Virus record (IMG/VR): IMGVR_UViG_3300027733_000040
Span: 32,989 to 96,988 of that record
From: a virus
Strand: one strand, 5' to 3'
Length of the DNA stretch: 64,000 nt
The translations under genes and the position numbers were made by a program. This document shows positions 1-64,000 of this stretch, piece after piece; position 1 is the first letter of the stretch; the number at the start of each line of letters is the position of its first letter. The notes under the pieces were generated by a model. That model saw only the letters and a list, made by a program, of their open reading frames with translations. It did not search any database and was not told where the DNA came from.

Positions 1-34
1 TCATCGCTAATAGATTTGTTACGATTTGCTTCAT
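1..34 (-). CDS. partial CDS running off the window start (MKQIVTNLLAM...)
   Basis: ATG at 34-32 preceded by AAGGA; follows the stop of the acetyltransferase gene in the same minus-strand run. Confidence 0.5.
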   Translation of the reverse strand, partial: MKQIVTNLLAM

Positions 35-43
35 TTTTTTCCT

Positions 44-550
44 TTATGAGTGCGCTGCTATAAAATTGTCAATATTTTCGCTCATCAATTGATGAGCATT
101 GTCGATTATCTTTTGTTCATTCCAATTCCACCATTTAATATTTAACAGTTTTTTGATCTGTTCGTCTGTAAATCTTTTCCTAATTATTTTAGCTGGTGAT
201 CCAACTGCTATGGTGTATGGCGGTATGTCCTTTGTTACTATTGATCTAGCCCCGATCACGGCACCATCGCCTATTGTCACTCCGCTCATTATCATACATC
301 CTTCGCCTATCCACACATCGTTTCCGATGTGTATATCTCCTCTACATACTGGGTGACCGGCTAGATGAGCACAATTCTTTAGCTTTTCATTTAATGGATA
401 AGTCGTGATAAACTTAGTGTTATGGCCAAAACCACCATCGCAGATACAGCCATCGGCTATAGAGCTATAATTTCCTATCGTTATGCTATTAAGGGTCCCA
501 CGTCTAATAATGCTTTCATATGATCCTTGCCCTATTTTTAAATCGCCCAC
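44..550 (-). CDS. CatB/Vat-like hexapeptide-repeat O-acetyltransferase (likely sugar acetyltransferase)
   Basis: IHIGNDVWIG..IMSGVTIGDGAVIGARSIVTKDIPPY..VGSPAKIIRKRF..WWNW, the XAT left-handed beta-helix signature. Confidence 0.85.
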   Translation of the reverse strand: MGDLKIGQGSYESIIRRGTLNSITIGNYSSIADGCICDGGFGHNTKFITTYPLNEKLKNCAHLAGHPVCRGDIHIGNDVWIGEGCMIMSGVTIGDGAVIGARSIVTKDIPPYTIAVGSPAKIIRKRFTDEQIKKLLNIKWWNWNEQKIIDNAHQLMSENIDNFIAAHS

Positions 551-580
551 TTCTTTTCCCCATATTTATGATAAAGATAA

Positions 581-1387
581 TTACTTACAAAAATCTTCTT
601 TCAATATATCGACTGTCGCTTTCCAGTCTTCGACTAAACCGAAATCTTCAATCACCGTATACCATTCGGCATCGACTTCTTTATTTAATAACCCAAAGCA
701 GCCGACTAATTTTTTTACGTATTTGCTATATTTAAGGATGAATTCAAGTTTATTACTATCGTCATATTTTATTGCGTCTGCCAGTGCGCTTGGCGACCCC
801 CACGTTTTAGCATGCTGCTTTAATTTCTTTGCCCATATCTGTGGCGATAAATAGCCTATATCATGGCACGCGATATTGTCATGGTGTTTATAATTCTCGT
901 TGTTATGGGGGTCTGCAGACAAATAGGCACCATCCTGCACAAACCTTTCTTTACAATCCCTATTTAGCAAAACAGCACCAAAGTGGGAAATGCCGCATTT
1001 AATATATAGTTTAACGTGTTGGATTTTAAAACAGAGGCTGCTCGCCGTTGGATTAGAAATATATTCATGGATCTGTCTAATACCTTCAATACTAAACAAG
1101 ATGTCGGCCTGTAATGATAGTATGAAATCTGGTTTGAGCATATTAAAAGTATTTTCCAGACATTTATTCTGGGCTGCTGCTATATCTTGAGGATTCTTAA
1201 TCTTTTTATCGATGTTTATAATTTGCACTTTAGGCGTATTACTTAGAGTATCTTTTAGAATATTGTAACTGATATCGTCACCACCATATACCATGAATTG
1301 GTCTACAAAAGTTAGATTACGCATAATATATGATACAGGGTATTCTATAACTTGTTGGTTGTCGACATAGATATTACATGCTAACAT
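581..1387 (-). CDS. putative glycosyltransferase (GT-A-like)
   Basis: N-terminal Rossmann-like strands, QAD (DxD-like) motif, C-terminal HDIGY; lies among sugar-modifying genes. Confidence 0.5.
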   Translation of the reverse strand: MLACNIYVDNQQVIEYPVSYIMRNLTFVDQFMVYGGDDISYNILKDTLSNTPKVQIINIDKKIKNPQDIAAAQNKCLENTFNMLKPDFILSLQADILFSIEGIRQIHEYISNPTASSLCFKIQHVKLYIKCGISHFGAVLLNRDCKERFVQDGAYLSADPHNNENYKHHDNIACHDIGYLSPQIWAKKLKQHAKTWGSPSALADAIKYDDSNKLEFILKYSKYVKKLVGCFGLLNKEVDAEWYTVIEDFGLVEDWKATVDILKEDFCK

Positions 1388-1962
1388 GTGATTGCCTTTT
1401 TTGCTGTTAGATCGGTATCGGTTATTGCAAGCTCATAGCCTAAGTTTTTTAAATATGCACAGACACCATCAAATTTAGGCCCACGCTTAAAAACACCGTC
1501 TGAATGTGCAATTTCGAAGTGGATATGATCCACAGGTGTCAGAGAGAGATCAAGGCTCATAACAATATCGATGTCTTGCCCCTCAGCATCGATGAAGAGA
1601 TAATTTAGATCGTGGATATTATGTTTAGATAATAATTCGGTTAGTGTCATATTCGGTACTTCATTAGACACTATTCTATCTTCCGGACAACCGTGATCAA
1701 TTAAATGCTTACTATTTAGTGTGCTAGTCTCATAATCATAGCCGTGATGAAAGTAGATGGTTTCGGTTTTTTTTAGCGAGTTACTTATAATGCAGTTTTC
1801 AATAATAACATTTTGTATGTCTTTGTAGCAGTTCGACAGTCTTTCTAAAACATATATTATAGGTTCGACTAATATTATTTTATCGAATTGCTCAGCATGT
1901 TCCTTAATTAGCTCAGTAACGTGGTCGTTTCCGCGGTTAGCGCCAATCTGTACAAGATTCAT
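1381..1962 (-). CDS. FkbM family methyltransferase
   Basis: VQIGANRG SAM-binding motif, LVEP, LFIDAEGQD, IHFE. Confidence 0.85.
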   Translation of the reverse strand: MNLVQIGANRGNDHVTELIKEHAEQFDKIILVEPIIYVLERLSNCYKDIQNVIIENCIISNSLKKTETIYFHHGYDYETSTLNSKHLIDHGCPEDRIVSNEVPNMTLTELLSKHNIHDLNYLFIDAEGQDIDIVMSLDLSLTPVDHIHFEIAHSDGVFKRGPKFDGVCAYLKNLGYELAITDTDLTAKKAITC

Positions 1963-2152
1963 AGTACAAATTCCTTTTTAAAAGCAGACGATACTATAAC
2001 TTAATATATTTGAGCAATTTCAGACAAACGGCTTAATACCGCCGATGGTTAAACGACGATCGAATGGTAATTATTATATGTCCAGCGATGACTTATAATT
2101 CATATGGGCGTATTGTTATTAATGGAGTCTATTCTTCTTTCTAAGGATCATC

Positions 2153-2905
2153 ATGAAAATACTCGGCTTTGTACCGCTGCACTATGGCGCAGAATATTTA
2201 GACTTATGTTTAGATTCTTTAAAGCCTTTTTGCGACAAGGTTTATGTATCATATTCAAAGAAAGCCTCACATGGCCACACACCTCTTCTTAATGGCAAAT
2301 TGGCACAATGCCCAGATTCTAGAGATACTATTTTCAATATTGCTCATAAAAATCTTGGCGATAAACTAATCTGGGAAGAAGCAGATTCTTATCCTAGGGA
2401 AGCTTCCCATAGACATTCTGTTTATAATCATGTGGCCGGTTACGACATGATCGTTACTGCTGATTCTGATGAAGTAATAGATAAAGACACCTTTATGGAA
2501 GGTGTTAAAATGGCTTACGATGGCCCACACCGACTTTACGGGACATCTAATTATATTAATTTTTGGAGATCTTTTAACCACGTTGTAAAGGACGGTTTCA
2601 GCCCTATTAGGATGTTTAATCTCAGGCGGTCTGGGGGCCAAGGTCATGGTTTACCGACTAAGATATACCATTTTGGCACTTGCCAACGCAAAGAAATTAT
2701 GGAGTATAAATATTTGTGTCATGGCCATAAAGACGAATTGCGGCCTAATTGGTTAAAAGAAGTCTATTATGGCTGGACGCCAGATAATCAAATCCAAAAT
2801 CTCCATCCAGTTGCAAATGGTATTTGGAATGCTGAAGCAATCGATAAGAATGCTCTTCCTGATTATATTAAATCACATCCGAATTTTATGAAAGATCTCG
2901 TTTAA
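2153..2905 (+). CDS. glycosyltransferase family 2-like protein
   Basis: N-terminal YGAEYLDLCLDSL, DSDE (DxD) motif, C-terminal IYHFG. Confidence 0.7.
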   Translation: MKILGFVPLHYGAEYLDLCLDSLKPFCDKVYVSYSKKASHGHTPLLNGKLAQCPDSRDTIFNIAHKNLGDKLIWEEADSYPREASHRHSVYNHVAGYDMIVTADSDEVIDKDTFMEGVKMAYDGPHRLYGTSNYINFWRSFNHVVKDGFSPIRMFNLRRSGGQGHGLPTKIYHFGTCQRKEIMEYKYLCHGHKDELRPNWLKEVYYGWTPDNQIQNLHPVANGIWNAEAIDKNALPDYIKSHPNFMKDLV

Positions 2906-4720
2906 ATGTTAGAAATCAAATCGGTTAAGTGGCGTAATTTTCTTTCATATGGTGATTATGAATCGGTATTATCTCTTGAGGATCCTGGGAGCTGCTTAAT
3001 AACAGGTGAAATAGATTCTGGCAATTCGCCCCAAGTCGGCTCAGAAGATATTCGCAAATCTAATGGTTCTGGTAAGAGTTCTATTCCAAATGTCGTATTG
3101 TGGGGCCTATTTGGCCGTACCATGCACGCTTCGTCAGCTGGTGATTCGATCATTAATCACTTTACTGGCAAGACTTGCGAAGTTATAATCGATTTTAAAA
3201 ACGGTGATCAAATTATCAGGCGTCGTCAAAAAGGCGGCACTACGGAAGTGTTGTTTAGTAGAGATGGCGATGAAACTAGGATTTCAGCCGACACCGTTTC
3301 TACATCTAAAGCCATGCAATCGCAGCTTAATAAGACCTTCAATCTCGACTATGATATATTTTGTGGTAGTGTTTTCTTTAATCAATATGGCCGTTCGTGG
3401 ATGGAAATGAGCGAAGTCGCGAGGAAAAAGGCTTTAGAAAAAATTCTAAGAGTCGATAGGTTTAGCTTCTATGCCAAAATTGCTAAAGCTAAATCTGACA
3501 ATGCTCAATTTCTTTTTACAAATTTTAAATCTAAAATTATAGACCTTGAAGCCAACAGAGATAGGACGATAAGTGATATCCAGTCTTATCGCGAAGAAAG
3601 TGGCGCCTATGAAATCAAGAGAGCCAAAAGGATATCTGATATAGATGCTATGATCGCTACTGTCAATGAAAAGATGAATAAGATAACCATACCAGATATA
3701 GATAAGTTAACCGAAAAGTGGAAGTTAATAGAAAAGATTAAAGCTGAAATCGATAGATTAAAATCTGAAGATGCTGGACATTTTAGAACTATCGCTACCA
3801 TAGAATCGAATATAGCCGTCTTAAAAAAGCGACGCGATGAGGTTAACAAGCTACAGGGCAAGAGTTGTGTCGCTTGCCAACAATCTATACCATCAAGCAT
3901 GATAACAAATAATCTTGACAAGATTGAAAAAGAGTTAACTACATTTGGTGTGCAATTAGCCGATGCTACCGCCGCTAGAGAAGAGAGCAATAAGGTTATT
4001 AAGAAGTACGAGACTATGTTATCGGCTAAAATACCTAACATCACCATTATGGAAGCTAATAACCTATCAACCATAGTTTTAAATTATAAAGCTGAAATCA
4101 AAAGATTAATGGCGCTACGGGCAGAGACCGAGACCGACAGCGACCCTAATCAGACAATCATAGAGAGGCTAGAAAGTAGGTTAAAAGATATCCTCGACAA
4201 TATTTTAAAACACAAAAGCGATTTAGAAGATATTACGGTGTTAGATAAGCATTATACTTATTTATATAAATCTTATAATGACAGAAATAAAGTAAAAAGC
4301 TTTATGTGTGAAGAGCATCTTCCTTATATTAATTCTCGCCTAGAACATTATTTAGGCATTTTAGGTCTAGATATTAAGATAAAGATCGAGAACGATCTTA
4401 GAATCACAAGTAACATGTGGGGCTATGAATATCAGTCAGGCGGCGAAAGAAAAAGGACAGATCTTGCATTTATGCTTGCGTCTTATGATTTTTATGAAGT
4501 AATGTATGGTAGGCAATGTAATTTGATGGTTTTAGATGAGGTCGATGGCAGGATGGATGAGGATGGGATAGAAGGTCTGATAAGTATCATAAGAAATGAT
4601 TTATCATCAAGAATAGACAACATATTAATTATCTCACACCGTAACCAAATGTTTGATGTTTTTGACAGAGAACTAAAGGTAAAAAGGATTAACAGATTTT
4701 CTATACTATCTGGAAATTAA
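2906..4720 (+). CDS. gp46/SbcC/Rad50-like recombination endonuclease ATPase subunit
   Basis: WRNFLSYG, Walker A SNGSGKS, coiled coil with CVAC zinc hook, signature SGGE, Walker B LMVLDE, ISH loop. Confidence 0.92.
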   Translation: MLEIKSVKWRNFLSYGDYESVLSLEDPGSCLITGEIDSGNSPQVGSEDIRKSNGSGKSSIPNVVLWGLFGRTMHASSAGDSIINHFTGKTCEVIIDFKNGDQIIRRRQKGGTTEVLFSRDGDETRISADTVSTSKAMQSQLNKTFNLDYDIFCGSVFFNQYGRSWMEMSEVARKKALEKILRVDRFSFYAKIAKAKSDNAQFLFTNFKSKIIDLEANRDRTISDIQSYREESGAYEIKRAKRISDIDAMIATVNEKMNKITIPDIDKLTEKWKLIEKIKAEIDRLKSEDAGHFRTIATIESNIAVLKKRRDEVNKLQGKSCVACQQSIPSSMITNNLDKIEKELTTFGVQLADATAAREESNKVIKKYETMLSAKIPNITIMEANNLSTIVLNYKAEIKRLMALRAETETDSDPNQTIIERLESRLKDILDNILKHKSDLEDITVLDKHYTYLYKSYNDRNKVKSFMCEEHLPYINSRLEHYLGILGLDIKIKIENDLRITSNMWGYEYQSGGERKRTDLAFMLASYDFYEVMYGRQCNLMVLDEVDGRMDEDGIEGLISIIRNDLSSRIDNILIISHRNQMFDVFDRELKVKRINRFSILSGN

Positions 4721-4730
4721 ATATAATTAT

Positions 4731-5282
4731 ATGGACACACAAGACATAGATCTGATCAAGCATTTTGCGAATACCGAAACGGTTAGGCGCAAATTAATTC
4801 GCTATTTTATCGGAAAAGGGTTCGTCGATTCATTCGACAGATTAGTATATCCTCCGCTTTTGCAGGATCTTGCATTCGATCCAGATATTTGTTTAATTAA
4901 TAAAGTCGAAGTGGTGCCCTATGCCGCCGAGATCGATACATCTTTAGGCAGAGCCGTAATTGGCTGGAATCTATTTGTTCTTGGTAACAAGAGAATGTTT
5001 CTAGGTGAGACTTTCCATAACAATTTAAACGATTTAGCAAGACAAATAAAATCAGGTATTATCACAAAGTCGGCAAATGGTATGTCTGGCGCAAGACGTC
5101 AAACAACCGTTTTTAAGATCATTAAGTTTATCACCGACGTGCTTGCAGCCCATGAATCCGGCTACGTCGTTCTTGGGGCACCCAACAGGATGCCAAAACA
5201 ACCTGGTGAACCATATGCCGCACGGCAAACTATGATGGGCATGCCCAATCAGTTCTTTGGCCGCACGGCTATGGGTATTTAA
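4731..5282 (+). CDS. hypothetical protein
   Basis: 183 aa ORF fills the space between gp46 and a convergent gene. Confidence 0.7.
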   Translation: MDTQDIDLIKHFANTETVRRKLIRYFIGKGFVDSFDRLVYPPLLQDLAFDPDICLINKVEVVPYAAEIDTSLGRAVIGWNLFVLGNKRMFLGETFHNNLNDLARQIKSGIITKSANGMSGARRQTTVFKIIKFITDVLAAHESGYVVLGAPNRMPKQPGEPYAARQTMMGMPNQFFGRTAMGI

Positions 5283-5648
5283 TTATTTTAAAAATTTTAA
5301 TTTATAAATGGTTTTATACATCAGGGAACTTATCTCCTGCATAATATTTCCGAGATGCCCGCATCCTTCCGGCATTTTCTCTGAAATTTTTGATACTTCT
5401 GATGCAAAAGATTCGAGGTATTCTACAATGTCCGTGTACTCTAGAAATAATTTATCTATTGGTTCTATTAATCCGAATTGTCCTTGATAGGTTTCAATTA
5501 ATTCGTCTGTTAATCCTAGCAATCCGTCATATAGTTCATTCAATGCTATATGTGCTGAAAACATATCTGTCTTTAAATGTTCATTATGCGCGATCTGCCT
5601 TGTCGAAAACAATTTAATGAACATCTTTTGCATTAAACCCTTGTCCAC
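5283..5648 (-). CDS. ferritin/Dps-like four-helix protein (DUF5856-like)
   Basis: AHNEHLKT..AHIALNELYD..DELIETYQG..LGNIMQEI..YKL pattern; AAGGAG before the GTG start. Confidence 0.75.
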   Translation of the reverse strand: MDKGLMQKMFIKLFSTRQIAHNEHLKTDMFSAHIALNELYDGLLGLTDELIETYQGQFGLIEPIDKLFLEYTDIVEYLESFASEVSKISEKMPEGCGHLGNIMQEISSLMYKTIYKLKFLK

Positions 5649-5697
5649 AGTATTCTCCTTATTAGTAGTAAATAATGTTATTTACCGAGGGCTGATA

Positions 5698-6312
5698 TTG
5701 GTAAGTCACATTATTTTGGCAAATTGTTCTGTAGAGTATGACGGTAGAGGCCTAAGCAATTTATCGAGCGGTGTCTACCTAATTGTTATTAAAGCCGATG
5801 CGTCGTTGCAGATACACACATCGAGGCTTATAAAGCCTATTAACTATATGGCGGCTGGGTCTAGAATCGATTTCGATGGCGATAATATAATAGCGAGGAA
5901 TCGATCAGAAACGATAAAAATCAAGATAAGCAATACGATTCATTCATTTAGCCCTGCCGAGTGGCACGATAATAAGATACAGATGCTAAGGACTGAAGCT
6001 GAATTAGTCCAGAAGTTACTTGTCGAACTTAATGCCGATTATCCAAACGATGAATATATTCAAGAGTATGACACAAAATCGCTTGGTTTAATCGATCTTG
6101 TTAGAATCGATTCTTTTTCAGTTTATCATTCTTATGAAGTTAAAAGGAAAAAGGCATCTATAGCTAATGTTTCACAGGCCATAAGATACGTAGAATATTT
6201 ATCAGCTATTAATAAGAAATGTGTAGGATATATAGTGGCTCCAAGTATTACTGAGAATGCTTTGGAATACGCCGAAAGTAAACATATAATAGTCAAGATA
6301 ATTGACTTCTGA
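5698..6312 (+). CDS. nucS: NucS/EndoMS mismatch-specific endonuclease homolog
   Basis: N-terminal ANCSVEYDGR..LIVIKADASLQIH..KPINYM matches NucS; C-terminal E..IDL..EVKR..SQAIRY nuclease motif; TTG start at 5698 with GAGGG upstream (ORF track starts at 5617). Confidence 0.85.
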   Translation: MVSHIILANCSVEYDGRGLSNLSSGVYLIVIKADASLQIHTSRLIKPINYMAAGSRIDFDGDNIIARNRSETIKIKISNTIHSFSPAEWHDNKIQMLRTEAELVQKLLVELNADYPNDEYIQEYDTKSLGLIDLVRIDSFSVYHSYEVKRKKASIANVSQAIRYVEYLSAINKKCVGYIVAPSITENALEYAESKHIIVKIIDF

Positions 6313-6328
6313 AGAACACGGTGAAGTC

Positions 6329-6523
6329 ATGAAAGGCAAAAAAGTAAAATGTCTGGGATGGTGTGGCGGGACACTTGTTAGTAATGACCCTGGCGTTAGA
6401 TATTGCAAACAGTGCAGAAAAAAAAGAGACCACACAGAGTTATCAGCCAGAGACGAACGCAGATTCATCGGCGATGATAATATAATCATCCCTGATGGCC
6501 ATGATGATCATTGGTTTAAATAA
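6329..6523 (+). CDS. small zinc-finger protein
   Basis: CLGWC...CKQC cysteine pairs. Confidence 0.6.
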   Translation: MKGKKVKCLGWCGGTLVSNDPGVRYCKQCRKKRDHTELSARDERRFIGDDNIIIPDGHDDHWFK

Positions 6524-6534
6524 GGTGTAATAAT

Positions 6535-7473
6535 ATGGCAAGTTCAGGTGTATGTGCCGCTGCTTATTGTAATGAGAGCCCAGCTACCACTCCTAAAGAT
6601 TTCGAAAGAAAATATGGGTTTAAAATAGCTCTTTGCCAGACTCATTTCGACGAATTCTTTACTAAATTCTCCAAAAAGGGTAATAATTTTTTATCGACTG
6701 GCGCAGCTAATAATCCTTTTGGAGGCAATCTAAATATATTTGGGATACTTGCAAATGCTTTATCACACTTTACGACTGAGGATAAATCAGAAAAATTAGT
6801 CTGCATTTTGTCTATGAAGTTTAAAAAGAATTTAGGACCACAGATAAAGACCCTTATCTCCAGCGCTACTCAATCGCAAGAAGATTTAGCTCCAGGGACC
6901 ACATCCGTGCATTCTTCTGCCTCTCTTAATAGCCAATGGTGGCAGGCTTTCTTTAAAACTGTGGGTATTACTCAGCCGAACAACCAGAAATGGATTATTC
7001 AATATGCTGCTAATAATAGTAAAAGCATTAAAGAATCAATAAATGAAGCCACAGATGTAGATGAAGACGTAGATGAAGACGAAACGGAACAAAAGCCTAA
7101 AAGATCTTGGTCCGATTGGGCTAAAGAAAAAGCCAAAGGGGCTAAGGACCTCCTTGATGCTGGTCCTAGCGGTAAATTCGGTAGAAGTAAAAATGAATTG
7201 GTCGCAAAATTGGCTATTGATGGTGCTGTACAGGTTTATGACAAGGTAATTAATTCTATTTTAGGGACCGTAGATCTTCAAGAAAAGGATATTCCGGCAC
7301 TGTATAAGATATATAATGATTATATATTGCCTACTCTTCAAAAGAATAAAAAATTTGGTAAAGCCGACGCAAGTGCTTTGGCTGGCGGCGATAAAAAATT
7401 AGAGGCAGACATTATAAAATCTTATAAAGGCATTACCCAACTGGCTACTCATCTTAGATTAGAGCCTATCTAA
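6535..7473 (+). CDS. hypothetical protein
   Basis: 312 aa ORF with an acidic linker; AAGG upstream. Confidence 0.7.
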   Translation: MASSGVCAAAYCNESPATTPKDFERKYGFKIALCQTHFDEFFTKFSKKGNNFLSTGAANNPFGGNLNIFGILANALSHFTTEDKSEKLVCILSMKFKKNLGPQIKTLISSATQSQEDLAPGTTSVHSSASLNSQWWQAFFKTVGITQPNNQKWIIQYAANNSKSIKESINEATDVDEDVDEDETEQKPKRSWSDWAKEKAKGAKDLLDAGPSGKFGRSKNELVAKLAIDGAVQVYDKVINSILGTVDLQEKDIPALYKIYNDYILPTLQKNKKFGKADASALAGGDKKLEADIIKSYKGITQLATHLRLEPI

Positions 7474-7533
7474 TACTATTCTATTTTCCTTTTTTAGTCT
7501 ATTCAAAATTACTTAAATAGGCCCTAAGAGGAT

Positions 7534-7953
7534 ATGTCAATGGATATCATTTCGATCTTTTCCATGGCTGATACAGATTGGGTTAGTATAGTCGAGAAGT
7601 TTGGTATTCCAATGGGTATTTTAGCGGCTTTTGCGTATTTTGTTGCGCAAGGCATAAGATGGTTCGGTGGCAATGTAGTGCTGCCTATGAAGGATAGGCA
7701 CATGAGTTTTTTGGATAACATGGAACACTGCTTAGATAAGATAACGGACTTGCAGACGAAAATATTCGGCGACACTTCCTCTATAAAAGCCGACATAGAC
7801 AGAGTCGAACGTAAGACTTCAGCTTTGGCAAAAGACAGTGGCATTCTTAGGGAAAAAGTAGAAGGTCTTATCATTCAGACTATGGCGCAGAATGGTAAAT
7901 ATGAAAGTAAGATTGTTAATAGTTTGCAATCTGACACAATCAAGGAGAAATAA
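7534..7953 (+). CDS. membrane protein, possible holin-like
   Basis: single N-terminal hydrophobic helix (FGIPMGILAAFAYFVAQGIRWF) followed by a coiled coil; GAGG upstream. Confidence 0.45.
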   Translation: MSMDIISIFSMADTDWVSIVEKFGIPMGILAAFAYFVAQGIRWFGGNVVLPMKDRHMSFLDNMEHCLDKITDLQTKIFGDTSSIKADIDRVERKTSALAKDSGILREKVEGLIIQTMAQNGKYESKIVNSLQSDTIKEK

Positions 7954-7956
7954 AAA

Positions 7957-8286
7957 ATGGCTATGACCCCGTTCCCAGTCGGTTTACCGACCGAAGCTAT
8001 CATGATCATTATCGATAAATTGCGTGGTAGCGAAGTTCAGAATAATGATCTTATTTTAGCAGCTTGGAATTTAGCTGGTTATTCACTTCAGCAAGTCGTT
8101 CCAATTGCGCCTAAAGCGATGGCTTTGTCAGACGTTAAATTGGACGAATTAGCTTTTTCTAATGAAGAAGCAATTGCTAGTTTAGAATCGCTTTTACCTA
8201 AAGGCGATGGAGAGGAAGTCGGTAAATTGCCATGGGGAAAAATCTTAAGAGTAGCGATAAAGGTAATCTTAGGTTTAATTATTTAA
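7957..8286 (+). CDS. hypothetical protein with C-terminal amphipathic helix
   Basis: AAGGAG RBS; ends LPWGKILRVAIKVILGLII. Confidence 0.65.
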   Translation: MAMTPFPVGLPTEAIMIIIDKLRGSEVQNNDLILAAWNLAGYSLQQVVPIAPKAMALSDVKLDELAFSNEEAIASLESLLPKGDGEEVGKLPWGKILRVAIKVILGLII

Positions 8287-8621
8287 ATAAACCAAGGCTT
8301 TTATTTGCGAAACCAGTTTTCGCCTCTAAGCCTAGATCTTCAAAGTGGAAAAAAGCAAGAGCGGTTCATCTCGAATTAAATGGAATGTGTTTGGCGTGTG
8401 GTGGTAGAGTTTCGCTTGAAGTTCACCACCTCATGCCTTACCATCTAGCCCCCGAGCTAGAATTAGATCCAAATAATCTTATTACACTATGCGAATCTGC
8501 TAGCCATTGCCATTGGACTTTCGGCCACTTGCTTAATTGGCGTAGCTATAATCCCGACGCAAAAGCAGATGCAATTGCGTTTTTCCAAAAAGTCGTAAAC
8601 CGACCAAAGATCCTAGCCTAA
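8232..8621 (+). CDS. HNH endonuclease
   Basis: CLAC..LEVHH..NNLITLC..CH beta-beta-alpha-Me motif; start position uncertain. Confidence 0.85.
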   Translation: MGKNLKSSDKGNLRFNYLNKPRLLFAKPVFASKPRSSKWKKARAVHLELNGMCLACGGRVSLEVHHLMPYHLAPELELDPNNLITLCESASHCHWTFGHLLNWRSYNPDAKADAIAFFQKVVNRPKILA

Positions 8622-9959
8622 ACCGTGGAAGAAACACTGTGTTTCGATTTCTTCTTTGCATCTCTTGACTATCCTTGTGCTTACGCCAAGATAGTCAGCG
8701 AGATCGGTATTATTAAGTTTAGCGCCTGGATATTTTGTAGCATATTCGTGGAAACGATCGAGCTCGCCGTCGATCATAAAGCCAGAACTTTGCACTTGCA
8801 AAATCCACACTATTCTACTTAAATCATTTAAGTTATCAGCGACTTTATGGATTATTTCTTTAATTTCCACTTGAGTCTCATGGTCATCACCGAATCCAAG
8901 CATAGCCAATCCTCCCTGAACTAAATTGTCCAATCCTTCAGAATCATCCCCGTTTGTGTTCACACCGGTTCTACCAGTAGTGAATTTGATTTTTTCTTTA
9001 AATGTCTTCTTCATACTAACACTGTGGTTTTTGTTACTGGTTATTACGATCTTATCATCGTGCAATTCGTGTATTATACCACAGTCTGAGTGATTTTGCA
9101 ATATTAGCATGATAGAGATAATATCGTCAGTACCGCAAAAGAAAGTGTCGAATATTATGTGATATTCATTATAATCGCTATTTATATCCCTTAACATTCT
9201 ATTAAGGATATCTTCTTTGTTGTCTAAATCATGAAAGAGATTAGTCGATATTAGTTGACCATTTGGTGCTTTATACTTAACTTCGAAATTAGTGCCTGAT
9301 TTCATCAAGACCGCAGCGAAAGCGCTGATTATACTAAGTGAAGCAGGTACTTGGACCGTCTTTTCAGTCAAGTATTTCTGCTGTTGGTTTTCCTTAATCA
9401 CTTGCTGTTGATAATTCGAGATGTGTTTACTAACGAACTTTATAAGACTTTGGCGGTCGGCTAGTATCTCGTCGCTATACTTCCTTTCGCCCTTATTAGC
9501 GAATATTGGTGATCTTGAAGATTCAATGATCGGTAATTCGCATTCGTCAGGATTTTTGAATTCTTGGCCGACCATGATTCGGTTGCAGCACGGCGAAATG
9601 TGGTAGCATTGATTAAATTGTATAGTCAGACCGATCTTATTCTGGTAGCTGGTAGCTTTGCAATTTTGGCATGTGAAGCCGTTGATTTTGCGGCTCACGA
9701 GCAGATCTACTAATGCTCTCCATAATGCCACTAAGTAATCTTGCTCTGATGTAGTAACATCATCTTTATAGTCAGCACGTATTGTTCTATTAAACCTTTT
9801 TATAAATTTGGTTTTTGAGCGTTCTAATTCTGGTTCGTTGATGAGATTAGAAAATGTTAACTCGACTAATTGCTTTTCCTGTGGGTCGATTTCTTTCATC
9901 GATACGTTCACTAAAGAACCTCGCAGGTAAAGCTTCGACAGTTGGCGTTCATAACTCAT
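8613..9959 (-). CDS. divergent sigma-70-like factor with Cys-rich insertion
   Basis: region-2-like EQDYLVALWRA; insertion with CQNC..CC; C-terminal region-4-like HTH NTDLADYLGVSTRIVKRCKEEI. Confidence 0.5.
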   Translation of the reverse strand: MSYERQLSKLYLRGSLVNVSMKEIDPQEKQLVELTFSNLINEPELERSKTKFIKRFNRTIRADYKDDVTTSEQDYLVALWRALVDLLVSRKINGFTCQNCKATSYQNKIGLTIQFNQCYHISPCCNRIMVGQEFKNPDECELPIIESSRSPIFANKGERKYSDEILADRQSLIKFVSKHISNYQQQVIKENQQQKYLTEKTVQVPASLSIISAFAAVLMKSGTNFEVKYKAPNGQLISTNLFHDLDNKEDILNRMLRDINSDYNEYHIIFDTFFCGTDDIISIMLILQNHSDCGIIHELHDDKIVITSNKNHSVSMKKTFKEKIKFTTGRTGVNTNGDDSEGLDNLVQGGLAMLGFGDDHETQVEIKEIIHKVADNLNDLSRIVWILQVQSSGFMIDGELDRFHEYATKYPGAKLNNTDLADYLGVSTRIVKRCKEEIETQCFFHGLG

Positions 9960-10005
9960 TTGTAAATTCCTTTCATTTTGACAAACTTTTTTAGGAGTCC
10001 TCTCT

Positions 10006-10776
10006 ATGGCAAACTATTGTGATAGCGCCGTTTTGGAGAAAACCTGGTACCTTTGGATACTGGGTTCGTCACACCCAGATCTTGAACAATACAGGGCCTA
10101 CAATTTATTGTATACAAAACCCTGTTCGCCGGCAATGGTTGACGGGAAAATTCTTAAAAAACATGGGAAGGAATTGCTTGACCCTAGATCTGAGTATAAA
10201 ATACATTGCTTAGCCCTTCCTATCCCCGTTTTTTTCAAATCCCGTAATAACATTGTAACAGGTCGATATCGTCTTTGCAATATCTCTTCTAAGACTCCTT
10301 TCACACTAGATAGACGTTTGTTCACTATGGATAATATGTTTATGGGAAATGCGCTTAAGAACAACATATTTAAGCAGAAGTTAGAAGTGATCCCTAAGCT
10401 TTTAGAAGAAGGGTATATCAAAGAGCAACCGACTTCGGCATCATGGCATGACCTTCTTGCTGATATTGGTAAGATGTGCACAGGGATTAGTATGCGTTTT
10501 AATCTCTTGAATGACGACGAATATAGTGATCTCTCAAATGATGCACTATTACAAGTGATAAATAAATTAGTTAACAATAGGTTAGTATATACCCCCGGAA
10601 GAGCACCGGTATTTAATTTACTTACCACTACCATACATCGTTGTATGTTTAGTCTGCTTAATAAAAAGAATAGTCAGAAAGCTGGTTTAAATAAATTATT
10701 GTCAGATTCTCAATATAATCTTATACCAAAAATTAATAGGAGTCTTAAGACCCTGACACATAACCCGAGAAAATGA
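10006..10776 (+). CDS. gp55-like late sigma factor
   Basis: N-terminal NYCDSAVL and C-terminal IGKMCTGISMRF..DLSNDALLQVI..YTPGRAPVFNLLTTTIHRCMF resemble the T4 gp55 region-2 core. Confidence 0.55.
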   Translation: MANYCDSAVLEKTWYLWILGSSHPDLEQYRAYNLLYTKPCSPAMVDGKILKKHGKELLDPRSEYKIHCLALPIPVFFKSRNNIVTGRYRLCNISSKTPFTLDRRLFTMDNMFMGNALKNNIFKQKLEVIPKLLEEGYIKEQPTSASWHDLLADIGKMCTGISMRFNLLNDDEYSDLSNDALLQVINKLVNNRLVYTPGRAPVFNLLTTTIHRCMFSLLNKKNSQKAGLNKLLSDSQYNLIPKINRSLKTLTHNPRK

Positions 10777-10777
10777 C

Positions 10778-11767
10778 ATGAGATATAATAGGGCCATTTC
10801 GCCTAATGCTGTACACAGCTCCCATCTGCTGACAAGATTAAAAGCTCAAGCTGTTAAAGTGTCTATTGTAAATGGTCCTCAGCCAGGTGTGCGCCACCAG
10901 CAGCGTTCTGCTCCTTTACCTCCTAAGCCCGAAAAGCCACCCACGAAGATCCAAGATAGTGCAAGAGTTGCGCCCAAGAAGGCGGGGGCAGTCGAAGTTC
11001 GCCAGCAGCAGGCGATGCAAAGACAGGATATAAAGAAAAAGCGAGAGCCACGTGTTACTTATGTATCACGGACAGTTGACCCGATCTACCTAGAAAAGAC
11101 AAAAGCCTTAAAAGATACCGGCCGAGGAAAAACGCTTATAATAATAGGCAATGGGCCGACGCTTAATGAGGTTGATTTAAGGGGCCTTAAACATAAACCA
11201 GGTATAGAATTTCTATCTGTGAATTATCCTGATCCTAGATTATGGCCAACTGACTATTGGGCTTTCTTTGATTCATCTCAGATTCAGCGACACGCTGCTC
11301 TTTGGGATGAATTCAATGGAACCATCTTTAATTCTTCGTCGATACAAAGACGAAAGACAGGGACCATCCAATTCAGAAATATAGGTGTTAAATCATTTAG
11401 TAAGGATTTAGTAGATGGTTTATGCATAGGCAGAAGTAGCGTATTCGCTAGCATGCAAATCGCGCTTTGGATGAATTTCGATAAGATATACATTTTTGGC
11501 GTCGATATGAACCCATCGACAGATTTAAAGAAATTACATTTTTACGGAACAAATCCTGACGTATTACCAGAAAATAGGGCAAAAAGGTTTGAAAAGGAAG
11601 CGGAATACTATGTTACAGCTTTTGAATCGATGTCAGAGAAGGAGAGAAGTAAGTTTACTTTCTGCAGCTCTGTTAACCCATGGCCCTTTATGTCTATGTT
11701 TAATAAACTAGATCATAAGGTCGCTGCGTCCGAAATTTTACGTGATTATTTAAACCCCAAGGAGTAG
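10778..11767 (+). CDS. DUF115/MAF_flag10/MptE-like nucleotide-dependent transferase with disordered N-terminus
   Basis: IIGNGPTL, LSVN, SSVFASMQIALWMNFDKIYIFGVDM..HFY. Confidence 0.65.
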   Translation: MRYNRAISPNAVHSSHLLTRLKAQAVKVSIVNGPQPGVRHQQRSAPLPPKPEKPPTKIQDSARVAPKKAGAVEVRQQQAMQRQDIKKKREPRVTYVSRTVDPIYLEKTKALKDTGRGKTLIIIGNGPTLNEVDLRGLKHKPGIEFLSVNYPDPRLWPTDYWAFFDSSQIQRHAALWDEFNGTIFNSSSIQRRKTGTIQFRNIGVKSFSKDLVDGLCIGRSSVFASMQIALWMNFDKIYIFGVDMNPSTDLKKLHFYGTNPDVLPENRAKRFEKEAEYYVTAFESMSEKERSKFTFCSSVNPWPFMSMFNKLDHKVAASEILRDYLNPKE

Positions 11768-11774
11768 AAGGTCG

Positions 11775-12164
11775 ATGACTAAGATTTACGTTGCATCAAG
11801 TTTATATAACAAAACCAATGTTAAGGCACTCTATAAATATCTTGCTTATTTACAATGTACTATTACTTATGATTGGACCACTCATGGTGGTGTAAATGAT
11901 GAGGCTTCGCTTAAAGAGATCGGGCTCAAAGAATACCAAGGTGTTGTCGATTGTGATGTTTTGGTTATGTTAATGCCTGCGAGGCTTGGTTCGCATGTCG
12001 AGCTTGGTATAGCTTTAGCGCTCTGTAAACCGGTCATTATTATTACTAACGGTGAAGATTTCGAGAAAAAGTCATTTTATTTCTTAGACCATGTAAATAT
12101 TATCAGAGATATTGATGCTCTAAAAGGCGCACTTGATAAAATCACGGAACAAGAAAATGACTAA
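11775..12164 (+). CDS. nucleoside 2-deoxyribosyltransferase / nucleotide N-glycosidase family protein
   Basis: KIYVASS, DCDVLVML, GSHVELGIA (catalytic Glu), KPVII. Confidence 0.8.
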   Translation: MTKIYVASSLYNKTNVKALYKYLAYLQCTITYDWTTHGGVNDEASLKEIGLKEYQGVVDCDVLVMLMPARLGSHVELGIALALCKPVIIITNGEDFEKKSFYFLDHVNIIRDIDALKGALDKITEQEND

Positions 12165-12834
12165 TGGCGAACTGCTCACCAGAATAGAAATAGATGTTTT
12201 CCAAGGAAACGAAATCCTAGAATCCTTTGAATTAGCTCATAAGTACCGTCTGCCTGCGATCATAGTACATCCTTCATTAAGCTCTGATGCTTTGGTTTGT
12301 AGAGGCAGATCAAAAGGGAAGTATAAGATCATCACGCCGGTAGATTGGCCTAGGGGTGAAGTCTTCTCTACAGATAAGTTCAAGGGTCTAAGCTTAGATT
12401 CTTTAGAGACCGATGGTTTTGAGATATACATATCGCCAAAAAAGCAAAAGGGCGATATCAGAAAAGAAATAATTTCGTGTACAGAGTTTTTAAAGAAGTT
12501 TATTGGCGAGCTTTGTGAAATAAGATTCGTCATAGGCACAAGGACTAAGGATGAAGCTGATCTAGCGAGTGCTTATGAGGCCTTTCGTGATCTAAAGACA
12601 CCGACTTTAATTCGAGACGATATCTCCTTGAAGACTCAGAATTACAAGGCCAATCCAGCTATACACAGCGCTTTTATCACCAACATGTCGCAATTCTTAA
12701 AATGCCCGATAAAAGTAAGTGGTAATCTTGACTGTATTGAAGATTTACTGGCCTGCGAACCTGCAAAGCGATTTGGTGCCAGTCTTCAGCAGACCAAAGG
12801 CATAATTAGAAGTATTAATACGGTGAAAAAATGA
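12157..12834 (+). CDS. DeoC (deoxyribose-phosphate aldolase)-like TIM barrel, catalytic Lys apparently substituted
   Basis: AHKYRLPAIIVHP, ITPVDWPRG, IKVSGN and RFGAS align to DeoC motifs; FVKTSTG is replaced by LIRDDIS. Confidence 0.65.
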   Translation: MTNGELLTRIEIDVFQGNEILESFELAHKYRLPAIIVHPSLSSDALVCRGRSKGKYKIITPVDWPRGEVFSTDKFKGLSLDSLETDGFEIYISPKKQKGDIRKEIISCTEFLKKFIGELCEIRFVIGTRTKDEADLASAYEAFRDLKTPTLIRDDISLKTQNYKANPAIHSAFITNMSQFLKCPIKVSGNLDCIEDLLACEPAKRFGASLQQTKGIIRSINTVKK

Positions 12835-13127
12835 ACATTATTGAAATATTAGACCAGTTAGATGATGATATCGGTCTTTTATTTAAGACCGAGCAATGGT
12901 TACATTCAGAAAAATCGCGTGTGTCAGCTGAAGCTTCTGACATACTAAACAGATTAAAAGCAATTGACAATGCTATAAATCTGAAGAAGGTATTGAATAA
13001 CATAGACATTGGGGCTTTAAGGCATGCCTACGATGATGGTTTCCACGGAAAAGAAAATTTAATGCTTGAATTGATCAAATCCTATCTGAATAATTCTTCG
13101 GCGGAGGCTCAAGATGCAACGCGGTAA
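12831..13127 (+). CDS. hypothetical coiled-coil protein
   Basis: ATGA overlap with the upstream gene and overlap with the purZ-like gene. Confidence 0.65.
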   Translation: MNIIEILDQLDDDIGLLFKTEQWLHSEKSRVSAEASDILNRLKAIDNAINLKKVLNNIDIGALRHAYDDGFHGKENLMLELIKSYLNNSSAEAQDATR

Positions 13128-14313
13128 GTTCAATGTGGTTACTGATGGTCAGTTCGGTAGCACCGGAAAAGGGCTGATCACTTCTTACCTTGCACAAAAA
13201 CACAGACCCGAATTTTTATCAAACACCAATATGGCCAATGCTGGACACACAGCCGTTAATGTAGATGGCACTGCTTATATCGCTAAAGCAATGCCATCGG
13301 CTGCGATATTAAGAAAATGGCTACCTGATTACAATCCTTGGATAATAATGGGTTCTTCTTCTGCATTTACGCTACCGCAGCTAATGAAAGAAGTCGAAAT
13401 AACTGGAAGTGTCGATAGGCTTATTATTCACCAAAGAGCTATGGTGATCACAGAAGAGCACAGGCAAAGGGAAAACGAAGGCAAGGATAGCACAAAGCAT
13501 TTAGCGAGCACGATGCAGGGCTGTGGGGCCGCCATAGCAGACAAGATCCAAAGATTGCCAGGGACCAAGCTTGCAGTTGATTACGAAGAATTAAGTCGAT
13601 TTGTATTTTGCAAAACGTGGACACGACCTTCTTCTATATTAGAGGATATGTCTCTTTTTGATCCATTTAATGTGATGTGTAAACACCATTGTGAAGCCCT
13701 ACACGAATACATTGACTGTGTACTCAGGGCTACGTTCACTTTTCTCCACGAAGGCGCTCAGGGATTTTCGCTTGATATCAATCATGGCCACTCATATCCT
13801 ACTTGCACTAGCCGCGGTACATCGGCAATTCAGAATTTAGCCGATATGGGTATTTCGCCCAAGTTCCTTGGTGATGTATATCTGGTACTTCGACCATATC
13901 CAATAAGAGTTGGCAATGTGATCGAAGATGGTGTTCAGCAAGGGTATTCTGGTGGTGGTTACGATGACCAAGTCGAAATCGATTGGGAAGAAATAGCAAG
14001 AAAATCTGGGATGCCGCTAGAGTACGCTACGATATTAAGAGAGAAAGAGAAAACCACCGTTACAAAAAGGGTTAGAAGGGTGTTTTCTTTTTCTAAAAGG
14101 CAACTGCGTGAGGCCGTGATGGTGAATGGTGCCACTAAATTAGCTCTTAATTTTGCTAATTATATCGACTGGGCTTGCTTTGCATCATCATCAAAAGACA
14201 AACTTACCCCAAAGATCCTTGATTTTATAAAAATGCTCGAGGATGTCGCCGGAATACCTGTAACGCTTGTTGGAACTGGCCCACAATATGACCACGTCAT
14301 TGACCTATCGTAA
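13114..14313 (+). CDS. purZ: PurZ-like N6-succino-2-amino-deoxyadenylate synthetase (PurA paralog)
   Basis: DGQFGSTGKG (Ser in place of the PurA Asp), NAGHT, EGAQG, YPTCTSR, YPIRV, TTVTKRVRR, LNFANY; GGAGG RBS. Confidence 0.8.
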   Translation: MQRGKFNVVTDGQFGSTGKGLITSYLAQKHRPEFLSNTNMANAGHTAVNVDGTAYIAKAMPSAAILRKWLPDYNPWIIMGSSSAFTLPQLMKEVEITGSVDRLIIHQRAMVITEEHRQRENEGKDSTKHLASTMQGCGAAIADKIQRLPGTKLAVDYEELSRFVFCKTWTRPSSILEDMSLFDPFNVMCKHHCEALHEYIDCVLRATFTFLHEGAQGFSLDINHGHSYPTCTSRGTSAIQNLADMGISPKFLGDVYLVLRPYPIRVGNVIEDGVQQGYSGGGYDDQVEIDWEEIARKSGMPLEYATILREKEKTTVTKRVRRVFSFSKRQLREAVMVNGATKLALNFANYIDWACFASSSKDKLTPKILDFIKMLEDVAGIPVTLVGTGPQYDHVIDLS

Positions 14314-15079
14314 TAATCTAGAAGTCTCGGCTTGCATCGACGAACATCATGATAATATTGATGAATCTATAGATCTAATTAGAGCTACTGGATTTAAATC
14401 AGCGTCTATACTTAATATAAATGGATTGTCGCTCACTTCTTTACCAGACATTACTATAGAGAGAATTAAGAAAAGACTATCGGATATGCCGATAAATGTC
14501 ATAAGGATAGAGTTAGGTCATGGAAAAACAATAGCTCCAAAAGATATAGACAAAGAATTATCGATAGCTTCTTATTTTAAAGCTAAGGCGATCCAAATCG
14601 GCATCGAAAAATCATCATTTCTCGATAAGGCGAGTTTCGATGATTTTATCAGTAGATTATCATCATTTGCTGTGTCGATGTCATTAGTACCGATATTAGA
14701 AATGACTGATCATATGTTTATTGACACACCAGCCGATCTCGATAAATTCTTATCGTCACATAAAAGAATTAAGTTATCTTATGATCCATGCCGTTTTATG
14801 GAAAGAAGCAATAAAAATCCACACGAACGCTGGTTTGAACCTCTTAAGACGAGTGTTTACAGTATAATAGCAAGAGATTTTAAAACAGGCTCCGGTTTTT
14901 ATCCTATTGGCCAAGGCGCTACCAATATTGTTAAAGCTATAGATGAGCATATTTTAAACGGTGGTAGATACGCTATATTTAGACCGTCACTTGGAAGACG
15001 GTATGGTAGCACAGTCGGAAAGAAAGAAACATTTAAGTTAGCTTTGGAAGTGTTTAATAATCTATTCAGGAGTATTTAG
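14288..15079 (+). CDS. xylose-isomerase-like TIM barrel (sugar-phosphate isomerase/epimerase family), degenerate metal site
   Basis: CIDE..IDESIDL, ILEM, YDPCRF, ARDF, PIGQG pattern. Confidence 0.6.
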   Translation: MTTSLTYRNNLEVSACIDEHHDNIDESIDLIRATGFKSASILNINGLSLTSLPDITIERIKKRLSDMPINVIRIELGHGKTIAPKDIDKELSIASYFKAKAIQIGIEKSSFLDKASFDDFISRLSSFAVSMSLVPILEMTDHMFIDTPADLDKFLSSHKRIKLSYDPCRFMERSNKNPHERWFEPLKTSVYSIIARDFKTGSGFYPIGQGATNIVKAIDEHILNGGRYAIFRPSLGRRYGSTVGKKETFKLALEVFNNLFRSI

Positions 15080-15292
15080 ATGCTTAATGTCAACGAAGCA
15101 ATTCAGAAGATAAAATCTATCGGAGCCAGCAACGTTAGAATAGTTCCGATGGCTGGTCAGCCGATCAATAATGGTGATCATCAGATCGAGATTAAATCCG
15201 GAGCTAGTTGGGAATCGATTGTGTCTGGTGTAAAAAAGAAAATGGCAGAAGACATTGTAAATCAAGCTATAAACAAGGTTATCCTTGGTTAA
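15080..15292 (+). CDS. hypothetical protein
   Basis: AGGAG RBS; abuts the upstream stop. Confidence 0.7.
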   Translation: MLNVNEAIQKIKSIGASNVRIVPMAGQPINNGDHQIEIKSGASWESIVSGVKKKMAEDIVNQAINKVILG

Positions 15293-15732
15293 TGATAAAG
15301 AAAATAAAATCCGTAATAGAATTGTCCAAATATAAAATAGGTAATAAATTATATTTCATAGATTTATACACAGATTCAGACAGGGATTTAATACAAAGCG
15401 ATTTAAATTGGATGTTGGCTTGTCACCCTAAAATTTTCTTTGTCAAAAAGATATATAAATACAATACTAAATCGAAATATATATGTCCTAGACTTCCTAG
15501 TGCTGTTTTTAGTATATTATCATCTCTGTTAGTAGGTCAATTTAATATAATATGCTTTGAAGTTTCAGCGATTAAACGCTGTGCCAATACCGGCGAATTC
15601 TATTATTTCGATGGTAGTGGCGACTGGCACCCAGAATCGATATTATTCACCACAGAGCGCAAAGCGCTTAACGAAAAGAAGCGAATTTTATCGCTGGTTG
15701 ATGATTGGGCTTCGCACAATCGTGGCGATTAA
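15292..15732 (+). CDS. hypothetical protein
   Basis: TAATG coupling to the upstream gene. Confidence 0.6.
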   Translation: MIKKIKSVIELSKYKIGNKLYFIDLYTDSDRDLIQSDLNWMLACHPKIFFVKKIYKYNTKSKYICPRLPSAVFSILSSLLVGQFNIICFEVSAIKRCANTGEFYYFDGSGDWHPESILFTTERKALNEKKRILSLVDDWASHNRGD

Positions 15733-15741
15733 ATATATTAT

Positions 15742-16266
15742 ATGAAGATAACTAAAGTTAATATATCCTTACCAAAGGTCGCTCAAAAGCACGATTATGA
15801 CTGCGGAGCTGCAGCTTTAAAGTCGATATATGAATATGAACACCCAGAAGACAAAAACGACTTATCAAAGTATACCAGATTATTAGGTAGCACTAAAAAT
15901 AAAGGGACAAGCACGCAAGAATTAGTTGCAGCTTGTAAGTTATTAGGTCTTAACTTTAAAGAATACCATGGCATGTCACTTTCTAGGCTGCATAAAGAAA
16001 TTAAGATCGGAAACCCGATACTTTGTCTCATAAGATCGAATGATCATGGCCACTTCGTAGTGGCTTTGGGATGTGATGATGATAATATCTATTTCGAAGA
16101 TCCTTTTAAAAAGAAAAATAACGGCTATTTGCCTAAAAAAGAATTTTTCGAAAGATGGACAGATGGCGATAACCATAGCGATCTTAAACGGTTTGGATTG
16201 ATTTTTAAGGTATCGCGTCCAAAAACAAAAAAGAAAATTACAGCCTATAAGATTTTAGGAAATTAA
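15742..16266 (+). CDS. C39-family cysteine peptidase
   Basis: Q....DCGAAAL, GT, GHFVV, EDP (Cys/His/Asp catalytic triad). Confidence 0.85.
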   Translation: MKITKVNISLPKVAQKHDYDCGAAALKSIYEYEHPEDKNDLSKYTRLLGSTKNKGTSTQELVAACKLLGLNFKEYHGMSLSRLHKEIKIGNPILCLIRSNDHGHFVVALGCDDDNIYFEDPFKKKNNGYLPKKEFFERWTDGDNHSDLKRFGLIFKVSRPKTKKKITAYKILGN

Positions 16267-16267
16267 T

Positions 16268-19200
16268 ATGGCAGATAATACAGATATAACGAGATCTAAT
16301 TATGTCGAATTAATCTCTGTAGATGTCGATTCAATGCTAATGGTGTGCAATGATAAGTACAAGACCGTTGAGAGCAGCTTGCCTAGGATTTTGAACGGTA
16401 TAGATTATCAGGCTTGTGATGCGCTTGCTGTTGTTGCGCCGCCAACAAATAAATTTGTGACAAATGTAGAAAATGTTCCAGGGTCTTTAAGAGAATTAGT
16501 AAGACGACCCAATGTTATTCTCACATCGTTTAACGCTATTAGTTTTTTAGGTCAGGATATTAATTTAGACACCACCGATAATATACCAACTATCACGTCG
16601 ACTATTCCGACTCTGCCTGATATTAATTGCCAAAAATTTGGCACTTCGGTCTCTTGCAAGAAGAATAGTGACAAATGTTCCATCGATTTGCATTTTATAG
16701 ATGCTTCGAGTTTAAATACCGGCATTGCCCCAGGCAGAGCGTTACTCCAGACCAACAAGGCCCTGCTTAGCGGTGGGTATGATTATCGATTGGCTATATC
16801 TAAAGTCAGAGGCACACCAGAATATATCGGGTTTTTCGCTGGTAAACAATACTATAAGCTTTCACTAAATACATTAAAGGGTTTTTGGGATAATTCTTGT
16901 GAGAATGACAGGATGATGGTCGATAAGTATGCCGCAATGGTTTCGGAGCCTGTTAATTCTTCTACAGTAAATCTAATCGGTGTTTCAACTGCTAACGCTT
17001 TTACATATGGTTTTAATAGTCAGTCATATGGTAGTCTTAGTAATATTGCAGTCTCATCCATAGTGAGATCTGTCGGGTTTAAGATGGAGCTGGCATTAAC
17101 CAGTTCAGGTAAGGCGTTAGATGGAAGCTGGCGGTTTGATCTTGCGCCGGCCAGTGGCCTTAACCTTAACCCTATGTTTAACACTAGCGGTCGCACGGGG
17201 CCATTAAATTATCAAATATTAATCGATTCGACTAAAAATCTATCGGGAATGGCCGATAATGATTTTTCTTTAAACGGTGCTGATCTTAAAAAAGTAGAGC
17301 CTTCGGATTATCTGCGATTTAGATCCTTAGCGACTAAGATCTTTTGCATTTATGTAGATCATCGTACTACTGGATTAGCATTAGACGATAACTTTAATTT
17401 TATAGATTCTGCGGTCGGCGGCTCAGACCAATTTGAGGCATTTAGGCAAGCCATACAATGTGGCCATAAGTTTTTGTTTATTTTAAATGACGAAACGATA
17501 AGCGCGTCCCAAGATTACTATAATTTTGTAGCGTCAGTCGGTATTGCTAGCGCAGCGGTTGTGCTAATAGATAGTCAGACCGCAGCGGGCGGTGAATACT
17601 TTGACCAGATATTTAGCTCTATAAATACTTTGTGCGGTTATGTTGGTCCTAACACGACACCAGGTGTATCGGCTTTTGGCTCTGTTAAGGAATTATGGCA
17701 GGGAGGATCGCTTTTTAAAGGTTCTAATCTTAAATCATTAACTCACTTCAAGATAAATAGTAGCTACACGTCACCAGACACGACTCCGCGGATACCTGAA
17801 GTATTAACTAACAATGAATCTTTAATTAGTTATGATTCTGTATTCGATAGGATTCTTTATATTGAGCAATCAGACGATTCCGTCTATAGATTATTTGCCA
17901 TGAATATGAAAACACGTGAACGTTCTGCAATTGCACCTTTACCTTTTTTGTTCGATATTGTGATAGGTTTAGACAGCAATGTTCCTTCAGTCCAAATGTA
18001 TGACCCTGGAATGCGGTTATTTTTCATTGGTACTAGTTCTGGACATCTATATTCGGTCGATGTTACGACCGGAAAATCGTCAGAGATCGTAATAAACTCG
18101 ATAGACTTTGTGCCAAGGCCAGAGCGGCGATATCCATCTATTACAGGGATTGGTATAGGGTATGTTCCATCTTACGATTACAATGGGGTTACTGATTTTT
18201 CTGGCCATCGTGCACTGTTTGTAGGATTCAATGCCGCAGGTTCGAATGATATCAAGCGTTATAGTATCTTGCGATCTTATGTTTATGATGTGTTGGTCTT
18301 TAATAAAACAGGGATAGCATCAAAAATAACACCATTAGTAAGTCTTGATTTGCCTTTGGCTGGAATGGCGAATCTGCGCAGTTTTAGTTTTATGTGTGCT
18401 CCAGTTTTTAATTATCTTATTAAGAATTTGCCTGCCACACCGGTCTCAGAATTTGTTTCAAACCAGAAATTGCCTGGTCTTTTGTTATGTTATGATATTA
18501 TGGACACCAACCAGAATCAAATAACACCGGAATCTGGACGTTGTGTTGCGATAAATCCGTTGATTCTCAATAAAGTGTTTGCGAGTCAAGCAAGCATCCA
18601 ATATAACATATTAGATACTTTTATTATACCGGCTTATTATCCTGTTACCAATCGTGCCGATTGGGTTACGATTGACGATTTTGGCGGCTCGGTTATCTGG
18701 TCCTCATTAGACATTACGCCCACGAAAACAGTCCTCGATTATTATTATGTGCCGGTACCTCCTGCTGGCGTTGACAATAAAGGCATCGAATTTTTCCCTT
18801 CTCTTGCTGTTTTATTAAATAGCTATGAGGCTGGCGGCAATGTTAGTAGTATTTTCTTCAGAGATTCTTTAGAATGTTCCGTTGGTGTAAAGGGTGTCGA
18901 GAGGCATGACTTTGGGCCTAAGAATATGAATTGTTGGGACCTTAGTAATAGTGCTTCAGCCCCTGTGTCTGATTCTTTTGTCGGTAATGAATTAGTTCTT
19001 AGATACGGAGAATCTGTTAGTAAAAATTATAACCTCGAGGCCGGAAAATACTTTGTCACTATAACCACTTCCGATTATCGCATAGGTACTGACGATGCTG
19101 GGCAAAATCTTACTGGTCTGGTTGATATTATTACTTCTGGAGGTAGCAGGTTCCATTATCTGCCAGCGCGACTAGATTCGACACCATTGGAAAAATTAAA

Positions 19201-22200
19201 GGTGCAATCGGTCCCTTTTCAAGGCGTTAACCCAACAGCTATAACCACAGCTGGATCATTAACCTACTTATTTGATATGCCAGCAGCGTTTAATATTACA
19301 CTTAAGAATAATTTAAAACCAGGGGCGATTACTTCTGAATTCGATAACACTAAATTCATTCCTCGTGGCGTTGGTGTCTACGGTATTAAGTTATGCAAGC
19401 TTCTTGATCAAACAGTTATATTAGATGGTATAAAGGATGTAAAATTAAACATCTCAGTTACTGGTATACCACGCCAAGAAGTGAACATTTTTTCGGCATT
19501 TGTTAAGGTGACTTACAGAGATTATGGAAGGCCAAATGTTAAAAAGGTCGCTTATCGCGAAGTCATTACGGACGGGCGTTCATCGCCGTATGCTGGTAAC
19601 AGCGTGCCTGTCGATTGTGACTATAGCGACACATGCAATTATTGGAAACAAAACGGCAATGGCGGCATACCCTCACAGTATGTGCTAAATCAGATTAGAC
19701 ACAGCGATTCACAGATGGAATCGACTACCAATTTTAAAATAGTCGATGTTACGTTATATAATAATTGCATCTGGTGTATACCAGCTGGATCGAGCAGGTT
19801 TGATCAAGCTACTGGAAAATATGTTCCGACAGATACCGCAGATACTTATACCATATTCTTTGGTGATTTTAAAACAGATATGATTGTAGAATCTATAGAG
19901 TATTTCTTCTTAGTTAATAAGATAGTCGATACTTCGAGTACCCCGCCAACTTGTGTCGACAATAAATCAAATTGCAAACCTGACCCAGCAACAGATATTG
20001 TAGTCCACTTAGATTACACTAATTGTAACAAAGAAATTAAGAGATTAACTCGAACTATAAATATCGGTTCTATAGTAGCAATAGAGCATGATCTTAGTAA
20101 AGTATTTCCTAGCAGTAGATGGGATTATATTAGACCACCATCTTCAAACGGAACGGCTTTGGGGCCACCAATTGGAAATGCTATTAACGGCAAAATAGGT
20201 GAATGGATATCATTTAAAGAGATTCTAGATAATACGACCGGTACTGGCGCTGACCAGTGTTCCGCCCCTATTTCTAATCAGTTGATATATAATGGTACTT
20301 CTTTAACTTCCGATCGCCCTACTGGCTGCGATATTCCAAATCCAAAAATCGGTGCTATAAGCCTTTTTGCTAAAAAAGTAAAACCTGCATTTGTCATAAC
20401 TGACATATCTGAGACTTCTCTAACAAATGAAATTCAATATATTACAATACCGCAAGCCGATGGTGGCATCTTTAAGCTTACTTTTGCTAAAAATGGTGTA
20501 ACCCAGACGGTGACTGTTCCTTATAATGTAACAGCCGCTCAGCTAAAGACTATTTTAGAAGCGAACACGCTAATTGGTCCTAACAATGTTCTAGTTACAG
20601 CGGTCGGCACAAAAAGTTATAAGATTGAATTCGTTGGAGCATTAAAAGGTTTAGCTATTCCGATTATGAAACCCATAAGCGATGGTCTTATTGGAACGTA
20701 TTTTGCTTATACAAGTCGTTCAGTGGTTGGCACCAAAAACGAGAGGCAAACCATAAGCAATGTTTCTGCTTCTAACAGAGCTTTTACCATTTTTTTTGCC
20801 GGCCAACAAACGGTAACAATTCCATACGATGCTAGTTTGAATACTGTCAGGGCCGCTTTGTCTGCATTGCCTTCAATCGGCGGCGGGAATGTTGCTGTTT
20901 CTGGCCAGACTACTAATTATGATGCCCCTTATACTGGCCCATGGAACATTGATTTTATAGGCACTTTTGCAGGAAAGAATGCATCTAGGCTCTCCACATC
21001 TAACAAGGACTATGTTGTTTATGTCGATTGGGTCGGTGGTATAGGTGTTAATGAAGTGCAAAAATTCAGCTACAAGGCCAATTCCGGTAGATTTAGTCTA
21101 TCATTGTATGGACCGACTGGTGCTTTTTGTACAACAGCGCCGATCGAGGCCACAGCTACCAATAGCGATATAGTTAAGAGTATAGTAGCAAATTGTAGTT
21201 TTTATGCTGCTGAAGACATTGGGTTAACGTTAGTCCAAAACGGAAATGTTTACGACTGGACTATAGAGTACAAAGGCAAGGCGACAGCCCAACCTGTTAA
21301 GCAGATAGGTATACAATCAGTCGATCTTGTCGGTGACGAAGTCACTGTTGTTAGAGTAGAAAAAGGTGGCGGTAAGCCACAAAAGATTAGATGGTCGTAT
21401 ACAAATGCCACAGCAGGTTTTTATATTTTAAGATTCGAATCAATCGATAAGCATATTTATTTTTCAGACAGGATATATTATAACGCTACGGCGGCAGAGA
21501 TACAGACGATCATAGAGAGTATGACTTTATTTGCGCCTGGTGACGTGACGGTTGTCCAATTAGACATAGGTGTTGTTGGGTCATACGAATATGTGCTTAC
21601 TATTAAAAAGAAAATAAGTGCACTACAAGTTACAGCCATTTTTGAGACCACGTTATTTGGAAGCCCAATTTCATATTATATCGTGCCTGATGGGCCATAT
21701 CCTTACCCATTGCCTTATTGTCCGTCTTTGACGCCTAAGATACATGGTGTTGATGGGTTGGTCTGCGTGCCTTTTCCTCCCGAGGAGGGCGATCCTTTTG
21801 CAGATGAGATATGCTGTACCCCAGAGACCATATCTAGCGCTGCAAATAAATCGACATTCTTTAAGATCGAAAGAGATCTTTTCAGTCCTAGTTTTCAGAT
21901 TAATGGTAAGTTAGCCACTGTGGGTTCGCTTATGGCGGCTAGGAATTTTAAGAAAAGCATTTATAAACCTTACTATTTAGTATCTAATACCTGTGTCGAC
22001 CTTGTCGAGGCGAAATACACAGATGAAATTAAGAGCCGGACCATTATCGTGATTATTAATAAGAAGGTCGATCTTGAAGTCCCTAAGATCAGAATTATAA
22101 ACCGCATCAAGAGTAATTATCCTAAGCTTGATTATTGTAGAGCTTTATCTTTTGAGAAAAACAAGGGTGGTCAGGATTTTCCAGATATATTGCCAGATAA

Positions 22201-22216
22201 AAACTATAATATATAA
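16268..22216 (+). CDS. giant (1982 aa) putative virion or fiber protein with C-terminal repeats
   Basis: long beta-rich ORF; propeller-like central part; four ~104 aa repeats. Confidence 0.6.
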   Translation: MADNTDITRSNYVELISVDVDSMLMVCNDKYKTVESSLPRILNGIDYQACDALAVVAPPTNKFVTNVENVPGSLRELVRRPNVILTSFNAISFLGQDINLDTTDNIPTITSTIPTLPDINCQKFGTSVSCKKNSDKCSIDLHFIDASSLNTGIAPGRALLQTNKALLSGGYDYRLAISKVRGTPEYIGFFAGKQYYKLSLNTLKGFWDNSCENDRMMVDKYAAMVSEPVNSSTVNLIGVSTANAFTYGFNSQSYGSLSNIAVSSIVRSVGFKMELALTSSGKALDGSWRFDLAPASGLNLNPMFNTSGRTGPLNYQILIDSTKNLSGMADNDFSLNGADLKKVEPSDYLRFRSLATKIFCIYVDHRTTGLALDDNFNFIDSAVGGSDQFEAFRQAIQCGHKFLFILNDETISASQDYYNFVASVGIASAAVVLIDSQTAAGGEYFDQIFSSINTLCGYVGPNTTPGVSAFGSVKELWQGGSLFKGSNLKSLTHFKINSSYTSPDTTPRIPEVLTNNESLISYDSVFDRILYIEQSDDSVYRLFAMNMKTRERSAIAPLPFLFDIVIGLDSNVPSVQMYDPGMRLFFIGTSSGHLYSVDVTTGKSSEIVINSIDFVPRPERRYPSITGIGIGYVPSYDYNGVTDFSGHRALFVGFNAAGSNDIKRYSILRSYVYDVLVFNKTGIASKITPLVSLDLPLAGMANLRSFSFMCAPVFNYLIKNLPATPVSEFVSNQKLPGLLLCYDIMDTNQNQITPESGRCVAINPLILNKVFASQASIQYNILDTFIIPAYYPVTNRADWVTIDDFGGSVIWSSLDITPTKTVLDYYYVPVPPAGVDNKGIEFFPSLAVLLNSYEAGGNVSSIFFRDSLECSVGVKGVERHDFGPKNMNCWDLSNSASAPVSDSFVGNELVLRYGESVSKNYNLEAGKYFVTITTSDYRIGTDDAGQNLTGLVDIITSGGSRFHYLPARLDSTPLEKLKVQSVPFQGVNPTAITTAGSLTYLFDMPAAFNITLKNNLKPGAITSEFDNTKFIPRGVGVYGIKLCKLLDQTVILDGIKDVKLNISVTGIPRQEVNIFSAFVKVTYRDYGRPNVKKVAYREVITDGRSSPYAGNSVPVDCDYSDTCNYWKQNGNGGIPSQYVLNQIRHSDSQMESTTNFKIVDVTLYNNCIWCIPAGSSRFDQATGKYVPTDTADTYTIFFGDFKTDMIVESIEYFFLVNKIVDTSSTPPTCVDNKSNCKPDPATDIVVHLDYTNCNKEIKRLTRTINIGSIVAIEHDLSKVFPSSRWDYIRPPSSNGTALGPPIGNAINGKIGEWISFKEILDNTTGTGADQCSAPISNQLIYNGTSLTSDRPTGCDIPNPKIGAISLFAKKVKPAFVITDISETSLTNEIQYITIPQADGGIFKLTFAKNGVTQTVTVPYNVTAAQLKTILEANTLIGPNNVLVTAVGTKSYKIEFVGALKGLAIPIMKPISDGLIGTYFAYTSRSVVGTKNERQTISNVSASNRAFTIFFAGQQTVTIPYDASLNTVRAALSALPSIGGGNVAVSGQTTNYDAPYTGPWNIDFIGTFAGKNASRLSTSNKDYVVYVDWVGGIGVNEVQKFSYKANSGRFSLSLYGPTGAFCTTAPIEATATNSDIVKSIVANCSFYAAEDIGLTLVQNGNVYDWTIEYKGKATAQPVKQIGIQSVDLVGDEVTVVRVEKGGGKPQKIRWSYTNATAGFYILRFESIDKHIYFSDRIYYNATAAEIQTIIESMTLFAPGDVTVVQLDIGVVGSYEYVLTIKKKISALQVTAIFETTLFGSPISYYIVPDGPYPYPLPYCPSLTPKIHGVDGLVCVPFPPEEGDPFADEICCTPETISSAANKSTFFKIERDLFSPSFQINGKLATVGSLMAARNFKKSIYKPYYLVSNTCVDLVEAKYTDEIKSRTIIVIINKKVDLEVPKIRIINRIKSNYPKLDYCRALSFEKNKGGQDFPDILPDKNYNI
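20426..21660 (+). repeat. four ~104 aa protein repeats (NExQxIxxxxAxxGxFxLxF...T..IxY.AT...I...LE...G.V.V...Y.IEF.G)
   Basis: repeat starts at 20426, 20738, 21050 and ~21370 (312 nt spacing for the first three); visible only at protein level. Confidence 0.75.
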
Positions 22217-22232
22217 TATGGAGGAAAGTTTT

Positions 22233-22457
22233 ATGTCTTTTGAAAGCATTAAAATTTATCGTGACTATCAGATCGTTAATGGTTTCGTCCAAGTACCGCC
22301 AAATCTCGAAAAGGACCGCACCACTTTTACGACCAGTCAGGTGTTGTCTGATATTTCTGGGTCTGAAATATATGAAATGAATTCTGTCGGCTCTGGCGCT
22401 ACAACTGGTTCTGGTTTTGGCCGCCCAAGCACTATCAGATTCGAAGTAACCTTTTAG
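22233..22457 (+). CDS. hypothetical protein
   Basis: GGAGG RBS before ATG 22233. Confidence 0.6.
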   Translation: MSFESIKIYRDYQIVNGFVQVPPNLEKDRTTFTTSQVLSDISGSEIYEMNSVGSGATTGSGFGRPSTIRFEVTF

Positions 22458-23170
22458 GAAAACAATAGTGTTTTTAATGTCGGCCTGAAATCCCTCGATT
22501 TGATTATTTTAGCTGGCCCAGATTCAGGCAGATTTATCAATATGCCATGGCTCAATTTGATGTTTAAATTGCGCTCCAATATTAGTCTATATAAACTTAG
22601 CTGTATGCTATAGTGGTTTAATGAACAGTCTTCAAGTCCGTTAAATGGGCTTTTCATCTTTTCATATTTGTTATCTAATTTTACGGTGCCGGTCTTCCAG
22701 TCTAGCAATGAAGTTACTAACTTGCCATTATATTCTAATTGTATAAGAGCGTCTATTCTACCAGCGACTTTTGCGGTAGTGTCACCGATGACCCATTCAG
22801 TTTTAAGAGTAGTAGCGTTATACTTTTTCTTTAAATCGTCCCAGAGTTCTTTGGCTGCTTTAACTTCATGTGGTAAACCTGTGATGTCTATATCTTCGCC
22901 TTTTATTATCATTTCGGCGGCATTGTGGACTATCGTGCCCTTTTCTAAGCTTACTTTTCCTTTCGCATCCCATCGTTCTAAGATTGTCTGCTGACTAACC
23001 CCTTCTTTTTTTGCGCTGTGTTTGCTCCATCTTTCAGTATCAAAAGGCTGTTTATATTTTGATAGATATTGGGTCACAGACACTAATCTTTCGTCACCAA
23101 ACCAATATGAATGATTTTCGTCGATATATGTTATTTCGTCGAATTTGGTGGTTTCGAAGATCTCTTTCAT
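22454..23170 (-). CDS. PD-(D/E)xK exonuclease (RecB/Cas4-like)
   Basis: SVTQ, GTIVH, E..AGRIDAL, DWKT, YSIQLSLY. Confidence 0.85.
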   Translation of the reverse strand: MKEIFETTKFDEITYIDENHSYWFGDERLVSVTQYLSKYKQPFDTERWSKHSAKKEGVSQQTILERWDAKGKVSLEKGTIVHNAAEMIIKGEDIDITGLPHEVKAAKELWDDLKKKYNATTLKTEWVIGDTTAKVAGRIDALIQLEYNGKLVTSLLDWKTGTVKLDNKYEKMKSPFNGLEDCSLNHYSIQLSLYRLILERNLNIKLSHGILINLPESGPAKIIKSRDFRPTLKTLLFS

Positions 23171-23196
23171 GGTTGAATACTCTATGTATATATTAT

Positions 23197-23334
23197 ATGG
23201 AAGAAGAGGTAGATTTAACCATTGTTGATCGCGAGCCGACTAAGCAGACCAAAAAGGTCAAAGAGGTACCGCCTTATTATGAGGATACAGATGAAGATGC
23301 TGGTGGGTTTATTCAGGATCTTGATTATAAGTAA
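23197..23334 (+). CDS. small acidic hypothetical protein
   Basis: 45 aa ORF between two minus-strand genes; TGTATA motif just upstream. Confidence 0.4.
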   Translation: MEEEVDLTIVDREPTKQTKKVKEVPPYYEDTDEDAGGFIQDLDYK

Positions 23335-23689
23335 CCTCATTTTCTAATTTTTCGATGTAATCAGTGATTACATGTTCTTCATCGATTAGATTGATATTTC
23401 CCTTTGTGTCGCCAGACACAATATTTGGATTTATCGTTACGTAAATTAGTTCTTGGTGTAAACTAGCTATGGTCTTTAGCATTTCTATCAGATGTTTTTT
23501 ATTAGTACAGAGATTTGCATGTATGTTTAGATCGTCTTTATATGTCGCTTCGATCGCTGATTGGAATGCATTTGCCATTTCGCTGTCTGTATAAATCGGA
23601 AGATAATATCTAGCATCTTTTTCATATGAAAAAATCTTATGATACTTTTCGAATAATCCACAGCTAAATATTATGTAATATTCTTTCAT
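23309..23689 (-). CDS. hypothetical protein
   Basis: AGGAG RBS. Confidence 0.6.
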   Translation of the reverse strand: MKEYYIIFSCGLFEKYHKIFSYEKDARYYLPIYTDSEMANAFQSAIEATYKDDLNIHANLCTNKKHLIEMLKTIASLHQELIYVTINPNIVSGDTKGNINLIDEEHVITDYIEKLENEVTYNQDPE

Positions 23690-23737
23690 TAGCCTATCTC
23701 CTGTGGGTATATACTTTACGCTTAAAAGGAGTGCAAA

Positions 23738-24007
23738 ATGGATAAGAAAACACCATATCCTGGTTTCAACCCTAGTTTTAAGAATGTTAAGAAGAGAAAT
23801 GGTAATTTTAGAACTGTGTTGGTATTAGAGGTGCTTAGTAAGAAACAATTGACACAGACCATAAAGGCTTTGATAGGAGAGCAGGTTGAAGCTAAGCTTG
23901 AACAGCTTATGGGCCGAAATGGCCTTATCGATTACGATGTGGTTTCAGATGATCGTTTTGATGTATTATTGCAAGAAGGGCTACGTATGGTCACTGAAGG
24001 GTATTGA
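23738..24007 (+). CDS. hypothetical protein
   Basis: AAGGAG RBS. Confidence 0.65.
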   Translation: MDKKTPYPGFNPSFKNVKKRNGNFRTVLVLEVLSKKQLTQTIKALIGEQVEAKLEQLMGRNGLIDYDVVSDDRFDVLLQEGLRMVTEGY

Positions 24008-24065
24008 CAGAGTTGTTGGGATCTGTTACAGTAAAAACAGACACAATTACTTTACTGGAGGATTC

Positions 24066-24722
24066 ATGGAAGGTAAATACAGAATATTAAACATCGATGG
24101 TTCGATTAGTTCTAAACTTTATGATCTGATTGAGGAAACATCAACCCAAAGGGCGACTCTACGGTCGGTTGGTGAAAGTAAAGAGATCTTAGTTCATAAA
24201 AACCGAATGATACCCGTAGATAAAGTTGATAGTGCGGTGTGTATCGTGTCAGGCGGAGTCGAGTTAGCCATTTGTCCAAAATGTTTAACTATCAGCAAGA
24301 AGACGCTTGGCCTTGAGAATTTTTTATGTGAACGCGGTTGTGGTAATTATCCTTACCATAACCTTGGTTCTAACGGCCTAGCTTTAAGGAGTAGAAAGAT
24401 AATGGAATTGAAGAATAAAAATGTTTTTAACTTAGAAGATGTTAAAAAGTATCCTGACTTTCGTGTTTGGAGCAAATTAAACAAATTTAATCATCCAAAT
24501 ATTGACTCTAGATCTATAATTATCTTGCATTCTTCTGATAAGCCCAGAAAATTGCAATTTAACACTTATAATGGCTCTTTGGGCAAAAAATCACCGCCAC
24601 TACCACTGGAAGCTTTCGATAAAAATGAAGCTCCGCAGGGAAAATGCCCTTGGTCGATTATCGCCAGTGTTGATGCTGAAGAAAATCGATTGAAAGAGTC
24701 AGGATATGAGCGCTCTATCTAG
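24066..24722 (+). CDS. hypothetical protein with zinc ribbon
   Basis: GGAGG RBS before ATG 24066; CPKC...CERGC. Confidence 0.65.
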   Translation: MEGKYRILNIDGSISSKLYDLIEETSTQRATLRSVGESKEILVHKNRMIPVDKVDSAVCIVSGGVELAICPKCLTISKKTLGLENFLCERGCGNYPYHNLGSNGLALRSRKIMELKNKNVFNLEDVKKYPDFRVWSKLNKFNHPNIDSRSIIILHSSDKPRKLQFNTYNGSLGKKSPPLPLEAFDKNEAPQGKCPWSIIASVDAEENRLKESGYERSI

Positions 24723-24794
24723 GAGTTCGCAATTTCTGAAGATGAATTATCAGAAATCAATAAGAAGTATTCCGCCATCCTTGATGACATTAAA

Positions 24795-25016
24795 ATGTTA
24801 GAGGAAATGATATCTATATTGCCTTCAAGAACAGCACTCGAACTTAGGAGTGTGTTTGGCAAAATTATGCGCGATATTGCCGTTTGCCACAAGGGTTTAG
24901 CAATTCTTGCTAAAGAAAAAGTGGATTCATTAGTATCAGATTTGAATTATATGTCATTTGATCTTGAAGCCACAAGGAGAGAGCGGGATGAATATAAAAG
25001 AAAACTTGGCGAATAA
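24795..25016 (+). CDS. coiled-coil hypothetical protein (frame open upstream to 24723)
   Basis: helical ORF overlapping the fcl start. Confidence 0.55.
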   Translation: MLEEMISILPSRTALELRSVFGKIMRDIAVCHKGLAILAKEKVDSLVSDLNYMSFDLEATRRERDEYKRKLGE

Positions 25017-26004
25017 TTTAAAAAGAGAATCGATATTAATCACAGGTGGTGCTGGTTTTTTAGGTAACAAAGTCGTCCAATGTTTCATGGAAAACGGTTT
25101 TGGCTCAGAATGTGTAAGAGGCCAGAAAGCCAGACCTAATAATGTTTATATTAATCGATCAGTATTATTCGATCTTACTATTGAGTCACATGTTTCAGAA
25201 TTGTTCAGCCGTCTATCGCCTACCATAGTTATACATCTAGCTGCTGCTGTCGGTGGTATCGGTGCTAATCAAAAAACACCAGGTTCTTTTTTTTACAAAA
25301 ATGCCATGATGGGGATACTTCTACAAGAGTATGCTAGAAGGCATAATGTTAAAAAGTTCGTTACTATCGGCACAGTTTGTTCATATCCTAAATTCACGCC
25401 ATCACCTTTTAAAGAATCAGATTTATGGAATGGCTATCCGGAAGAGACAAATGCGGCCTACGGCATCGCAAAAAAAGCCTTGCTTGTGCAGAGCCAAGCC
25501 TATCGCCAAGAGTATGGCTTTAATGGGATTCATCTGTTGCCCGCCAACTTGTATGGTCCGCTTGACAATTTTGATGATAGCACATCACATGTTGTCCCAG
25601 CGATCATCAAAAGAATCTACGAGGCCAAAAGAGACAAATTAGATCATGTAACCGTTTGGGGCGATGGTTCACCCACTAGAGAATTTCTATATGTGGATGA
25701 TGCAGCGAGAGGTATAGTGCAAGCTACCTCGACATATGATAGTCCTGAACCAATAAATTTGGGATCAGGGAGAGAGATTAGCATAAAAGATTTAACGACC
25801 AAGATAGCTCAAATAATTGGATATGATGGTCTAATAAAATATGATCATTCAAAGCCCAACGGGCAGCCTAGGAGGAGCCTCGATAGTACGCAGGCAGCAC
25901 TAAAATTTAATTTTCAGACGACCACTGATCTTGACACAGGGCTAAAAACTACTATTGATTGGTATATTGATCACATTTCTTCTATTGGAGCAGTTAGAAA
26001 ATAA
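24988..26004 (+). CDS. fcl: GDP-L-fucose synthase
   Basis: TGGAGFLG, HLAAAVGGIGAN, YGIAKK, NLYGPLDNF..SHVVPA, WGDGSPTREFLYVDD, KPNGQPR. Confidence 0.92.
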   Translation: MNIKENLANNLKRESILITGGAGFLGNKVVQCFMENGFGSECVRGQKARPNNVYINRSVLFDLTIESHVSELFSRLSPTIVIHLAAAVGGIGANQKTPGSFFYKNAMMGILLQEYARRHNVKKFVTIGTVCSYPKFTPSPFKESDLWNGYPEETNAAYGIAKKALLVQSQAYRQEYGFNGIHLLPANLYGPLDNFDDSTSHVVPAIIKRIYEAKRDKLDHVTVWGDGSPTREFLYVDDAARGIVQATSTYDSPEPINLGSGREISIKDLTTKIAQIIGYDGLIKYDHSKPNGQPRRSLDSTQAALKFNFQTTTDLDTGLKTTIDWYIDHISSIGAVRK

Positions 26005-26005
26005 A

Positions 26006-26803
26006 ATGAAAAGTCGTATTGAACGTGTTCTTCCAACCGCTTATCTTATAGGTCAAACGACACTTGATTTAGATCAATTAACCAAATATCTCGAAGATAC
26101 TGACGCCAAGCCATTCGTTAGAGAAGTAGAAGAAGCAAGATTTTCTGGTGTGTCTGATATGGAGATTATTTGTTCCGTATATGCTAAATTATGCTATAAA
26201 TCTTTTGTCGTTGGTACGAATAAAAACATAACAAGAACGAGATCTATAAAGGATAACATCAAAGGATGTTTCGATGTTAAGCATGGCAGCATATTCGAGC
26301 ATGTTTTCTTTAATTTTATCATTAAAGATTGTTCAAGGATTTTTACACATGAGCTTGTACGACACAGGGTCGGCACAGCCTTTAGCCAAAATTCTGGGCG
26401 CTATATTAGAGAAGATGTGATACGTGTTGTTCTTAGCCCAGACATAGAGCATTCAAAAAAGATCGACGCTATCTTAGAGAATATCTGCGCCGGTTATGAT
26501 GAGTTAGATTATGAATTAGATATCGATTCTACTATAAGGTTCGACGAAAAGAAAAAATTAACCAGTTCTATCAGACGAATCCTGCCTAATATGTGCGCTA
26601 ATGACATAGGTTTTACTGTCAATGTCCGAGAATTAAGACACATACTTTTGATGCGTACTTCCCGCCATGCCGAATGGGAAATGCGGTATGTTTTTGACAA
26701 GATTTATAAATTATTACTACCAAAATATGGTGCCTTTTTCCATGGTTTGCATGTAGGGTCACATGAAGGATATGTAGAGATTACTGAGGAGCCTTATGTA
26801 TAA
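26006..26803 (+). CDS. thyX: FAD-dependent thymidylate synthase
   Basis: HGSIFEH, RHR-x7-S-x-R signature (RHRVGTAFSQNSGRY), NVRELRH, HAEWEMR. Confidence 0.92.
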   Translation: MKSRIERVLPTAYLIGQTTLDLDQLTKYLEDTDAKPFVREVEEARFSGVSDMEIICSVYAKLCYKSFVVGTNKNITRTRSIKDNIKGCFDVKHGSIFEHVFFNFIIKDCSRIFTHELVRHRVGTAFSQNSGRYIREDVIRVVLSPDIEHSKKIDAILENICAGYDELDYELDIDSTIRFDEKKKLTSSIRRILPNMCANDIGFTVNVRELRHILLMRTSRHAEWEMRYVFDKIYKLLLPKYGAFFHGLHVGSHEGYVEITEEPYV

Positions 26804-27356
26804 AATAACTTTAGAAAGGCTCAATGGTAACGATTTGCCGCTACCTAAATTCGAGACAAGTGGTTCTGCGTGTTTTGACATATCAGCATGTTTAACACGT
26901 CGGATGTCTGAATGCTTACTAAATGGAAGAAAAAAGCATTTTTTATATAAATGGCATGCTACGAATTTAAGGAAGTATGTTGAAGGACTAGAAGATGTAT
27001 TTTCTGAAGAATCAGAAATGTCACGGTTATACATTCATCCTAACGAAACCATTTTGATACCAACTGGATATAAAGCATCATTTGCTTCAGATTTAGTGTT
27101 AAAATTATACATCAGGTCTTCTATCGGTTTAAATGGTCTCAATCTAGCTAACCAAGTAGGGATTATTGATTCTGATTATCGTGGTGAGATCTTTATAGCT
27201 ATAAAAAACAATTCTGACATCGCCCAGACTATAAACCACGGTGACCGTATCGCCCAAGCAATGCTTGAATGTATAGTTAAACCAGAGATCATTGCTGGTG
27301 TCGTTGATCCCACAGCGCGCAATGATGGTGGTTTTGGCTCTACTGGAAGAAAATGA
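26796..27356 (+). CDS. dut: trimeric dUTPase with insertion
   Basis: all five motifs: SACFDI, RSS, GIIDSDYRGEI, GDRIAQ, RNDGGFGSTG. Confidence 0.93.
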   Translation: MYKITLERLNGNDLPLPKFETSGSACFDISACLTRRMSECLLNGRKKHFLYKWHATNLRKYVEGLEDVFSEESEMSRLYIHPNETILIPTGYKASFASDLVLKLYIRSSIGLNGLNLANQVGIIDSDYRGEIFIAIKNNSDIAQTINHGDRIAQAMLECIVKPEIIAGVVDPTARNDGGFGSTGRK

Positions 27357-27679
27357 CAATGAGGGGCACATATAAAACAGTAAAACCGGCGTATAGTGCT
27401 CTACTTGAAGCAAACAATTTAACATTAAATCAATATTGTAATCTGAAACCCAAAAATATACAAGAGATCATAGACAAAATACCTGGTACCGGTGATCGTA
27501 CCGTCAGGCATATGTTAAATGTCGGCCCTCGTAATGCTACTGAAACAGATATACTAAATTACTATGTTTGGAATGTCGCTACGCCAAGAATTAGAGCAGA
27601 GAATGATTTGGCTAAGTTACACAGCACTAAAAGGAATTCTATTTATAGTCAGACAGATGACATTATCGATTTTGATTAG
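27353..27679 (+). CDS. hypothetical protein
   Basis: ATGA overlap with dut. Confidence 0.6.
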   Translation: MTMRGTYKTVKPAYSALLEANNLTLNQYCNLKPKNIQEIIDKIPGTGDRTVRHMLNVGPRNATETDILNYYVWNVATPRIRAENDLAKLHSTKRNSIYSQTDDIIDFD

Positions 27680-27856
27680 CCTTTTTCGGTCGTTTTTGTT
27701 TCGTTTTTTTCTTTTGGCCGTTGTTGTGCCACTCATAGGGATCGCCAATACTACTAATATCATATTCACTAGGGTTCTGACGGTCCAGAAACGTGGTTGG
27801 TGATTTGTATTGAATTTCACTAATTATTTCTTTAATTTTCATGGAGTATATTTGAT

Positions 27857-28084
27857 ATGATTGAAAATTCTCAAGCTTCTTTTTCCGTGTGGACTTTAGA
27901 CGGAAAAGACTATTTTGAATTCAATAATGATGGGATTATAATTCATAGATTAGATACTGAACAGGCGGCCGTTGATGTGGCTAAGGATAAGACAGCCCAC
28001 CACTGGTTATTGCTAGATGATGATAAAGATAAATATACTGCAGGAGGCACTAATGACTCAAAAAAGATTTTCAAGCGTAGATGA
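27857..28084 (+). CDS. hypothetical protein
   Basis: GGAG RBS. Confidence 0.55.
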   Translation: MIENSQASFSVWTLDGKDYFEFNNDGIIIHRLDTEQAAVDVAKDKTAHHWLLLDDDKDKYTAGGTNDSKKIFKRR

Positions 28085-28679
28085 TATTCCTGATTTTATG
28101 ACGGCGGCTAAGGATTTTAGGAGTGATATAGAACAAACCAATTCACCGCTTTCATTGTTCGACAATGAAGCGCCTGATTTAAAGATGGCAAGAAAATTAG
28201 TCGATGAAAGTATAAATATAGTCGGCGCTGAAGTAAACATCTTTTTAAGAACCAACAATGATGATATTAGTGAAGTATGGGAAGAGGACGCTGACCCTAC
28301 ATATTGGAATCCCTTTAAGATAAAAGCATTTTTTAAGCCTTCTCCGATCGAACTGGAATTAAAGAAATCTGGCGTTGATGTAGAAAATAAAATGGAGATT
28401 TCGCTAAGTCACCGACAAATCTATATGGTCTGTCGCGAGAGGATGCTGCGGGCTGGTGATGTAATCAGAATACCATATAATAGCGCTCAAGTCGATTTAG
28501 CGCCTCGTTTCTTTAGAGTAACCAACGCTGCGCCATCAGGTAATTTCCGCTATAATTGGCTATATCTTTCATGTAAGTTAGAATCTATTACTGCCGATAT
28601 TACTGTAAGGCCTATGAAAGACATAATAGGTGACATAGAAATAATTAAGACAAATGGAGTGTACCGTGAGTCTCTCTGA
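28053..28679 (+). CDS. neck/head-closure protein (T4 gp14-like)
   Basis: ESINIVGAEV..WEED..AFF..RAGDVIRIP; AGGAGG RBS; position before the terminator and sheath. Confidence 0.65.
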   Translation: MTQKRFSSVDDIPDFMTAAKDFRSDIEQTNSPLSLFDNEAPDLKMARKLVDESINIVGAEVNIFLRTNNDDISEVWEEDADPTYWNPFKIKAFFKPSPIELELKKSGVDVENKMEISLSHRQIYMVCRERMLRAGDVIRIPYNSAQVDLAPRFFRVTNAAPSGNFRYNWLYLSCKLESITADITVRPMKDIIGDIEIIKTNGVYRESL

Positions 28680-28962
28680 TGATATAAGGAAAATGAAGTT
28701 ATTGGCTATAGCTAAAATAAAAGAGATTATTCCGGCAGTATCTGAAGGTATCAAGGACGATATTAAATCCCAAATGGATATTAAACTCGAGGTTTCTGAT
28801 TTAACAGATAATGCTGGCGTAGTCGAATCAGTGTTGGTAGGGAAAAAAGAATATCCTACTATCGATGAGCTTAAAGCCGAAAAGACCGATGCTGAAGATT
28901 ATATAAAAGATTTAGATGCCGCAAAAATCACAGAAATGGTGAAATCCTATGGCGCTCTATGA
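28654..28962 (+). CDS. hypothetical protein
   Basis: overlaps both neighbours within the neck module. Confidence 0.6.
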   Translation: MECTVSLSDDIRKMKLLAIAKIKEIIPAVSEGIKDDIKSQMDIKLEVSDLTDNAGVVESVLVGKKEYPTIDELKAEKTDAEDYIKDLDAAKITEMVKSYGAL

Positions 28963-29725
28963 TTTTAATCATGACACTTCTATAAATCCGGTAACGTTGC
29001 AGAACGTTCCTTTCGGACTGCCAAGGGATGCAGCTGTTAGTCAGCTTAGCGACAACCAAGGCGGCCGTAAAACTCTTACTGGAGATGAGTATAATACCTA
29101 CCCCCAGTATGTTGAGGATTTCATCACTCCGGGTTTTAGAGCGCTGGATGAAGCTGTAAAGCAGTATTGGACTGGCATTAGAGTACCGACAAAAGACGCC
29201 TATAGGTTTATGAAGGTCAGAATAGCTGGCGGAAGCAAATCGATATTAGTTTGGCGAGGAGATTTAAAAGACGGTAGAACTAAACTACCTGTCGCCGCCA
29301 TAAGCCGAACATCACACGAATTCAATAAGGATAAATTTAGCCCGACTTATCTATCGATGGGCCATAGATATTTAAATACTGCTGGTTCTTTGGTCGCGAA
29401 GCAATATCGCCCAGTTCCTTATAATGTCACTTATGAAATGGGAGTTTGGGCCGAACACAAACGAGATGCAGAGTATATATTATATCAAGTGCTAACTAGA
29501 TTTAATCCTTTGGCGGAATTACGGATGTTCGATGGAAAGCTTGTAGGCAATGTTCAGATGAAGCTTAACAGTGCCGCGGACAATAGCGATAAAGAAATAA
29601 GTAATGATTCTATGGCCAAGGTTAAATATGACTTCAGCTTTACAGCTGAAGCATGGTTGCCGCTGCCTCAAGTAGTGGTACCAGCTATCGTCGGCCAAGT
29701 GACAGCATATTATACACCTTCTTAA
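28949..29725 (+). CDS. tail terminator / sheath stabiliser (T4 gp15-like)
   Basis: LPVAAISR..PVPYNVTYEM..ILYQVLTRFNP. Confidence 0.7.
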   Translation: MALYDFNHDTSINPVTLQNVPFGLPRDAAVSQLSDNQGGRKTLTGDEYNTYPQYVEDFITPGFRALDEAVKQYWTGIRVPTKDAYRFMKVRIAGGSKSILVWRGDLKDGRTKLPVAAISRTSHEFNKDKFSPTYLSMGHRYLNTAGSLVAKQYRPVPYNVTYEMGVWAEHKRDAEYILYQVLTRFNPLAELRMFDGKLVGNVQMKLNSAADNSDKEISNDSMAKVKYDFSFTAEAWLPLPQVVVPAIVGQVTAYYTPS

Positions 29726-29733
29726 GAGATTAT

Positions 29734-30051
29734 ATGATGGAAGATAGAAAGAAAAAGCTTAAATCTAATAAAATCATCAGACGCCCTTCTGTACAAGACG
29801 CAGTCGTAGAAGATATTAAATCTACTAGAATGGTAAGAGTGTTTAATAGTTGCAAACAGATGATACCACTTCAAATGCGCCCTCCGGGTACTAGTTTTTA
29901 TCGCTACGAGCAACAAATCCGACTAAATCCCGGACAACATGCTTTATTACCTTTAGACCATCTCAGAGAAGACCAGATTGAAAATCTCCAGAAAAAGGGA
30001 TTTATCAAGATAATCTATGATTCTGGTTCGAAAAATTCTAAGCAAAATTAA
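29734..30051 (+). CDS. hypothetical protein
   Basis: ORF between the terminator and sheath genes. Confidence 0.6.
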   Translation: MMEDRKKKLKSNKIIRRPSVQDAVVEDIKSTRMVRVFNSCKQMIPLQMRPPGTSFYRYEQQIRLNPGQHALLPLDHLREDQIENLQKKGFIKIIYDSGSKNSKQN

Positions 30052-30089
30052 TATAAGTTGGAACAGCATTAAAAAAAGAGGAGTTAAAT

Positions 30090-32981
30090 ATGGCCGTATA
30101 TCTATCACCTGGTGTATATCCTCGTGAAATAGACCTATCTCTGGTCGCTTCTGCCGCCGGGCCCCTTCGCCCCGCATTTATTGGTACTGCTCAAAGAGGC
30201 CCCATAAATACCCCAACGTTTATTTCTGGCGCTGAATCTGCAATTAACACTTTTGGAACACCTTTTGTAGAAAGCTATTTGATGTATGCTGTATTGGCAT
30301 ACATGGAAGATGGCGATTCGTGCTATATTATGCGAGTAGGTGTTGAATATTCTTCAGCTTTACCAGATAGATTACTCGACGTATGTATTGACAATACTCC
30401 TAATATGACATATGGTTGGGGACGTATTCCAGTATTTACTGGCATCGATTACGGTAGAATTAACTTACGAAAGCCGACAGTTGCCGACCCAGTAGTATTT
30501 CACAATGCTAGCATCTCGACACCAGTCTTTCAGAACGCTGGTGCAGAATCTACAGCCCCAGATACTGAGGCTAGTCTTGCGATTGCTGGGACATATACTG
30601 GAACATTATCTGCTACTTACGTTTTAGAAATAACTAGCGATACTAGCATTAACCTTTCGACAGACTTGTACTATATGATAAATGGTGCGACCTATCGTGT
30701 GATCGATACTTCTTATGATAGTGCTGAAGATGGTTATGTGGTCGCTTCCGGCACTTTAGCGGACGCTTCAAACACAGGCACTTCGAGTTCTTTCGTCGTG
30801 CAGGGAGCGATTTTGACTGGTGTGATTACTGTCAGTTCTGGTAGGCTAAGCACTGGAGATATGTTCCAATTCGAATTGACACCAAATAATCGAAAATTCC
30901 GAATATCAGTAGAAGGTGTAGCTCATTCCTATGATGACACAGTCGCTGTTGGAGAGTATGATAACACTGCTGATCTAGTCGATGCTTTAAATGATGCGCT
31001 TATTTCTACTGGTGGCCATGATTTTGTATTTGTTTCGGCTGTCGATGAATCAGGCGCTACTGTACCGCAGATTAGATCTTCGGCTAATGGCGACAGGGTA
31101 CAAATAGTCAATGGTGAAGCTTGGGCCTTAACGCTTGGAGTTTCATTATATCAATATGATATACCTCGAGCACGAGTGATTTCTACCAAGACTGATCCGT
31201 ATGATATTACTACAGACAATAACCAATTGGTATTGAAGGTAGTTTCTGCTGCTTCTAGCTTTACTATCACTGCTAACATAGTGTCTGGTTTGGGGCAAGC
31301 AGCTGATAATTTAGCTGGTCAAATAAACACTTTCGGTAGTGTTGGCGGCTTAGACTATTACGAAGCATTTGCGATCAATGTACCTAATTCGTCCGGCATG
31401 GTGATAGTTATTGCCACAACGCCAAATAACGAACTAGATTCATTATTCTTGCTAGCTAATTTTACTAACATTAAGACCTTGCGCTTCACTGAAGAAGTCG
31501 GTCTCCTTTATCCTTATGGCGGCGCTTACCGCGGATTTTCTGATGAACGTGTTCTAATGCCTGTTGAAAGCGATGATCCTTCAATACCATTGTCATGTGT
31601 AACTGACCCAGTGTCTGACGAATGCGCACAAGATTCTGCATATTACCAAAGTATTGTAGGTTGGTTTGTAGGCACATCTGCCGGTACATGGATCGGAAAA
31701 TATGATGCTGTGAAAGACACGTATACAGGCTACACGGTTGGTGTGCAACTTGTTAACACCAACAATGTAGCAACTAGTCAGAAATATGTCATTACAATTA
31801 AAGACTCTTCAGGCTATGCTGTTGATTCAATAACTGATGTGTCATTTGATCCAACTGATGCGCGTTATATCGCCAACATTATAAACCCTGGCTCATCGAT
31901 CGGTGGGACCAACGGCAATGCGATTATTAATTGGATCGAAAGACCTTCCTATATTGGCGTTGGTGAAGACAGGCATCCTGCCTCGTTCAGCAACAGGCAA
32001 TTTAGAGGTATGGCTAACGGTATTCCGACCGATCCTGCAGATTCTGCTACTTATCTTGATGCTGCCGTGATTGGAAACCCAGCCACCAGCTCAGGACTTT
32101 ACGCTTTCCAAAACCCAGAAGCTTTTGACATTATGTTGTTAGCTATTCCAGGATTTAGTTCTGGCGCTGTGATTGGATCTGCTTTGCAGCTTTGCGAGAA
32201 TCGTGGTGATGTTCTGTTTTTGGTCGATCCTCCAATCGGTCTTAGACCACAACAAGCTATAGATTGGCATAATGGTCTTCTTTATGATGATCTCGATCGT
32301 GCTATCAATAGCTCGTACGGTGCTTTGTATTGGAGCTGGTTGAAGATCTTTGACCAATTCAGCGCTGAAGAACGATGGGTACCACCTTCTGGTCATGTTG
32401 CGGCTATTTTCTCGAGAACCGCACAGAACACGGAAGTTTGGTTTGCACCAGCCGGTCTTCGACGTGGTAGGATTCAGACAGCTCTTGCTGTTGAATATAA
32501 CCCCACCCAATCAGAGAGAGATCTGTTATACGGATCTGGCAATAGCGTTAACCCAATCGTTAGCTTCGCTCAAGACGGTATAGTAGTCTGGGGCCAGCGA
32601 ACACTTCAGCGTTCACCAACTGCTCTCGATAGAGTTAATGTTAGGATGTTGATGATTTATATTAAAAAGAACTTAACCACTATCTTGAGGAATTTCATCT
32701 TTGAACCTAATGACCGTACTCTTTGGTCACAGGTTTATAATGTCGTGAATCCTTTCCTATCTGAAATAGCTTCTAGAAGGGGTCTTTCTGGTTATAAAGT
32801 GGTTGTTGATGCCTCTAACAACACTCCTGAAAGGATCGACAGGAATGAATTGTGGGTCTCGGTGTTTTTACAACCAACCAAGACTGTAGAATTCATAGTC
32901 TTAAATATGGCGGTATTAAAAACCGGTGCTTCTTTCGCAGCTGAAGAATCTTTAGCCGCAGCTGGCCTAGTAACTGTCTAA
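30090..32981 (+). CDS. contractile tail sheath protein (gp18-like)
   Basis: YLSPGVYPREIDLS, WFAPAG..RG, VWGQRTL, DRVNVR, FEPND, QPTKTVEFI. Confidence 0.95.
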   Translation: MAVYLSPGVYPREIDLSLVASAAGPLRPAFIGTAQRGPINTPTFISGAESAINTFGTPFVESYLMYAVLAYMEDGDSCYIMRVGVEYSSALPDRLLDVCIDNTPNMTYGWGRIPVFTGIDYGRINLRKPTVADPVVFHNASISTPVFQNAGAESTAPDTEASLAIAGTYTGTLSATYVLEITSDTSINLSTDLYYMINGATYRVIDTSYDSAEDGYVVASGTLADASNTGTSSSFVVQGAILTGVITVSSGRLSTGDMFQFELTPNNRKFRISVEGVAHSYDDTVAVGEYDNTADLVDALNDALISTGGHDFVFVSAVDESGATVPQIRSSANGDRVQIVNGEAWALTLGVSLYQYDIPRARVISTKTDPYDITTDNNQLVLKVVSAASSFTITANIVSGLGQAADNLAGQINTFGSVGGLDYYEAFAINVPNSSGMVIVIATTPNNELDSLFLLANFTNIKTLRFTEEVGLLYPYGGAYRGFSDERVLMPVESDDPSIPLSCVTDPVSDECAQDSAYYQSIVGWFVGTSAGTWIGKYDAVKDTYTGYTVGVQLVNTNNVATSQKYVITIKDSSGYAVDSITDVSFDPTDARYIANIINPGSSIGGTNGNAIINWIERPSYIGVGEDRHPASFSNRQFRGMANGIPTDPADSATYLDAAVIGNPATSSGLYAFQNPEAFDIMLLAIPGFSSGAVIGSALQLCENRGDVLFLVDPPIGLRPQQAIDWHNGLLYDDLDRAINSSYGALYWSWLKIFDQFSAEERWVPPSGHVAAIFSRTAQNTEVWFAPAGLRRGRIQTALAVEYNPTQSERDLLYGSGNSVNPIVSFAQDGIVVWGQRTLQRSPTALDRVNVRMLMIYIKKNLTTILRNFIFEPNDRTLWSQVYNVVNPFLSEIASRRGLSGYKVVVDASNNTPERIDRNELWVSVFLQPTKTVEFIVLNMAVLKTGASFAAEESLAAAGLVTV

Positions 32982-33006
32982 AAACACTCAAAAGGAGAAC
33001 ATTAAA

Positions 33007-33606
33007 ATGCCAGGATTTAATATTAATAATAAAGGCGGGATGCCAGGCTTCGGCGCCAACGCACCTACCAACATTATGGAAACCAGAAGAACCTACCGAT
33101 GGTATTTTGAAACCATTGGTAGAGGTGCCGGTAATGGAACTTGGACAGCAAAAGAGCTGTTGGTTCTTCAGAAAGCTAAAAGGCCGACCTTTAAATTTTC
33201 TGAACTAGATATGCAACACCAGCAAGAAAAAGCATACTATGCTGGTAAGCAAGAATGGGAAGCTTGTACATTAACATGGTATGATGTTGAACAGGATCCT
33301 AATATTTCACAAGGCTTGTACATTTGGCTTGAGTCCGTGTGTCGTTTAGACACAATCGGTGTTAACCATCCAAAGAATTACAAGAAACAAGCAACGCTTA
33401 AATTAGTCGATGGAGCTGGTACGACTAATGAAAGATGGGACATGTATGGTACTTGGCCAACCAATTTTAATTGGCAAGAATTAGACTATACTGGCGATGC
33501 CATCTTGACTTGCGATGCGACAATGAGATACGACCGAGCCATCCGAGAGTGTTCTAATCCAACGCTACCTGGTCCTTTGGGAACAACATGCGCTCAGCCT
33601 AGCTAA
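33007..33606 (+). CDS. tail tube protein (gp19-like)
   Basis: RPTF..YYAGKQEW..LTWYD..W..YKK..L..ERW..GTWP..LDY..MRYD. Confidence 0.85.
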   Translation: MPGFNINNKGGMPGFGANAPTNIMETRRTYRWYFETIGRGAGNGTWTAKELLVLQKAKRPTFKFSELDMQHQQEKAYYAGKQEWEACTLTWYDVEQDPNISQGLYIWLESVCRLDTIGVNHPKNYKKQATLKLVDGAGTTNERWDMYGTWPTNFNWQELDYTGDAILTCDATMRYDRAIRECSNPTLPGPLGTTCAQPS

Positions 33607-33621
33607 AAAGGCGTATAAATT

Positions 33622-34260
33622 ATGCCAGGATTTTATATTCCGACTGATAAGTCGAAGTGTAATATAGATAGCATTAACAAATCAGGTCAGGAGTACGCGG
33701 CGGCGCGTACTCCTCATCATTTGATGGAGACAGCTAGAAATTACCGTTGGCTATTCGAGCTGTTACCAGCTTTCGATGGCCAAAATTTTAACGGTAAGAT
33801 ATCGTCCGACGCTCCAGGCAATCTCTTAATATATTTAAAAAAGTGCGAAAGACCCACAATGGATTTTGAAGAAATTTCAATCCATAATGGGCCTCGCACC
33901 ATGTATAGACCAGGCAAATTCAAGCACAATCCTATCAAATTAGATTTCCACGAAATAGTCGGACCATTATCTTGGGCCGATGGCCCTGCGGTAAGAATCT
34001 ATGAATGGATGAGAAAATTAGTATTTAAATCCGAGCAGGGTGTATATTCTAAATTTGTAGATTATTCGTTTAATGCAAAATTAGCGCTACTTGACGGAAA
34101 AGGGCAATTTTTACACATATATGAGCTTTTCCATTGTTTTCCTTTAAATGTAACACCATCTAATTTAGACTACGAAGCTGATTCAATCGGTAATGTCTCT
34201 GTCACTTTACGCTATCTGGATGTAAAAGAAACGAAAAATCCAGCTTATGCTGACGTCTAG
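33622..34260 (+). CDS. tail tube-like protein (gp19 paralog 2)
   Basis: ERP..RPGK..YEW..LLDGKG..YELFHCFP..LDY..VTLRY. Confidence 0.75.
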   Translation: MPGFYIPTDKSKCNIDSINKSGQEYAAARTPHHLMETARNYRWLFELLPAFDGQNFNGKISSDAPGNLLIYLKKCERPTMDFEEISIHNGPRTMYRPGKFKHNPIKLDFHEIVGPLSWADGPAVRIYEWMRKLVFKSEQGVYSKFVDYSFNAKLALLDGKGQFLHIYELFHCFPLNVTPSNLDYEADSIGNVSVTLRYLDVKETKNPAYADV

Positions 34261-34289
34261 ATATAATAAATAGCATAGGAGAGAGCAAT

Positions 34290-34829
34290 TTGCCAGGATT
34301 TATAATTGGCGATACTAAAGAAGGAAAAGATCCTAACTTTAAGTTAAATACTGTTACAGATGAGTATTATACTAATTTTTTTTGGGATGTATCAAATATT
34401 CTAGGAACTTTTGTAAAAAACCAGCAGCCCACCAAGTCATTATTAGCATTAAAAGACTGCAAATTACCCACATTTACAGTCGAAGAAGAAAAGGTTTTAG
34501 GATCAAGTGTAGAATACAAGTTCGCCAAGAAGGTAAATTGGGACGATATATCTGTTACATGGTATGATAACTTTGGTTTATTAAATATCATGAAAACATG
34601 GATGAATTCGGTTTTTACTATGAATAGAGGGATGGCCCTTGCGTCTTCATATAAAAAAGAGACTAAGATATTGGTTTATACGCCTTCTATTTCATCACGT
34701 CAGACTTATACTCTAAATCAGAGCTGGCCTAAAGCCATAAAATTTGGTGATTTAACATATACTAGCAGTGATATAAAAGTTGTCGAAGCCACCGTATCCT
34801 ACGATTGGGCACTTTACGCCGAAGATTAA
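34290..34829 (+). CDS. tail tube-like protein (gp19 paralog 3)
   Basis: LP..KFAKKVNWDDISVTWYD..YKK..SWP..LTY..VSYDW; TTG start. Confidence 0.75.
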   Translation: MPGFIIGDTKEGKDPNFKLNTVTDEYYTNFFWDVSNILGTFVKNQQPTKSLLALKDCKLPTFTVEEEKVLGSSVEYKFAKKVNWDDISVTWYDNFGLLNIMKTWMNSVFTMNRGMALASSYKKETKILVYTPSISSRQTYTLNQSWPKAIKFGDLTYTSSDIKVVEATVSYDWALYAED

Positions 34830-34895
34830 CAAAACAATTCTAAATTGTATATATAATAGAGCAAAAAAAATTCCATCTTATTTTAGGAAATCGAT

Positions 34896-35900
34896 ATGGC
34901 ACAAGAAGAGGATATTCCACTAGGTGGCAGCGCTAAGAATAAACCAAGACCTGAAAAAGAAGACCAGCAGGATGTTAGGATGGAAGCGCATAATCCTGAT
35001 CTTCAGAATCTACTTGGCGGCAGCAGTAATGAAGAGTTCTTACGGCAATTAATAGCATTACCAGAAGACAAGCTTATACCTTGGGAAGAATGCACACTAC
35101 CGAGCAAAGGGATTTATTATAATTGGCCAGATGGCGTCGTAATGGTTAAAGCCATGGGACAGACTGCAGAAAAAGTCTTAGCCACTCAGCGCTTGGCCCA
35201 GAGTGGCCAGTCAATTGATTATCTATTCAGAGAATGTTGCAAATTTCCCGACGGTTTTGATCCTGCCGATCTTTTGCTCGGCGACAGAGTGTTTTTGCTC
35301 TATTTTCTAAGAGGCATAACACACGGTAATCTTTATGAATTTATGATTAGCTGTCCAAATTGCGATGCTTCAGCAACTCACAAGTATGACTTAAATGATT
35401 TAGCTAATACTATAACTTGGGCTGACGCTTCAGTTGGCCGTGAGCCATTTAAGGTCATATTGCCTTATATGTCTAAAGTTACTAACAGAGAAGTGTTTGT
35501 AGGTGTTAGATTTTTACGAGCATCTGATGCCAATGAAATTCTTTCGCAAAGAAAATTCAGAAAGCAAGCTTATTCCAAGCCTGGTAATTCAGTACGATCT
35601 GGTAGCATTTTACCTTCACAGCGAAACAAGCAAAAGCTAGATGGTAATAATCTAGACGAGTCAATCACTGAAAATCTTGAAAAGATGATCACTAGTGTGA
35701 TGGGCATTACTGATCAGATCGCAATTCGTTCTTTTGTCCAAAAACTTCACTCTACAGACACGTCGACCATACGAGAATGGGTAAGAGAGCATTCACCCGG
35801 TATAGACACTACCGTTATCATCACTTGTCAACAGTGTGAGCACGAGTTTAAAGCGGAACTACCGATATCTGAAAGCTTTTTTCGCCCAGTTAAAGCCTGA
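34896..35900 (+). CDS. baseplate hub / tail assembly chaperone (gp26-like)
   Basis: LPSKG..Y, DLLLGDR..LRGITHG, CPNC, PGID..CQQC, ends with FFRP. Confidence 0.75.
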   Translation: MAQEEDIPLGGSAKNKPRPEKEDQQDVRMEAHNPDLQNLLGGSSNEEFLRQLIALPEDKLIPWEECTLPSKGIYYNWPDGVVMVKAMGQTAEKVLATQRLAQSGQSIDYLFRECCKFPDGFDPADLLLGDRVFLLYFLRGITHGNLYEFMISCPNCDASATHKYDLNDLANTITWADASVGREPFKVILPYMSKVTNREVFVGVRFLRASDANEILSQRKFRKQAYSKPGNSVRSGSILPSQRNKQKLDGNNLDESITENLEKMITSVMGITDQIAIRSFVQKLHSTDTSTIREWVREHSPGIDTTVIITCQQCEHEFKAELPISESFFRPVKA

Positions 35901-36126
35901 TGAATATGATAGGCAATATAGCAATTTAATGGAGCAGCAGTTTCTTCTAAAGAGATACGGCAAGCTTACGCTATTCGAACAAGCTGCGATGTCTTCTGAA
36001 GACAGGCAGTGGTGGCTTAAAAGAATCCAAGAAGAAAACGAAAAGCAAGCTGAAGCCGAGAAAAAAGCATCTTCCGGAGCTTCTAGGCCTAGCATGCCTT
36101 CAATGCCAAGTATACCAAGACGTTAA
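35878..36126 (+). CDS. gp51-like chaperone C-terminal ORF (possibly reached by frameshift; alternative ATG at 35929)
   Basis: LMEQQFLLKRYG..M..EDRQWWLKRI pattern; +1 frame overlapping the end of the gp26-like gene. Confidence 0.6.
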   Translation, partial: FFAQLKPDEYDRQYSNLMEQQFLLKRYGKLTLFEQAAMSSEDRQWWLKRIQEENEKQAEAEKKASSGASRPSMPSMPSIPRR

Positions 36127-36143
36127 TCTATCAAATATATGTT

Positions 36144-36932
36144 ATGAGCTGCTCATCACTATCATCTGCGTTTCCTAGAATTGCCGGAAGGCTTGGCCAA
36201 TATTTAGACCTGAATGTTCAGTTCTATAACTCGGGTCAGCCGGCCGAGCCCTATCAGATTTCTAAAATAGAAATTTATAAAACCGAAGTGTTAACTTCTA
36301 ATCTTGCAGCAACAATTGATATAAGCCAAAGAGATTCTACAGAATACCCTGCGCCGTTGTGTGTTTCTACTGATGTCGTGGGTGAATATCATTATCCTTT
36401 CTTGGTACCAGCAGATTTTATAGCCCCAGATGTTTATTTTGATGTGTGGTACTATACACCTATCGGCAATACTGGAACAGCTGGTACAGATCCGATTATA
36501 CTATCTAATCTTAGCTGCTGTCATAGGTTTTGGGTCTTTCCAGACGCATGGTTTTGTAATGATAAATTACAGACGGTGAGGTTTGGGTTTGAACCGATTG
36601 ACCAACAGTTCTATCAGCCAGAACTTCGAACGTTAGAAGTCGGGCTAATGCCTTTACCACTATATGATTATAATTTTAATCTAGTAAATCCCTTAATGCC
36701 GTTCTTGAATCCTACCATTACGATTCAGACTCAGTTTTGCGAAACTTTGGTCGACAAAGCAGCTTGCCGCATAGGGTTAAGGCAGGGTAGTTATCGCTCT
36801 AACCCATATGTTGTGCAATATGATGTTAATACCGCCGACTTCTTAAAAGGCACATATCAGTATCAAATCACTTTAAATCTTCCAGATGGCTCCTCTAGAG
36901 TTAGCAGAAAATTCATCCTAGTGATAAATTAG
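36144..36932 (+). CDS. hypothetical protein, probably virion structural
   Basis: beta-rich ORF in the tail module. Confidence 0.6.
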   Translation: MSCSSLSSAFPRIAGRLGQYLDLNVQFYNSGQPAEPYQISKIEIYKTEVLTSNLAATIDISQRDSTEYPAPLCVSTDVVGEYHYPFLVPADFIAPDVYFDVWYYTPIGNTGTAGTDPIILSNLSCCHRFWVFPDAWFCNDKLQTVRFGFEPIDQQFYQPELRTLEVGLMPLPLYDYNFNLVNPLMPFLNPTITIQTQFCETLVDKAACRIGLRQGSYRSNPYVVQYDVNTADFLKGTYQYQITLNLPDGSSRVSRKFILVIN

Positions 36933-36946
36933 TATTATTTATCGGG

Positions 36947-37996
36947 GTGAATATGAAAAAGTGGGATCTTCCAGCTGAAAAGATTATTGAATATATTAAA
37001 AAGAATCATGTCTACAAGGTTAGACGGGAAGGCGAAGAATACATAATATGTAATCCTCTGAACGACGATATCGGTTTTCATTTTAACATAAATCCGAAAA
37101 AAGGCATATGTCACGATTGGCGCGGAGATGAAACTTGGGCCGGACAAGCTAATCCTAAGAGCGGCAAACGGAACGTCTCGTTTTTAAATTTTATAAGACT
37201 TGTTAGACATTGCAGTTTCGAAGAAGCATATCGGCTAATTGCTGGGATTAGGCCAGGCTTATCGGCCGTCGAACCGTCAGGCCATGAAGTAATAGAAGAC
37301 CAAATACAATTGCCAACCGGATCATCGCTTATAAATGAACATGGCTCTACATTGATGACATCTATCTTGATGTGGCTGATCAGAAGAGGGTATAATCAAG
37401 AAGACGTAGAGCATCAAGCTTTGCATCACTGCGGTAACGACGTGGTTTGGCCATACTTCGAATTTGGCGAAATGGTGTATTGGCAATCGCGATCTTTTAT
37501 TAATAAAACATTTCGCTTTCCAGATCGTAATATTTATAAAGAAGGAAAAGTAGTTGGAGTTAATAATGTTTCGAAGGGTGATTTTCTATTTGGATTCGAT
37601 GATGTGGCTCACAATGGCCGCTGTTTTATCACGGAATCGATATTTGATAAGAACAGTATTGGTCTCGGTGCTATAGCTAGCGGCGGAGCGGCTTTGACTG
37701 ACAATCAGTGCAAGAAGCTAAGGCTGACAGGTGCTAAAGAGGTATTCTTGACGCCCGATAATGACAAGGCTGGTTTGCAAAGCATAGTCCAGAATTATAA
37801 TAAAATAAGACCATATGTGAATGATATATATTATGTGGTGCCGCCTAAGATCTATAATGGAAAAAATATTAAGGATTGGAACGAGTTAATTACAGAGGCA
37901 GGTCTAAGGCGGGAAGACATTATAAAATATATTGACAATAATTTAGTGAAAATCGATGAAAACGCATTGATTAGACTAAAGATAAAGGCTCGATAA
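36947..37996 (+). CDS. DNA primase (DnaG/gp61-like)
   Basis: N-terminal zinc-ribbon-like region, YWQSR, TOPRIM ITESIFD and PDNDKAG, KDWNE. Confidence 0.8.
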   Translation: MNMKKWDLPAEKIIEYIKKNHVYKVRREGEEYIICNPLNDDIGFHFNINPKKGICHDWRGDETWAGQANPKSGKRNVSFLNFIRLVRHCSFEEAYRLIAGIRPGLSAVEPSGHEVIEDQIQLPTGSSLINEHGSTLMTSILMWLIRRGYNQEDVEHQALHHCGNDVVWPYFEFGEMVYWQSRSFINKTFRFPDRNIYKEGKVVGVNNVSKGDFLFGFDDVAHNGRCFITESIFDKNSIGLGAIASGGAALTDNQCKKLRLTGAKEVFLTPDNDKAGLQSIVQNYNKIRPYVNDIYYVVPPKIYNGKNIKDWNELITEAGLRREDIIKYIDNNLVKIDENALIRLKIKAR

Positions 37997-39339
37997 TGGC
38001 ATTTACTCCGAAAATGGCCGGTATAGTTGTACTTGATTTAACTATACCGCCATATGTTAATGAGAATATAGGTCTTGCAGTAGTAGAATTATTCTTTTCT
38101 GGGGCCTATAATGGCGGTCTACAGTTACGTTTTTCTATTTATGACACAAACTTAGAGCGCTGGGATGCTTTTTATAAAAACGTCTGGTATCCTAAAAAGT
38201 TAAAAGAAGAGATTAAAGTACATTTTAAAATAGCATATGCGCAGGGTGTATATCCCGAAACTTCGACTCGTAAGATTCAATTATTATTGACTAAAGCTAA
38301 TATCAGATCGCGCGGTGGCTTTGGAGGGATAGTTATCGATTTTGAAGCTATCACCACAGCCGACTATCAGTTGGCATATGCTAGCGCTAGCGGACAAGCA
38401 TATAAGGGTAAGATATCGAAAGTCATAGAAAAGGTAATTTCTGAAAACACTTCGACGCCTTTCAAAGTAACACCGACGCTTGATAACGATGAGAATTATT
38501 GGTATATGATGCGACAGCGCCCGCCGCGATTCATCAGGCAATTGATGGAAATGGGCACTATGTTTACTAAAACCAAAACGCAAATGGTGTATGGGGTTAA
38601 AGAATACGCTCCTGTTGAAGGCATACAGCCTTTGATTAATATCTGTCCACAGGGAGAATTTAAGCCTAAACCTTTAGGGATTTATAAGAATGCAGATATT
38701 TTTGAATTATATGCTATCGGTAATGAAGATTTTATAGCGATGATTAATAAATTAGCAAGTAGTGGGATTAGTACTACTACTGGAGAATATATAGATATAA
38801 AGAGTGATCCTAAGGAATTATATTGTATTGTCAAAGACATAAATACTGCTTCTAAAATCACTGCCGGCTATCCTACACGACACGGGCCAGTTAAGCAGAA
38901 TGATGCTGTTGGCTTTTTAAAAGGCACTTCAGCTAGTAGAACACCGCCAGAGCTTTTTAACGATGGTTCAACAGGTTTTATGTATAGGGATTATATCAGA
39001 AATAGATCAACTAATCTTTATTTAAACGGAACGTATAATCTAATCCATGCCAGGTTCGATTTTCCTGGAGCAGGATTGATCGATAACACTATCGGTCTGG
39101 GTGTTGATACTATTTACATTGAATATATAAGGCCCGACGATTCTTCTGGAACAAAACCGACAGACCCTGTCTTAGAAGATGGGGACGGCTCTAACCAATT
39201 TCATAATTGGACTGGTAATTGGACACTTATGGGATTTGAACACCGTTGGAATATAGATACTAAAGAGTGGAGGACCATTTTTGATGTCTGTCGGTTCAAC
39301 ACAGACACGGCTTCCGTTAGATTCTCAGCTAAAGAATAA
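37996..39339 (+). CDS. putative baseplate hub protein (gp27/gpD-like)
   Basis: YKGKISKVIEKV..MRQRP..FIRQL; C-terminal GNWTLMGFEHRW; position before the tape measure. Confidence 0.55.
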   Translation: MAFTPKMAGIVVLDLTIPPYVNENIGLAVVELFFSGAYNGGLQLRFSIYDTNLERWDAFYKNVWYPKKLKEEIKVHFKIAYAQGVYPETSTRKIQLLLTKANIRSRGGFGGIVIDFEAITTADYQLAYASASGQAYKGKISKVIEKVISENTSTPFKVTPTLDNDENYWYMMRQRPPRFIRQLMEMGTMFTKTKTQMVYGVKEYAPVEGIQPLINICPQGEFKPKPLGIYKNADIFELYAIGNEDFIAMINKLASSGISTTTGEYIDIKSDPKELYCIVKDINTASKITAGYPTRHGPVKQNDAVGFLKGTSASRTPPELFNDGSTGFMYRDYIRNRSTNLYLNGTYNLIHARFDFPGAGLIDNTIGLGVDTIYIEYIRPDDSSGTKPTDPVLEDGDGSNQFHNWTGNWTLMGFEHRWNIDTKEWRTIFDVCRFNTDTASVRFSAKE

Positions 39340-39384
39340 TATTCCCCATCGAATATATAGTATATAAGACCGGAGGCGTTATAA

Positions 39385-42300
39385 ATGGCTGTAGATCCCG
39401 CTGTATTAGGTTTAAGCATAGAATTACAGATGAATACTATGTTAGCCGAAAAGGCTTTGGGATCATTATCTAATGATGTTCTTAAGCTTTCAAGCGATAT
39501 AGATAAGCAACTTAATGCAGCTTTAAATAGTACCAAATCAGTATTTGAAGCAATCGGCAGCAGCAGCGCCACCATAAAGTCCGATTTCAAGGATATTTTT
39601 ACTAGCGCCAAATCTTTCGCCGATGCTGTAGCGACCACAGCCGATAGTAATAAAGGGCTATCTGATACCTTTGATAGTATAAATAATGCTTATACTGACA
39701 TATCGGCAAATGTCGGTGAGATTAATACACTAACTGAGACTATGAAAACATCTTTGAGCGGTGCGCTCGTATCATCGACTAAATTATCAGAAGATTTTAC
39801 TAATATAGAATTAAAGTCTAAAAATCTTGGTGGTAATGTCGCTTCATTATCCGACGCCTTAAACACAGCCGTGGTCGGAAGTAAAGTGTTAGCCGATATT
39901 AACATTAGCTTTGATACTTTTATAAAGAATATCGATTCTATTAAAGAAAAATCGGATAAGATGTATACCGGGTTCGATGAATATTATATCAAATTCGATA
40001 AATACAATAAAGAATACAAATTATACGAAGAAGCTGTGGCAAAGATCGAACTCGCCACTAAGACTTCTGCAGATTCTTATAAGCTAATATCTATAGCAAT
40101 GGCGGCGATACAGAGATCATCTATAAATATTAGAAATTCTACGAGCGCAACCGGTCAGTATACTGAAGCTGAATTAGGTCTTTTAGAAGACCACCTGAAG
40201 ATCGTTAACCAGATAACAACAGCTATTGACACAAAGAATGAATCACATGCCGCTGAAGCTGCTGCAGTCGAGACTGAAGGCGAGCTTGTCCAGCAATTAA
40301 GAAGACAAATAAAGGAACTTAACAAGGAGATCGAAGAAAATAAAACATCGACACAGATGTTGGCATATATCTGGGGCAAAGTAGTAAGTGAAGCCAAAAA
40401 GATAGATGGAATAGCAGAAAATTTTAGAGAATCAACTTATAGATCAGTAGGTTCGATGTATGAATTAGCTAATATTTCGGCACAAGTTTCACTATCGAGT
40501 GGCATAGCAGCAGAACAATCTGCTAAGATGGTTAAGGAGCTAATCAATGTCAAAACAGGAAAGAAAGATTTAGTCGAGTTGGCCACCACCATGGTTCAGC
40601 TAGAAAAGATGACAGGACTGTCTGGTAAGTCCTTGGCCAGTGCTTCAAGAACGTTAAAGAATATGGGCTACAATGTTAATGAAACCAAGGAAATGATGTT
40701 TGGCCTAGCTGATTCGATGGCTAAATTCGGTTTAGAAGGGCAGGATGTCCAAGTAATTGTAGATCTTATGCAACAGAGATTTCTCCTGCTGGGCAATAAA
40801 CTAGACAAAGAAGTCACGGCTTCTGTTAATAGAGCCACTTCTGCTCAATTAGCTATGGCTAAATCGTTAGGCGTTAGTTCAGATGCTGTAAAAAAGATGA
40901 ACAGTACGGCTTTTGACGATATTATCAGGCTAGAAGCTTTATCTGGTGTTGCTATCCAGACCCCTAAAGATATAGGCAAGGCTAATATCGCGATGGCTAC
41001 ACAAGTATCGCAAGCTTTTAATGATATAGGCGACGATCTGCAGGCTAATTCCATTCTTATGGAGCAATATAAAAGCCAAGGATTTACCGAGGAACAAGTT
41101 GCCATATATAGGAAAATGGCAGAGGAGATGAAAGCTGGCGGCATAGATCCGAATTCTATCGAAGCTGTAGAATTACTAAATAAAAGGATGGAAGATTCTA
41201 AATCGATTGGCGATAAGTTTAATGCCTCCATGGGCACATTGTCTAGCCAATTAAGCATTCTAGCTGGCCGAGGCGGTGCTCTGATCATAATGTTCATAAA
41301 ACCTTTTTTTGAATTCGTGACAATGCTTGTTACTGCATTAAATAATGTCATAGAATTCGTTATTTATTTGGGTGCTAAATTAGGCGAATTTTCTAATTAT
41401 ATTGGGAGCATTATACCATTTTGGAATCTGCTTGTCGCAGGATTTCAGTGGGGCGTTTACATCTTTAGTATATTAGTGGTTGGCGCGATTCTCTTAGGCG
41501 CATCTCTTGCGGCTTTAATGGGCCCTATTGTTTCTATAATCGTGTGGCTATACTCTGCTGCTACTACTGTCGGATTCTTTAGTAATGCTGTGACTGCAGC
41601 TACTACTAGGATTACGACTTTCATTCAGAGCATGGTTGGCTCTGTGGGTTCGATGTTATCTTCTTTGGCCACTAGCGTTGGCCAAGCATTTAATACCTTT
41701 GTTGGGTATATTTCAAGCGGTATAGATAAATTGGCCAGCGTTGCAAAAACAGCAGCTGTGCCTATTCTTATTCTCTCTGTCGCTTTGCTTATAACTGCTG
41801 GTGCTATGTGGGTTATGGCCCAAGCTTTAGTTGTTGTTGCAGGTGTAGATTATGGTAAGATCGTTGTCGGCGGTTTGTTTTTCGCTGTAATGTTGGGTAT
41901 TTTAGGCACCGTTCTTTATTATGTGATCCCAGCACTAACCATGGGAGCCCCTGTACTGCTGGCTTTCGCCGTGGTCGTTCTTGCGTTTGGCGTCGCTGCT
42001 ATACTAGCAGCTGTCGGGATTTATATTATGGCACAAGCATTCTTGCTGGTAGCATCTGTGCTGACACCTACTTTAGCTCTTAGTGTTGCGCTTTTGGCGG
42101 TTTCCTTATATCTTTTGGCTACGGCTATGGTGGTGTTTATACCAGCTGCTATTCCATTTGGCGTTGCTATATTGATATTGTCTGCAGCCTTTTTCATATT
42201 CGCCGTGGCTTGTGTTGTTTTAGCTGCAGCTACGATCTTACTGGCCTATGGGCTTTCGATGATAGCTGCGGCGATGCAACCAGGCCTCGCTGCTCAGATG

Positions 42301-44064
42301 CAAGAATTTGGCGTTGGATTAGCAGCTTTTGCTTGGGAGGTCGGTTTTACTGGTGCTTTAAGATTAGCAGCAATAGGCGTTGCTTTGTTGCCGCTAGCGT
42401 TGGGCGTAATGATGATCGGTGCTGCTTTTGCTCTAGGCGGCGCTAGCATGGGTGATAATTTCAAAGCGTTGGCTGCTGGTATAAGTTCATTGTCTACTAT
42501 CGACCCTAAAGCGATCAGTGTTTTAACTCTTCTGGCCGGCCCTTTAACCATGTTTTCTATGGGTGTTGCCGCTATTTCTCAAGCTCTTAGTGGTGCTGGG
42601 GCTGATTTTGCGGCGAATTTTACAAGCGTTGCAACAGGCATATCGGCTTTACTTAAAGCTATGGGTGCGATCGATCCAGCTTCGATCGACTTGCTATCGA
42701 CTATATCTATTCCATTACAAGAGTTCGGTGCTGGCGTTGCTGGTTTAGTAGCATTAATGGCAGGCATCGATCCGGCTGCTTTGGCTGTTTTTGCTGTCAC
42801 AGCCACCACGATAGCCGCAGGCGTTAATGCGTTGGCAAGCATAGATACAGCTAAGGTAGTCGCTCTTGGCGAAATAGCTGATCCATTAGATGCATTTTCA
42901 CAGGCCATTCAATCTCTTAGCGCTACTTTCATGAGTTTAGATTTAGCTTTCTTAGACACTGCCAAGGCTGCTGTGATTGGTCTAAAAGAAGTCGCTGAAA
43001 TTCTAGCTACGGCATCACAGCCACTTGTGACGGGCGCCTTTGGTTTACTGGTCGGCGCGATGATATTAAACTATGCTGTGATGGTAGTCGCTGCTGGGAT
43101 TGACGCATTAACGGCTGCTACTGTAGCTTTAGCTAGTATCTCCCCGATTCTGCTACAAGCCTCTGGCGAAATTCTTTCATCTGGTATGAATTTATGGTAT
43201 GGTGCTAGTGCCTTACTACGTGGTGCTTATTTACTTCTAGGCACGGCTCCTATTCTGATTTTCGCATCTGCTCTGATAGCTGCTTCCACAGGTGTCCTTC
43301 TCGCTGCGTCATTTGTCTTAGTGATATTTTCCACCGCTTTAATGTATGCTGGAACGGCAGCCTTAATAGGTGCTACTGCGCTTTTGGCAGCATCTGGAAT
43401 GTTGCTTGCTTCTGCTGTCTTATTGCTAATAACTGGACCATTATTGCTAGCGGCGATTCTTCAATTATGGGTGACGGTACCAATTATAACTTGGATAGCA
43501 TACGGTATGATGGCTGCTGGAGCAATTTTATTTTCAGGTGCGATGAGCATCTATTTTGCGTCAGTATTCTTGGGTGTGGCTGTTAACAAAATTGCAGACT
43601 ACGCTCAGATTTTAAATGAATTCGCAGATCCATTAGAGCGGCTTGCTGCATCGTTTGGTGGATTAGCAGCCTCTATGATGCTTATAAAGGATGCTGTATC
43701 CGGCCTCTCTGCCTTACCGCTTGCAGCTATTATCGAAGCATTCCAGAAGTTTTCGCCGACTGATGAGGCCTTAGAGAAGGTCAAAAGCTTATCACTTGCT
43801 TTAGAGAAGATAGGCATGGAATATTCTAAGGCAATCAGTGATGAGACGAAGATTGCTTCAGAATTGACCTCTGGAAAGCCTACGACCTTAACCAATCCAG
43901 CTGTAGAAAACGAGGAAGACCCAGTTATTAAGACCAATGAACTATTGGGCGATTCTAAAGACACACTTGATAAAATTCTTGAAGCACTAAAACCCAAAGA
44001 TCAGAGGAATGCAACTAATTTTGGGATTAGTCTCTTCGGTTCACCGAGAGGATTTGAAATATAA
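39385..44064 (+). CDS. tape measure protein
   Basis: 1559 aa, helical and Ala/Leu-rich with a long hydrophobic repeat region; lies between hub and baseplate genes; GGAGG RBS. Confidence 0.85.
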   Translation: MAVDPAVLGLSIELQMNTMLAEKALGSLSNDVLKLSSDIDKQLNAALNSTKSVFEAIGSSSATIKSDFKDIFTSAKSFADAVATTADSNKGLSDTFDSINNAYTDISANVGEINTLTETMKTSLSGALVSSTKLSEDFTNIELKSKNLGGNVASLSDALNTAVVGSKVLADINISFDTFIKNIDSIKEKSDKMYTGFDEYYIKFDKYNKEYKLYEEAVAKIELATKTSADSYKLISIAMAAIQRSSINIRNSTSATGQYTEAELGLLEDHLKIVNQITTAIDTKNESHAAEAAAVETEGELVQQLRRQIKELNKEIEENKTSTQMLAYIWGKVVSEAKKIDGIAENFRESTYRSVGSMYELANISAQVSLSSGIAAEQSAKMVKELINVKTGKKDLVELATTMVQLEKMTGLSGKSLASASRTLKNMGYNVNETKEMMFGLADSMAKFGLEGQDVQVIVDLMQQRFLLLGNKLDKEVTASVNRATSAQLAMAKSLGVSSDAVKKMNSTAFDDIIRLEALSGVAIQTPKDIGKANIAMATQVSQAFNDIGDDLQANSILMEQYKSQGFTEEQVAIYRKMAEEMKAGGIDPNSIEAVELLNKRMEDSKSIGDKFNASMGTLSSQLSILAGRGGALIIMFIKPFFEFVTMLVTALNNVIEFVIYLGAKLGEFSNYIGSIIPFWNLLVAGFQWGVYIFSILVVGAILLGASLAALMGPIVSIIVWLYSAATTVGFFSNAVTAATTRITTFIQSMVGSVGSMLSSLATSVGQAFNTFVGYISSGIDKLASVAKTAAVPILILSVALLITAGAMWVMAQALVVVAGVDYGKIVVGGLFFAVMLGILGTVLYYVIPALTMGAPVLLAFAVVVLAFGVAAILAAVGIYIMAQAFLLVASVLTPTLALSVALLAVSLYLLATAMVVFIPAAIPFGVAILILSAAFFIFAVACVVLAAATILLAYGLSMIAAAMQPGLAAQMQEFGVGLAAFAWEVGFTGALRLAAIGVALLPLALGVMMIGAAFALGGASMGDNFKALAAGISSLSTIDPKAISVLTLLAGPLTMFSMGVAAISQALSGAGADFAANFTSVATGISALLKAMGAIDPASIDLLSTISIPLQEFGAGVAGLVALMAGIDPAALAVFAVTATTIAAGVNALASIDTAKVVALGEIADPLDAFSQAIQSLSATFMSLDLAFLDTAKAAVIGLKEVAEILATASQPLVTGAFGLLVGAMILNYAVMVVAAGIDALTAATVALASISPILLQASGEILSSGMNLWYGASALLRGAYLLLGTAPILIFASALIAASTGVLLAASFVLVIFSTALMYAGTAALIGATALLAASGMLLASAVLLLITGPLLLAAILQLWVTVPIITWIAYGMMAAGAILFSGAMSIYFASVFLGVAVNKIADYAQILNEFADPLERLAASFGGLAASMMLIKDAVSGLSALPLAAIIEAFQKFSPTDEALEKVKSLSLALEKIGMEYSKAISDETKIASELTSGKPTTLTNPAVENEEDPVIKTNELLGDSKDTLDKILEALKPKDQRNATNFGISLFGSPRGFEI

Positions 44065-44759
44065 TGGCTTTTCAATTAACGGAATCTGATCAGGTCATAG
44101 CCGAATCGTGTTCTTTAGTTTTCTATGGAAAAAGAACACCGCAGGGCACGCCGCAAATGATAAAGGACGCTATAAAGCAGCGCGTCGGCCAATGCAGTGG
44201 AACAGCAGTTAATTTTCAATTTCCACCACAGGTTACTTCTGATAATAAGTCTATGAATTGGGAATCGAAGGCGAATGCAACATTGCCGCCGATCGCTTAT
44301 GTCAAGAGCATAGATGCTAGAAAAATTTCATTATCTTGGACATATATTGTGACAGATGAATTGGGCAAAGGCTCGTGGGATGTCGACCATGTGGCTGGAG
44401 AAGTCAAGAAAATACGTGGTTATATTAATTCTGGTGTAGGCGCCGATGGAGCAGGTGCCACGATTAAGAATCTTAAGAGTGAGGATTTTATAATTTATTT
44501 TAAATATGGGTTATTTGGTGATGGCGGCGCAGCGTACGATGGCAATGTAAGTGATTGCTATACCTTTTACTGCGCAGCAATTGATGTTAAACATTCTGGG
44601 CCGATGATTTATGAGGGTTTTACAAATAAAGTATTTCCACTACGGTCTGATATTAACATGACTCTTATCGAGTGGACAAGCGGTAGAACAGCAGACACGA
44701 AAGATGTCTCGGCTAATATTCCGCTATTAGTTAAATATCCTACTAAGGGCTGGTTTTAG
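44064..44759 (+). CDS. tail tube initiator-like baseplate protein
   Basis: FQFPP..DNKSMNW..RKISLSW..P..INMTLIE; directly follows the TMP. Confidence 0.6.
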   Translation: MAFQLTESDQVIAESCSLVFYGKRTPQGTPQMIKDAIKQRVGQCSGTAVNFQFPPQVTSDNKSMNWESKANATLPPIAYVKSIDARKISLSWTYIVTDELGKGSWDVDHVAGEVKKIRGYINSGVGADGAGATIKNLKSEDFIIYFKYGLFGDGGAAYDGNVSDCYTFYCAAIDVKHSGPMIYEGFTNKVFPLRSDINMTLIEWTSGRTADTKDVSANIPLLVKYPTKGWF

Positions 44760-44771
44760 AAAGGGGTCAAG

Positions 44772-45089
44772 ATGGTATTTCCTTTAAGCCAAACTTCAAG
44801 ATATGTTCATACACCACTAATAACTTTCGATGGCAAAGAGACTTATGGAAAATGGGTAGAAATGGCCGTGTTTAAGACTAGACCTCCAGCCGACCAGATA
44901 ACTAAATATCAAGTCCCAGCGAGTTATGCAGGGAGGATTGATCTAGTAGCCTTGGAAGTATATAATGATGTCAATCTTGGTTGGGTTCTGGTAGCTTTTA
45001 ACAATGCTAGGGATGTGTTCGGTTGGCCTAAACCTCTAGATGTAATAGAATGTCCTAACCTATCATTAGTATTTAAGGAACTCTTGTGA
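44772..45089 (+). CDS. baseplate wedge protein (gp53/LysM-like)
   Basis: SRY..GRIDLVALEVYNDVNLGWVLVAFN. Confidence 0.75.
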   Translation: MVFPLSQTSRYVHTPLITFDGKETYGKWVEMAVFKTRPPADQITKYQVPASYAGRIDLVALEVYNDVNLGWVLVAFNNARDVFGWPKPLDVIECPNLSLVFKELL

Positions 45090-47281
45090 CGACCTATTTC
45101 GAAAGACTTTCTCAGGAGTTCGTTAAAGAAGACCAAATCGATCAAGAGCATCGTTTCGTTGGTCCGCATCGTGCGGTAGTTGTCGATACCGACGACCCGC
45201 TGGCGATGGGTAGAATAAAGTTTAAATGCCCAGACATTCATGATTACACTTTATTGCCTGTAGAGGCACCGTGGGCTATACCTGCTAATTTTATAGGCGG
45301 CAAATCTAGCGGCCATTTTGAAGTACCGTGTATTGGCGATTTTGTTTGGATAGAATTCGAAAAAAGCAATCCGTACGCACCTATTTGGCGTGGTTATGCG
45401 GCACCGACTCGGTTAAATTATTATCCGATACCGTTTGTGGCTCAGCGCACACCACCAGCGAATCTTGTAGAAAATATCGTTAACAAAAAACCAAATACTA
45501 ATAATAAGCTCCCAGATGTAATTGATTATGATGTAAAATATCTTCCTAAGGACGGGCGCCCGATGTCTCAGGGCGTTCAATCTAGGTATGGTAGTTTAAA
45601 TATAGATAGTTCTGTTGGTTACTACCCAATAGAGCATTTTATAGAGCCTGCTCCGTTGGGGCTCGATCCGATCCAACAAAAAAAGTTTGAAGCTCAGAAT
45701 GCAGTGCCCTTAGTTAATGAGCCAGATAAAAAATTCATAGCTAACATTACAAAATATGGTAACATGTTAATAATGAGTGATGTTGGTTATTGGTGGAATA
45801 ACGATCAAAAGATCATGCCTTATGTTACTAGAGGTGCTACCGGAGAGTTTAGTGGTGATTTTAAGCTAGATAGAATATATGAAGTTGATCGCTGGTTATA
45901 TAACCAAAAATTAATAAATGAAGACAGACCTGTGTCGTGGGGAAAGGGCGACAAGAATGTAGACCATAACGCTGATTTTGGCGACACTAGGCGGATGGAG
46001 ATGCTAACTAGGTATGGACATAAAATAGAGATGCGCGATGTCGGCTGGGCTCAGCCAGGAGAATTCGATGCACTTCATAAATTCGCGAGATCTTCAAAAT
46101 CACGGCTAGGTGAATACGCAAAAAAAGAATCTGATAGGCGATTCCTTTCAGTTAGCAAATTTTGGGACTTTCGATGGATTAAAATCCGGACAAAAGGCGG
46201 CATGTTGTTTCAAGCTTATGATCGTGGCAACGATCCTGAAAAAGATAAATTCGTTAAAAGACCATTATTGGAAGAGGCTGGGCATCGCACAGAAAGAGAA
46301 GACTTGTGGTGGTGGGATCGCGATGCTAGATGGATGAGGCTGGTCACGAGACATGGTTTTAAACTGGTCTTAGACGATCGCGGTACTAGTGAAACCGATG
46401 CTGATAAGGCAGAAACACCTAGAGGAAACGGTTTCATGGTAAAAGGGCGAAGAACGCCGGGCTCTGGAGGTAAAACGACAGAAAAGGGTAATCAACGCGG
46501 CTTTAACTTTGAATTTAATGAGAATGATTTGTTAAACAGGACCATGTGGGGATCGCCAGCTGGGCAAGCAATGGAGATCAATGATCGTTATCAATATATT
46601 ATGGTAGCGTCAACACTCGGGCCAGATTTTCAAGAAAAATTTCGCGGTGTAGAAGAAAACGAGTTTAATCGTAAACCAATAGCAATGGGTGATGCTGAGC
46701 TTAGAACTCACCATCTTAAAATCGATCTAGAAAATGAATATATTAGATTGAAGACTAGGGCTGGAAATGGCTTAGGACCATTAAATTCAAAAGGTTCAGC
46801 GGCTGGCGGCGGTATAAATGCTGGGTTTGAGGCCAGAGATGGCAATTCAGGCGGAGATGGGTCGTGGGTAGAGCTTGTAGATTCATCAGACCGCGGCCTA
46901 TGGTTATCAGAAAAGAATAAACTTGCAGCTTTGAGAGCTAGTCTAGGTGCTCCAATGTACCAGTACATCGATCAAAAGAATAACGTTGTTGCGGTATTTA
47001 ATGGTCAAGCTTCTGGGATCACTCAGATATATGCTAAAGGTAGTGTTAATATCATTTCAGACGGCGATATAAATCTGACTTCTGCTGGCAATATTAATAT
47101 GTGTGTGACAGGTTCAGATAGCTTTATTTATGTTAATAAAGCGATTAAAGTAAAATCTGACTTGCAACCGATAGCTAGAGCTGCTACTCCTGCTAAATTC
47201 GTACCGACTGATCGAGGTAAAACTTACAATGGGCCGCTTGAAGAGTGCCCCAAAAAGGAAGTGGAGCACACTTACACATAA
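45086..47281 (+). CDS. baseplate spike protein (gp5/VgrG OB-fold)
   Basis: AVVVDTDDPLAMGRIK..PWAIP..VPCIGDFVWIEFE..PIWRG. Confidence 0.8.
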   Translation: MTTYFERLSQEFVKEDQIDQEHRFVGPHRAVVVDTDDPLAMGRIKFKCPDIHDYTLLPVEAPWAIPANFIGGKSSGHFEVPCIGDFVWIEFEKSNPYAPIWRGYAAPTRLNYYPIPFVAQRTPPANLVENIVNKKPNTNNKLPDVIDYDVKYLPKDGRPMSQGVQSRYGSLNIDSSVGYYPIEHFIEPAPLGLDPIQQKKFEAQNAVPLVNEPDKKFIANITKYGNMLIMSDVGYWWNNDQKIMPYVTRGATGEFSGDFKLDRIYEVDRWLYNQKLINEDRPVSWGKGDKNVDHNADFGDTRRMEMLTRYGHKIEMRDVGWAQPGEFDALHKFARSSKSRLGEYAKKESDRRFLSVSKFWDFRWIKIRTKGGMLFQAYDRGNDPEKDKFVKRPLLEEAGHRTEREDLWWWDRDARWMRLVTRHGFKLVLDDRGTSETDADKAETPRGNGFMVKGRRTPGSGGKTTEKGNQRGFNFEFNENDLLNRTMWGSPAGQAMEINDRYQYIMVASTLGPDFQEKFRGVEENEFNRKPIAMGDAELRTHHLKIDLENEYIRLKTRAGNGLGPLNSKGSAAGGGINAGFEARDGNSGGDGSWVELVDSSDRGLWLSEKNKLAALRASLGAPMYQYIDQKNNVVAVFNGQASGITQIYAKGSVNIISDGDINLTSAGNINMCVTGSDSFIYVNKAIKVKSDLQPIARAATPAKFVPTDRGKTYNGPLEECPKKEVEHTYT

Positions 47282-48006
47282 TGATTATTAGATATCCAAC
47301 AGGGTTTTATTCGAACGTTCTACCTATGGAGCTGGCTCAAGCCGGTAATATTACCTTTACTGTTAGTGGCGGCAAGCCTCCGCGTGCTAGTCTTTTATTT
47401 CCTCAGATACCGACAGGTTTATTTTATAAAAAGAAAATCGGTCTTAACACTAATGATTATCTTACAGAGCCAGTATACTTCGTCAGTACTGCTAATTCCG
47501 ATACTATAAATGATAATCGATTGCAATATGAGATTGGTGAATTTATTGAAGTCGGTGTTCCTATACCCTATTCTAGCGATGTCTCGGAAATCGACGCCAT
47601 ATATTCTAGCGTTCATAATTTAAATTACCTTGATTACGCTGAAATGGGCCTGAATAATAATGAAATTAGCTCGATTAATGATAACAGCAAGAAAATATAT
47701 TTATCACTGAATAGCCAATTTAACGATTACAAGGCATTGCTAGTAACCCAAGATGTCGAGATAAACAGGTACCAGAAAACCATAAATGAGATAGAAAAAA
47801 CTTTATCAGCAGTCGAAACAATGATTAATAATTTATCGTCTGGCTCTGCAAGAGATGAATTGATAAAGACAAAGGATAGTCTATATTTAAATCTCGACAT
47901 AAATCAAAGCGGTCAAAATCGGATGCTTGTTGCCAGAGATGAAAATAGAAAGAATATGACGACCATACTTGATGAATTAAGAAAGTTAGCAATGGTGGTA
48001 AAATAA
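47281..48006 (+). CDS. hypothetical baseplate-region protein
   Basis: TAATG coupling at both ends; C-terminal coiled coil. Confidence 0.65.
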   Translation: MIIRYPTGFYSNVLPMELAQAGNITFTVSGGKPPRASLLFPQIPTGLFYKKKIGLNTNDYLTEPVYFVSTANSDTINDNRLQYEIGEFIEVGVPIPYSSDVSEIDAIYSSVHNLNYLDYAEMGLNNNEISSINDNSKKIYLSLNSQFNDYKALLVTQDVEINRYQKTINEIEKTLSAVETMINNLSSGSARDELIKTKDSLYLNLDINQSGQNRMLVARDENRKNMTTILDELRKLAMVVK

Positions 48007-48410
48007 TGGCTATAGATCCAAAGGTCAATTATTATGGATATAATCCGCCATTTGTCGGCGGGCCTTCTGGTATATTATCAAGGCAGGAAGGCGATAAGTT
48101 AATAAAAAATGATCTGCTTCAATTATTATTAACACTTCCTGGCGAGCGAGTGATGATGCCTCTTTTTGGCACAGAACTACGCTCTACAGTTTTTGATCAG
48201 CTAGACGACGCTACAATTGAAATGTTAAAGCGCAATGTATCACAAGCCATAGCGCAATATGAGCCTAGGATCAGTGTCAGAAATATCTATTTTAGGCCAG
48301 ATTATGAGCGGCATGGTTTAGCTATTAGAATAGTCTATGTTATTTTAACAGAACCTGCCATAGTCCAGAACCTAGATACATTCATAAACAACGGTGGTCA
48401 AAATGGATAA
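48006..48410 (+). CDS. baseplate wedge protein gp25/GPW
   Basis: IKNDLLQLLLTLPGERVMMPLFGT..YEPRI. Confidence 0.9.
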   Translation: MAIDPKVNYYGYNPPFVGGPSGILSRQEGDKLIKNDLLQLLLTLPGERVMMPLFGTELRSTVFDQLDDATIEMLKRNVSQAIAQYEPRISVRNIYFRPDYERHGLAIRIVYVILTEPAIVQNLDTFINNGGQNG

Positions 48411-50022
48411 CAAGATCGAAACGACGATAGAATTACCTAATTCACCGCAACAAATAGGTGTGCTGCTAACGCCAGCTAACTTAAGAAACATAGATTTTAG
48501 TTCGTTAGATTTTAATACTGCTCGAAGAGCAATACTTGAATATATTAGAACTTATTACCCTAATGATTTTAACGATTTCGTTGCTAGTAACGGCGTGGTG
48601 ATGTTAACAGAAATAGTTGCTTCGACTATATCTAAATTATCGCTTAGAGCAGATCTTTTATCTAACGAAGCGACCTTGCCGACTTGTAAGACGATCGATG
48701 CATTGATTAACCATTTAGCATTAATTAATCAGAGAATGCTTCCGCAGACCGCCTCTAATACTAATATTGAGATAACTCTTACAGGGTCTGCATTAGGGTT
48801 TGACCTAAGAGTACCAGCCGGACAGATTTTTAATGTTACTGGTCCGGATAACGGTCAAGTATCATATGAAGTCTATAGGTCGCCAGATGATTTATTGGGC
48901 GATATTATTATCCCTGCTGGCAAGAGAGGCATCATAGCTTTTGGTCTCGAAGGTACTACGGTTGTGAATGATTCGATTGTCACCGTCGGCGGTGCTTCTC
49001 AGACCTATACCATCGTCGATTCGAATGTTTTGGAGTCGCCTCTAAAAGTCATTCTTAAAAACGGCATTATAGAAGAATATTATCAGACGACTACAGAGCC
49101 TATCGAATCATATGGCCCTAATGATAAGGTAGTAGAAGTCAGATTTTATTCTAGCTCTGTTACTTTAAGATTCGGCGATAACATTAATGGCTTCCAGCCA
49201 AGTGCTGGAAGTGCTTTAACATTTATCTATAGAAAGGGTGGCGGCATTAGAGGCAGGATAGGCGCAAACATTATTGACCAACTTAGACCGGTTTCGAACG
49301 ACACATACGCTGCGACGGCGGTTGTCAGGTTTAGAAACATTGTGCCGTCCTCAGGAGGCACCGACAGAGAGACGATGGACCAAGCCAAAAAGAGAGCGCC
49401 AAGAGAATATGCGGTTCGGAACAATATTGTAACTGCTGAAGATTATGCACAAGCCGCTCTATCTTTTAAACATCCTACTTATGGTGCAGTTAAAAAGGCT
49501 GTATCTGCACTATATTCAAACATTAATGCTAATCAAGTTAGATTATATGTTCTTGCCGAGGGAGTTAGTTCAAGACCTGTTACAGCAAGCGTAGGGTTAA
49601 AATTAGCTCTTAAATCATATATGGAGCAATTTAATGTTCTTACAGACGAAGTAGTTATAGCTGATGGCGCTATAAGGACGGTCGATGTCGAGCTTAATGT
49701 AGTGGTTAGTCGTGGCGCTGATGCATCAGTGGTTAAAGAAAAAGTAGAGGCATCAATCACAGATTTCTTTAATATCGATAAATGGGATATGGGACAGTCA
49801 TTATTTGTTAGTAATTTGGTGAAATCTCTCGAAAATATTGATGGTGTGGCGTATATTGATCTATTTAGTCCAGTTAATAACATCCTACCCAACAACCAGA
49901 TAATCGGGCCTGATTCTACTGGCGGAGTGGAAGGGATAGGGATCAATCAAGTAATATCTGAAGGTAAAAGAGTAACTGGTTATTATTATGAAAAACTTGT
50001 GTCTACGCCTAATATTAGCTAA
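48403..50022 (+). CDS. baseplate wedge protein (gp6 / baseplate J-like)
   Basis: DFSSLDF..FNDF, FGDNING..P, GGTDRET..KKRAP..VTAEDY. Confidence 0.88.
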   Translation: MDNKIETTIELPNSPQQIGVLLTPANLRNIDFSSLDFNTARRAILEYIRTYYPNDFNDFVASNGVVMLTEIVASTISKLSLRADLLSNEATLPTCKTIDALINHLALINQRMLPQTASNTNIEITLTGSALGFDLRVPAGQIFNVTGPDNGQVSYEVYRSPDDLLGDIIIPAGKRGIIAFGLEGTTVVNDSIVTVGGASQTYTIVDSNVLESPLKVILKNGIIEEYYQTTTEPIESYGPNDKVVEVRFYSSSVTLRFGDNINGFQPSAGSALTFIYRKGGGIRGRIGANIIDQLRPVSNDTYAATAVVRFRNIVPSSGGTDRETMDQAKKRAPREYAVRNNIVTAEDYAQAALSFKHPTYGAVKKAVSALYSNINANQVRLYVLAEGVSSRPVTASVGLKLALKSYMEQFNVLTDEVVIADGAIRTVDVELNVVVSRGADASVVKEKVEASITDFFNIDKWDMGQSLFVSNLVKSLENIDGVAYIDLFSPVNNILPNNQIIGPDSTGGVEGIGINQVISEGKRVTGYYYEKLVSTPNIS

Positions 50023-50291
50023 AAATTCCCATTAAGATCTTCTATGATTTTATAACGCATCTGATTTAGAATTCTAGACGTGTGCTTCGTTATTTCGAAC
50101 AATTCGCCTCTAAAAAACACCTTTGGTTTAAATTTATCGTTTTCATCAAACAGAACACAGAATGCCTTATTGATTCCTGTCTGTTCTAAAGACGCACCAA
50201 ATGATTCAATTACATGATTTGACTTCTCGTCAAAGATTCCTTGTGGCGCTTCTGAAGGCATGTCGGTTTGAGGTTCGCTTGATAACGTCAT
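50019..50291 (-). CDS. hypothetical protein
   Basis: AAGGA RBS. Confidence 0.6.
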   Translation of the reverse strand: MTLSSEPQTDMPSEAPQGIFDEKSNHVIESFGASLEQTGINKAFCVLFDENDKFKPKVFFRGELFEITKHTSRILNQMRYKIIEDLNGNF

Positions 50292-50330
50292 AATGGTTTC
50301 CTTAATTATTGGCTATGTATTTACAACGGT

Positions 50331-50981
50331 ATGGACACAGACTTAAACACTTTTGATCCTGAGCAAGTTTTTACCATTTGCCAAGATATTTACAAGGGCT
50401 TTGGTATAGATCTCAAGTTTCCTAAAGCCAGAGACGTCACCAAGACTTATCAATACCGGTATTTAACAGCTATCTGCGATAAATTCATACAGTGGGATCT
50501 TGATCTAAATGAGGTCAAGAGATTTCTTGCTATTGCCATAGGTAATTCTTTTAAGCACAAAACGATTAAAAAGGGTCTATCGGCATTACATCAGAAGAAT
50601 CTCCTGCAGATATCTTATGAACAATTGATCAGTAGTAATAATACCCTATCACAAATCGACCAGACATCTCAGTCTGTTTATCTGTTTCTAAAGCAGTTTT
50701 GTGATGAAAAAAGTGCTTACACGATCCTTAGCAAACGCGAAGGGCCACGATCTAATATGGTATTAACGAATTTATTTCAAGCTGGTAAAATAAATATCGA
50801 ATTTTTGGCTATCAATAATTTGTGTAGGAGAATTGCAATGGATGCAATTTCAAAAGATTTACAGGACGCAATGTTCTTGCCAACTCTCGGAAAGCTCTAT
50901 GTCGTAAATCGAGATCTTTCTGCGAACAATGCTAATTTTACTAATTTTAAAACCATAAAGGAATGGGGTTCACTTTCATGA
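50331..50981 (+). CDS. hypothetical protein
   Basis: 216 aa ORF overlapping the RNR start. Confidence 0.65.
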   Translation: MDTDLNTFDPEQVFTICQDIYKGFGIDLKFPKARDVTKTYQYRYLTAICDKFIQWDLDLNEVKRFLAIAIGNSFKHKTIKKGLSALHQKNLLQISYEQLISSNNTLSQIDQTSQSVYLFLKQFCDEKSAYTILSKREGPRSNMVLTNLFQAGKINIEFLAINNLCRRIAMDAISKDLQDAMFLPTLGKLYVVNRDLSANNANFTNFKTIKEWGSLS

Positions 50982-53900
50982 CTAAATTGACAACCGGCTT
51001 TAGGACTTATCTTAACGATGGTACAGCGAATGATTCTGTAGGTCATTTTAAATTAAGTGCTGATTTTTTAAAAAGTTTTGCCGGCACTAAACCAAAATTC
51101 GGATTTAATGGCTTGGGAGAATTCGTTTTCTATAGGACTTATTCCAGAGTTAAGAAGGATGGGTCGAAAGAAACATTTCTAGATATGGCTATCAGAGTCA
51201 TAGAAGGCTGTTATGAAATTCAGAGGTTACATTGCAAGAAGTTTCACATTCCTTATGATTTAGGCAAAGCACAAAGATCAGCGCAAGAAATGTTCATAAG
51301 AATGTGGGAATTTAAATTTCTACCGCCGGGACGTGGTCTTTGGATGATGGGTACCGATTTCATGTGGGAAAAAGGCTCCGCTTCATTGAACAATTGTGCT
51401 TTCGTTTCGACGGACGACAAGATAGAAGCTGATCCAGCCGAGCCATTTTGCTTTTTGATGGATATGAGTCTGCTTGGCGTTGGCGTCGGTTTCGACACTA
51501 AGGGAGCCGGCAAGGTTAAGATTAATAGGCCAAGTGATATTATTAAGCCATACTTGATATCAGATTCGAGAGAGGGCTGGGTTGATAGTGTAAGGTCATT
51601 GATCCATAGTTATACTACGAACAGCAACGAAGGATCGCTAGAATTTGACTATTCAATAATCAGACCGGCCAACGCTCCGATAAAAGGCTTTGGCGGTAAG
51701 GCCGCAGGGCCTGGGATATTACAAGAACTGCATGAACTTATTAGAAATCACTTAACTAGGCGAATTGGCAGCACTTTGTCTAGCGTTGATATTACTGATA
51801 TCATGAATTATATCGGAAGATGCGTGGTGGCAGGCAATGTAAGACGATGTTTACCCAAGGGTACGTTGGTCCATCTTAAACGCGGTTTAGTGCCTATCGA
51901 ACAAGTGCAGGTCGGTGATCTTGTCCTTACCGCCGACGGTTATCATCCCGTGGCTGAGAATGTAGCCCAAGGGATTCAAAGGGTTATTACTATTAATAGC
52001 CAGACTGGGCCGTTCCGCTGCACCGATCGCCACAGGATAGCAGTGATGACAGGTGTTGGTGTTTATGAGTGGAAACGAGCACACCAGCTTAAAGCCGGCG
52101 ATCGGATGGTCTTTGTTGATGCTATTATACCCGGCACTCCAACCGTCATGCCTGGATACAGTGATTTGTCGACACGTGGTAATAATTTAGTAGTGCCTGG
52201 TCTTACCGCAGAAGTAGCTTGGTTTCTAGGAGCGATTCAGGGTGATGGTTACGTTTATCTTGGTAGACAATATAAAGCCCGCCAGAATCATGGTGCATCG
52301 GTCTCCATTCCGATCAACCGTGACGAATACCACGATCTGATTACCGAAAAAGCAATTGCTGGTTTCGCCGTCTTTGGGTTTACACCTAGGGAGCAACCTA
52401 CTCAGGACAATAGTCGTAAAATTAGAGTAACATCTAGAAGGTTCGCTCAATATCTTCATTCTAATCTCAAACAAGCAAAGACACCTTTAAATGTTCCAGA
52501 ATATATCAGACTTGGCTTGCCAGAGATTAGGGCGGCATATTTGGCTGGTTTATTAGATTCCGATGGTTCTACTAAGAATCGTCCAGCCACCATGATTTCG
52601 AGCATTTACAGAGATTTCTTAAGACAGGTTCAAGCAGTTTATTCTAGCCTAGGAATTCCGACCAAGCTAAGACTTCGCAAAGAAGCTGATGATAAAGGTC
52701 AAGCTAAGTGGGATATTTCTCTAGTAGGTGATTTTGCCATTGCACGGTTTAGGGATTTAATACAACCGCATGCCGTCAAGACGCTACGCGAAACCACTCA
52801 TTCTAGTGGCCATGACTATGGATATCCAGCAGAATGGATAAATCGTGACAATGTCAATTATGGTAGATCTTGGTCCCCTCAACAAAATCAGATGACCTAT
52901 AGCCGCGCTTTACTATGCGACGCAAAGACTGCTTACTTGGTGCCTATCGAAGTAGAGTCAGTCGTTGACGAAGGCATTATGGTAGAGACTTTTGATCTTT
53001 CGGTTCCTGATCGTAGCGAATTCGTGGCAGAGGGTAGACTGGTCCACAACACTGCCGAAATTGCCTTTGGTAATGCTGATGATTTTGCTTACAGTAGCAT
53101 GAAAAATCCGATTGCTACGTTGAATATAGAGGAAGTGGCTAAGTTTTATGAGTGTACACAGAAGATATATTCTTCGATGCGCAGTGAAGCTACTCTTGAG
53201 GATTTTAATGGGTCAGGAATCCCAGAAGAAAGACTTATCCCTGCGATAGAGACTTGGAATGCTCTTAACCATCACAGATGGGCATCAAACAATTCTGTCT
53301 TCGCAAATGTTGGTATGAATTATGACAAGATAGGCGAACAAATAGCTGCCAATGGTGAGCCAGGACTAATCTGGCTCGACAACATTCGGGACTATGGAAG
53401 AATGATTGACGGCAGGCAGCCGGGTATTGATGGCAGGGTGATGGGTACTAACCCTTGCTGTGAACAGTCGTTAGAATCGTACGAATTATGTTGCCTCTGC
53501 GAGACATTTCCAGCTAATCATGATAATGTCGATGATTACATGAGGACTTTAAAATTCGCTTATCTTTATGCCAAGACTGTCACTTTGCTACCTACCCACA
53601 ATGCCCGCACTAATCATGTAATGCTTAGAAATAGGCGTATTGGTTTATCACAGTCAGGCATAGTTCAAGCGTTCGCTAAATTCGGCAGGCGCAAGATGCT
53701 TACTGAATTCTGCGATGCAGGGTTCCAAGAGATTAAGCGATGGGATTCGATTTATGCTGATTGGCTATGTATTCAGAAGTCTATCAAAGTGACAAGTGTT
53801 AAGCCATCTGGATCGGTTTCCTTGCTGGCTGGCGCTACTCCAGGTATTCATTATCCAGAAGCTGGTACCTATTGGCGTACCGTTAGGGTGGCTAAAGAAA

Positions 53901-54343
53901 GTATTCTAGTTAAGATCTTGTCTGATGCCGGTTATCGAATCGAGCCGTCTATTACTGATAAAGACAGGACTGTCGTGGTGTACTTCGGTGTCACAGACGA
54001 GAGGGTGCAAGCCGTTGACGAGGCCGGTATCTGGCAACAGATGGCTAATGCTACAGACTATCAGCGTTATTGGGCTGATAATCAGGTTAGCTGCACCATT
54101 AAGTTTAAGCAGAATGAGGCGAAAGAGATTAGTAAGGTACTTGAGGTTTACGAAGACCAGACTAAGGGCATTAGCTTCCTTCCACATACTGGGCATAATT
54201 ATCCCCAGGCCCCTTATATCCCATGTACCAAAGAAGAAGTCGACGAATATAATAAGGGTATTAGAGATGCCGACTATTCTGAATTTATCAATGAAGCTCT
54301 AGGCAGCAAGTTCTGCGACGGTGACAATTGCGAGTTAAGCTAG
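50963..54343 (+). CDS. nrdJ: class II (B12-dependent, monomeric RTPR-type) ribonucleotide reductase containing an intein
   Basis: RTYSR, PPGRGLW, NNC, GVGFD, VVAGNVRR/TAEI, GEPG, NPCCEQSL, KPSGSVS, C-terminal FCDGDNC. Confidence 0.93.
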   Translation: MGFTFMTKLTTGFRTYLNDGTANDSVGHFKLSADFLKSFAGTKPKFGFNGLGEFVFYRTYSRVKKDGSKETFLDMAIRVIEGCYEIQRLHCKKFHIPYDLGKAQRSAQEMFIRMWEFKFLPPGRGLWMMGTDFMWEKGSASLNNCAFVSTDDKIEADPAEPFCFLMDMSLLGVGVGFDTKGAGKVKINRPSDIIKPYLISDSREGWVDSVRSLIHSYTTNSNEGSLEFDYSIIRPANAPIKGFGGKAAGPGILQELHELIRNHLTRRIGSTLSSVDITDIMNYIGRCVVAGNVRRCLPKGTLVHLKRGLVPIEQVQVGDLVLTADGYHPVAENVAQGIQRVITINSQTGPFRCTDRHRIAVMTGVGVYEWKRAHQLKAGDRMVFVDAIIPGTPTVMPGYSDLSTRGNNLVVPGLTAEVAWFLGAIQGDGYVYLGRQYKARQNHGASVSIPINRDEYHDLITEKAIAGFAVFGFTPREQPTQDNSRKIRVTSRRFAQYLHSNLKQAKTPLNVPEYIRLGLPEIRAAYLAGLLDSDGSTKNRPATMISSIYRDFLRQVQAVYSSLGIPTKLRLRKEADDKGQAKWDISLVGDFAIARFRDLIQPHAVKTLRETTHSSGHDYGYPAEWINRDNVNYGRSWSPQQNQMTYSRALLCDAKTAYLVPIEVESVVDEGIMVETFDLSVPDRSEFVAEGRLVHNTAEIAFGNADDFAYSSMKNPIATLNIEEVAKFYECTQKIYSSMRSEATLEDFNGSGIPEERLIPAIETWNALNHHRWASNNSVFANVGMNYDKIGEQIAANGEPGLIWLDNIRDYGRMIDGRQPGIDGRVMGTNPCCEQSLESYELCCLCETFPANHDNVDDYMRTLKFAYLYAKTVTLLPTHNARTNHVMLRNRRIGLSQSGIVQAFAKFGRRKMLTEFCDAGFQEIKRWDSIYADWLCIQKSIKVTSVKPSGSVSLLAGATPGIHYPEAGTYWRTVRVAKESILVKILSDAGYRIEPSITDKDRTVVVYFGVTDERVQAVDEAGIWQQMANATDYQRYWADNQVSCTIKFKQNEAKEISKVLEVYEDQTKGISFLPHTGHNYPQAPYIPCTKEEVDEYNKGIRDADYSEFINEALGSKFCDGDNCELS
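51848..53050 (+). mobile_element. intein (401 aa) with LAGLIDADG homing endonuclease in nrdJ
   Basis: starts CLPKGT, block B TDRH, endonuclease blocks FLGAIQGDG and LAGLLDSDG, ends LVHN followed by Thr. Confidence 0.93.
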
Positions 54344-54360
54344 ATCAAATATAGCCTATT

Positions 54361-54690
54361 ATGTTACAAGGGTACACTGATATGGCTAGGATAGATATAA
54401 ATAAGCTTGCAAGGATGATCACAGAAGATCCGAATGTGTTTCTAGAATACGATACTTTATCTGAAAGTTATCCGATGTCTAGAGATGAGCCTGGAAAAGT
54501 AGCAGGTGACCCTAATAGGCCTTTAGTTAAGGCTCGCCAAGCAATCACCGATTACGGCATGAAAATAAGGCATGCGAATAGACGGGGTGAAAAAGAAGCA
54601 GCAGATAATTTTAGAAATGAATTACGAAAAATATTAGACGACCTTAAATATGATTGGCAAGGTGATCCCTATGCTTTAGAACTATTCTAA
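54361..54690 (+). CDS. hypothetical protein
   Basis: 109 aa ORF; AAATATA upstream. Confidence 0.6.
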   Translation: MLQGYTDMARIDINKLARMITEDPNVFLEYDTLSESYPMSRDEPGKVAGDPNRPLVKARQAITDYGMKIRHANRRGEKEAADNFRNELRKILDDLKYDWQGDPYALELF

Positions 54691-54729
54691 GAATAGGTCA
54701 AATAAAGCTTTGTACACCGAAAATAAACG

Positions 54730-54996
54730 ATGGTTGATATTATGCCGATAAACGATAAATGTTGCAGAATAGATAATAGTCACACCCATTGTGCGTGCTG
54801 CGATAGGATCATGTCTGAAAGCAGCCAAGAAATAAGCTTTTGTTCTATAGAATGTGCTTGCTATTCAGGCCGCTACTCTATAAGGGAAGGTTGGATTCAT
54901 AGCGACCAGCCCATTCAAAAGACGACACCTAAGATGCCATGGTACCTGCCAGAAGAAAAGCACCAAGAACACATTAAAACTATAACCGGAAAATAA
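54730..54996 (+). CDS. small Cys-rich zinc-finger protein
   Basis: CACC..FCSIEC motif. Confidence 0.55.
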   Translation: MVDIMPINDKCCRIDNSHTHCACCDRIMSESSQEISFCSIECACYSGRYSIREGWIHSDQPIQKTTPKMPWYLPEEKHQEHIKTITGK

Positions 54997-55017
54997 TTAT
55001 CGATGTATTAATAAGAT

Positions 55018-56610
55018 ATGAATGCAATCATACGCGACAATAATTTTGTATATTTCGAAAACATCACCCAGCATGAAGACAATGTGCTCTGGGAGGCTTT
55101 CAGCGTCTCAAGACCTGGGACTTACATAGATCCTAACCAGCGAGGGCAATGGGATGGTGTCTATAGAAAATATAATCGATCAAGAAAGAAGATCGCAAGG
55201 CCTTTGTTGGCTCTAGTGATCGAAGTGTGTAAGAAGCATAATTTACCGCTTTCTATAACCGATGCCAGAGATACTTGGGGATATCCAGTCCCGACTGTTG
55301 ACATCGTAACCGCTGATATGCTACCAGATATTACCCTTGAAGAATACCAGCTTACTTCGATAAGAGAAGCAATTACCAATGAATGTGGGATCATTGCTTT
55401 ACCAACTGGTGCCGGTAAGACAGAGGTGGCTTGTGCTATCTGTAAGATCTTCGACTGCCCTACGGTCATTCTGGCTGATCAGACAATTGTTGTAGAACAG
55501 GCGCGATCACGTTTATTGTTACGGGATATTAAGGATGAAGTAGGGATGTTTTATGCTGGGCATAAGCCCAATGGTCAGACTATTGTCGTAGGTTCGATAC
55601 AGTCTCTTTCACCACCTAAAGCGGCACCGGTACCGCCCAAGCATCTTAAAGGCGAGGATGAACACCAATATACCAAGCGTTATAATAAGTTCGAGAATCA
55701 GCTTAAAGCATTCGAGACCCGTAAGGCGAATGCTAATGAATTATTAGATTATATTCATAAAGCTGAAATGTTACTAGTCGATGAATGCGACAAGGCTTGC
55801 AGTGAATCATATAAAAATCTTTTTAGGAATCACTTTCATGGCCGTAGAAGATATGGTTTTAGTGGTACTCCTACTGATCCTTCTAAGCCGGTTGAAGCTT
55901 TGGTGGTGCAGGAGCATTTAGGGTCGATTATTCACAGAGTCGACAGGGCTTTATTAACCAGCCTTGGAAGGATTATCCCTTGTGAGTACAAGATGTTTTG
56001 TGTCGGCGGTCAGGGCGATATCAAGGAGTCGACGGCTTATGATATAGCTATAAATGATTTTATGGTAGAAAACGCCGATTTTCATTCCTTAATATATCGT
56101 ATAGCTACTAATAAATTACCAGAAGGTGATGGAGTACTAATTTTAGTAGATAGAGAGGCTCTTGGCCGTAGTTTGCTCGAATTGTTTAATAGTGCTGGTT
56201 ATCCAGCACATTTTATTTTCGGTAAGACTGATAAGAATACACGCAGGGAAGTAATTAGGGACTTTGAGGATAGGAAGTTCCAGATTCTTATCGGTGGAAA
56301 AATAATCAATCGGGGTTTAGATTTAAAAGGCGGATGCGAGAGGTTGATTTTGGCTACTGGTGGTAAATTGCAATCGGATTTCGAGCAGAAAATAGGTCGA
56401 GCCTTGCGGCTAAATAAACGCGGAAAGAGTGTTATATATGATTTTTATTTCCGAAATAACAAATACCTATATAACCACTCTAAAGCAAGGTTGAAGATAA
56501 TAGATCACATAGGCTATCCGTCTACCGTGATCTTTCCGAATGGTGTACTAGATGGAAGCGAACTCATCAGATCCAGATTTAAAGTGCCCAGCGCATTATT
56601 TGGTAAGTGA
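55018..56610 (+). CDS. UvsW-like superfamily 2 helicase
   Basis: LPTGAGKT, DECD, GFSGTP, RGLD, QKIGRALR. Confidence 0.9.
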   Translation: MNAIIRDNNFVYFENITQHEDNVLWEAFSVSRPGTYIDPNQRGQWDGVYRKYNRSRKKIARPLLALVIEVCKKHNLPLSITDARDTWGYPVPTVDIVTADMLPDITLEEYQLTSIREAITNECGIIALPTGAGKTEVACAICKIFDCPTVILADQTIVVEQARSRLLLRDIKDEVGMFYAGHKPNGQTIVVGSIQSLSPPKAAPVPPKHLKGEDEHQYTKRYNKFENQLKAFETRKANANELLDYIHKAEMLLVDECDKACSESYKNLFRNHFHGRRRYGFSGTPTDPSKPVEALVVQEHLGSIIHRVDRALLTSLGRIIPCEYKMFCVGGQGDIKESTAYDIAINDFMVENADFHSLIYRIATNKLPEGDGVLILVDREALGRSLLELFNSAGYPAHFIFGKTDKNTRREVIRDFEDRKFQILIGGKIINRGLDLKGGCERLILATGGKLQSDFEQKIGRALRLNKRGKSVIYDFYFRNNKYLYNHSKARLKIIDHIGYPSTVIFPNGVLDGSELIRSRFKVPSALFGK

Positions 56611-57505
56611 TGCCTCTGAAGTACCTAAACGCTTATATTTTATAAATGAAATAGTAGAATGGAATTTAACCAAGTATATTTGGACAGGATGTACCGACGT
56701 AGGTCTACGTGACGCTATTATGTCCAATGCTTCTGAATTGATTAGGCAGATCATCAGGAAGCAAGGTCTTCATATGATCTACCCAGGCCAAGAAGACTCC
56801 TCCATGGGAGATCTAGTAAATACCGCTTGGTGCCAAGTCGAAAAAGTTCTATATAAATATAAAGCTAGACCACATTGTCGAAGATGTTATAATCCAGACA
56901 GACCAAGCGATTCAATTCTATATTCGCCAAGCCAATTAGAATATGGTATTCTAAAATTAGAAGACACGGTTAAGCTCATCAAAAAGTGTAAAGTGTGCAA
57001 TTTAACGTTTTCAGAAGCTCCGATCATAGAGCCGAAGCAGGGTTTATTCGGCGGTTCTACCACTATATTATATAAGGGCGCAAGTAAAGTATTCAATATG
57101 TGGTCGCAGGTTGCGAGAACCGTCATATTAGCATATATCAAGAAAGAAGGACGTGATAGAAAAAACAGTGACGCCTATCTTAACCACGTCGGTACAAAGA
57201 CTAAAACTCAGAATGACGTTATGGCTAGATTCCTCGGCGAAGCCAAGAACATATGCCAATATAATGAAGAACATATTATTATAATCGAGGCATTAGATCT
57301 ATTGATACGGACTGATGATAAACCCCATGATGGTTTAGTCGGAAAATTGATAGAAAAAACTAAATTATCGAGATTTATAATTACTGGATTTTTAAAATTA
57401 CTCAAATTAAGAAGCACAGAATTTACCGATTCGCCAATAAACCGAGGGTCCACCAATAACTCCCTTGAGCGCAAAAAAGTAATACTCGACGAAGAGGAAG
57501 AGTAA
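56552..57505 (+). CDS. gp55-like sigma factor with zinc-finger insertion
   Basis: LYFINE..DLVNTAWCQVEKVLYKY [CRRC..CKVC insert] SKVFNMWSQVARTVILAYIKKE. Confidence 0.55.
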   Translation: MEANSSDPDLKCPAHYLVSDASEVPKRLYFINEIVEWNLTKYIWTGCTDVGLRDAIMSNASELIRQIIRKQGLHMIYPGQEDSSMGDLVNTAWCQVEKVLYKYKARPHCRRCYNPDRPSDSILYSPSQLEYGILKLEDTVKLIKKCKVCNLTFSEAPIIEPKQGLFGGSTTILYKGASKVFNMWSQVARTVILAYIKKEGRDRKNSDAYLNHVGTKTKTQNDVMARFLGEAKNICQYNEEHIIIIEALDLLIRTDDKPHDGLVGKLIEKTKLSRFIITGFLKLLKLRSTEFTDSPINRGSTNNSLERKKVILDEEEE

Positions 57506-57506
57506 A

Positions 57507-57956
57507 ATGAAATACGATCTAATAGTAGAAAAAATCGCTGATCAGTCATTAACCTTGGAAGAATTCAATAGTTTTATTGCCGAATCTATGGGCGGCTCAG
57601 TCGTAGAGAGAGTTCGCAGGCGGACCAGAGTCGGCAAAAAGAATAGGATTGATAATCCGACTGGGCATAGTAGGGTAAAGCCTTTTGATCTTGCTGGAAG
57701 AGTTCACCCCAAAAAAAGGCCCATCGACCAAATGAGTCATGGTGCTACTAAGCAAGCTCATGAAAAGAGTACAAGGACACAACGCAAAAAAGCCAAGGCT
57801 GTCCATACTGAAGGTAAACTAGATAAATTGTTAAAATTGATAGATGATCAAAAGATTACTGTAACAGAATTACATGATAAGTTGGCGGCTTCTAATCTAT
57901 CAGTGTCTTTGATGGAAAAAAACGTCGAGGAAAAATCGGATGACAGAACTAAATGA
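57507..57956 (+). CDS. hypothetical basic protein
   Basis: GAGG RBS; Arg/Lys-rich centre. Confidence 0.6.
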   Translation: MKYDLIVEKIADQSLTLEEFNSFIAESMGGSVVERVRRRTRVGKKNRIDNPTGHSRVKPFDLAGRVHPKKRPIDQMSHGATKQAHEKSTRTQRKKAKAVHTEGKLDKLLKLIDDQKITVTELHDKLAASNLSVSLMEKNVEEKSDDRTK

Positions 57957-58437
57957 TTTATTTAGAGATTTAGACAAGGCCAGCGATCAAGTTCCTTCTA
58001 CACTAGACTTAGCCAATGTGGCACCACATGTTATTTCTACTGAAAATCCTAATAACGCAAGCGTTGAACCAGAAGCCGTCGATATAACCAAGTACTTGCG
58101 TAGACTCGATGATGTTACTGATGATGTTTTAAAGGCATGCAAGGCGGATAGAGCAGAGACCCAAGACCTTATAAATTTATTGCGCGATCAAGTAGAAAAT
58201 GCTATAGGAACTGGTTCTAAATTGTCTACTGGTATAATAGAATCGCTAGTAAAAGCAATCGAAGTTAAGTCTAATATTAACACCACAGCTGTTAAAATGA
58301 TCGAAGCCAATGCTAAAACTTTGGCTGCCACTAAGTCTAGCATAAATATCCAGCAAAATACTGTGAGCGCTGGGATCGATTCGAACATGCTAGAAAGAAT
58401 TTTAAGCCAACCACTAGGCGAAAATGATGACGTATGA
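57940..58437 (+). CDS. putative terminase small subunit
   Basis: helical protein with an ATGA overlap to terL; ends with an INIQQN-type strand; call rests mainly on position. Confidence 0.45.
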   Translation: MTELNDLFRDLDKASDQVPSTLDLANVAPHVISTENPNNASVEPEAVDITKYLRRLDDVTDDVLKACKADRAETQDLINLLRDQVENAIGTGSKLSTGIIESLVKAIEVKSNINTTAVKMIEANAKTLAATKSSINIQQNTVSAGIDSNMLERILSQPLGENDDV

Positions 58438-60404
58438 CGCCAGAACAAGCTAAATTAGAAGTTATAAAACGTTGCCAAAAATCAGTCGCTTGGTTTTTGC
58501 GTAATTTCGGAAAAATAAAACACCCTTCAGCTGGTGTTATACCTTTTGATCCGTTTAAATACCAGCTGCATGCTCTAACATGTTTTCGAAAAAACCGCTT
58601 AAACATATTTAGAAAATGCCGGCAGGCGGGTGTCTCGAAAATATCTGGAGCATTCGCTCTATGGTTTGCCATGTTTAACGCTCATAAGACCATCTTAATA
58701 GTCTCCAGACGCAATGAAGATGCGATGTCTTTCTTGCGTGAGCACATATATTTTCTATTCAATAACTTGCCGCCGTGGATGCGTGAGATTTGGGCTCCGA
58801 CAAAGCAAAATGAGCACGAAGTGTTTTTTCCGAACGGTTCTAAGATACAATCGCTTACATCGCACCCAGAAGTTCTAAGGTCTCATGCGGCATCTTTAAA
58901 TATTATCGATGAGGCCGCGTTTATTCCAAATATGGATGTGTTATGGGCAGCAGGTTGGCCGACCTTACAGCACGGGGGTTCGGTTATTTGTATCAGCACT
59001 AGCAATGGTGTTGGTAATTGGTATTGGAGCGCATGGACAGACGCAGAAGCTGGAGTTAGTCCATTTAACCCCATCATCATTAATTGGTGGGATATGGACT
59101 GGTCTATAGAATATACAGATCCATTATCATTAGATAAAAAACGCATAGCGCCGAGGGATAATCTTCGCCCATGCTCAGGAAAGGCCGAGATTTCAAAATA
59201 TGGCCCTTATTGGTCTCCTTGGTTAGAAGAACAGTGGCAGGCTTTACAAGAACAAGGAGAAGGCTGGAAATTCGAACAGGAAGTTTTAGCTGCTTTTATC
59301 GGATCTGGTAACACCGTGCTAGATAAAAACGCACTCGCAGCAGTCGCTTTAACCATAAAGCCGCCAGTAGAAAAGGTAACTGGACTACAGACGTTTACTC
59401 ACCCCACAAACAATGTCGTAAGTGAGCTAGATTTTTCATTTATCGACCCAGACCAAGGATTCTGGATTTGGAATAAACCGATCAACCGCTCTCCTGAGAG
59501 ACGAAGAGGTAAGATCATTCTAGAGGAAAGCCGACCTGCCCACCGCTATGTGATGGGGGTTGACATTGCCACTGGTAAAGGTAGAGATTATAGCACCATT
59601 GAAGTATTTGATCTTGACACTAGAGAGCAAGCTGCTGAATTTATGGCAAGAGTATTACCGAGGGAATTAGCGAAGTATATCGATAGAATCGGACGATATT
59701 ATAATAATGCCCTTGCAGTTGTAGAGCGCAATAATGGTGGCGATATAATTATCGATGCTTTGCGTCACGACTATATGTATCCCAGACTATGGCGACGCAA
59801 GGATATAAATGATAAGCCTCAAGCGGGTGGAAGGAAACGCCGGCCAAGGGCTTTAAAGGTAGCACCATATGGCTATGCGACCACAGCTTCCAGCAAGCCG
59901 ACGATGAATAAGTTTCTAATCGACTATATTAGAGAGGATGATTCAGGTTATAGAGTATATTCTCAAAGGCTTCTTAAACAATTTCAGACTTATGTTCGTA
60001 AAAGAGACAAATCTGGGCGGGATACTTCTAAAACTGAGGCAGAAGATGGTGCAGGTAACTTCGACGATCTAGTAATTGCAACAGCACTTGCTTTTATTGG
60101 TACAAGTGATGCATTTATCGATGATGGTGGCATCGTTTCGCCAGCTAACCATAATACAGATTTTAGGTCGATGGTAGGCCCTACAATATTGACGGACGAA
60201 CAACGCGTAGTAGACCAGCAATCGTTTATCGAAAAGGGCGGTTCTGGCCTACTAATACCAATGAGCATGGAGCCGATCGATTTGCCTGAGATAGCAGCCC
60301 AGCGGGTTCTAGACCAATTTACTTATCAACTCGGAGCTATACCTTCTGTTGGGGGTAGACCTTTGGTAACTCCTCCAAAATTCTATAGACAGAAGAGAAA
60401 ATAA
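58434..60404 (+). CDS. terminase large subunit (gp17-like)
   Basis: YQ, KCRQAGVS (Walker A), IIDEAAF (Walker B), ISTSNG, MGVDIATG, VERNN, DDLVIA. Confidence 0.95.
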   Translation: MTPEQAKLEVIKRCQKSVAWFLRNFGKIKHPSAGVIPFDPFKYQLHALTCFRKNRLNIFRKCRQAGVSKISGAFALWFAMFNAHKTILIVSRRNEDAMSFLREHIYFLFNNLPPWMREIWAPTKQNEHEVFFPNGSKIQSLTSHPEVLRSHAASLNIIDEAAFIPNMDVLWAAGWPTLQHGGSVICISTSNGVGNWYWSAWTDAEAGVSPFNPIIINWWDMDWSIEYTDPLSLDKKRIAPRDNLRPCSGKAEISKYGPYWSPWLEEQWQALQEQGEGWKFEQEVLAAFIGSGNTVLDKNALAAVALTIKPPVEKVTGLQTFTHPTNNVVSELDFSFIDPDQGFWIWNKPINRSPERRRGKIILEESRPAHRYVMGVDIATGKGRDYSTIEVFDLDTREQAAEFMARVLPRELAKYIDRIGRYYNNALAVVERNNGGDIIIDALRHDYMYPRLWRRKDINDKPQAGGRKRRPRALKVAPYGYATTASSKPTMNKFLIDYIREDDSGYRVYSQRLLKQFQTYVRKRDKSGRDTSKTEAEDGAGNFDDLVIATALAFIGTSDAFIDDGGIVSPANHNTDFRSMVGPTILTDEQRVVDQQSFIEKGGSGLLIPMSMEPIDLPEIAAQRVLDQFTYQLGAIPSVGGRPLVTPPKFYRQKRK

Positions 60405-60522
60405 TATTATTTGCTAAATTGTATTATATGGAACGATTTAAAATTATTTAAGTCGTTATTAGTTCGGCTTTTAGGTCGTTTGGTAATTGTAAATATATTT
60501 ATTTTAGGGCTTGGAGCGGCAT

Positions 60523-63015
60523 ATGGCTAGCAATTGGTTAATATTCGATAGACTACGTGCCCTGACGAGGCAAAATAGAATATATCAGTCGGAAAGGATT
60601 TTTCAAGACCAAACAAACCTTGATAGATTAACATCCGGCGGTGATTTTCTCGATTTTAACCAGCAAGCTGCTATTCTTGACCAGACCAATCTTCAGATAA
60701 ATCGCCTAGAGAGATATAAAGACTATGAGCAGATGGATCAGACTGGCGAAATCAGTTTAGCTCTTGATCTATATGCAGATGAAGCCTGTTTAGTGGGTAG
60801 TACCCCGATTTTATTAGTTAATGGTTCAACTATTACGATCGAAAAGCTAGCCCAAGCCGGCAGCGAGCACGAATTTATAGTAATAGCTTATGACATCGAA
60901 AATCAGAAATTCGTTCCAGCTGTCGCTAAAGGCGCCAGAATTACTGGGACTGATGTCGATACTATTCGCGTGATCTTTGAAGACGGCACCATAATCACTA
61001 ACACTGCTGAACATCTATATTTAACTGAGACTGATGAATATATTCGTGCCTCCGAATTAAAGCCTGGGCAACGGATTCGTTCATTTACTATCATTAATGC
61101 CGACATCACTGGTGCACCTATAGATGCGCCGACTGAAGAAGACGGCGAAAAGGTGGTAAAAGCGATAGAAGATGCTGGTAAAGCCGATAAGGTATATGAC
61201 ATAGAGGTTCCTGAGCACCATAATTTTGCTGTAGGAACAGGCCCTAATTTTTTAATAGTACACAATAGTTTAGTCGATCCTGAGCGTAAGCATACACTAA
61301 TTATTAGAGCACGTTCAATCCGTTTGAAGCGAGAACTCGAAAGCCTATTCTATAACACTTTAAATTGGGATACACTTTGCCGGCCTACCATTAGGTATCT
61401 GTGCAAGTACGGCGATATGCCGTTTGAGATCACGCTTGACGCTGACCGGACATCGGTGGCGGCTCTTAAGTTTATGAATGTGTATAACTTCACAAGGATT
61501 GAGACCCGTTATGGTGATCTGATCGGCTTCTTTCACATGGACAGCATGTGGCCGAAACCCATATTTTTACATCCTTGGCAAGTGATGCATCTTCGATTGA
61601 CCAATTTTGAAAACTTTTATGCGCCCTACGGGAAATCGATCTTGGACGGCGGTAGGAAGGCATTTAAGCAATTGCGATTGATGGAAGATGCAGCTCTGAT
61701 CTATAGGATCACGAGAGCGCCAGAACGACGTAAGTTCATTATACCTGTCGGTATGATACCGCCCAAAGAAGTTCCTGAATATATGCAGATGATTGCGAGG
61801 AATTTTAAGAGGCAGAGGTTCTATAACCCTACCACTGGTTCTTTCGATGAACGATATAGTCCGCTAATCCAAGAGGATGATTATTTCTTACCGAAACGCA
61901 GTGACGGTACTGGTCCTGATGTCGAAATTCTTCAAGGCGGCGAGAACGTCGACAAAATAGCAGATATAGAATACTTCAAAAAGAAAATGGTAGCGCCCAT
62001 GAAAATTCCTTTTGCTAGAGTAGGCATCGGTGAAGGCGCTGGAGAGTCAAGCGAAAAATCTTTATCGCAGAGCCATAGCGAGTTCGCTAAAGCTGTTCAA
62101 TATATCCAAAGAGAAGTGGCGAATGGCTTAACGAAGGTCGCAATTGTCCATCTGGCTCTTAAAGGCTTCTCAGTAGAAGATCTAAAAGGATTCGAAATAG
62201 CACTCACCGCTACCAGTGCTATGGAAGAATTATATAGAATTGAATCTTGGAGAACGAGAGTCGGCGTAATGTCGGATCTTAAGGATCTTGGCTGGTTTCC
62301 TAAGGAATGGATAGTGACTCATTTTACTGATCTTACTCCCGACGAAATCCAAGAGCTTAAAGACTTAGAAATGTTAAGCAAGTCTCCAGAAAGCGAAGAA
62401 GGTGGCGAAGAAGGCGGCGGTGGCGGTGGCGGTGGCGGCGGTGGCGGTGGCGCTATGGGTGGATTAGAAGGTGCCGGCGATGCTCCTCCAGAAGGTGGTG
62501 CTCCTCCAGAGGGTGCTGAAGCCGGTGCTCCTCCAGGTGGTGCCGAAGCCGGTGCTCCTCCAGGTGGTGCTGAAGCTGGTGCTCCTCCGGGCGGTGCTGA
62601 TGCAGGGGGTTTACCGCCGCTTGGTGAGGGCGGCTTTGACGCCAAGGCTCACAAAAAGTTGATTAACGAAATGAAGCGCAAAGAAGTGTCTGGAAGGGTT
62701 AGAACATATTTAGAAAAGATACATGAGAGGCGCGGATTTAGTTATGACGATACTAAGACTTTAAATACTAAATATGAGTATTTAATTGAGTCGAAGGAAC
62801 TTGATGGTCTTTCTAGAAATCAGCCTACGCAAAAGACCAATACTATTCATGATCCTAACCAAGATCAGGAATTATTGGTAGAGTGGTCAGTCCCTAAAAT
62901 CATTAGAGATGAAGTAATTAAGGAGAATTATGACATACTGATGAGGGCTAAAGGGCAACCGATAGCTGAATCGCAGGGCGCTGATATCACAGAACATGAT
63001 TTACCAAAATCATGA
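60523..63015 (+). CDS. portal protein (gp20-like) containing a mini-intein
   Basis: ALDLYADE, YG.SILD..KQLRLMEDAALIYRITRAPERR, EDDYFLP, DIEYFKKK; GGAG RBS before ATG 60523. Confidence 0.93.
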   Translation: MASNWLIFDRLRALTRQNRIYQSERIFQDQTNLDRLTSGGDFLDFNQQAAILDQTNLQINRLERYKDYEQMDQTGEISLALDLYADEACLVGSTPILLVNGSTITIEKLAQAGSEHEFIVIAYDIENQKFVPAVAKGARITGTDVDTIRVIFEDGTIITNTAEHLYLTETDEYIRASELKPGQRIRSFTIINADITGAPIDAPTEEDGEKVVKAIEDAGKADKVYDIEVPEHHNFAVGTGPNFLIVHNSLVDPERKHTLIIRARSIRLKRELESLFYNTLNWDTLCRPTIRYLCKYGDMPFEITLDADRTSVAALKFMNVYNFTRIETRYGDLIGFFHMDSMWPKPIFLHPWQVMHLRLTNFENFYAPYGKSILDGGRKAFKQLRLMEDAALIYRITRAPERRKFIIPVGMIPPKEVPEYMQMIARNFKRQRFYNPTTGSFDERYSPLIQEDDYFLPKRSDGTGPDVEILQGGENVDKIADIEYFKKKMVAPMKIPFARVGIGEGAGESSEKSLSQSHSEFAKAVQYIQREVANGLTKVAIVHLALKGFSVEDLKGFEIALTATSAMEELYRIESWRTRVGVMSDLKDLGWFPKEWIVTHFTDLTPDEIQELKDLEMLSKSPESEEGGEEGGGGGGGGGGGGGAMGGLEGAGDAPPEGGAPPEGAEAGAPPGGAEAGAPPGGAEAGAPPGGADAGGLPPLGEGGFDAKAHKKLINEMKRKEVSGRVRTYLEKIHERRGFSYDDTKTLNTKYEYLIESKELDGLSRNQPTQKTNTIHDPNQDQELLVEWSVPKIIRDEVIKENYDILMRAKGQPIAESQGADITEHDLPKS
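60787..61266 (+). mobile_element. mini-intein (160 aa, no endonuclease) in portal
   Basis: starts CLVGSTPI, block B TAEH, block F VYDIEV..HHNF, ends IVHN followed by Ser. Confidence 0.92.
62413..62604 (+). repeat. poly-Gly (13 codons) plus four 27-bp tandem repeats encoding GAPP(E/G)GA(E/D)A
   Basis: units at 62497, 62524, 62551 and 62578 with consensus GGTGCTCCTCCAGGTGGTGCTGAAGCC. Confidence 0.9.
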
Positions 63016-63075
63016 AAATATACTTTTTAGCAAAAATTAATTATAACTTTTTCACCGTTTAATGGGAGTATTATT

Positions 63076-64000
63076 ATGGCTCAGAACCAGAACAAAGCGC
63101 TTAGTCCAATAAGAATGGATAGCCGAAAGTTCTTGGGAGCCCTTAACGATTCAGCTCAGGCTAAAGTAGCTTTTTTTGAATCAAAAGTTAAGGAACTAGG
63201 CAAAGCAACTAATAAAAACTGGCGCTTAGCTGCGCTTTATTCGAAAGACCTATACATCGAAGATGTGGGGTCTAATACCTTTTATATCGCAAAGCATCAT
63301 AAGTCCCATGGTGCGATCAATATCACCGATATTCACCCAATCTCTATAGTAGAAAGCCAGAAAGCAGGACTATTCGAAGAATCTTGCTTGCGTTTGGTAA
63401 ATGCTATCGAACGAAATGACCAAAAGGGTATGCAATCTACATTCGGACGCATGAAAGCTCAGCGCTTTACCGGCCGAGTCATCCCAGAATCTGGCATGGT
63501 TTGCAGTAAAGACGGTGTTGTGCGCCGTATTAAAGTTAGAACCCCAGAACAAATTAATGAAGATATCAAAAAGAAAATAGTGGCTTGTGTAGTAGAGTCC
63601 ATCTCTACAAGAGTGATAGTAGAAGACAATCACGCTATCGGCGGCCATTTCATCGACGGCGAACAATTTAATCTGCCAGTTTCTAAATGGGCGACCAAGA
63701 AGTTAACTGCAAAAACCATGCGTAAAGTAGCAATGGAAGCTTATCTGAGTCAAGGTTTTCAAGGACGTATCTATGATGTTGCCTCTTTAATTTCTGAAGG
63801 CAGTGTCGATAAAGCAGTTAATTTGGTAGCGCCATTTTTAGAAGAGTACGAAGAATTTACTCTCTTGAATAGGTCACAAACCAAAGAACTCATTTCAAAC
63901 GCTCTTGCAGCAAAAGCCATATTCAACCCACAGTTATGTGAAGATGTGGCCACGTTGTTTCATAAGACTAACTTGCGAGTAAATCGCAACAAGATTGTTA
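63076..64000 (+). CDS. partial CDS (MAQNQNKALSPIRMDSRKFL...), probable head morphogenesis protein; runs off the window
   Basis: GGGAG RBS; frame open to the window end; follows the portal; missing from the ORF track because it has no stop. Confidence 0.75.
   Translation, partial: MAQNQNKALSPIRMDSRKFLGALNDSAQAKVAFFESKVKELGKATNKNWRLAALYSKDLYIEDVGSNTFYIAKHHKSHGAINITDIHPISIVESQKAGLFEESCLRLVNAIERNDQKGMQSTFGRMKAQRFTGRVIPESGMVCSKDGVVRRIKVRTPEQINEDIKKKIVACVVESISTRVIVEDNHAIGGHFIDGEQFNLPVSKWATKKLTAKTMRKVAMEAYLSQGFQGRIYDVASLISEGSVDKAVNLVAPFLEEYEEFTLLNRSQTKELISNALAAKAIFNPQLCEDVATLFHKTNLRVNRNKIV

Follow-up and report, generated by a model that had tools for sequence, protein, structure and literature searches.

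A PurZ-type synthetase with an NDT-fold protein and two re-tooled TIM barrels: a candidate 2-aminoadenine precursor module in jumbo myoviruses

Introduction

Characterised PurZ enzymes come from phages such as phiVC8, S-2L and those of Acinetobacter, which are sipho- or podoviruses of 40-70 kb with DatZ/MazZ(DUF550)/DpoZ clusters. Other 2-aminoadenine (Z) phages encode a different synthase, PurZ0, beside an NDT-superfamily protein of ~130 amino acids, in genomes without DatZ (PMC12884076). That protein, DmtZ (NAR, Feb 2026), belongs to the NDT family and both hydrolyses dAMP and moves deoxyribose-5-phosphate to the Z base (PMC12884076); in PurZ0 phages DutZ replaces MazZ/DatZ. NDT proteins were also linked to dZ contigs in October 2025 (bioRxiv 10.1101/2025.10.22.683976), the proteins concerned being NDT-M2 purine deoxyribosyltransferases from dZ-enriched aquatic metagenomes. 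These PF05014 proteins, of a type that prefers dA as donor, are statistically tied to dZ contigs and co-occur with DatZ and PolA, but are not co-localised with the synthetase.

Here we describe a purZ locus of an uncultured phage from a family of jumbo myoviruses (~340-356 kb) whose replicase, unlike that of the phiVC8, S-2L and Acinetobacter type of Z phage, is a split DnaE. The window analysed comprises 64,000 nucleotides (positions 32,989 to 96,988 of IMG/VR record IMGVR_UViG_3300027733_000040).

Organisation and conservation of the locus

Ten plus-strand genes occupy positions 10006-15732 of the window. The largest intergenic gap is 7 nt, neighbouring genes overlap or adjoin, and the plus strand shows no terminator-like site inside the block. 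The ORF list contains, on this strand and in place, all six genes of the original prediction, and their family labels (MptE/DUF115-like for g2, DERA-fold for g4, xylose-isomerase-like for g7) were borne out. The packed, co-conserved unit is larger than those six, however, as g1, g8 and g9 also belong to it. Near-identical database proteins indicate that the starts of g4 and g7 need moving to the ATG codons at 12157 and 14288. The features are as follows.

8613-9959, minus strand: g0, 448 aa, a conserved neighbour transcribed away from the block (ORF list; TIGR02937)
10006-10776, plus strand: g1, 256 aa, at the head of the packed block (conservation, cluster neighbours)
10778-11767, plus strand: g2, 329 aa, MptE/DUF115-like (PF01973, TIGR04437, Atlas clusters)
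11775-12164, plus strand: g3, 129 aa, NDT-superfamily protein of the nucleotide N-glycosidase/deoxyribosyl-transferase type (PF05014)
12157-12834, plus strand: g4, 225 aa, TIM barrel of DERA fold with Arg153 in place of the Schiff-base lysine (AF2 model, Foldseek, residue counts)
12831-13127, plus strand: g5, 98 aa, small ORF between g4 and purZ (ORF list, profile search)
13114-14313, plus strand: g6 (purZ), 399 aa, PurZ-type N6-succino-2-amino-deoxyadenylate synthase (PHROG, NCBIfam and PDB matches, motif, tree)
14288-15079, plus strand: g7, 263 aa, xylose-isomerase-like (sugar-phosphate isomerase/epimerase) TIM barrel (AF2 model, Foldseek)
15080-15292, plus strand: g8, 70 aa (conservation in relatives)
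15292-15732, plus strand: g9, ~146 aa, conserved in relatives; the longest ORF starts at 15208
26796-27356, plus strand: dUTPase-family gene with an insertion (PF00692, 1.8e-17; phrog_135, 3.5e-43)

Jumbo phages that encode purZ share this gene order: the g0-g9 block recurs in ~15 divergent contigs at 21-58% identity, with immediate flanks that differ from one contig to another. The NDT/DERA-like/PurZ core is kept even in the most distant contig, L048, where a weak NDT match, g4, PurZ and g8 are still present but no g0, g1, g7 or g9 was detected next to g4. In L046, a xenologous PurZ (31-35% identity) occupies the same slot of the block. The g3 and g4 genes overlap by 8 nt, purZ and g7 also overlap, and both pairs appear to be translationally coupled. 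Part of the synteny could nevertheless be mere core-genome collinearity, since homologues of g11, which lies outside the block, are roughly syntenic as well and g1 resembles a transcription factor.

The PurZ-type synthetase

The g6 protein matches PF00709 (1.5e-32) and phrog_1211 (2.6e-64). It scores 232 bits against the PurZ model NF038379, under the NCBIfam cut-off of 300, and 208 bits against the archaeal-type PurA model PRK04293. Its best PDB matches are phiVC8 PurZ (153 bits) and S-2L PurZ (134 bits), with bacterial PurA at ~63 bits. In its GQFGSTGKG motif a serine stands at the position of PurA Asp13, as it does in 14 of the 14 jumbo-family sequences examined; 99% of the PurA group has kept Asp13 (PMC12884076). 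At 11 of 12 dZ-associated positions g6 agrees with phiVC8 PurZ, the exception being position 34 (Ser for Ile). S14, P233, Y244, W252, T262, S/T273, F295 and Y298 are as in phiVC8 PurZ and unlike E. coli PurA, and the dGMP- and ATP-pocket residues of phiVC8 are present; PurZ0 carries M at 295 and Q at 298. In the tree g6 lies inside the PurZ clade, the jumbo clade and the characterised PurZ group being joined with support of 95/91 and PurZ0 falling outside. The serine, the pocket residues and this placement all uphold the original description of g6 as PurZ-type. Family, clade, the serine, T262 and the ATP-pocket pair F295/Y298 are thus shared with the phiVC8, S-2L and Acinetobacter phage enzymes, but identity to these is only 32-37%, g6 has two insertions and its carrier is a jumbo myovirus of ~350 kb.

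The NDT-fold protein and its relation to DmtZ

The match of g3 to the NDT family PF05014 (E 6.7e-6, 26.7 bits) falls below the cut-off of 28.8 bits. PF05014 is found in most of the best 120 of its 836 homologue clusters, and Tyr5, Glu53 and Glu76 are conserved. In an alignment of nine relatives Y5, N12, E53 and G72-S-H-x-E76 are invariant. The closest PDB sequences, the CMP N-glycosidases MilB and BlsM, align in the same register (E 0.05-0.3). With its catalytic Tyr and Glu kept, g3 looks intact as an enzyme. Arg70 occupies the place of what we take to be the 5'-OH-binding Asp of deoxyribosyltransferases, and this replacement would suit a 5'-phosphate substrate.

By analogy with DmtZ, g3 is a candidate dAMP-removing enzyme. 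The two loci share an NDT-superfamily protein of similar size beside a Z synthase, catalytic Tyr and Glu, the absence of DatZ and a Dut-family gene in the genome. They differ in synthase type (PurZ0 in the DmtZ phages, PurZ here), g3 has Glu53 where DmtZ has Asn77, and no counterpart of the adenine-reading Asp12 of DmtZ was found in the alignment of g3. The Dut-family gene lies 12 kb from the block and adjoins thyX, unlike the arrangement in DmtZ/PurZ0 phages, and the actinophage clusters compared have no counterpart of either barrel. A tblastn search of GenBank phages with g3 gave no match, and hhalign against the Wayne DmtZ domain gave only E 0.03. Orthology is not demonstrable from these comparisons; DmtZ belongs to another phage group and to an NDT lineage without detectable close kinship to g3. 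With the NDT-M2 type g3 has its domain in common; unlike that type, it is encoded ~1 kb upstream of purZ, and its genomes lack DatZ. With NDT-family dAMP hydrolysis and transfer published as DmtZ (PMC12884076) and NDT proteins tied to dZ (bioRxiv 10.1101/2025.10.22.683976), calling this an undescribed route was too strong.

Missing helpers and a Dut-family gene

Across all 96,988 bp of the contig none of DatZ, MazZ, DUF550, DUF5664 and DpoZ was found, nor was any of them in three relatives with a completeness of 98% or more. Searches of G000 and G001 by tblastn and profile found no DatZ, PF13023, PF04447, PF03819 or PF18909. PF04447, for which the positive control on S-2L worked, was not found in G005 or G006 either, and no HD domain of any kind turned up in G005 (98% complete). 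A 43-kb contig with a PurZ inside the jumbo clade, L017, does have helpers of the canonical kind, with DUF5664 (2e-8), MazG (5.6e-5) and a weak HD match beside purZ.

The original statement that no DatZ, MazZ or DpoZ is recognisable holds for the classical families only, because the Dut-family gene ~12 kb downstream of the block could stand in for MazZ/DatZ. A gene of this family was found in five of five genomes searched; the one here abuts thyX (25955-26803) and is 30% identical over 120 aa to the Dut-family protein gp55 of Archimedes, which is annotated as a dUTPase and whose DutZ role is inferred from the Ghobes/Wayne paper. By analogy it is a candidate for the dATP/dGTP to dNMP step (the DutZ role). 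It is more simply read as an ordinary Dut, since adjacency to thyX is the normal context for a dUTPase.

Two degenerate barrels

Both barrels proved to be degenerate, as predicted, having lost canonical catalytic residues (the Schiff-base lysine in g4 and two of four metal ligands in g7). The AF2 model of g4 (pLDDT 94.5) matches DERA (DeoC, a class I aldolase) over the whole barrel, with Z 20-22 over >200 residues (Z 22.2 (VIA), rmsd 2.7 Å over 211 residues). The top Foldseek match is 6d33 (E 9e-12), and the best 48 structural matches consist of DERA entries and engineered proteins built on the scaffold of the E. coli enzyme. At the sequence level g4 matched no family, with no hit to PF01791 or any other Pfam entry and none to PDB sequences; its own family, of ~227 clusters, is separate from DERA, and the contigs seen were phage-type. 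An FPxG-like motif (DWPxG) after strand 3, a counterpart of DERA Lys201 and the SGN phosphate loop (K-x-S-G-N) are kept. By motif mapping, rather than superposed coordinates, Schiff-base Lys167 and also Lys137 of DERA are replaced by Arg in g4. At the Lys167 position, 153 in g4, 129 of 135 family representatives have Arg; K186 is present in 125 and K74 in all 135.

The g7 protein reaches PF01261 only at E 0.059, but some homologues carry that domain and its family profile matches Art22 and AsbF (E 0.005-0.011). Its AF2 model (pLDDT 90.4) has 5tnv as top Foldseek hit (1.7e-10), and the top matches are all xylose-isomerase-like TIM barrels (1e-10 to 1e-8, TM 0.6-0.7), its structural neighbours being sugar isomerases and epimerases. 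The fold is that of PF01261 proteins (ketose 3-epimerases, UlaE, IolE, YcjR, Art22, AsbF, endonuclease IV), and g7 retains the RD.K motif as well as Glu and Asp at ligand positions one and two. In the subclade of the window the His ligand is replaced by Ala/Ile/Val and the last Glu by Arg/Lys; the sister subclade has Asp and Glu.

Remaining genes of the block

The C-terminus of g0 has faint sigma70-ECF similarity (TIGR02937, E 0.054), and in 14 relatives its homologues are placed and oriented alike. The g1 protein, which matched neither a Pfam nor a PHROG family, is 36-46% identical in relatives, has an invariant C-terminal PGRAPVFNLLTTT..R motif and counts among its three nearest Atlas clusters one with Sigma70_r2 in 19% of members. 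It is probably a sigma-like transcription factor rather than an enzyme, which we offer as a lead only. In g2, a basic, poorly conserved N-terminal region of ~100 aa precedes an MptE/DUF115 (Maf/Cst-II-like, GNGPS...GxDM) domain, supported by PF01973 (E 9.7e-6, 25.9 bits; cut-off 34.6 bits), by the WaaZ-like TIGR04437 (E 5e-5) and by nearest Atlas clusters of viral MptE-like proteins (scores 0.93-0.95); two collinear motifs are weakly shared with the Cst-II sialyltransferase (E 0.23). Nothing in the analysis supports the suggestion that this protein decorates the base. Profile searches matched no family to g5, which is poorly conserved, same-slot ORFs of some relatives matching weakly (25-36%). 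Among the small proteins of the block g8 is the best conserved (46-58% identity in relatives), and it matched no PHROG family; g9 matched neither Pfam nor PHROG families.

A possible Z pathway and its alternatives

The evidence tips, if gently, towards the block being a Z precursor module of this jumbo myovirus family. Homology and residues suggest that g6 would convert dGMP, aspartate and ATP to N6-succino-2-amino-dAMP, which host PurB and then host kinases would take to dZTP. The dGMP, like dAMP, would be drawn from the dNTPs by the phage Dut-family enzyme or by host enzymes. By analogy with DmtZ, g3 would split dAMP into adenine and deoxyribose-5-phosphate, perhaps passing the sugar phosphate to free Z, and so take on the adenine-exclusion job of DatZ in classical Z phages. 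More speculatively, g4, with its phosphate-binding loop and Arg for the Schiff-base Lys, and g7 may bind the freed deoxyribose-5-phosphate (or a nucleotide), or convert it through chemistry other than that of an aldolase, with the effect of rendering the loss of dAMP irreversible or of recycling the sugar; this link is drawn from folds and gene positions, the canonical catalytic residues being absent from both. Transcription of the block would probably fall to g1.

It is also conceivable, though we think it unlikely, that only purZ, and perhaps the NDT gene, serves base substitution within a conserved core-genome segment whose other genes have unrelated jobs: g1 and g0 in transcription, and g2, g4, g7 and a nearby NAD-dependent epimerase in sugar or glycan chemistry (e.g. 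virion or host-surface glycosylation). The sigma-like lead in g1, the kinship of g2 with CMP-sugar transferases (Cst-II, Maf, WaaZ), the epimerase/dehydratase at 24958-26004, the structural neighbours of g7 and the wider, looser synteny seen with g11 would all fit. CMP-sugar cytidylyltransferases in two relatives fit too, but G000, G001 and G002 lack the enzyme, and the apparent coupling of g3 to g4 and of purZ to g7, the unconserved immediate flanks and the persistence of g4 beside the NDT-like gene and PurZ in L048, where g0, g1, g7 and g9 were not detected, speak against this reading.

Rather less probable is a module without a fully Z-substituted genome, in which PurZ and NDT reshape purine pools (partial Z, salvage) or make another modified purine, the NDT-fold enzyme perhaps swapping bases on nucleotides or, once replication is over, on DNA. 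Base exchange is intrinsic to NDT chemistry, as in the transfer by DmtZ, no dedicated dATPase (DatZ) or Z-selective polymerase (DpoZ) was found, and a DnaE-type replicase has no known A/Z discrimination. S-2L, however, is likewise without DpoZ and relies on pool control (PMC8065100); the pocket of g6 has the residues seen in the enzymes of phages with full substitution, and profile searches recognised no base-modifying enzyme besides PurZ in the block. That g6 is an ordinary auxiliary PurA boosting AMP synthesis, with unrelated neighbours, is very improbable: PF00709 membership and the PRK04293 score would allow it, but the loss of Asp13, the dZ-associated residues and the clear preference for PurZ over bacterial PurA structures speak against it.

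On the reading of the block as a Z precursor module, a PurZ that lacks its usual adenine-removing helpers and is accompanied instead by an NDT protein and re-tooled barrels would be a variant of the known Z pathway. Neither barrel would have been described before, nor would a Z pathway in jumbo phages that replicate with DnaE.

The gene block and its surroundings

The window is the final 64 kb of a 96,988-bp IMG/VR contig that is 27% complete by CheckV, from which a phage genome of ~350 kb can be estimated. The start of the contig falls within a split gene for DnaE. Ten plus-strand genes follow one another in series between 10006 and 15732, with gaps of no more than 7 nt or overlaps of 1-26 nt, and no plus-strand terminator-like sites were found within these limits. 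Promoter-like matches in the block number 33, only a modest excess over the mean of shuffled sequence (25.5, sd 4.4). Searched at the DNA level, the block gave no match among GenBank phages. The six ORFs described in the original prediction are all present, but two of their starts were revised by comparison with near-identical database proteins, that of the DERA-fold barrel (g4) moving to 12157 and that of the xylose-isomerase-like barrel (g7) to 14288. The window also encodes T4-type tail genes, a thymidylate synthase (thyX), a dUTPase, NucS and an SbcC-like gene, and the following lie on either side of the block:

2906-4720: phage-encoded SbcC/Rad50-like ATPase
5617-6312: phage-encoded NucS/EndoMS-type endonuclease
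15742-22216: C39-family cysteine peptidase (PF03412, 5e-16) with a 1,982-aa ORF directly after it
24958-27356: NAD-dependent sugar epimerase/dehydratase, ThyX and dUTPase (insertion of ~45 aa), consecutive

A PurZ-type synthase

The g6 protein belongs to the adenylosuccinate-synthetase homologues (PF00709, 1.5e-32) and matches the PHROG for PurZ (phrog_1211) at 2.6e-64. Against the NCBIfam PurZ model NF038379 it scores 232.4 bits, below the curated cut-off of 300; the model has 293 positions and g6 carries two insertions. When compared with solved structures, g6 matches phiVC8 PurZ (153 bits) and S-2L PurZ (134 bits) best, followed by archaeal-type PurA (126), PurZ0 (70) and bacterial PurA (~63). 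The N-terminal loop reads GQFGSTGKG and is the same as that of phiVC8 from QFGSTGKG onward. PurZ enzymes are distinguished by a serine that replaces the essential catalytic Asp13 of PurA (PMC12884076), and serine is found at this position, an aspartate in E. coli PurA, in all 14 of the jumbo-family sequences examined. At 11 of 12 positions associated with dZ synthesis, drawn from structural work and the metaGPA study, the window residue is that of phiVC8 PurZ, T262, F295 and Y298 included; F295 and Y298 lie in the ATP pocket, where PurZ0 has M and Q. At the positions listed in bioRxiv 10.1101/2025.10.22.683976 the window residues are F, S, T, F and Y, and relatives have W or H at position 12. 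A maximum-likelihood tree (IQ-TREE, 21 rows, a small sampling with archaeal sequences left out) joins the jumbo clade to the characterised PurZ proteins with support of 95/91 and places PurZ0 and E. coli PurA outside. The reading as an ordinary PurA was rejected on the strength of Ser14 and the pocket residues. The serine in place of Asp13, the phiVC8-type pocket and the position inside the PurZ clade thus bear out the original description of a PurZ-like synthetase, as far as sequence comparison reaches.

Pfam searches for phage-encoded PurB and guanylate kinase found one Lyase_1 gene, in the relative G006, and none elsewhere, so that the later steps of the pathway are presumably run by the host.

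Two further purZ loci deserve mention. In a 137-kb relative (L043:8717-12352) the PurZ frame is recovered by tblastn in three pieces separated by inserts of ~1.2 kb, perhaps introns, inteins or homing-endonuclease insertions. Flavobacterium phage MaF61 (PQ858689.1; L035:3983-5326), a cultured phage of 168 kb, encodes a 'putative adenosuccinate synthetase' next to its terminase. The protein has the serine (FGSSGKG) together with the remaining PurZ-type residues, and contains a large insertion. MaF61 may be a large Z phage available in culture for DNA chemistry.

Conservation of the block in related phages

Searches for related loci with PurZ and with the g4 family yielded ~15 distinct contigs of 30-356 kb. 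Whether gene order is kept in large purZ-encoding phages had been proposed as a check, and it is: the order g0 (minus strand), g1, g2, g3, g4, (g5), PurZ, g7, g8, g9 recurs across these jumbo-phage contigs, with identities of 21-58%. Only near-identical contigs share the genes upstream of g0 or the C39 peptidase on the downstream side. Looser synteny reaches further and takes in, for example, homologues of the 1,982-aa protein, which is partly kept in relatives, so plain collinearity contributes in part to the conservation seen.

Beyond collinearity, a functional link is favoured by three observations: the overlaps between the genes, an apparent exchange of the synthase and the persistence of a core at the most distant locus. 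At L046:8475-9659 the PurZ is only 31-35% identical to that of the window, with the loop GAGSSGKG and the serine kept, in the same slot and beside the same neighbours, an apparent in-situ swap of the synthase. In L048, a contig of 341 kb with terminal repeats that holds the most distant locus, a weak NDT-like ORF, g4, PurZ and g8 remain together, while g0, g1, g7 and g9 were not detected at the locus. A 296-aa ORF between g4 and PurZ there showed no relationship to the g7 family by hhalign. Flanking the NDT/g4/PurZ genes of L048 are a class II ribonucleotide reductase with a LAGLIDADG intein and a ThyA-family gene (11586-14561 and 5122-6276).

Canonical helpers and the replicative polymerase

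The DatZ, MazZ and DpoZ proteins of S-2L and phiVC8, used as tblastn queries, found nothing in the 97-kb contig. Profile searches extended from the contig to three relatives that are at least 98% complete (G001, 355,825 bp; G005, 354,091 bp; G006, 341,434 bp; with terminal repeats in G001 and G006) and six partial ones. A DatZ profile, HD_3, MazG, PF04447 (DUF550-type) and DUF5664 had no match in the searches run on each record, nor did the DatZ profile and PF13023 in records G000 (the contig itself) to G004. The dATP/dGTP pyrophosphohydrolase families PF04447, PF03819 and PF18909 were absent from all 10 related records, the PF04447 search recovering MazZ in S-2L as a positive control. HD-domain content amounts to one generic ORF in G001, one weak match within a 488-aa ORF in G006 and none in G005. 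The G001 ORF, which lies directly after DnaE, was considered as a hidden DatZ and rejected, since it shares just the generic H...HD motif and has no counterpart in G005. The original prediction had found none of DatZ, MazZ and DpoZ in the window; the same is true of the whole 97-kb contig, and for DatZ and MazZ the absence holds in the three relatives at least 98% complete as well.

A different arrangement is seen in L017 (6063-10998), a 43-kb viral contig. Its PurZ is 42% identical and belongs within the jumbo clade. Around this purZ lie a DUF5664 gene (PF18909, 2e-8), a MazG gene (PF03819, 5.6e-5) and a weak HD match. As these were detected by the same Pfam models, the nearest small-phage relative appears to use classical helpers whereas the jumbo phages do not.

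The contig has no match to family-A polymerase (PF00476), the family by which DpoZ would be recognised. A short PolA-like ORF of 393-416 aa is present in G001-G003; that of G001 (G001:C1:254902-255600, loci L022/L025) lies ~9 kb from purZ and is absent from the 97-kb contig. All five genomes searched encode a split DnaE and none of the five a PolB. In each family genome searched, DnaE (Pol III alpha) is broken up over two or three ORFs, as at G000:C1:125-2188 and G001:C1:299105-304678.

The NDT-family protein

The g3 protein matches PF05014 at 6.7e-6, just under the cut-off, and belongs to a family of 836 clusters, PF05014 being assigned to most of those listed. Tyr5, Asn12, Glu53 and the motif GSHxELG with Glu76 are invariant across nine relatives. 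Y5 corresponds to the catalytic tyrosine and E76 to the nucleophilic glutamate of NDT enzymes, with E53 at the Asp/Asn position, and the PDB gives weak sequence matches, in the same register, with the nucleotide N-glycosidases MilB and BlsM. Arg70 stands at what we take to be the site where an aspartate of Lactobacillus NDT binds the 5'-OH, a hint that the g3 substrate may carry a 5'-phosphate.

In the original prediction this enzyme could remove adenine from dAMP, as part of what would be an undescribed route to modified DNA. That activity is already in the literature: DmtZ, an NDT-fold enzyme of phages Ghobes and Wayne, hydrolyses dAMP and moves deoxyribose-5-phosphate to Z (PMC12884076), and PF05014 proteins have been linked to dZ contigs (bioRxiv 10.1101/2025.10.22.683976). 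The claim that the route is undescribed therefore falls in this respect, and the proposed function gains a published precedent, but g3 is not demonstrably an orthologue of DmtZ by sequence. Both proteins have the NDT fold with catalytic Tyr and Glu. A tblastn search with g3 of 50,697 GenBank phage records gave no match, however, and hhalign aligned g3 with the Wayne DmtZ domain in the correct register at an E-value of only 0.03. Asp12 of DmtZ, which is essential for activity and is the proposed reader of the adenine 6-amino group (PMC12884076), has no counterpart in g3: the position six residues after the tyrosine is variable (Y/F/N/Q/R/D/H/S) and it is the next residue, Asn12, that is invariant. 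On these three grounds we treat g3 as DmtZ-like in its working rather than as a member of the DmtZ family.

The two barrels

Profile searches of PDB sequences with g4 found nothing, g4 matches no sequence family, and when its family was aligned with E. coli DeoC by hhalign the match was local only, around strands 2-3, so the fold is shown by structure prediction. The AF2 model (pLDDT 94.5) superposes on DERA with a Z-score of 22.2 and an rmsd of 2.7 Å over 211 residues. The best Foldseek match is at 9e-12, the 48 top structure entries are DERA or designs built from the E. coli DERA scaffold, with homocitrate synthase as the next-best family (Z 16). Mapped by motif and strand register rather than by superposed coordinates, Asp16 of E. 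coli DeoC corresponds to Asp13 of g4 and Lys201 to Lys186 (in PIKVSGN), the Schiff-base Lys167 is replaced by Arg153, and Lys137 by Arg123. Of 135 representatives of the 227-cluster family, 129 have Arg and six have Lys at position 153, which rules out an active class I aldolase. Lys159, considered as a shifted Schiff-base lysine, is found in just 58 of the 135 and was likewise rejected. Lys74 is invariant across all 135. The polar pocket is strongly conserved and, together with the phosphate loop, points to a functional ligand site.

The g7 model (pLDDT 90.4) has only xylose-isomerase-like barrels among its top Foldseek matches, and PF01261 is precomputed on three g7 homologues. Its Glu-Asp-His-Glu metal site is incomplete: in the register of the Art22 alignment, and with a ligand spacing that we assume to be that of ketose 3-epimerases, Glu139 and Asp166 are kept and the window has Ala for the His and Arg for the last Glu. 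Across the subclade of the window protein, Ala, Ile or Val stands for the His and Arg or Lys for the last Glu; in the sister subclade these positions hold Asp and Glu. The original term 'degenerate' is fair to both barrels as regards canonical chemistry, but their strong conservation suggests re-tooling over decay.

Other genes

The g2 protein, MptE/DUF115-like, scores 25.9 bits against PF01973 (gathering cut-off 34.6). Its nearest Atlas clusters are viral MptE-like proteins, its GNGPS and GxD motifs are collinear with those of Cst-II, and it has a basic N-terminal tail. A motif in g1 recalls sigma region 2 and the Atlas points to Sigma70_r2; a g1 profile returned only chance-level adenylate-kinase matches from the PDB, and the sigma-like reading is a lead. 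Both g8 and g9 are conserved in relatives. The dUTPase-family gene next to thyX (26796-27356) has all five Dut motifs plus the insertion, and each of the five genomes searched has a member of the family. It could act in the role of DutZ; its thyX context fits an ordinary Dut.

A possible third set of helpers

To our knowledge the Z-DNA phages described so far are small sipho- and podoviruses. Adenine is excluded in Z phages through DatZ and MazZ, or through DutZ and DmtZ in the PurZ0 group. The block described here is real; the literature of 2025-2026 already accounts for part of it. New are the DERA-like and isomerase-like partners; an NDT protein that, judged by its sequence, lacks detectable close kinship to DmtZ and stands beside a PurZ-type rather than a PurZ0 enzyme; and the setting of a putative Z module in DnaE-replicating jumbo phages, on which we found no paper.

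It is conceivable, if on balance doubtful, that these DnaE-type jumbo myoviruses are fully Z-substituted and have independently recruited an NDT-fold dAMP glycosidase together with g4 and g7 as a third helper set. The g3 glycosidase would then be coupled to the lysine-less, DERA-derived g4 and the metal-site-remodelled g7, and these two would carry out chemistry that does not involve a Schiff base on the deoxyribose-5-phosphate released. This might, for example, be recycled towards dGMP or dZMP, or be destroyed so that the exclusion of adenine becomes irreversible.

The DERA-shaped family (~227 clusters) offers a clean candidate for new enzyme chemistry, with deoxyribose phosphate or nucleotides as substrates, and an enzyme of the g4 type could aid the enzymatic synthesis of Z nucleotides. 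If a third helper set does operate in these phages, it would be one more that was independently assembled, fitting the 'functional convergence' picture of 2026. Z biosynthesis would extend to phages of ~350 kb with a cellular-type replicase, and one would have to ask how Z is tolerated by a DnaE polymerase and by a large set of repair and recombination genes.

Follow-up and report, generated by a model that had tools for sequence, protein, structure and literature searches.

The 399-aa protein encoded at positions 13114..14313 of IMG/VR virus record segment IMGVR_UViG_3300027733_000040 (the window, a stretch of 64,000 nucleotides analyzed as a whole) falls, as judged from its sequence, on the PurZ side within the adenylosuccinate-synthetase superfamily, with a homology far above chance. 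The protein carries a complete PurZ-type set of catalytic and ligand-contact residues, is under strong purifying selection, and comes from a jumbo-phage clade that is distinct and widespread and in which the gene neighborhood is conserved. We consider it rather probable that the gene encodes an ATP-dependent PurZ-type synthetase, which by homology would use dGMP, ATP, and aspartate and would lead to 2-aminoadenine (Z) in the phage DNA. Its helper genes and its replicase set this phage apart from every Z-phage studied.

Family assignment and active site

The gene and the motifs discussed below are the following.

13114..14313, + strand: PurZ-type succino-amino-deoxyadenylate synthetase homologue (P0001), 399 aa, ATG start
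13156..13173, + strand: P-loop GSTGKG, residues 15-20, with Ser16 where PurA has its catalytic Asp13
13237..13251, + strand: NAGHT, residues 42-46, the phosphate/catalytic His loop common to PurA and PurZ
13897..13911, + strand: YPIRV, residues 262-266, with Ile264 at the PurA Thr position, followed by the PurZ-type insertion GYSGGGY..W291
14053..14079, + strand: aspartate/substrate loop TTVTKRVRR, residues 314-322, in which Arg319 corresponds to phiVC8 Lys267 and E. coli Arg303
14149..14163, + strand: NFANY, residues 346-350, adenine (ATP) pocket, where PurA has TKLD
14278-14283, + strand: G389-P390, second part of the adenine (ATP) pocket, pairing with NFANY

The open reading frame and the four motifs quoted in the preliminary description (GSTGKG, YPIRV, TTVTKRVRR, and NFANY) are all real. 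A GGAGG lies 6 nt 5' of the start codon, and comparison with a relative of 87% nucleotide identity gave a pN/pS of 0.033. The protein matched PHROG 1211 (2.6e-64) and, over residues 8-347, the adenylosuccinate-synthetase family of Pfam (PF00709, 1.5e-32). Its nearest solved structures were phiVC8 PurZ (6FM1, 9e-44) and then S-2L PurZ (4e-38), with E. coli PurA at 8e-16. The top NCBIfam model was that of PurZ, NF038379, with 232.4 bits, which is below the curated cutoff of 300. The relative L010 scored 221 bits with this model, and the controls were all above 300 (phiVC8, 397; S-2L, 350; SH-Ab, 421; Bm1, 320; Wayne, 367; Ghobes, 346).

Structure-guided-quality alignment placed Ser16 with phiVC8 S14, S-2L S23, and E. 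coli D13, a catalytic Asp that is 99% conserved in PurA (PMC12884076). In the same alignment, Ile264 faced the Thr of the E. coli PurA S-T-R-V and NFAN faced T-K-L-D, with Asn349 at the position of Asp333, which specifies GTP in PurA. Residues N346, F347, N349, Y350, G389, and P390 corresponded to S-2L N305, F306, Q308, Y309, G335, and P336. The P-loop residues G15, S16, K19, and G20 were invariant among 24 diverse representatives; Ser16 and Arg319 were kept in 120/120 of the nearest clusters and NFANY in 115 of them. A metagenomic dZ-enrichment study gave 12 residues that set PurZ apart from PurA (phiVC8 F12, S14, I34, P144, P233, Y244, W252, G256, T262, S273, F295, and Y298). Ten are matched in the 399-aa protein (F14, Ser16, P149, P263, Y283, W291, T314, S325, F347, and Y350) and two differ (I34 is Ser36 and G256 is Ala295). 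The S-2L contacts with dGMP and (d)ATP were likewise kept, except for G130 (Ala131) and Y203 (Thr230). The earlier assignment to a PurZ-type enzyme, made from the Ser at the Asp13 position and the ATP-type pocket, was therefore upheld. Separately, we observed that the NAGHT loop is a site of intein insertion in homologues of the protein.

The PurZ proteins of Vibrio phage phiVC8 (6FM1/6FKO), cyanophage S-2L (7ODX), and SH-Ab 15497 have the same fold, the same GSTGKG with Ser for Asp13, the same PIRVG and, after it, the SGG.Y..E..W insertion, the TTVT loop, and the NF.N/QY plus GP pocket, but their identity with the 399-aa protein is only 32-35%. The NFANY of SH-Ab 15497 PurZ, an ATP-using enzyme from an Acinetobacter phage, is identical to that of our protein, which exceeds phiVC8 and S-2L PurZ in length by 40-56 residues. 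A helical insert at ∼153-198 and nine additional residues after RVG distinguish it from classical PurZ; it also retains an archaeal-PurA-like segment (296-311) and a C-terminal region, both lost from classical PurZ. The short archaeal PurA of Pyrococcus horikoshii (5K7X/2D7U) has a similar short architecture and aligns end to end with residues 299-397. The shared stretch comprises the segment before the TT loop, an RRRV-type loop in which Arg occupies the position of Arg319, and a C-terminal ...PV.L..TGP...H.ID. However, P. horikoshii PurA has true PurA signatures of its own (GDEGKG, FPTRVG, and TMLD) and lacks the PurZ insertion after RVG.

Phylogeny of the jumbo-phage clade

In an IQ-TREE maximum likelihood (ML) tree, the clade holding the protein was supported at 99/98, and its members come from phage contigs of metagenomes, the largest of which measure up to 438 kb. 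This jumbo clade grouped with characterized PurZ, to the exclusion of PurZ0 and PurA, at 98/94 when rooted on bacterial PurA only, and FastTree and quick trees agreed with this placement. The tree represents PurA by bacteria only, and P. horikoshii PurA was compared through the PDB alignment alone. An alternative branching with respect to PurZ0 was not rejected (AU p = 0.20) and scored better on a larger quick tree. The preliminary description had named clustering with true PurA as one of the outcomes that would speak against it; instead, the tree, which included bacterial PurA, PurZ0, and PurZ, separated the protein from PurA at 100/100. The suggestion of an intermediate lineage fared less clearly. 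The subcutoff score with the PurZ model, a match to the archaeal PurA model that is better than those of PurZ and PurZ0, and the P. horikoshii-like C-terminal segments speak for it, whereas the ML placement on the PurZ side, with the alternative branching not rejected, speaks against it.

PurZ0 (Arthrobacter phage Wayne and Gordonia phage Ghobes) resembles the 399-aa protein in having Ser for Asp13 and Lys/Arg at the 319 position. PurZ0 is reported to be a GTP-using variant, and the GTP-specifying Asp was retained in our alignment; PDB 7VF6 is presumably of the PurZ0 type. PurZ0 differs in its GSEAKG and in this Asp (TMLD/SFAD; D326 in Wayne and D302 in Ghobes), where the 399-aa protein has GSTGKG and NFANY with Asn349. 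The two are only 26-28% identical and separate in the ML tree, in a branching order that is not firm. Among cultured phages, the best match was the PurZ-like protein of Bacillus phage vB_BpsS-140 (36.7%), which has NFANYID and a long C terminus in common with ours, and Flavobacterium phage MaF61 (167.8 kb) has a Ser-type P-loop as well. Both of these uncharacterized proteins fall in clades other than that of the 399-aa protein. A scan of genome contigs, aimed at archaeal PurA, gave only two MAG contigs, one of Methylobacter and one of Lentisphaeria, and both are probably phage DNA that was binned with these genomes.

Neighboring module and replication genes

The gene lies in a module with the following members.

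10006..11767, + strand: pair of conserved genes upstream in this syntenic block, 256 aa (unmatched) and 329 aa (weak MptE-like match); pN/pS 0.02-0.03
11775..12164, + strand: NDT-superfamily nucleotide N-glycosidase, 129 aa, a candidate dNMP hydrolase with a DmtZ-like role; pN/pS 0.053
12133..12834, + strand: deoxyribose-5-phosphate-aldolase (DERA)-fold TIM barrel, 233 aa, without recognizable DeoC sequence; pN/pS 0.010
12831..13127, + strand: ORF without assigned function, 98 aa, overlapping both neighbors; pN/pS 0.052
14267..15079, + strand: xylose-isomerase-like TIM barrel, 270 aa, with a sugar or sugar-phosphate isomerase/epimerase fold

Purifying selection was strong over the whole module (pN/pS 0.01-0.11). 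Synteny of the PurZ-type and NDT-like genes was found in 10 large IMG/VR contigs, with a PurZ identity of only 47-56%, and the 98-aa ORF was kept in close relatives and weakly in L010. A scan for promoters and terminators around the module gave background levels.

The NDT-like protein matched PHROG 7995 and, at 6.7e-6, under the cutoff, Pfam PF05014. When its profile was compared with the PDB, the matches were MilB/BlsM, which are CMP N-glycosidases (1e-5), and NDTs (1e-3). In the family alignment, Tyr5 and Glu76 were invariant, Asp61 was present in 7/8 sequences, and the Glu nucleophile stood in the context G-x-H-x-E-x-G. Enzymes of the NDT family have been tied experimentally to Z pathways (PMC12884076; bioRxiv 10.1101/2025.10.22.683976). 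Genomes with PurZ0 carry the NDT-family DmtZ, and a dUTPase-family enzyme replaces DatZ/MazZ (PMC12884076); the jumbo phage likewise has one NDT-like and one dUTPase-family gene. The NDT-like neighbor has no BLAST-detectable similarity to cultured-phage proteins: in a collection of 50,697 phage records, tblastn gave zero matches for it and for the DERA-fold protein. A 20-kb part of the window, searched by megablast in this collection, likewise gave zero matches.

The AlphaFold2 (AF2) model of the DERA-fold protein had a pLDDT of 85, and its top ∼50 Foldseek matches were all DERA (E of 5e-10, TM of 0.73-0.81), whereas sequence searches in Pfam, by PDB profile, and by hhalign against E. coli DeoC gave zero matches. 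By strand register of the model, the beta-6 Schiff-base position appears to hold an invariant Arg161 and no Lys, with Arg131 on beta-5 and Lys194 on beta-7. A scheme in which the module would convert dAMP to dR5P, followed by aldol cleavage, was downgraded because the position of the Schiff-base lysine appears to be Arg. The true start of the 270-aa ORF is probably the ATG at 14288. For this barrel, the Atlas value was 0.95, 29/30 matches were to AP_endonuc_2, and the AF2 pLDDT was 79. Foldseek retrieved YcjR, UlaE, and ketose 3-epimerases at an E of 4e-9, and PDB profile matches were weak.

The window contains sheath, gp15, gp19, gp25, and T4-type portal genes, in agreement with the initial view of a large myovirus, in contrast to the sipho- and podoviruses investigated to date. 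The contig is 97 kb long, ∼27% of a phage genome of >300 kb, and we extended the search for helper genes to a complete relative of 355,825 bp. In neither did we find MazG (MazZ), YfbR/HD_3 (DatZ), DUF550, or DUF5664, and in place of a full-length DpoZ-type polymerase we found only a divergent ∼390-aa ORF with a PolA palm. PolB was searched for and was not present. The replicase is a split DnaE. The genome of the 399-aa protein thus differs from those of characterized PurZ in being that of a jumbo myovirus with DnaE and in the absence of DatZ, MazZ, and a full-length DpoZ-type polymerase from our searches. An HD-domain protein of the complete relative was not counted as a DatZ analogue because it falls in a PHROG with no known function, is missing from other records, and fails the HD_3/YfbR models. 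The class II ribonucleotide reductase (RNR) that the preliminary description had reported is encoded at 50963-54343, with an intein.

Proposed function and competing explanations

The PurZ-type synthetase would phosphorylate O6 of dGMP with ATP, and aspartate would then displace the phosphate to yield N6-succino-2-amino-2'-deoxyadenylate, which host PurB and kinases could convert to dZTP. The phage, with its split DnaE, would put Z into its own DNA, and the adjacent NDT-like N-glycosidase may fill the adenine-nucleotide-clearing role that DatZ/MazZ or DutZ/DmtZ have elsewhere. A Z-DNA genome in a jumbo phage is plausible. We are more hesitant, at somewhat less than an even chance, about the wider proposal that a freshwater and marine lineage of jumbo myoviruses (300-440 kb) swaps adenine for 2-aminoadenine or a derivative by means of a split DnaE and a new module of NDT-like, apparently Lys-less DERA-fold, and sugar-isomerase-like proteins, without DatZ, MazZ, or DpoZ. 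Such a lineage would add a third Z-DNA system, assembled independently, and the first to be described from giant phages. Points against the Z reading include the below-cutoff NF038379 score, the missing canonical helpers, the DnaE replicase, and the two barrels without an obvious role in a Z pathway.

To our knowledge, the chemically verified Z-DNA phages are all sipho- or podoviruses of ∼40-70 kb that encode either a PolA-type DpoZ or a PrimPol. If the Z reading is true, the range of Z genomes would take in giant phages of a kind frequent in lake and ocean metagenomes, Z:T DNA would be copied by a Pol III-type replicase, and adenine nucleotides would be cleared by a new enzyme set of interest for xenobiotic nucleic acid engineering. 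A 2026 survey of NCBI viruses distinguished seven groups of Z-DNA phages (PMC12884076).

A rather unlikely alternative, and the most serious one, is that PurZ chemistry serves a different pathway here, in which the N-glycosidase and the two barrels would help to make a product other than plain dZ, possibly a partial or further-modified 2-aminoadenine, a succinylated purine kept in DNA, or a nucleotide-derived small molecule. Such a pathway would fit the conservation of the entire module under strong selection, the two sugar-type TIM barrels, which Z clusters have not been reported to contain, and the absence of every canonical Z helper family from the 97-kb contig and the complete relative, as well as the position of the protein outside the curated PurZ model and the changes at two dGMP-pocket positions (Thr230 and Ala131). 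However, all other known base, aspartate-loop, and ATP contact residues are PurZ type, the neighbors are equally suited to nucleotide-pool clearing, and no DNA-acting modification enzyme was identified adjoining the module. Far less credible, and the least likely of the explanations considered, is an ordinary PurA-type auxiliary metabolic gene that would raise AMP synthesis from IMP, Asp, and GTP. The generic Pfam assignment and the name "adenylosuccinate synthase" in the sources would agree with it, but the catalytic Asp13 is replaced by Ser16 and the GTP-specifying Asp333 by Asn349, and the tree splits the protein from PurA. In addition, its scores are well under the cutoffs of the PurA equivalog TIGR00184 (137 versus 395) and of the archaeal-type PurA model NF003295 (208 versus 368 bits), although with the latter it exceeds PurZ0 (172-189) and PurZ (131-143).

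The preliminary description had favored a mosaic or intermediate enzyme, in which Arg319 would admit GMP besides dGMP and the phage class II RNR would reduce the resulting ribo-Z. This we regard as very unlikely. Its premise about PurA was correct, since E. coli Arg303, the counterpart of Arg319 in the alignment, makes contact with O2' of IMP (PMC8342488), and the RNR gene and the archaeal-PurA-like C-terminal segments kept in the clade would also suit it. In contrast, the TTVTKLPRR that had been given as the general PurZ loop is the sequence of S-2L only: the loop reads TTVTKKVRR in phiVC8, one K-to-R change from ours, TTVTKLTRR in SH-Ab 15497, and TTVTKRVRR, identical to ours, in Burkholderia phage Bm1. 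Across 150 family representatives, position 319 was occupied by Arg 95 times, by Lys 37 times, and by Leu 7 times, so that Arg or Lys, found in 132 of the 139 that could be scored, is the family norm. In phiVC8 PurZ, which is dGMP specific, the Lys267 side chain lies 8.5 Å from C2' (PMC8342488), and a distance of ∼8 Å is seen in solved PurZ structures. The protein keeps two features to which the exclusion of ribonucleotides has been ascribed, the PurZ-type insertion after RVG and Val266, the equivalent of which has been proposed to clash with the 2'-OH (PMC8342488), and no gene for handling ribo-Z was evident. GMP use and the reduction of ribo-Z are therefore without sequence support, given the norm at position 319, the Lys of phiVC8, and the retention of Val266 and the insertion. 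The residues compared here indicate that the active site is typical of the PurZ family and not a mosaic, and that Arg319 is an ordinary ancestral residue of the aspartate loop and no mark of ribonucleotide use. Being ancestral and common, Arg at this position is diagnostic of nothing; it was a tempting but wrong signature, which is corrected here.

PurZ-type gene and the genome that carries it

A GGAGG stands 6 bases upstream of the PurZ-type gene.

13114-14313, + strand: PurZ-type ORF, ATG start, 399 aa

Residues 8-347 of its product matched adenylosuccinate synthetase (Pfam, 1.5e-32), and the four motifs quoted in the preliminary description were found at exactly the residues it gave, namely, GSTGKG (15-20), YPIRV (262-266), TTVTKRVRR (314-322), and NFANY (346-350). 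The source record is a 96,988-bp IMG/VR contig with a CheckV completeness of 27%, and member contigs of the 90%-identity cluster of this PurZ reach 314,743 bp. The window also encodes a tail sheath, gp15-, gp19-, and gp25-like proteins, a T4-type portal, and a class II RNR. Together, the ORF, the Pfam match, the large cluster contigs, and the myovirus genes bear out the proposal of a PurZ-like enzyme in a large myovirus. Comparison with relatives at 87% nucleotide identity revealed 139 synonymous and 16 nonsynonymous differences (pN/pS of 0.033), which argues that the gene is functional. PurZ homologues are reported from >2,000 viruses, so finding one in a metagenomic virus is nothing new in itself; our literature search found no paper naming PurZ with jumbo, huge, or mega-phages.

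Active site and residue 319

We aligned the protein with the PurZ of phiVC8, S-2L, SH-Ab 15497, and Bm1, the PurZ0 of Wayne and Ghobes, and E. coli PurA. Ser16 falls at the position of the PurZ serine, which is Asp13 in E. coli PurA. Its P-loop has the PurZ form, GSTGKG, whereas PurZ0 reads GSEAKG. NFANY is identical in the ATP-using PurZ of SH-Ab 15497, whereas PurZ0 retains the GTP-type Asp at this position. The residues listed as dGMP and (d)ATP contacts of S-2L PurZ (PMC8342488) are kept except G130 and Y203, which are replaced by Ala131 and Thr230. Furthermore, 10 of the 12 phiVC8 residues reported to tell PurZ from PurA in the dZ-enrichment metagenomic study are identical in the window protein. 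We consider it most likely, on balance, to be an ATP-dependent, dGMP-using PurZ-type synthetase. The phage DNA may contain Z or a related modification. One paper states that PurZ0 prefers ATP and PurZ prefers GTP. Our alignment indicates the reverse, and this sentence is probably inverted, since PurZ0 retains the Asp and PurZ has NF.NY.

The preliminary description had deduced a mosaic active site from Arg319, which aligns with E. coli Arg303. This argument did not hold, as Arg or Lys is usual in the family: the characterised PurZ of phiVC8 has Lys at this site (TTVTKKVRR in the PDB alignment), and Burkholderia phage Bm1 has the same TTVTKRVRR loop as the window protein. In contrast, Leu was seen only in S-2L and SH-Ab 15497 among the aligned PurZ. 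In a set of 150 representatives at 50% identity, residue 319 was Arg in 95, Lys in 37, Leu in 7, and unscorable in 11, and it was Arg in all 120 closest clusters. Since Arg and Lys predominate and P. horikoshii PurA likewise has Arg, Arg is the ancestral residue that has been kept, and Leu is exceptional. In PurZ, the equivalent side chain lies ∼8 Å from C2', and the exclusion of ribonucleotides is attributed to the Val of RVG, which is pushed inward by a PurZ-specific insertion (PMC8342488). The window protein retains both Val266 and the insertion, which is nine residues shorter in phiVC8. Thus, the sequence gives no basis for the suggestion that GMP is accepted besides dGMP; nor does it give one for the reduction of a ribo-Z product by the class II RNR.

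Position within the PurZ family

More than 2,500 homologues were recovered at an E value of ≤1e-10; the best 120 of these shared 54 to 99% identity with the window PurZ, and their contigs reach 438 kb. The closest match in a cultured phage was 36.7% identical. A search of 185,579 prokaryote species genomes yielded only two matches, both on MAG contigs (L026 and L027, from Methylobacter and Lentisphaeria; 44% identity). Neither is likely to be a cellular gene; both probably sit on phage contigs that were binned into the MAGs.

Three trees were built (FastTree, 167 rows; quick IQ-TREE, 71 rows; careful IQ-TREE with LG+C20 PMSF, 51 rows), with PurA represented by bacterial rows only. All three recovered the jumbo-phage clade that holds the window PurZ (99/98 in the careful tree). 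The careful tree grouped this clade with characterised PurZ, leaving PurZ0 and bacterial PurA outside (98/94). The order relative to PurZ0 is nonetheless not secure, since an alternative tree that joined PurZ and PurZ0 without the jumbo clade was not rejected (AU test, P = 0.20). The same topology outscored the free search on the larger quick data set.

The window protein scored 232 with the curated PurZ HMM (cutoff of 300; PurZ and PurZ0 controls, 320 to 421) and 208 with the archaeal-type PurA HMM (PurZ, 131 to 143; PurZ0, 172 to 189). P. horikoshii PurA aligned end to end with its residues 299-397. The tree, the HMM scores, and this alignment argue that the jumbo clade is a separate branch within the PurZ group that has undergone less reduction. 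The earlier idea of an intermediate lineage is therefore tenable with respect to architecture, but not by way of Arg319.

More distant homologues contain inteins within two motifs of the active site, NAGH|T (before Thr46) and YPx|CTSR (before Cys231). They were seen in P0123, P0124, P0128, P0136, and P0139, proteins of related large phages outside the window; P0139 (1,197 aa) carries both. A PurZ-like gene is also present in the cultured Flavobacterium phage MaF61 (PQ858689.1, 167.8 kb; L025, 118051-119394), between scaffold and terminase genes. In its product, the P-loop is of the Ser type (GSSGKG), and RVG is followed by a very long insertion. Being in culture, MaF61 could be a starting point for a test of Z in a large phage.

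Gene neighbourhood and candidate helper genes

The window PurZ, a member of this distinct jumbo-phage clade, lies within a candidate helper module that differs from all described Z clusters. Ten large IMG/VR contigs, with PurZ at only 47 to 56% identity, share its gene order: genes for 256, 329, 129, and 233 aa, sometimes a small ORF, PurZ, and genes for 270 and 174 aa. The 129-aa protein is an NDT-superfamily member, with Tyr5 and Glu76 invariant in the aligned proteins; its family profile hit MilB and BlsM, which are CMP N-glycosidases, with an E value of 1e-5 and reached deoxyribosyltransferases at 1e-3. This membership matters because the NDT family protein DmtZ acts in PurZ0 phages, in dAMP hydrolysis and dZMP synthesis (PMC12884076). 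In addition, dZ contigs are enriched for NDT domains (bioRxiv 10.1101/2025.10.22.683976). The 233-aa gene is the most constrained of the block (pN/pS of 0.010). Sequence searches with its product gave no match, and its predicted fold is a deoxyribose-5-phosphate-aldolase barrel (pLDDT of 85). By strand register, an invariant Arg appears to occupy the Schiff-base Lys position, which makes a class I aldolase unlikely. The 270-aa protein is modeled as a xylose-isomerase-like barrel.

Helper and replicase genes were sought in five records, namely, the window's contig and four relatives, which include one complete genome (355,825 bp, terminal repeats). MazG, YfbR-like, HD_3, DUF550, and DUF5664 domains were not found in these records, nor was PolB. 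The PolA-type search returned only a divergent PolA-palm ORF of ∼390 aa. In the complete relative, this ORF (L029:1064-2245, - strand; 393 aa) matches only the C-terminal palm of family-A polymerases and lies ∼9 kb from PurZ; palm-type ORFs of ∼400 to 450 aa occur in three other relatives and none in the window's contig. All five records contain a split DnaE-type polymerase and one dUTPase-family gene each.

G000:C1:125-319 and 1943-2188 (window's contig, just upstream of the window), - strand: DnaE-type (Pol III alpha) polymerase, two ORFs
26796-27356 (window): dUTPase-family gene

An enzyme of the dUTPase family acts as a dATP and dGTP hydrolase in PurZ0 phages. The dUTPase-family protein of the window, whose gene adjoins that of ThyX (both together, 25955-27356), has an N-terminal extension of ∼70 residues and scored 100.3, just below the NCBIfam dut cutoff of 103.

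Elsewhere in the window, the class II (B12) RNR (50963-54343) contains an intein that includes a homing endonuclease of the LAGLIDADG type, and the T4-type portal protein (60511-63015) is also intein bearing. A NucS/EndoMS-like endonuclease with both Pfam domains (5617-6312) adjoins an SbcC/Rad50-like ATPase (2906-4720). Two very large ORFs lack a Pfam family (16268-22216, 1,982 aa; 39385-44064, 1,559 aa). The former follows a C39-family cysteine peptidase gene (15742-16266), and its counterparts in two distant relatives share ∼30% identity with it.
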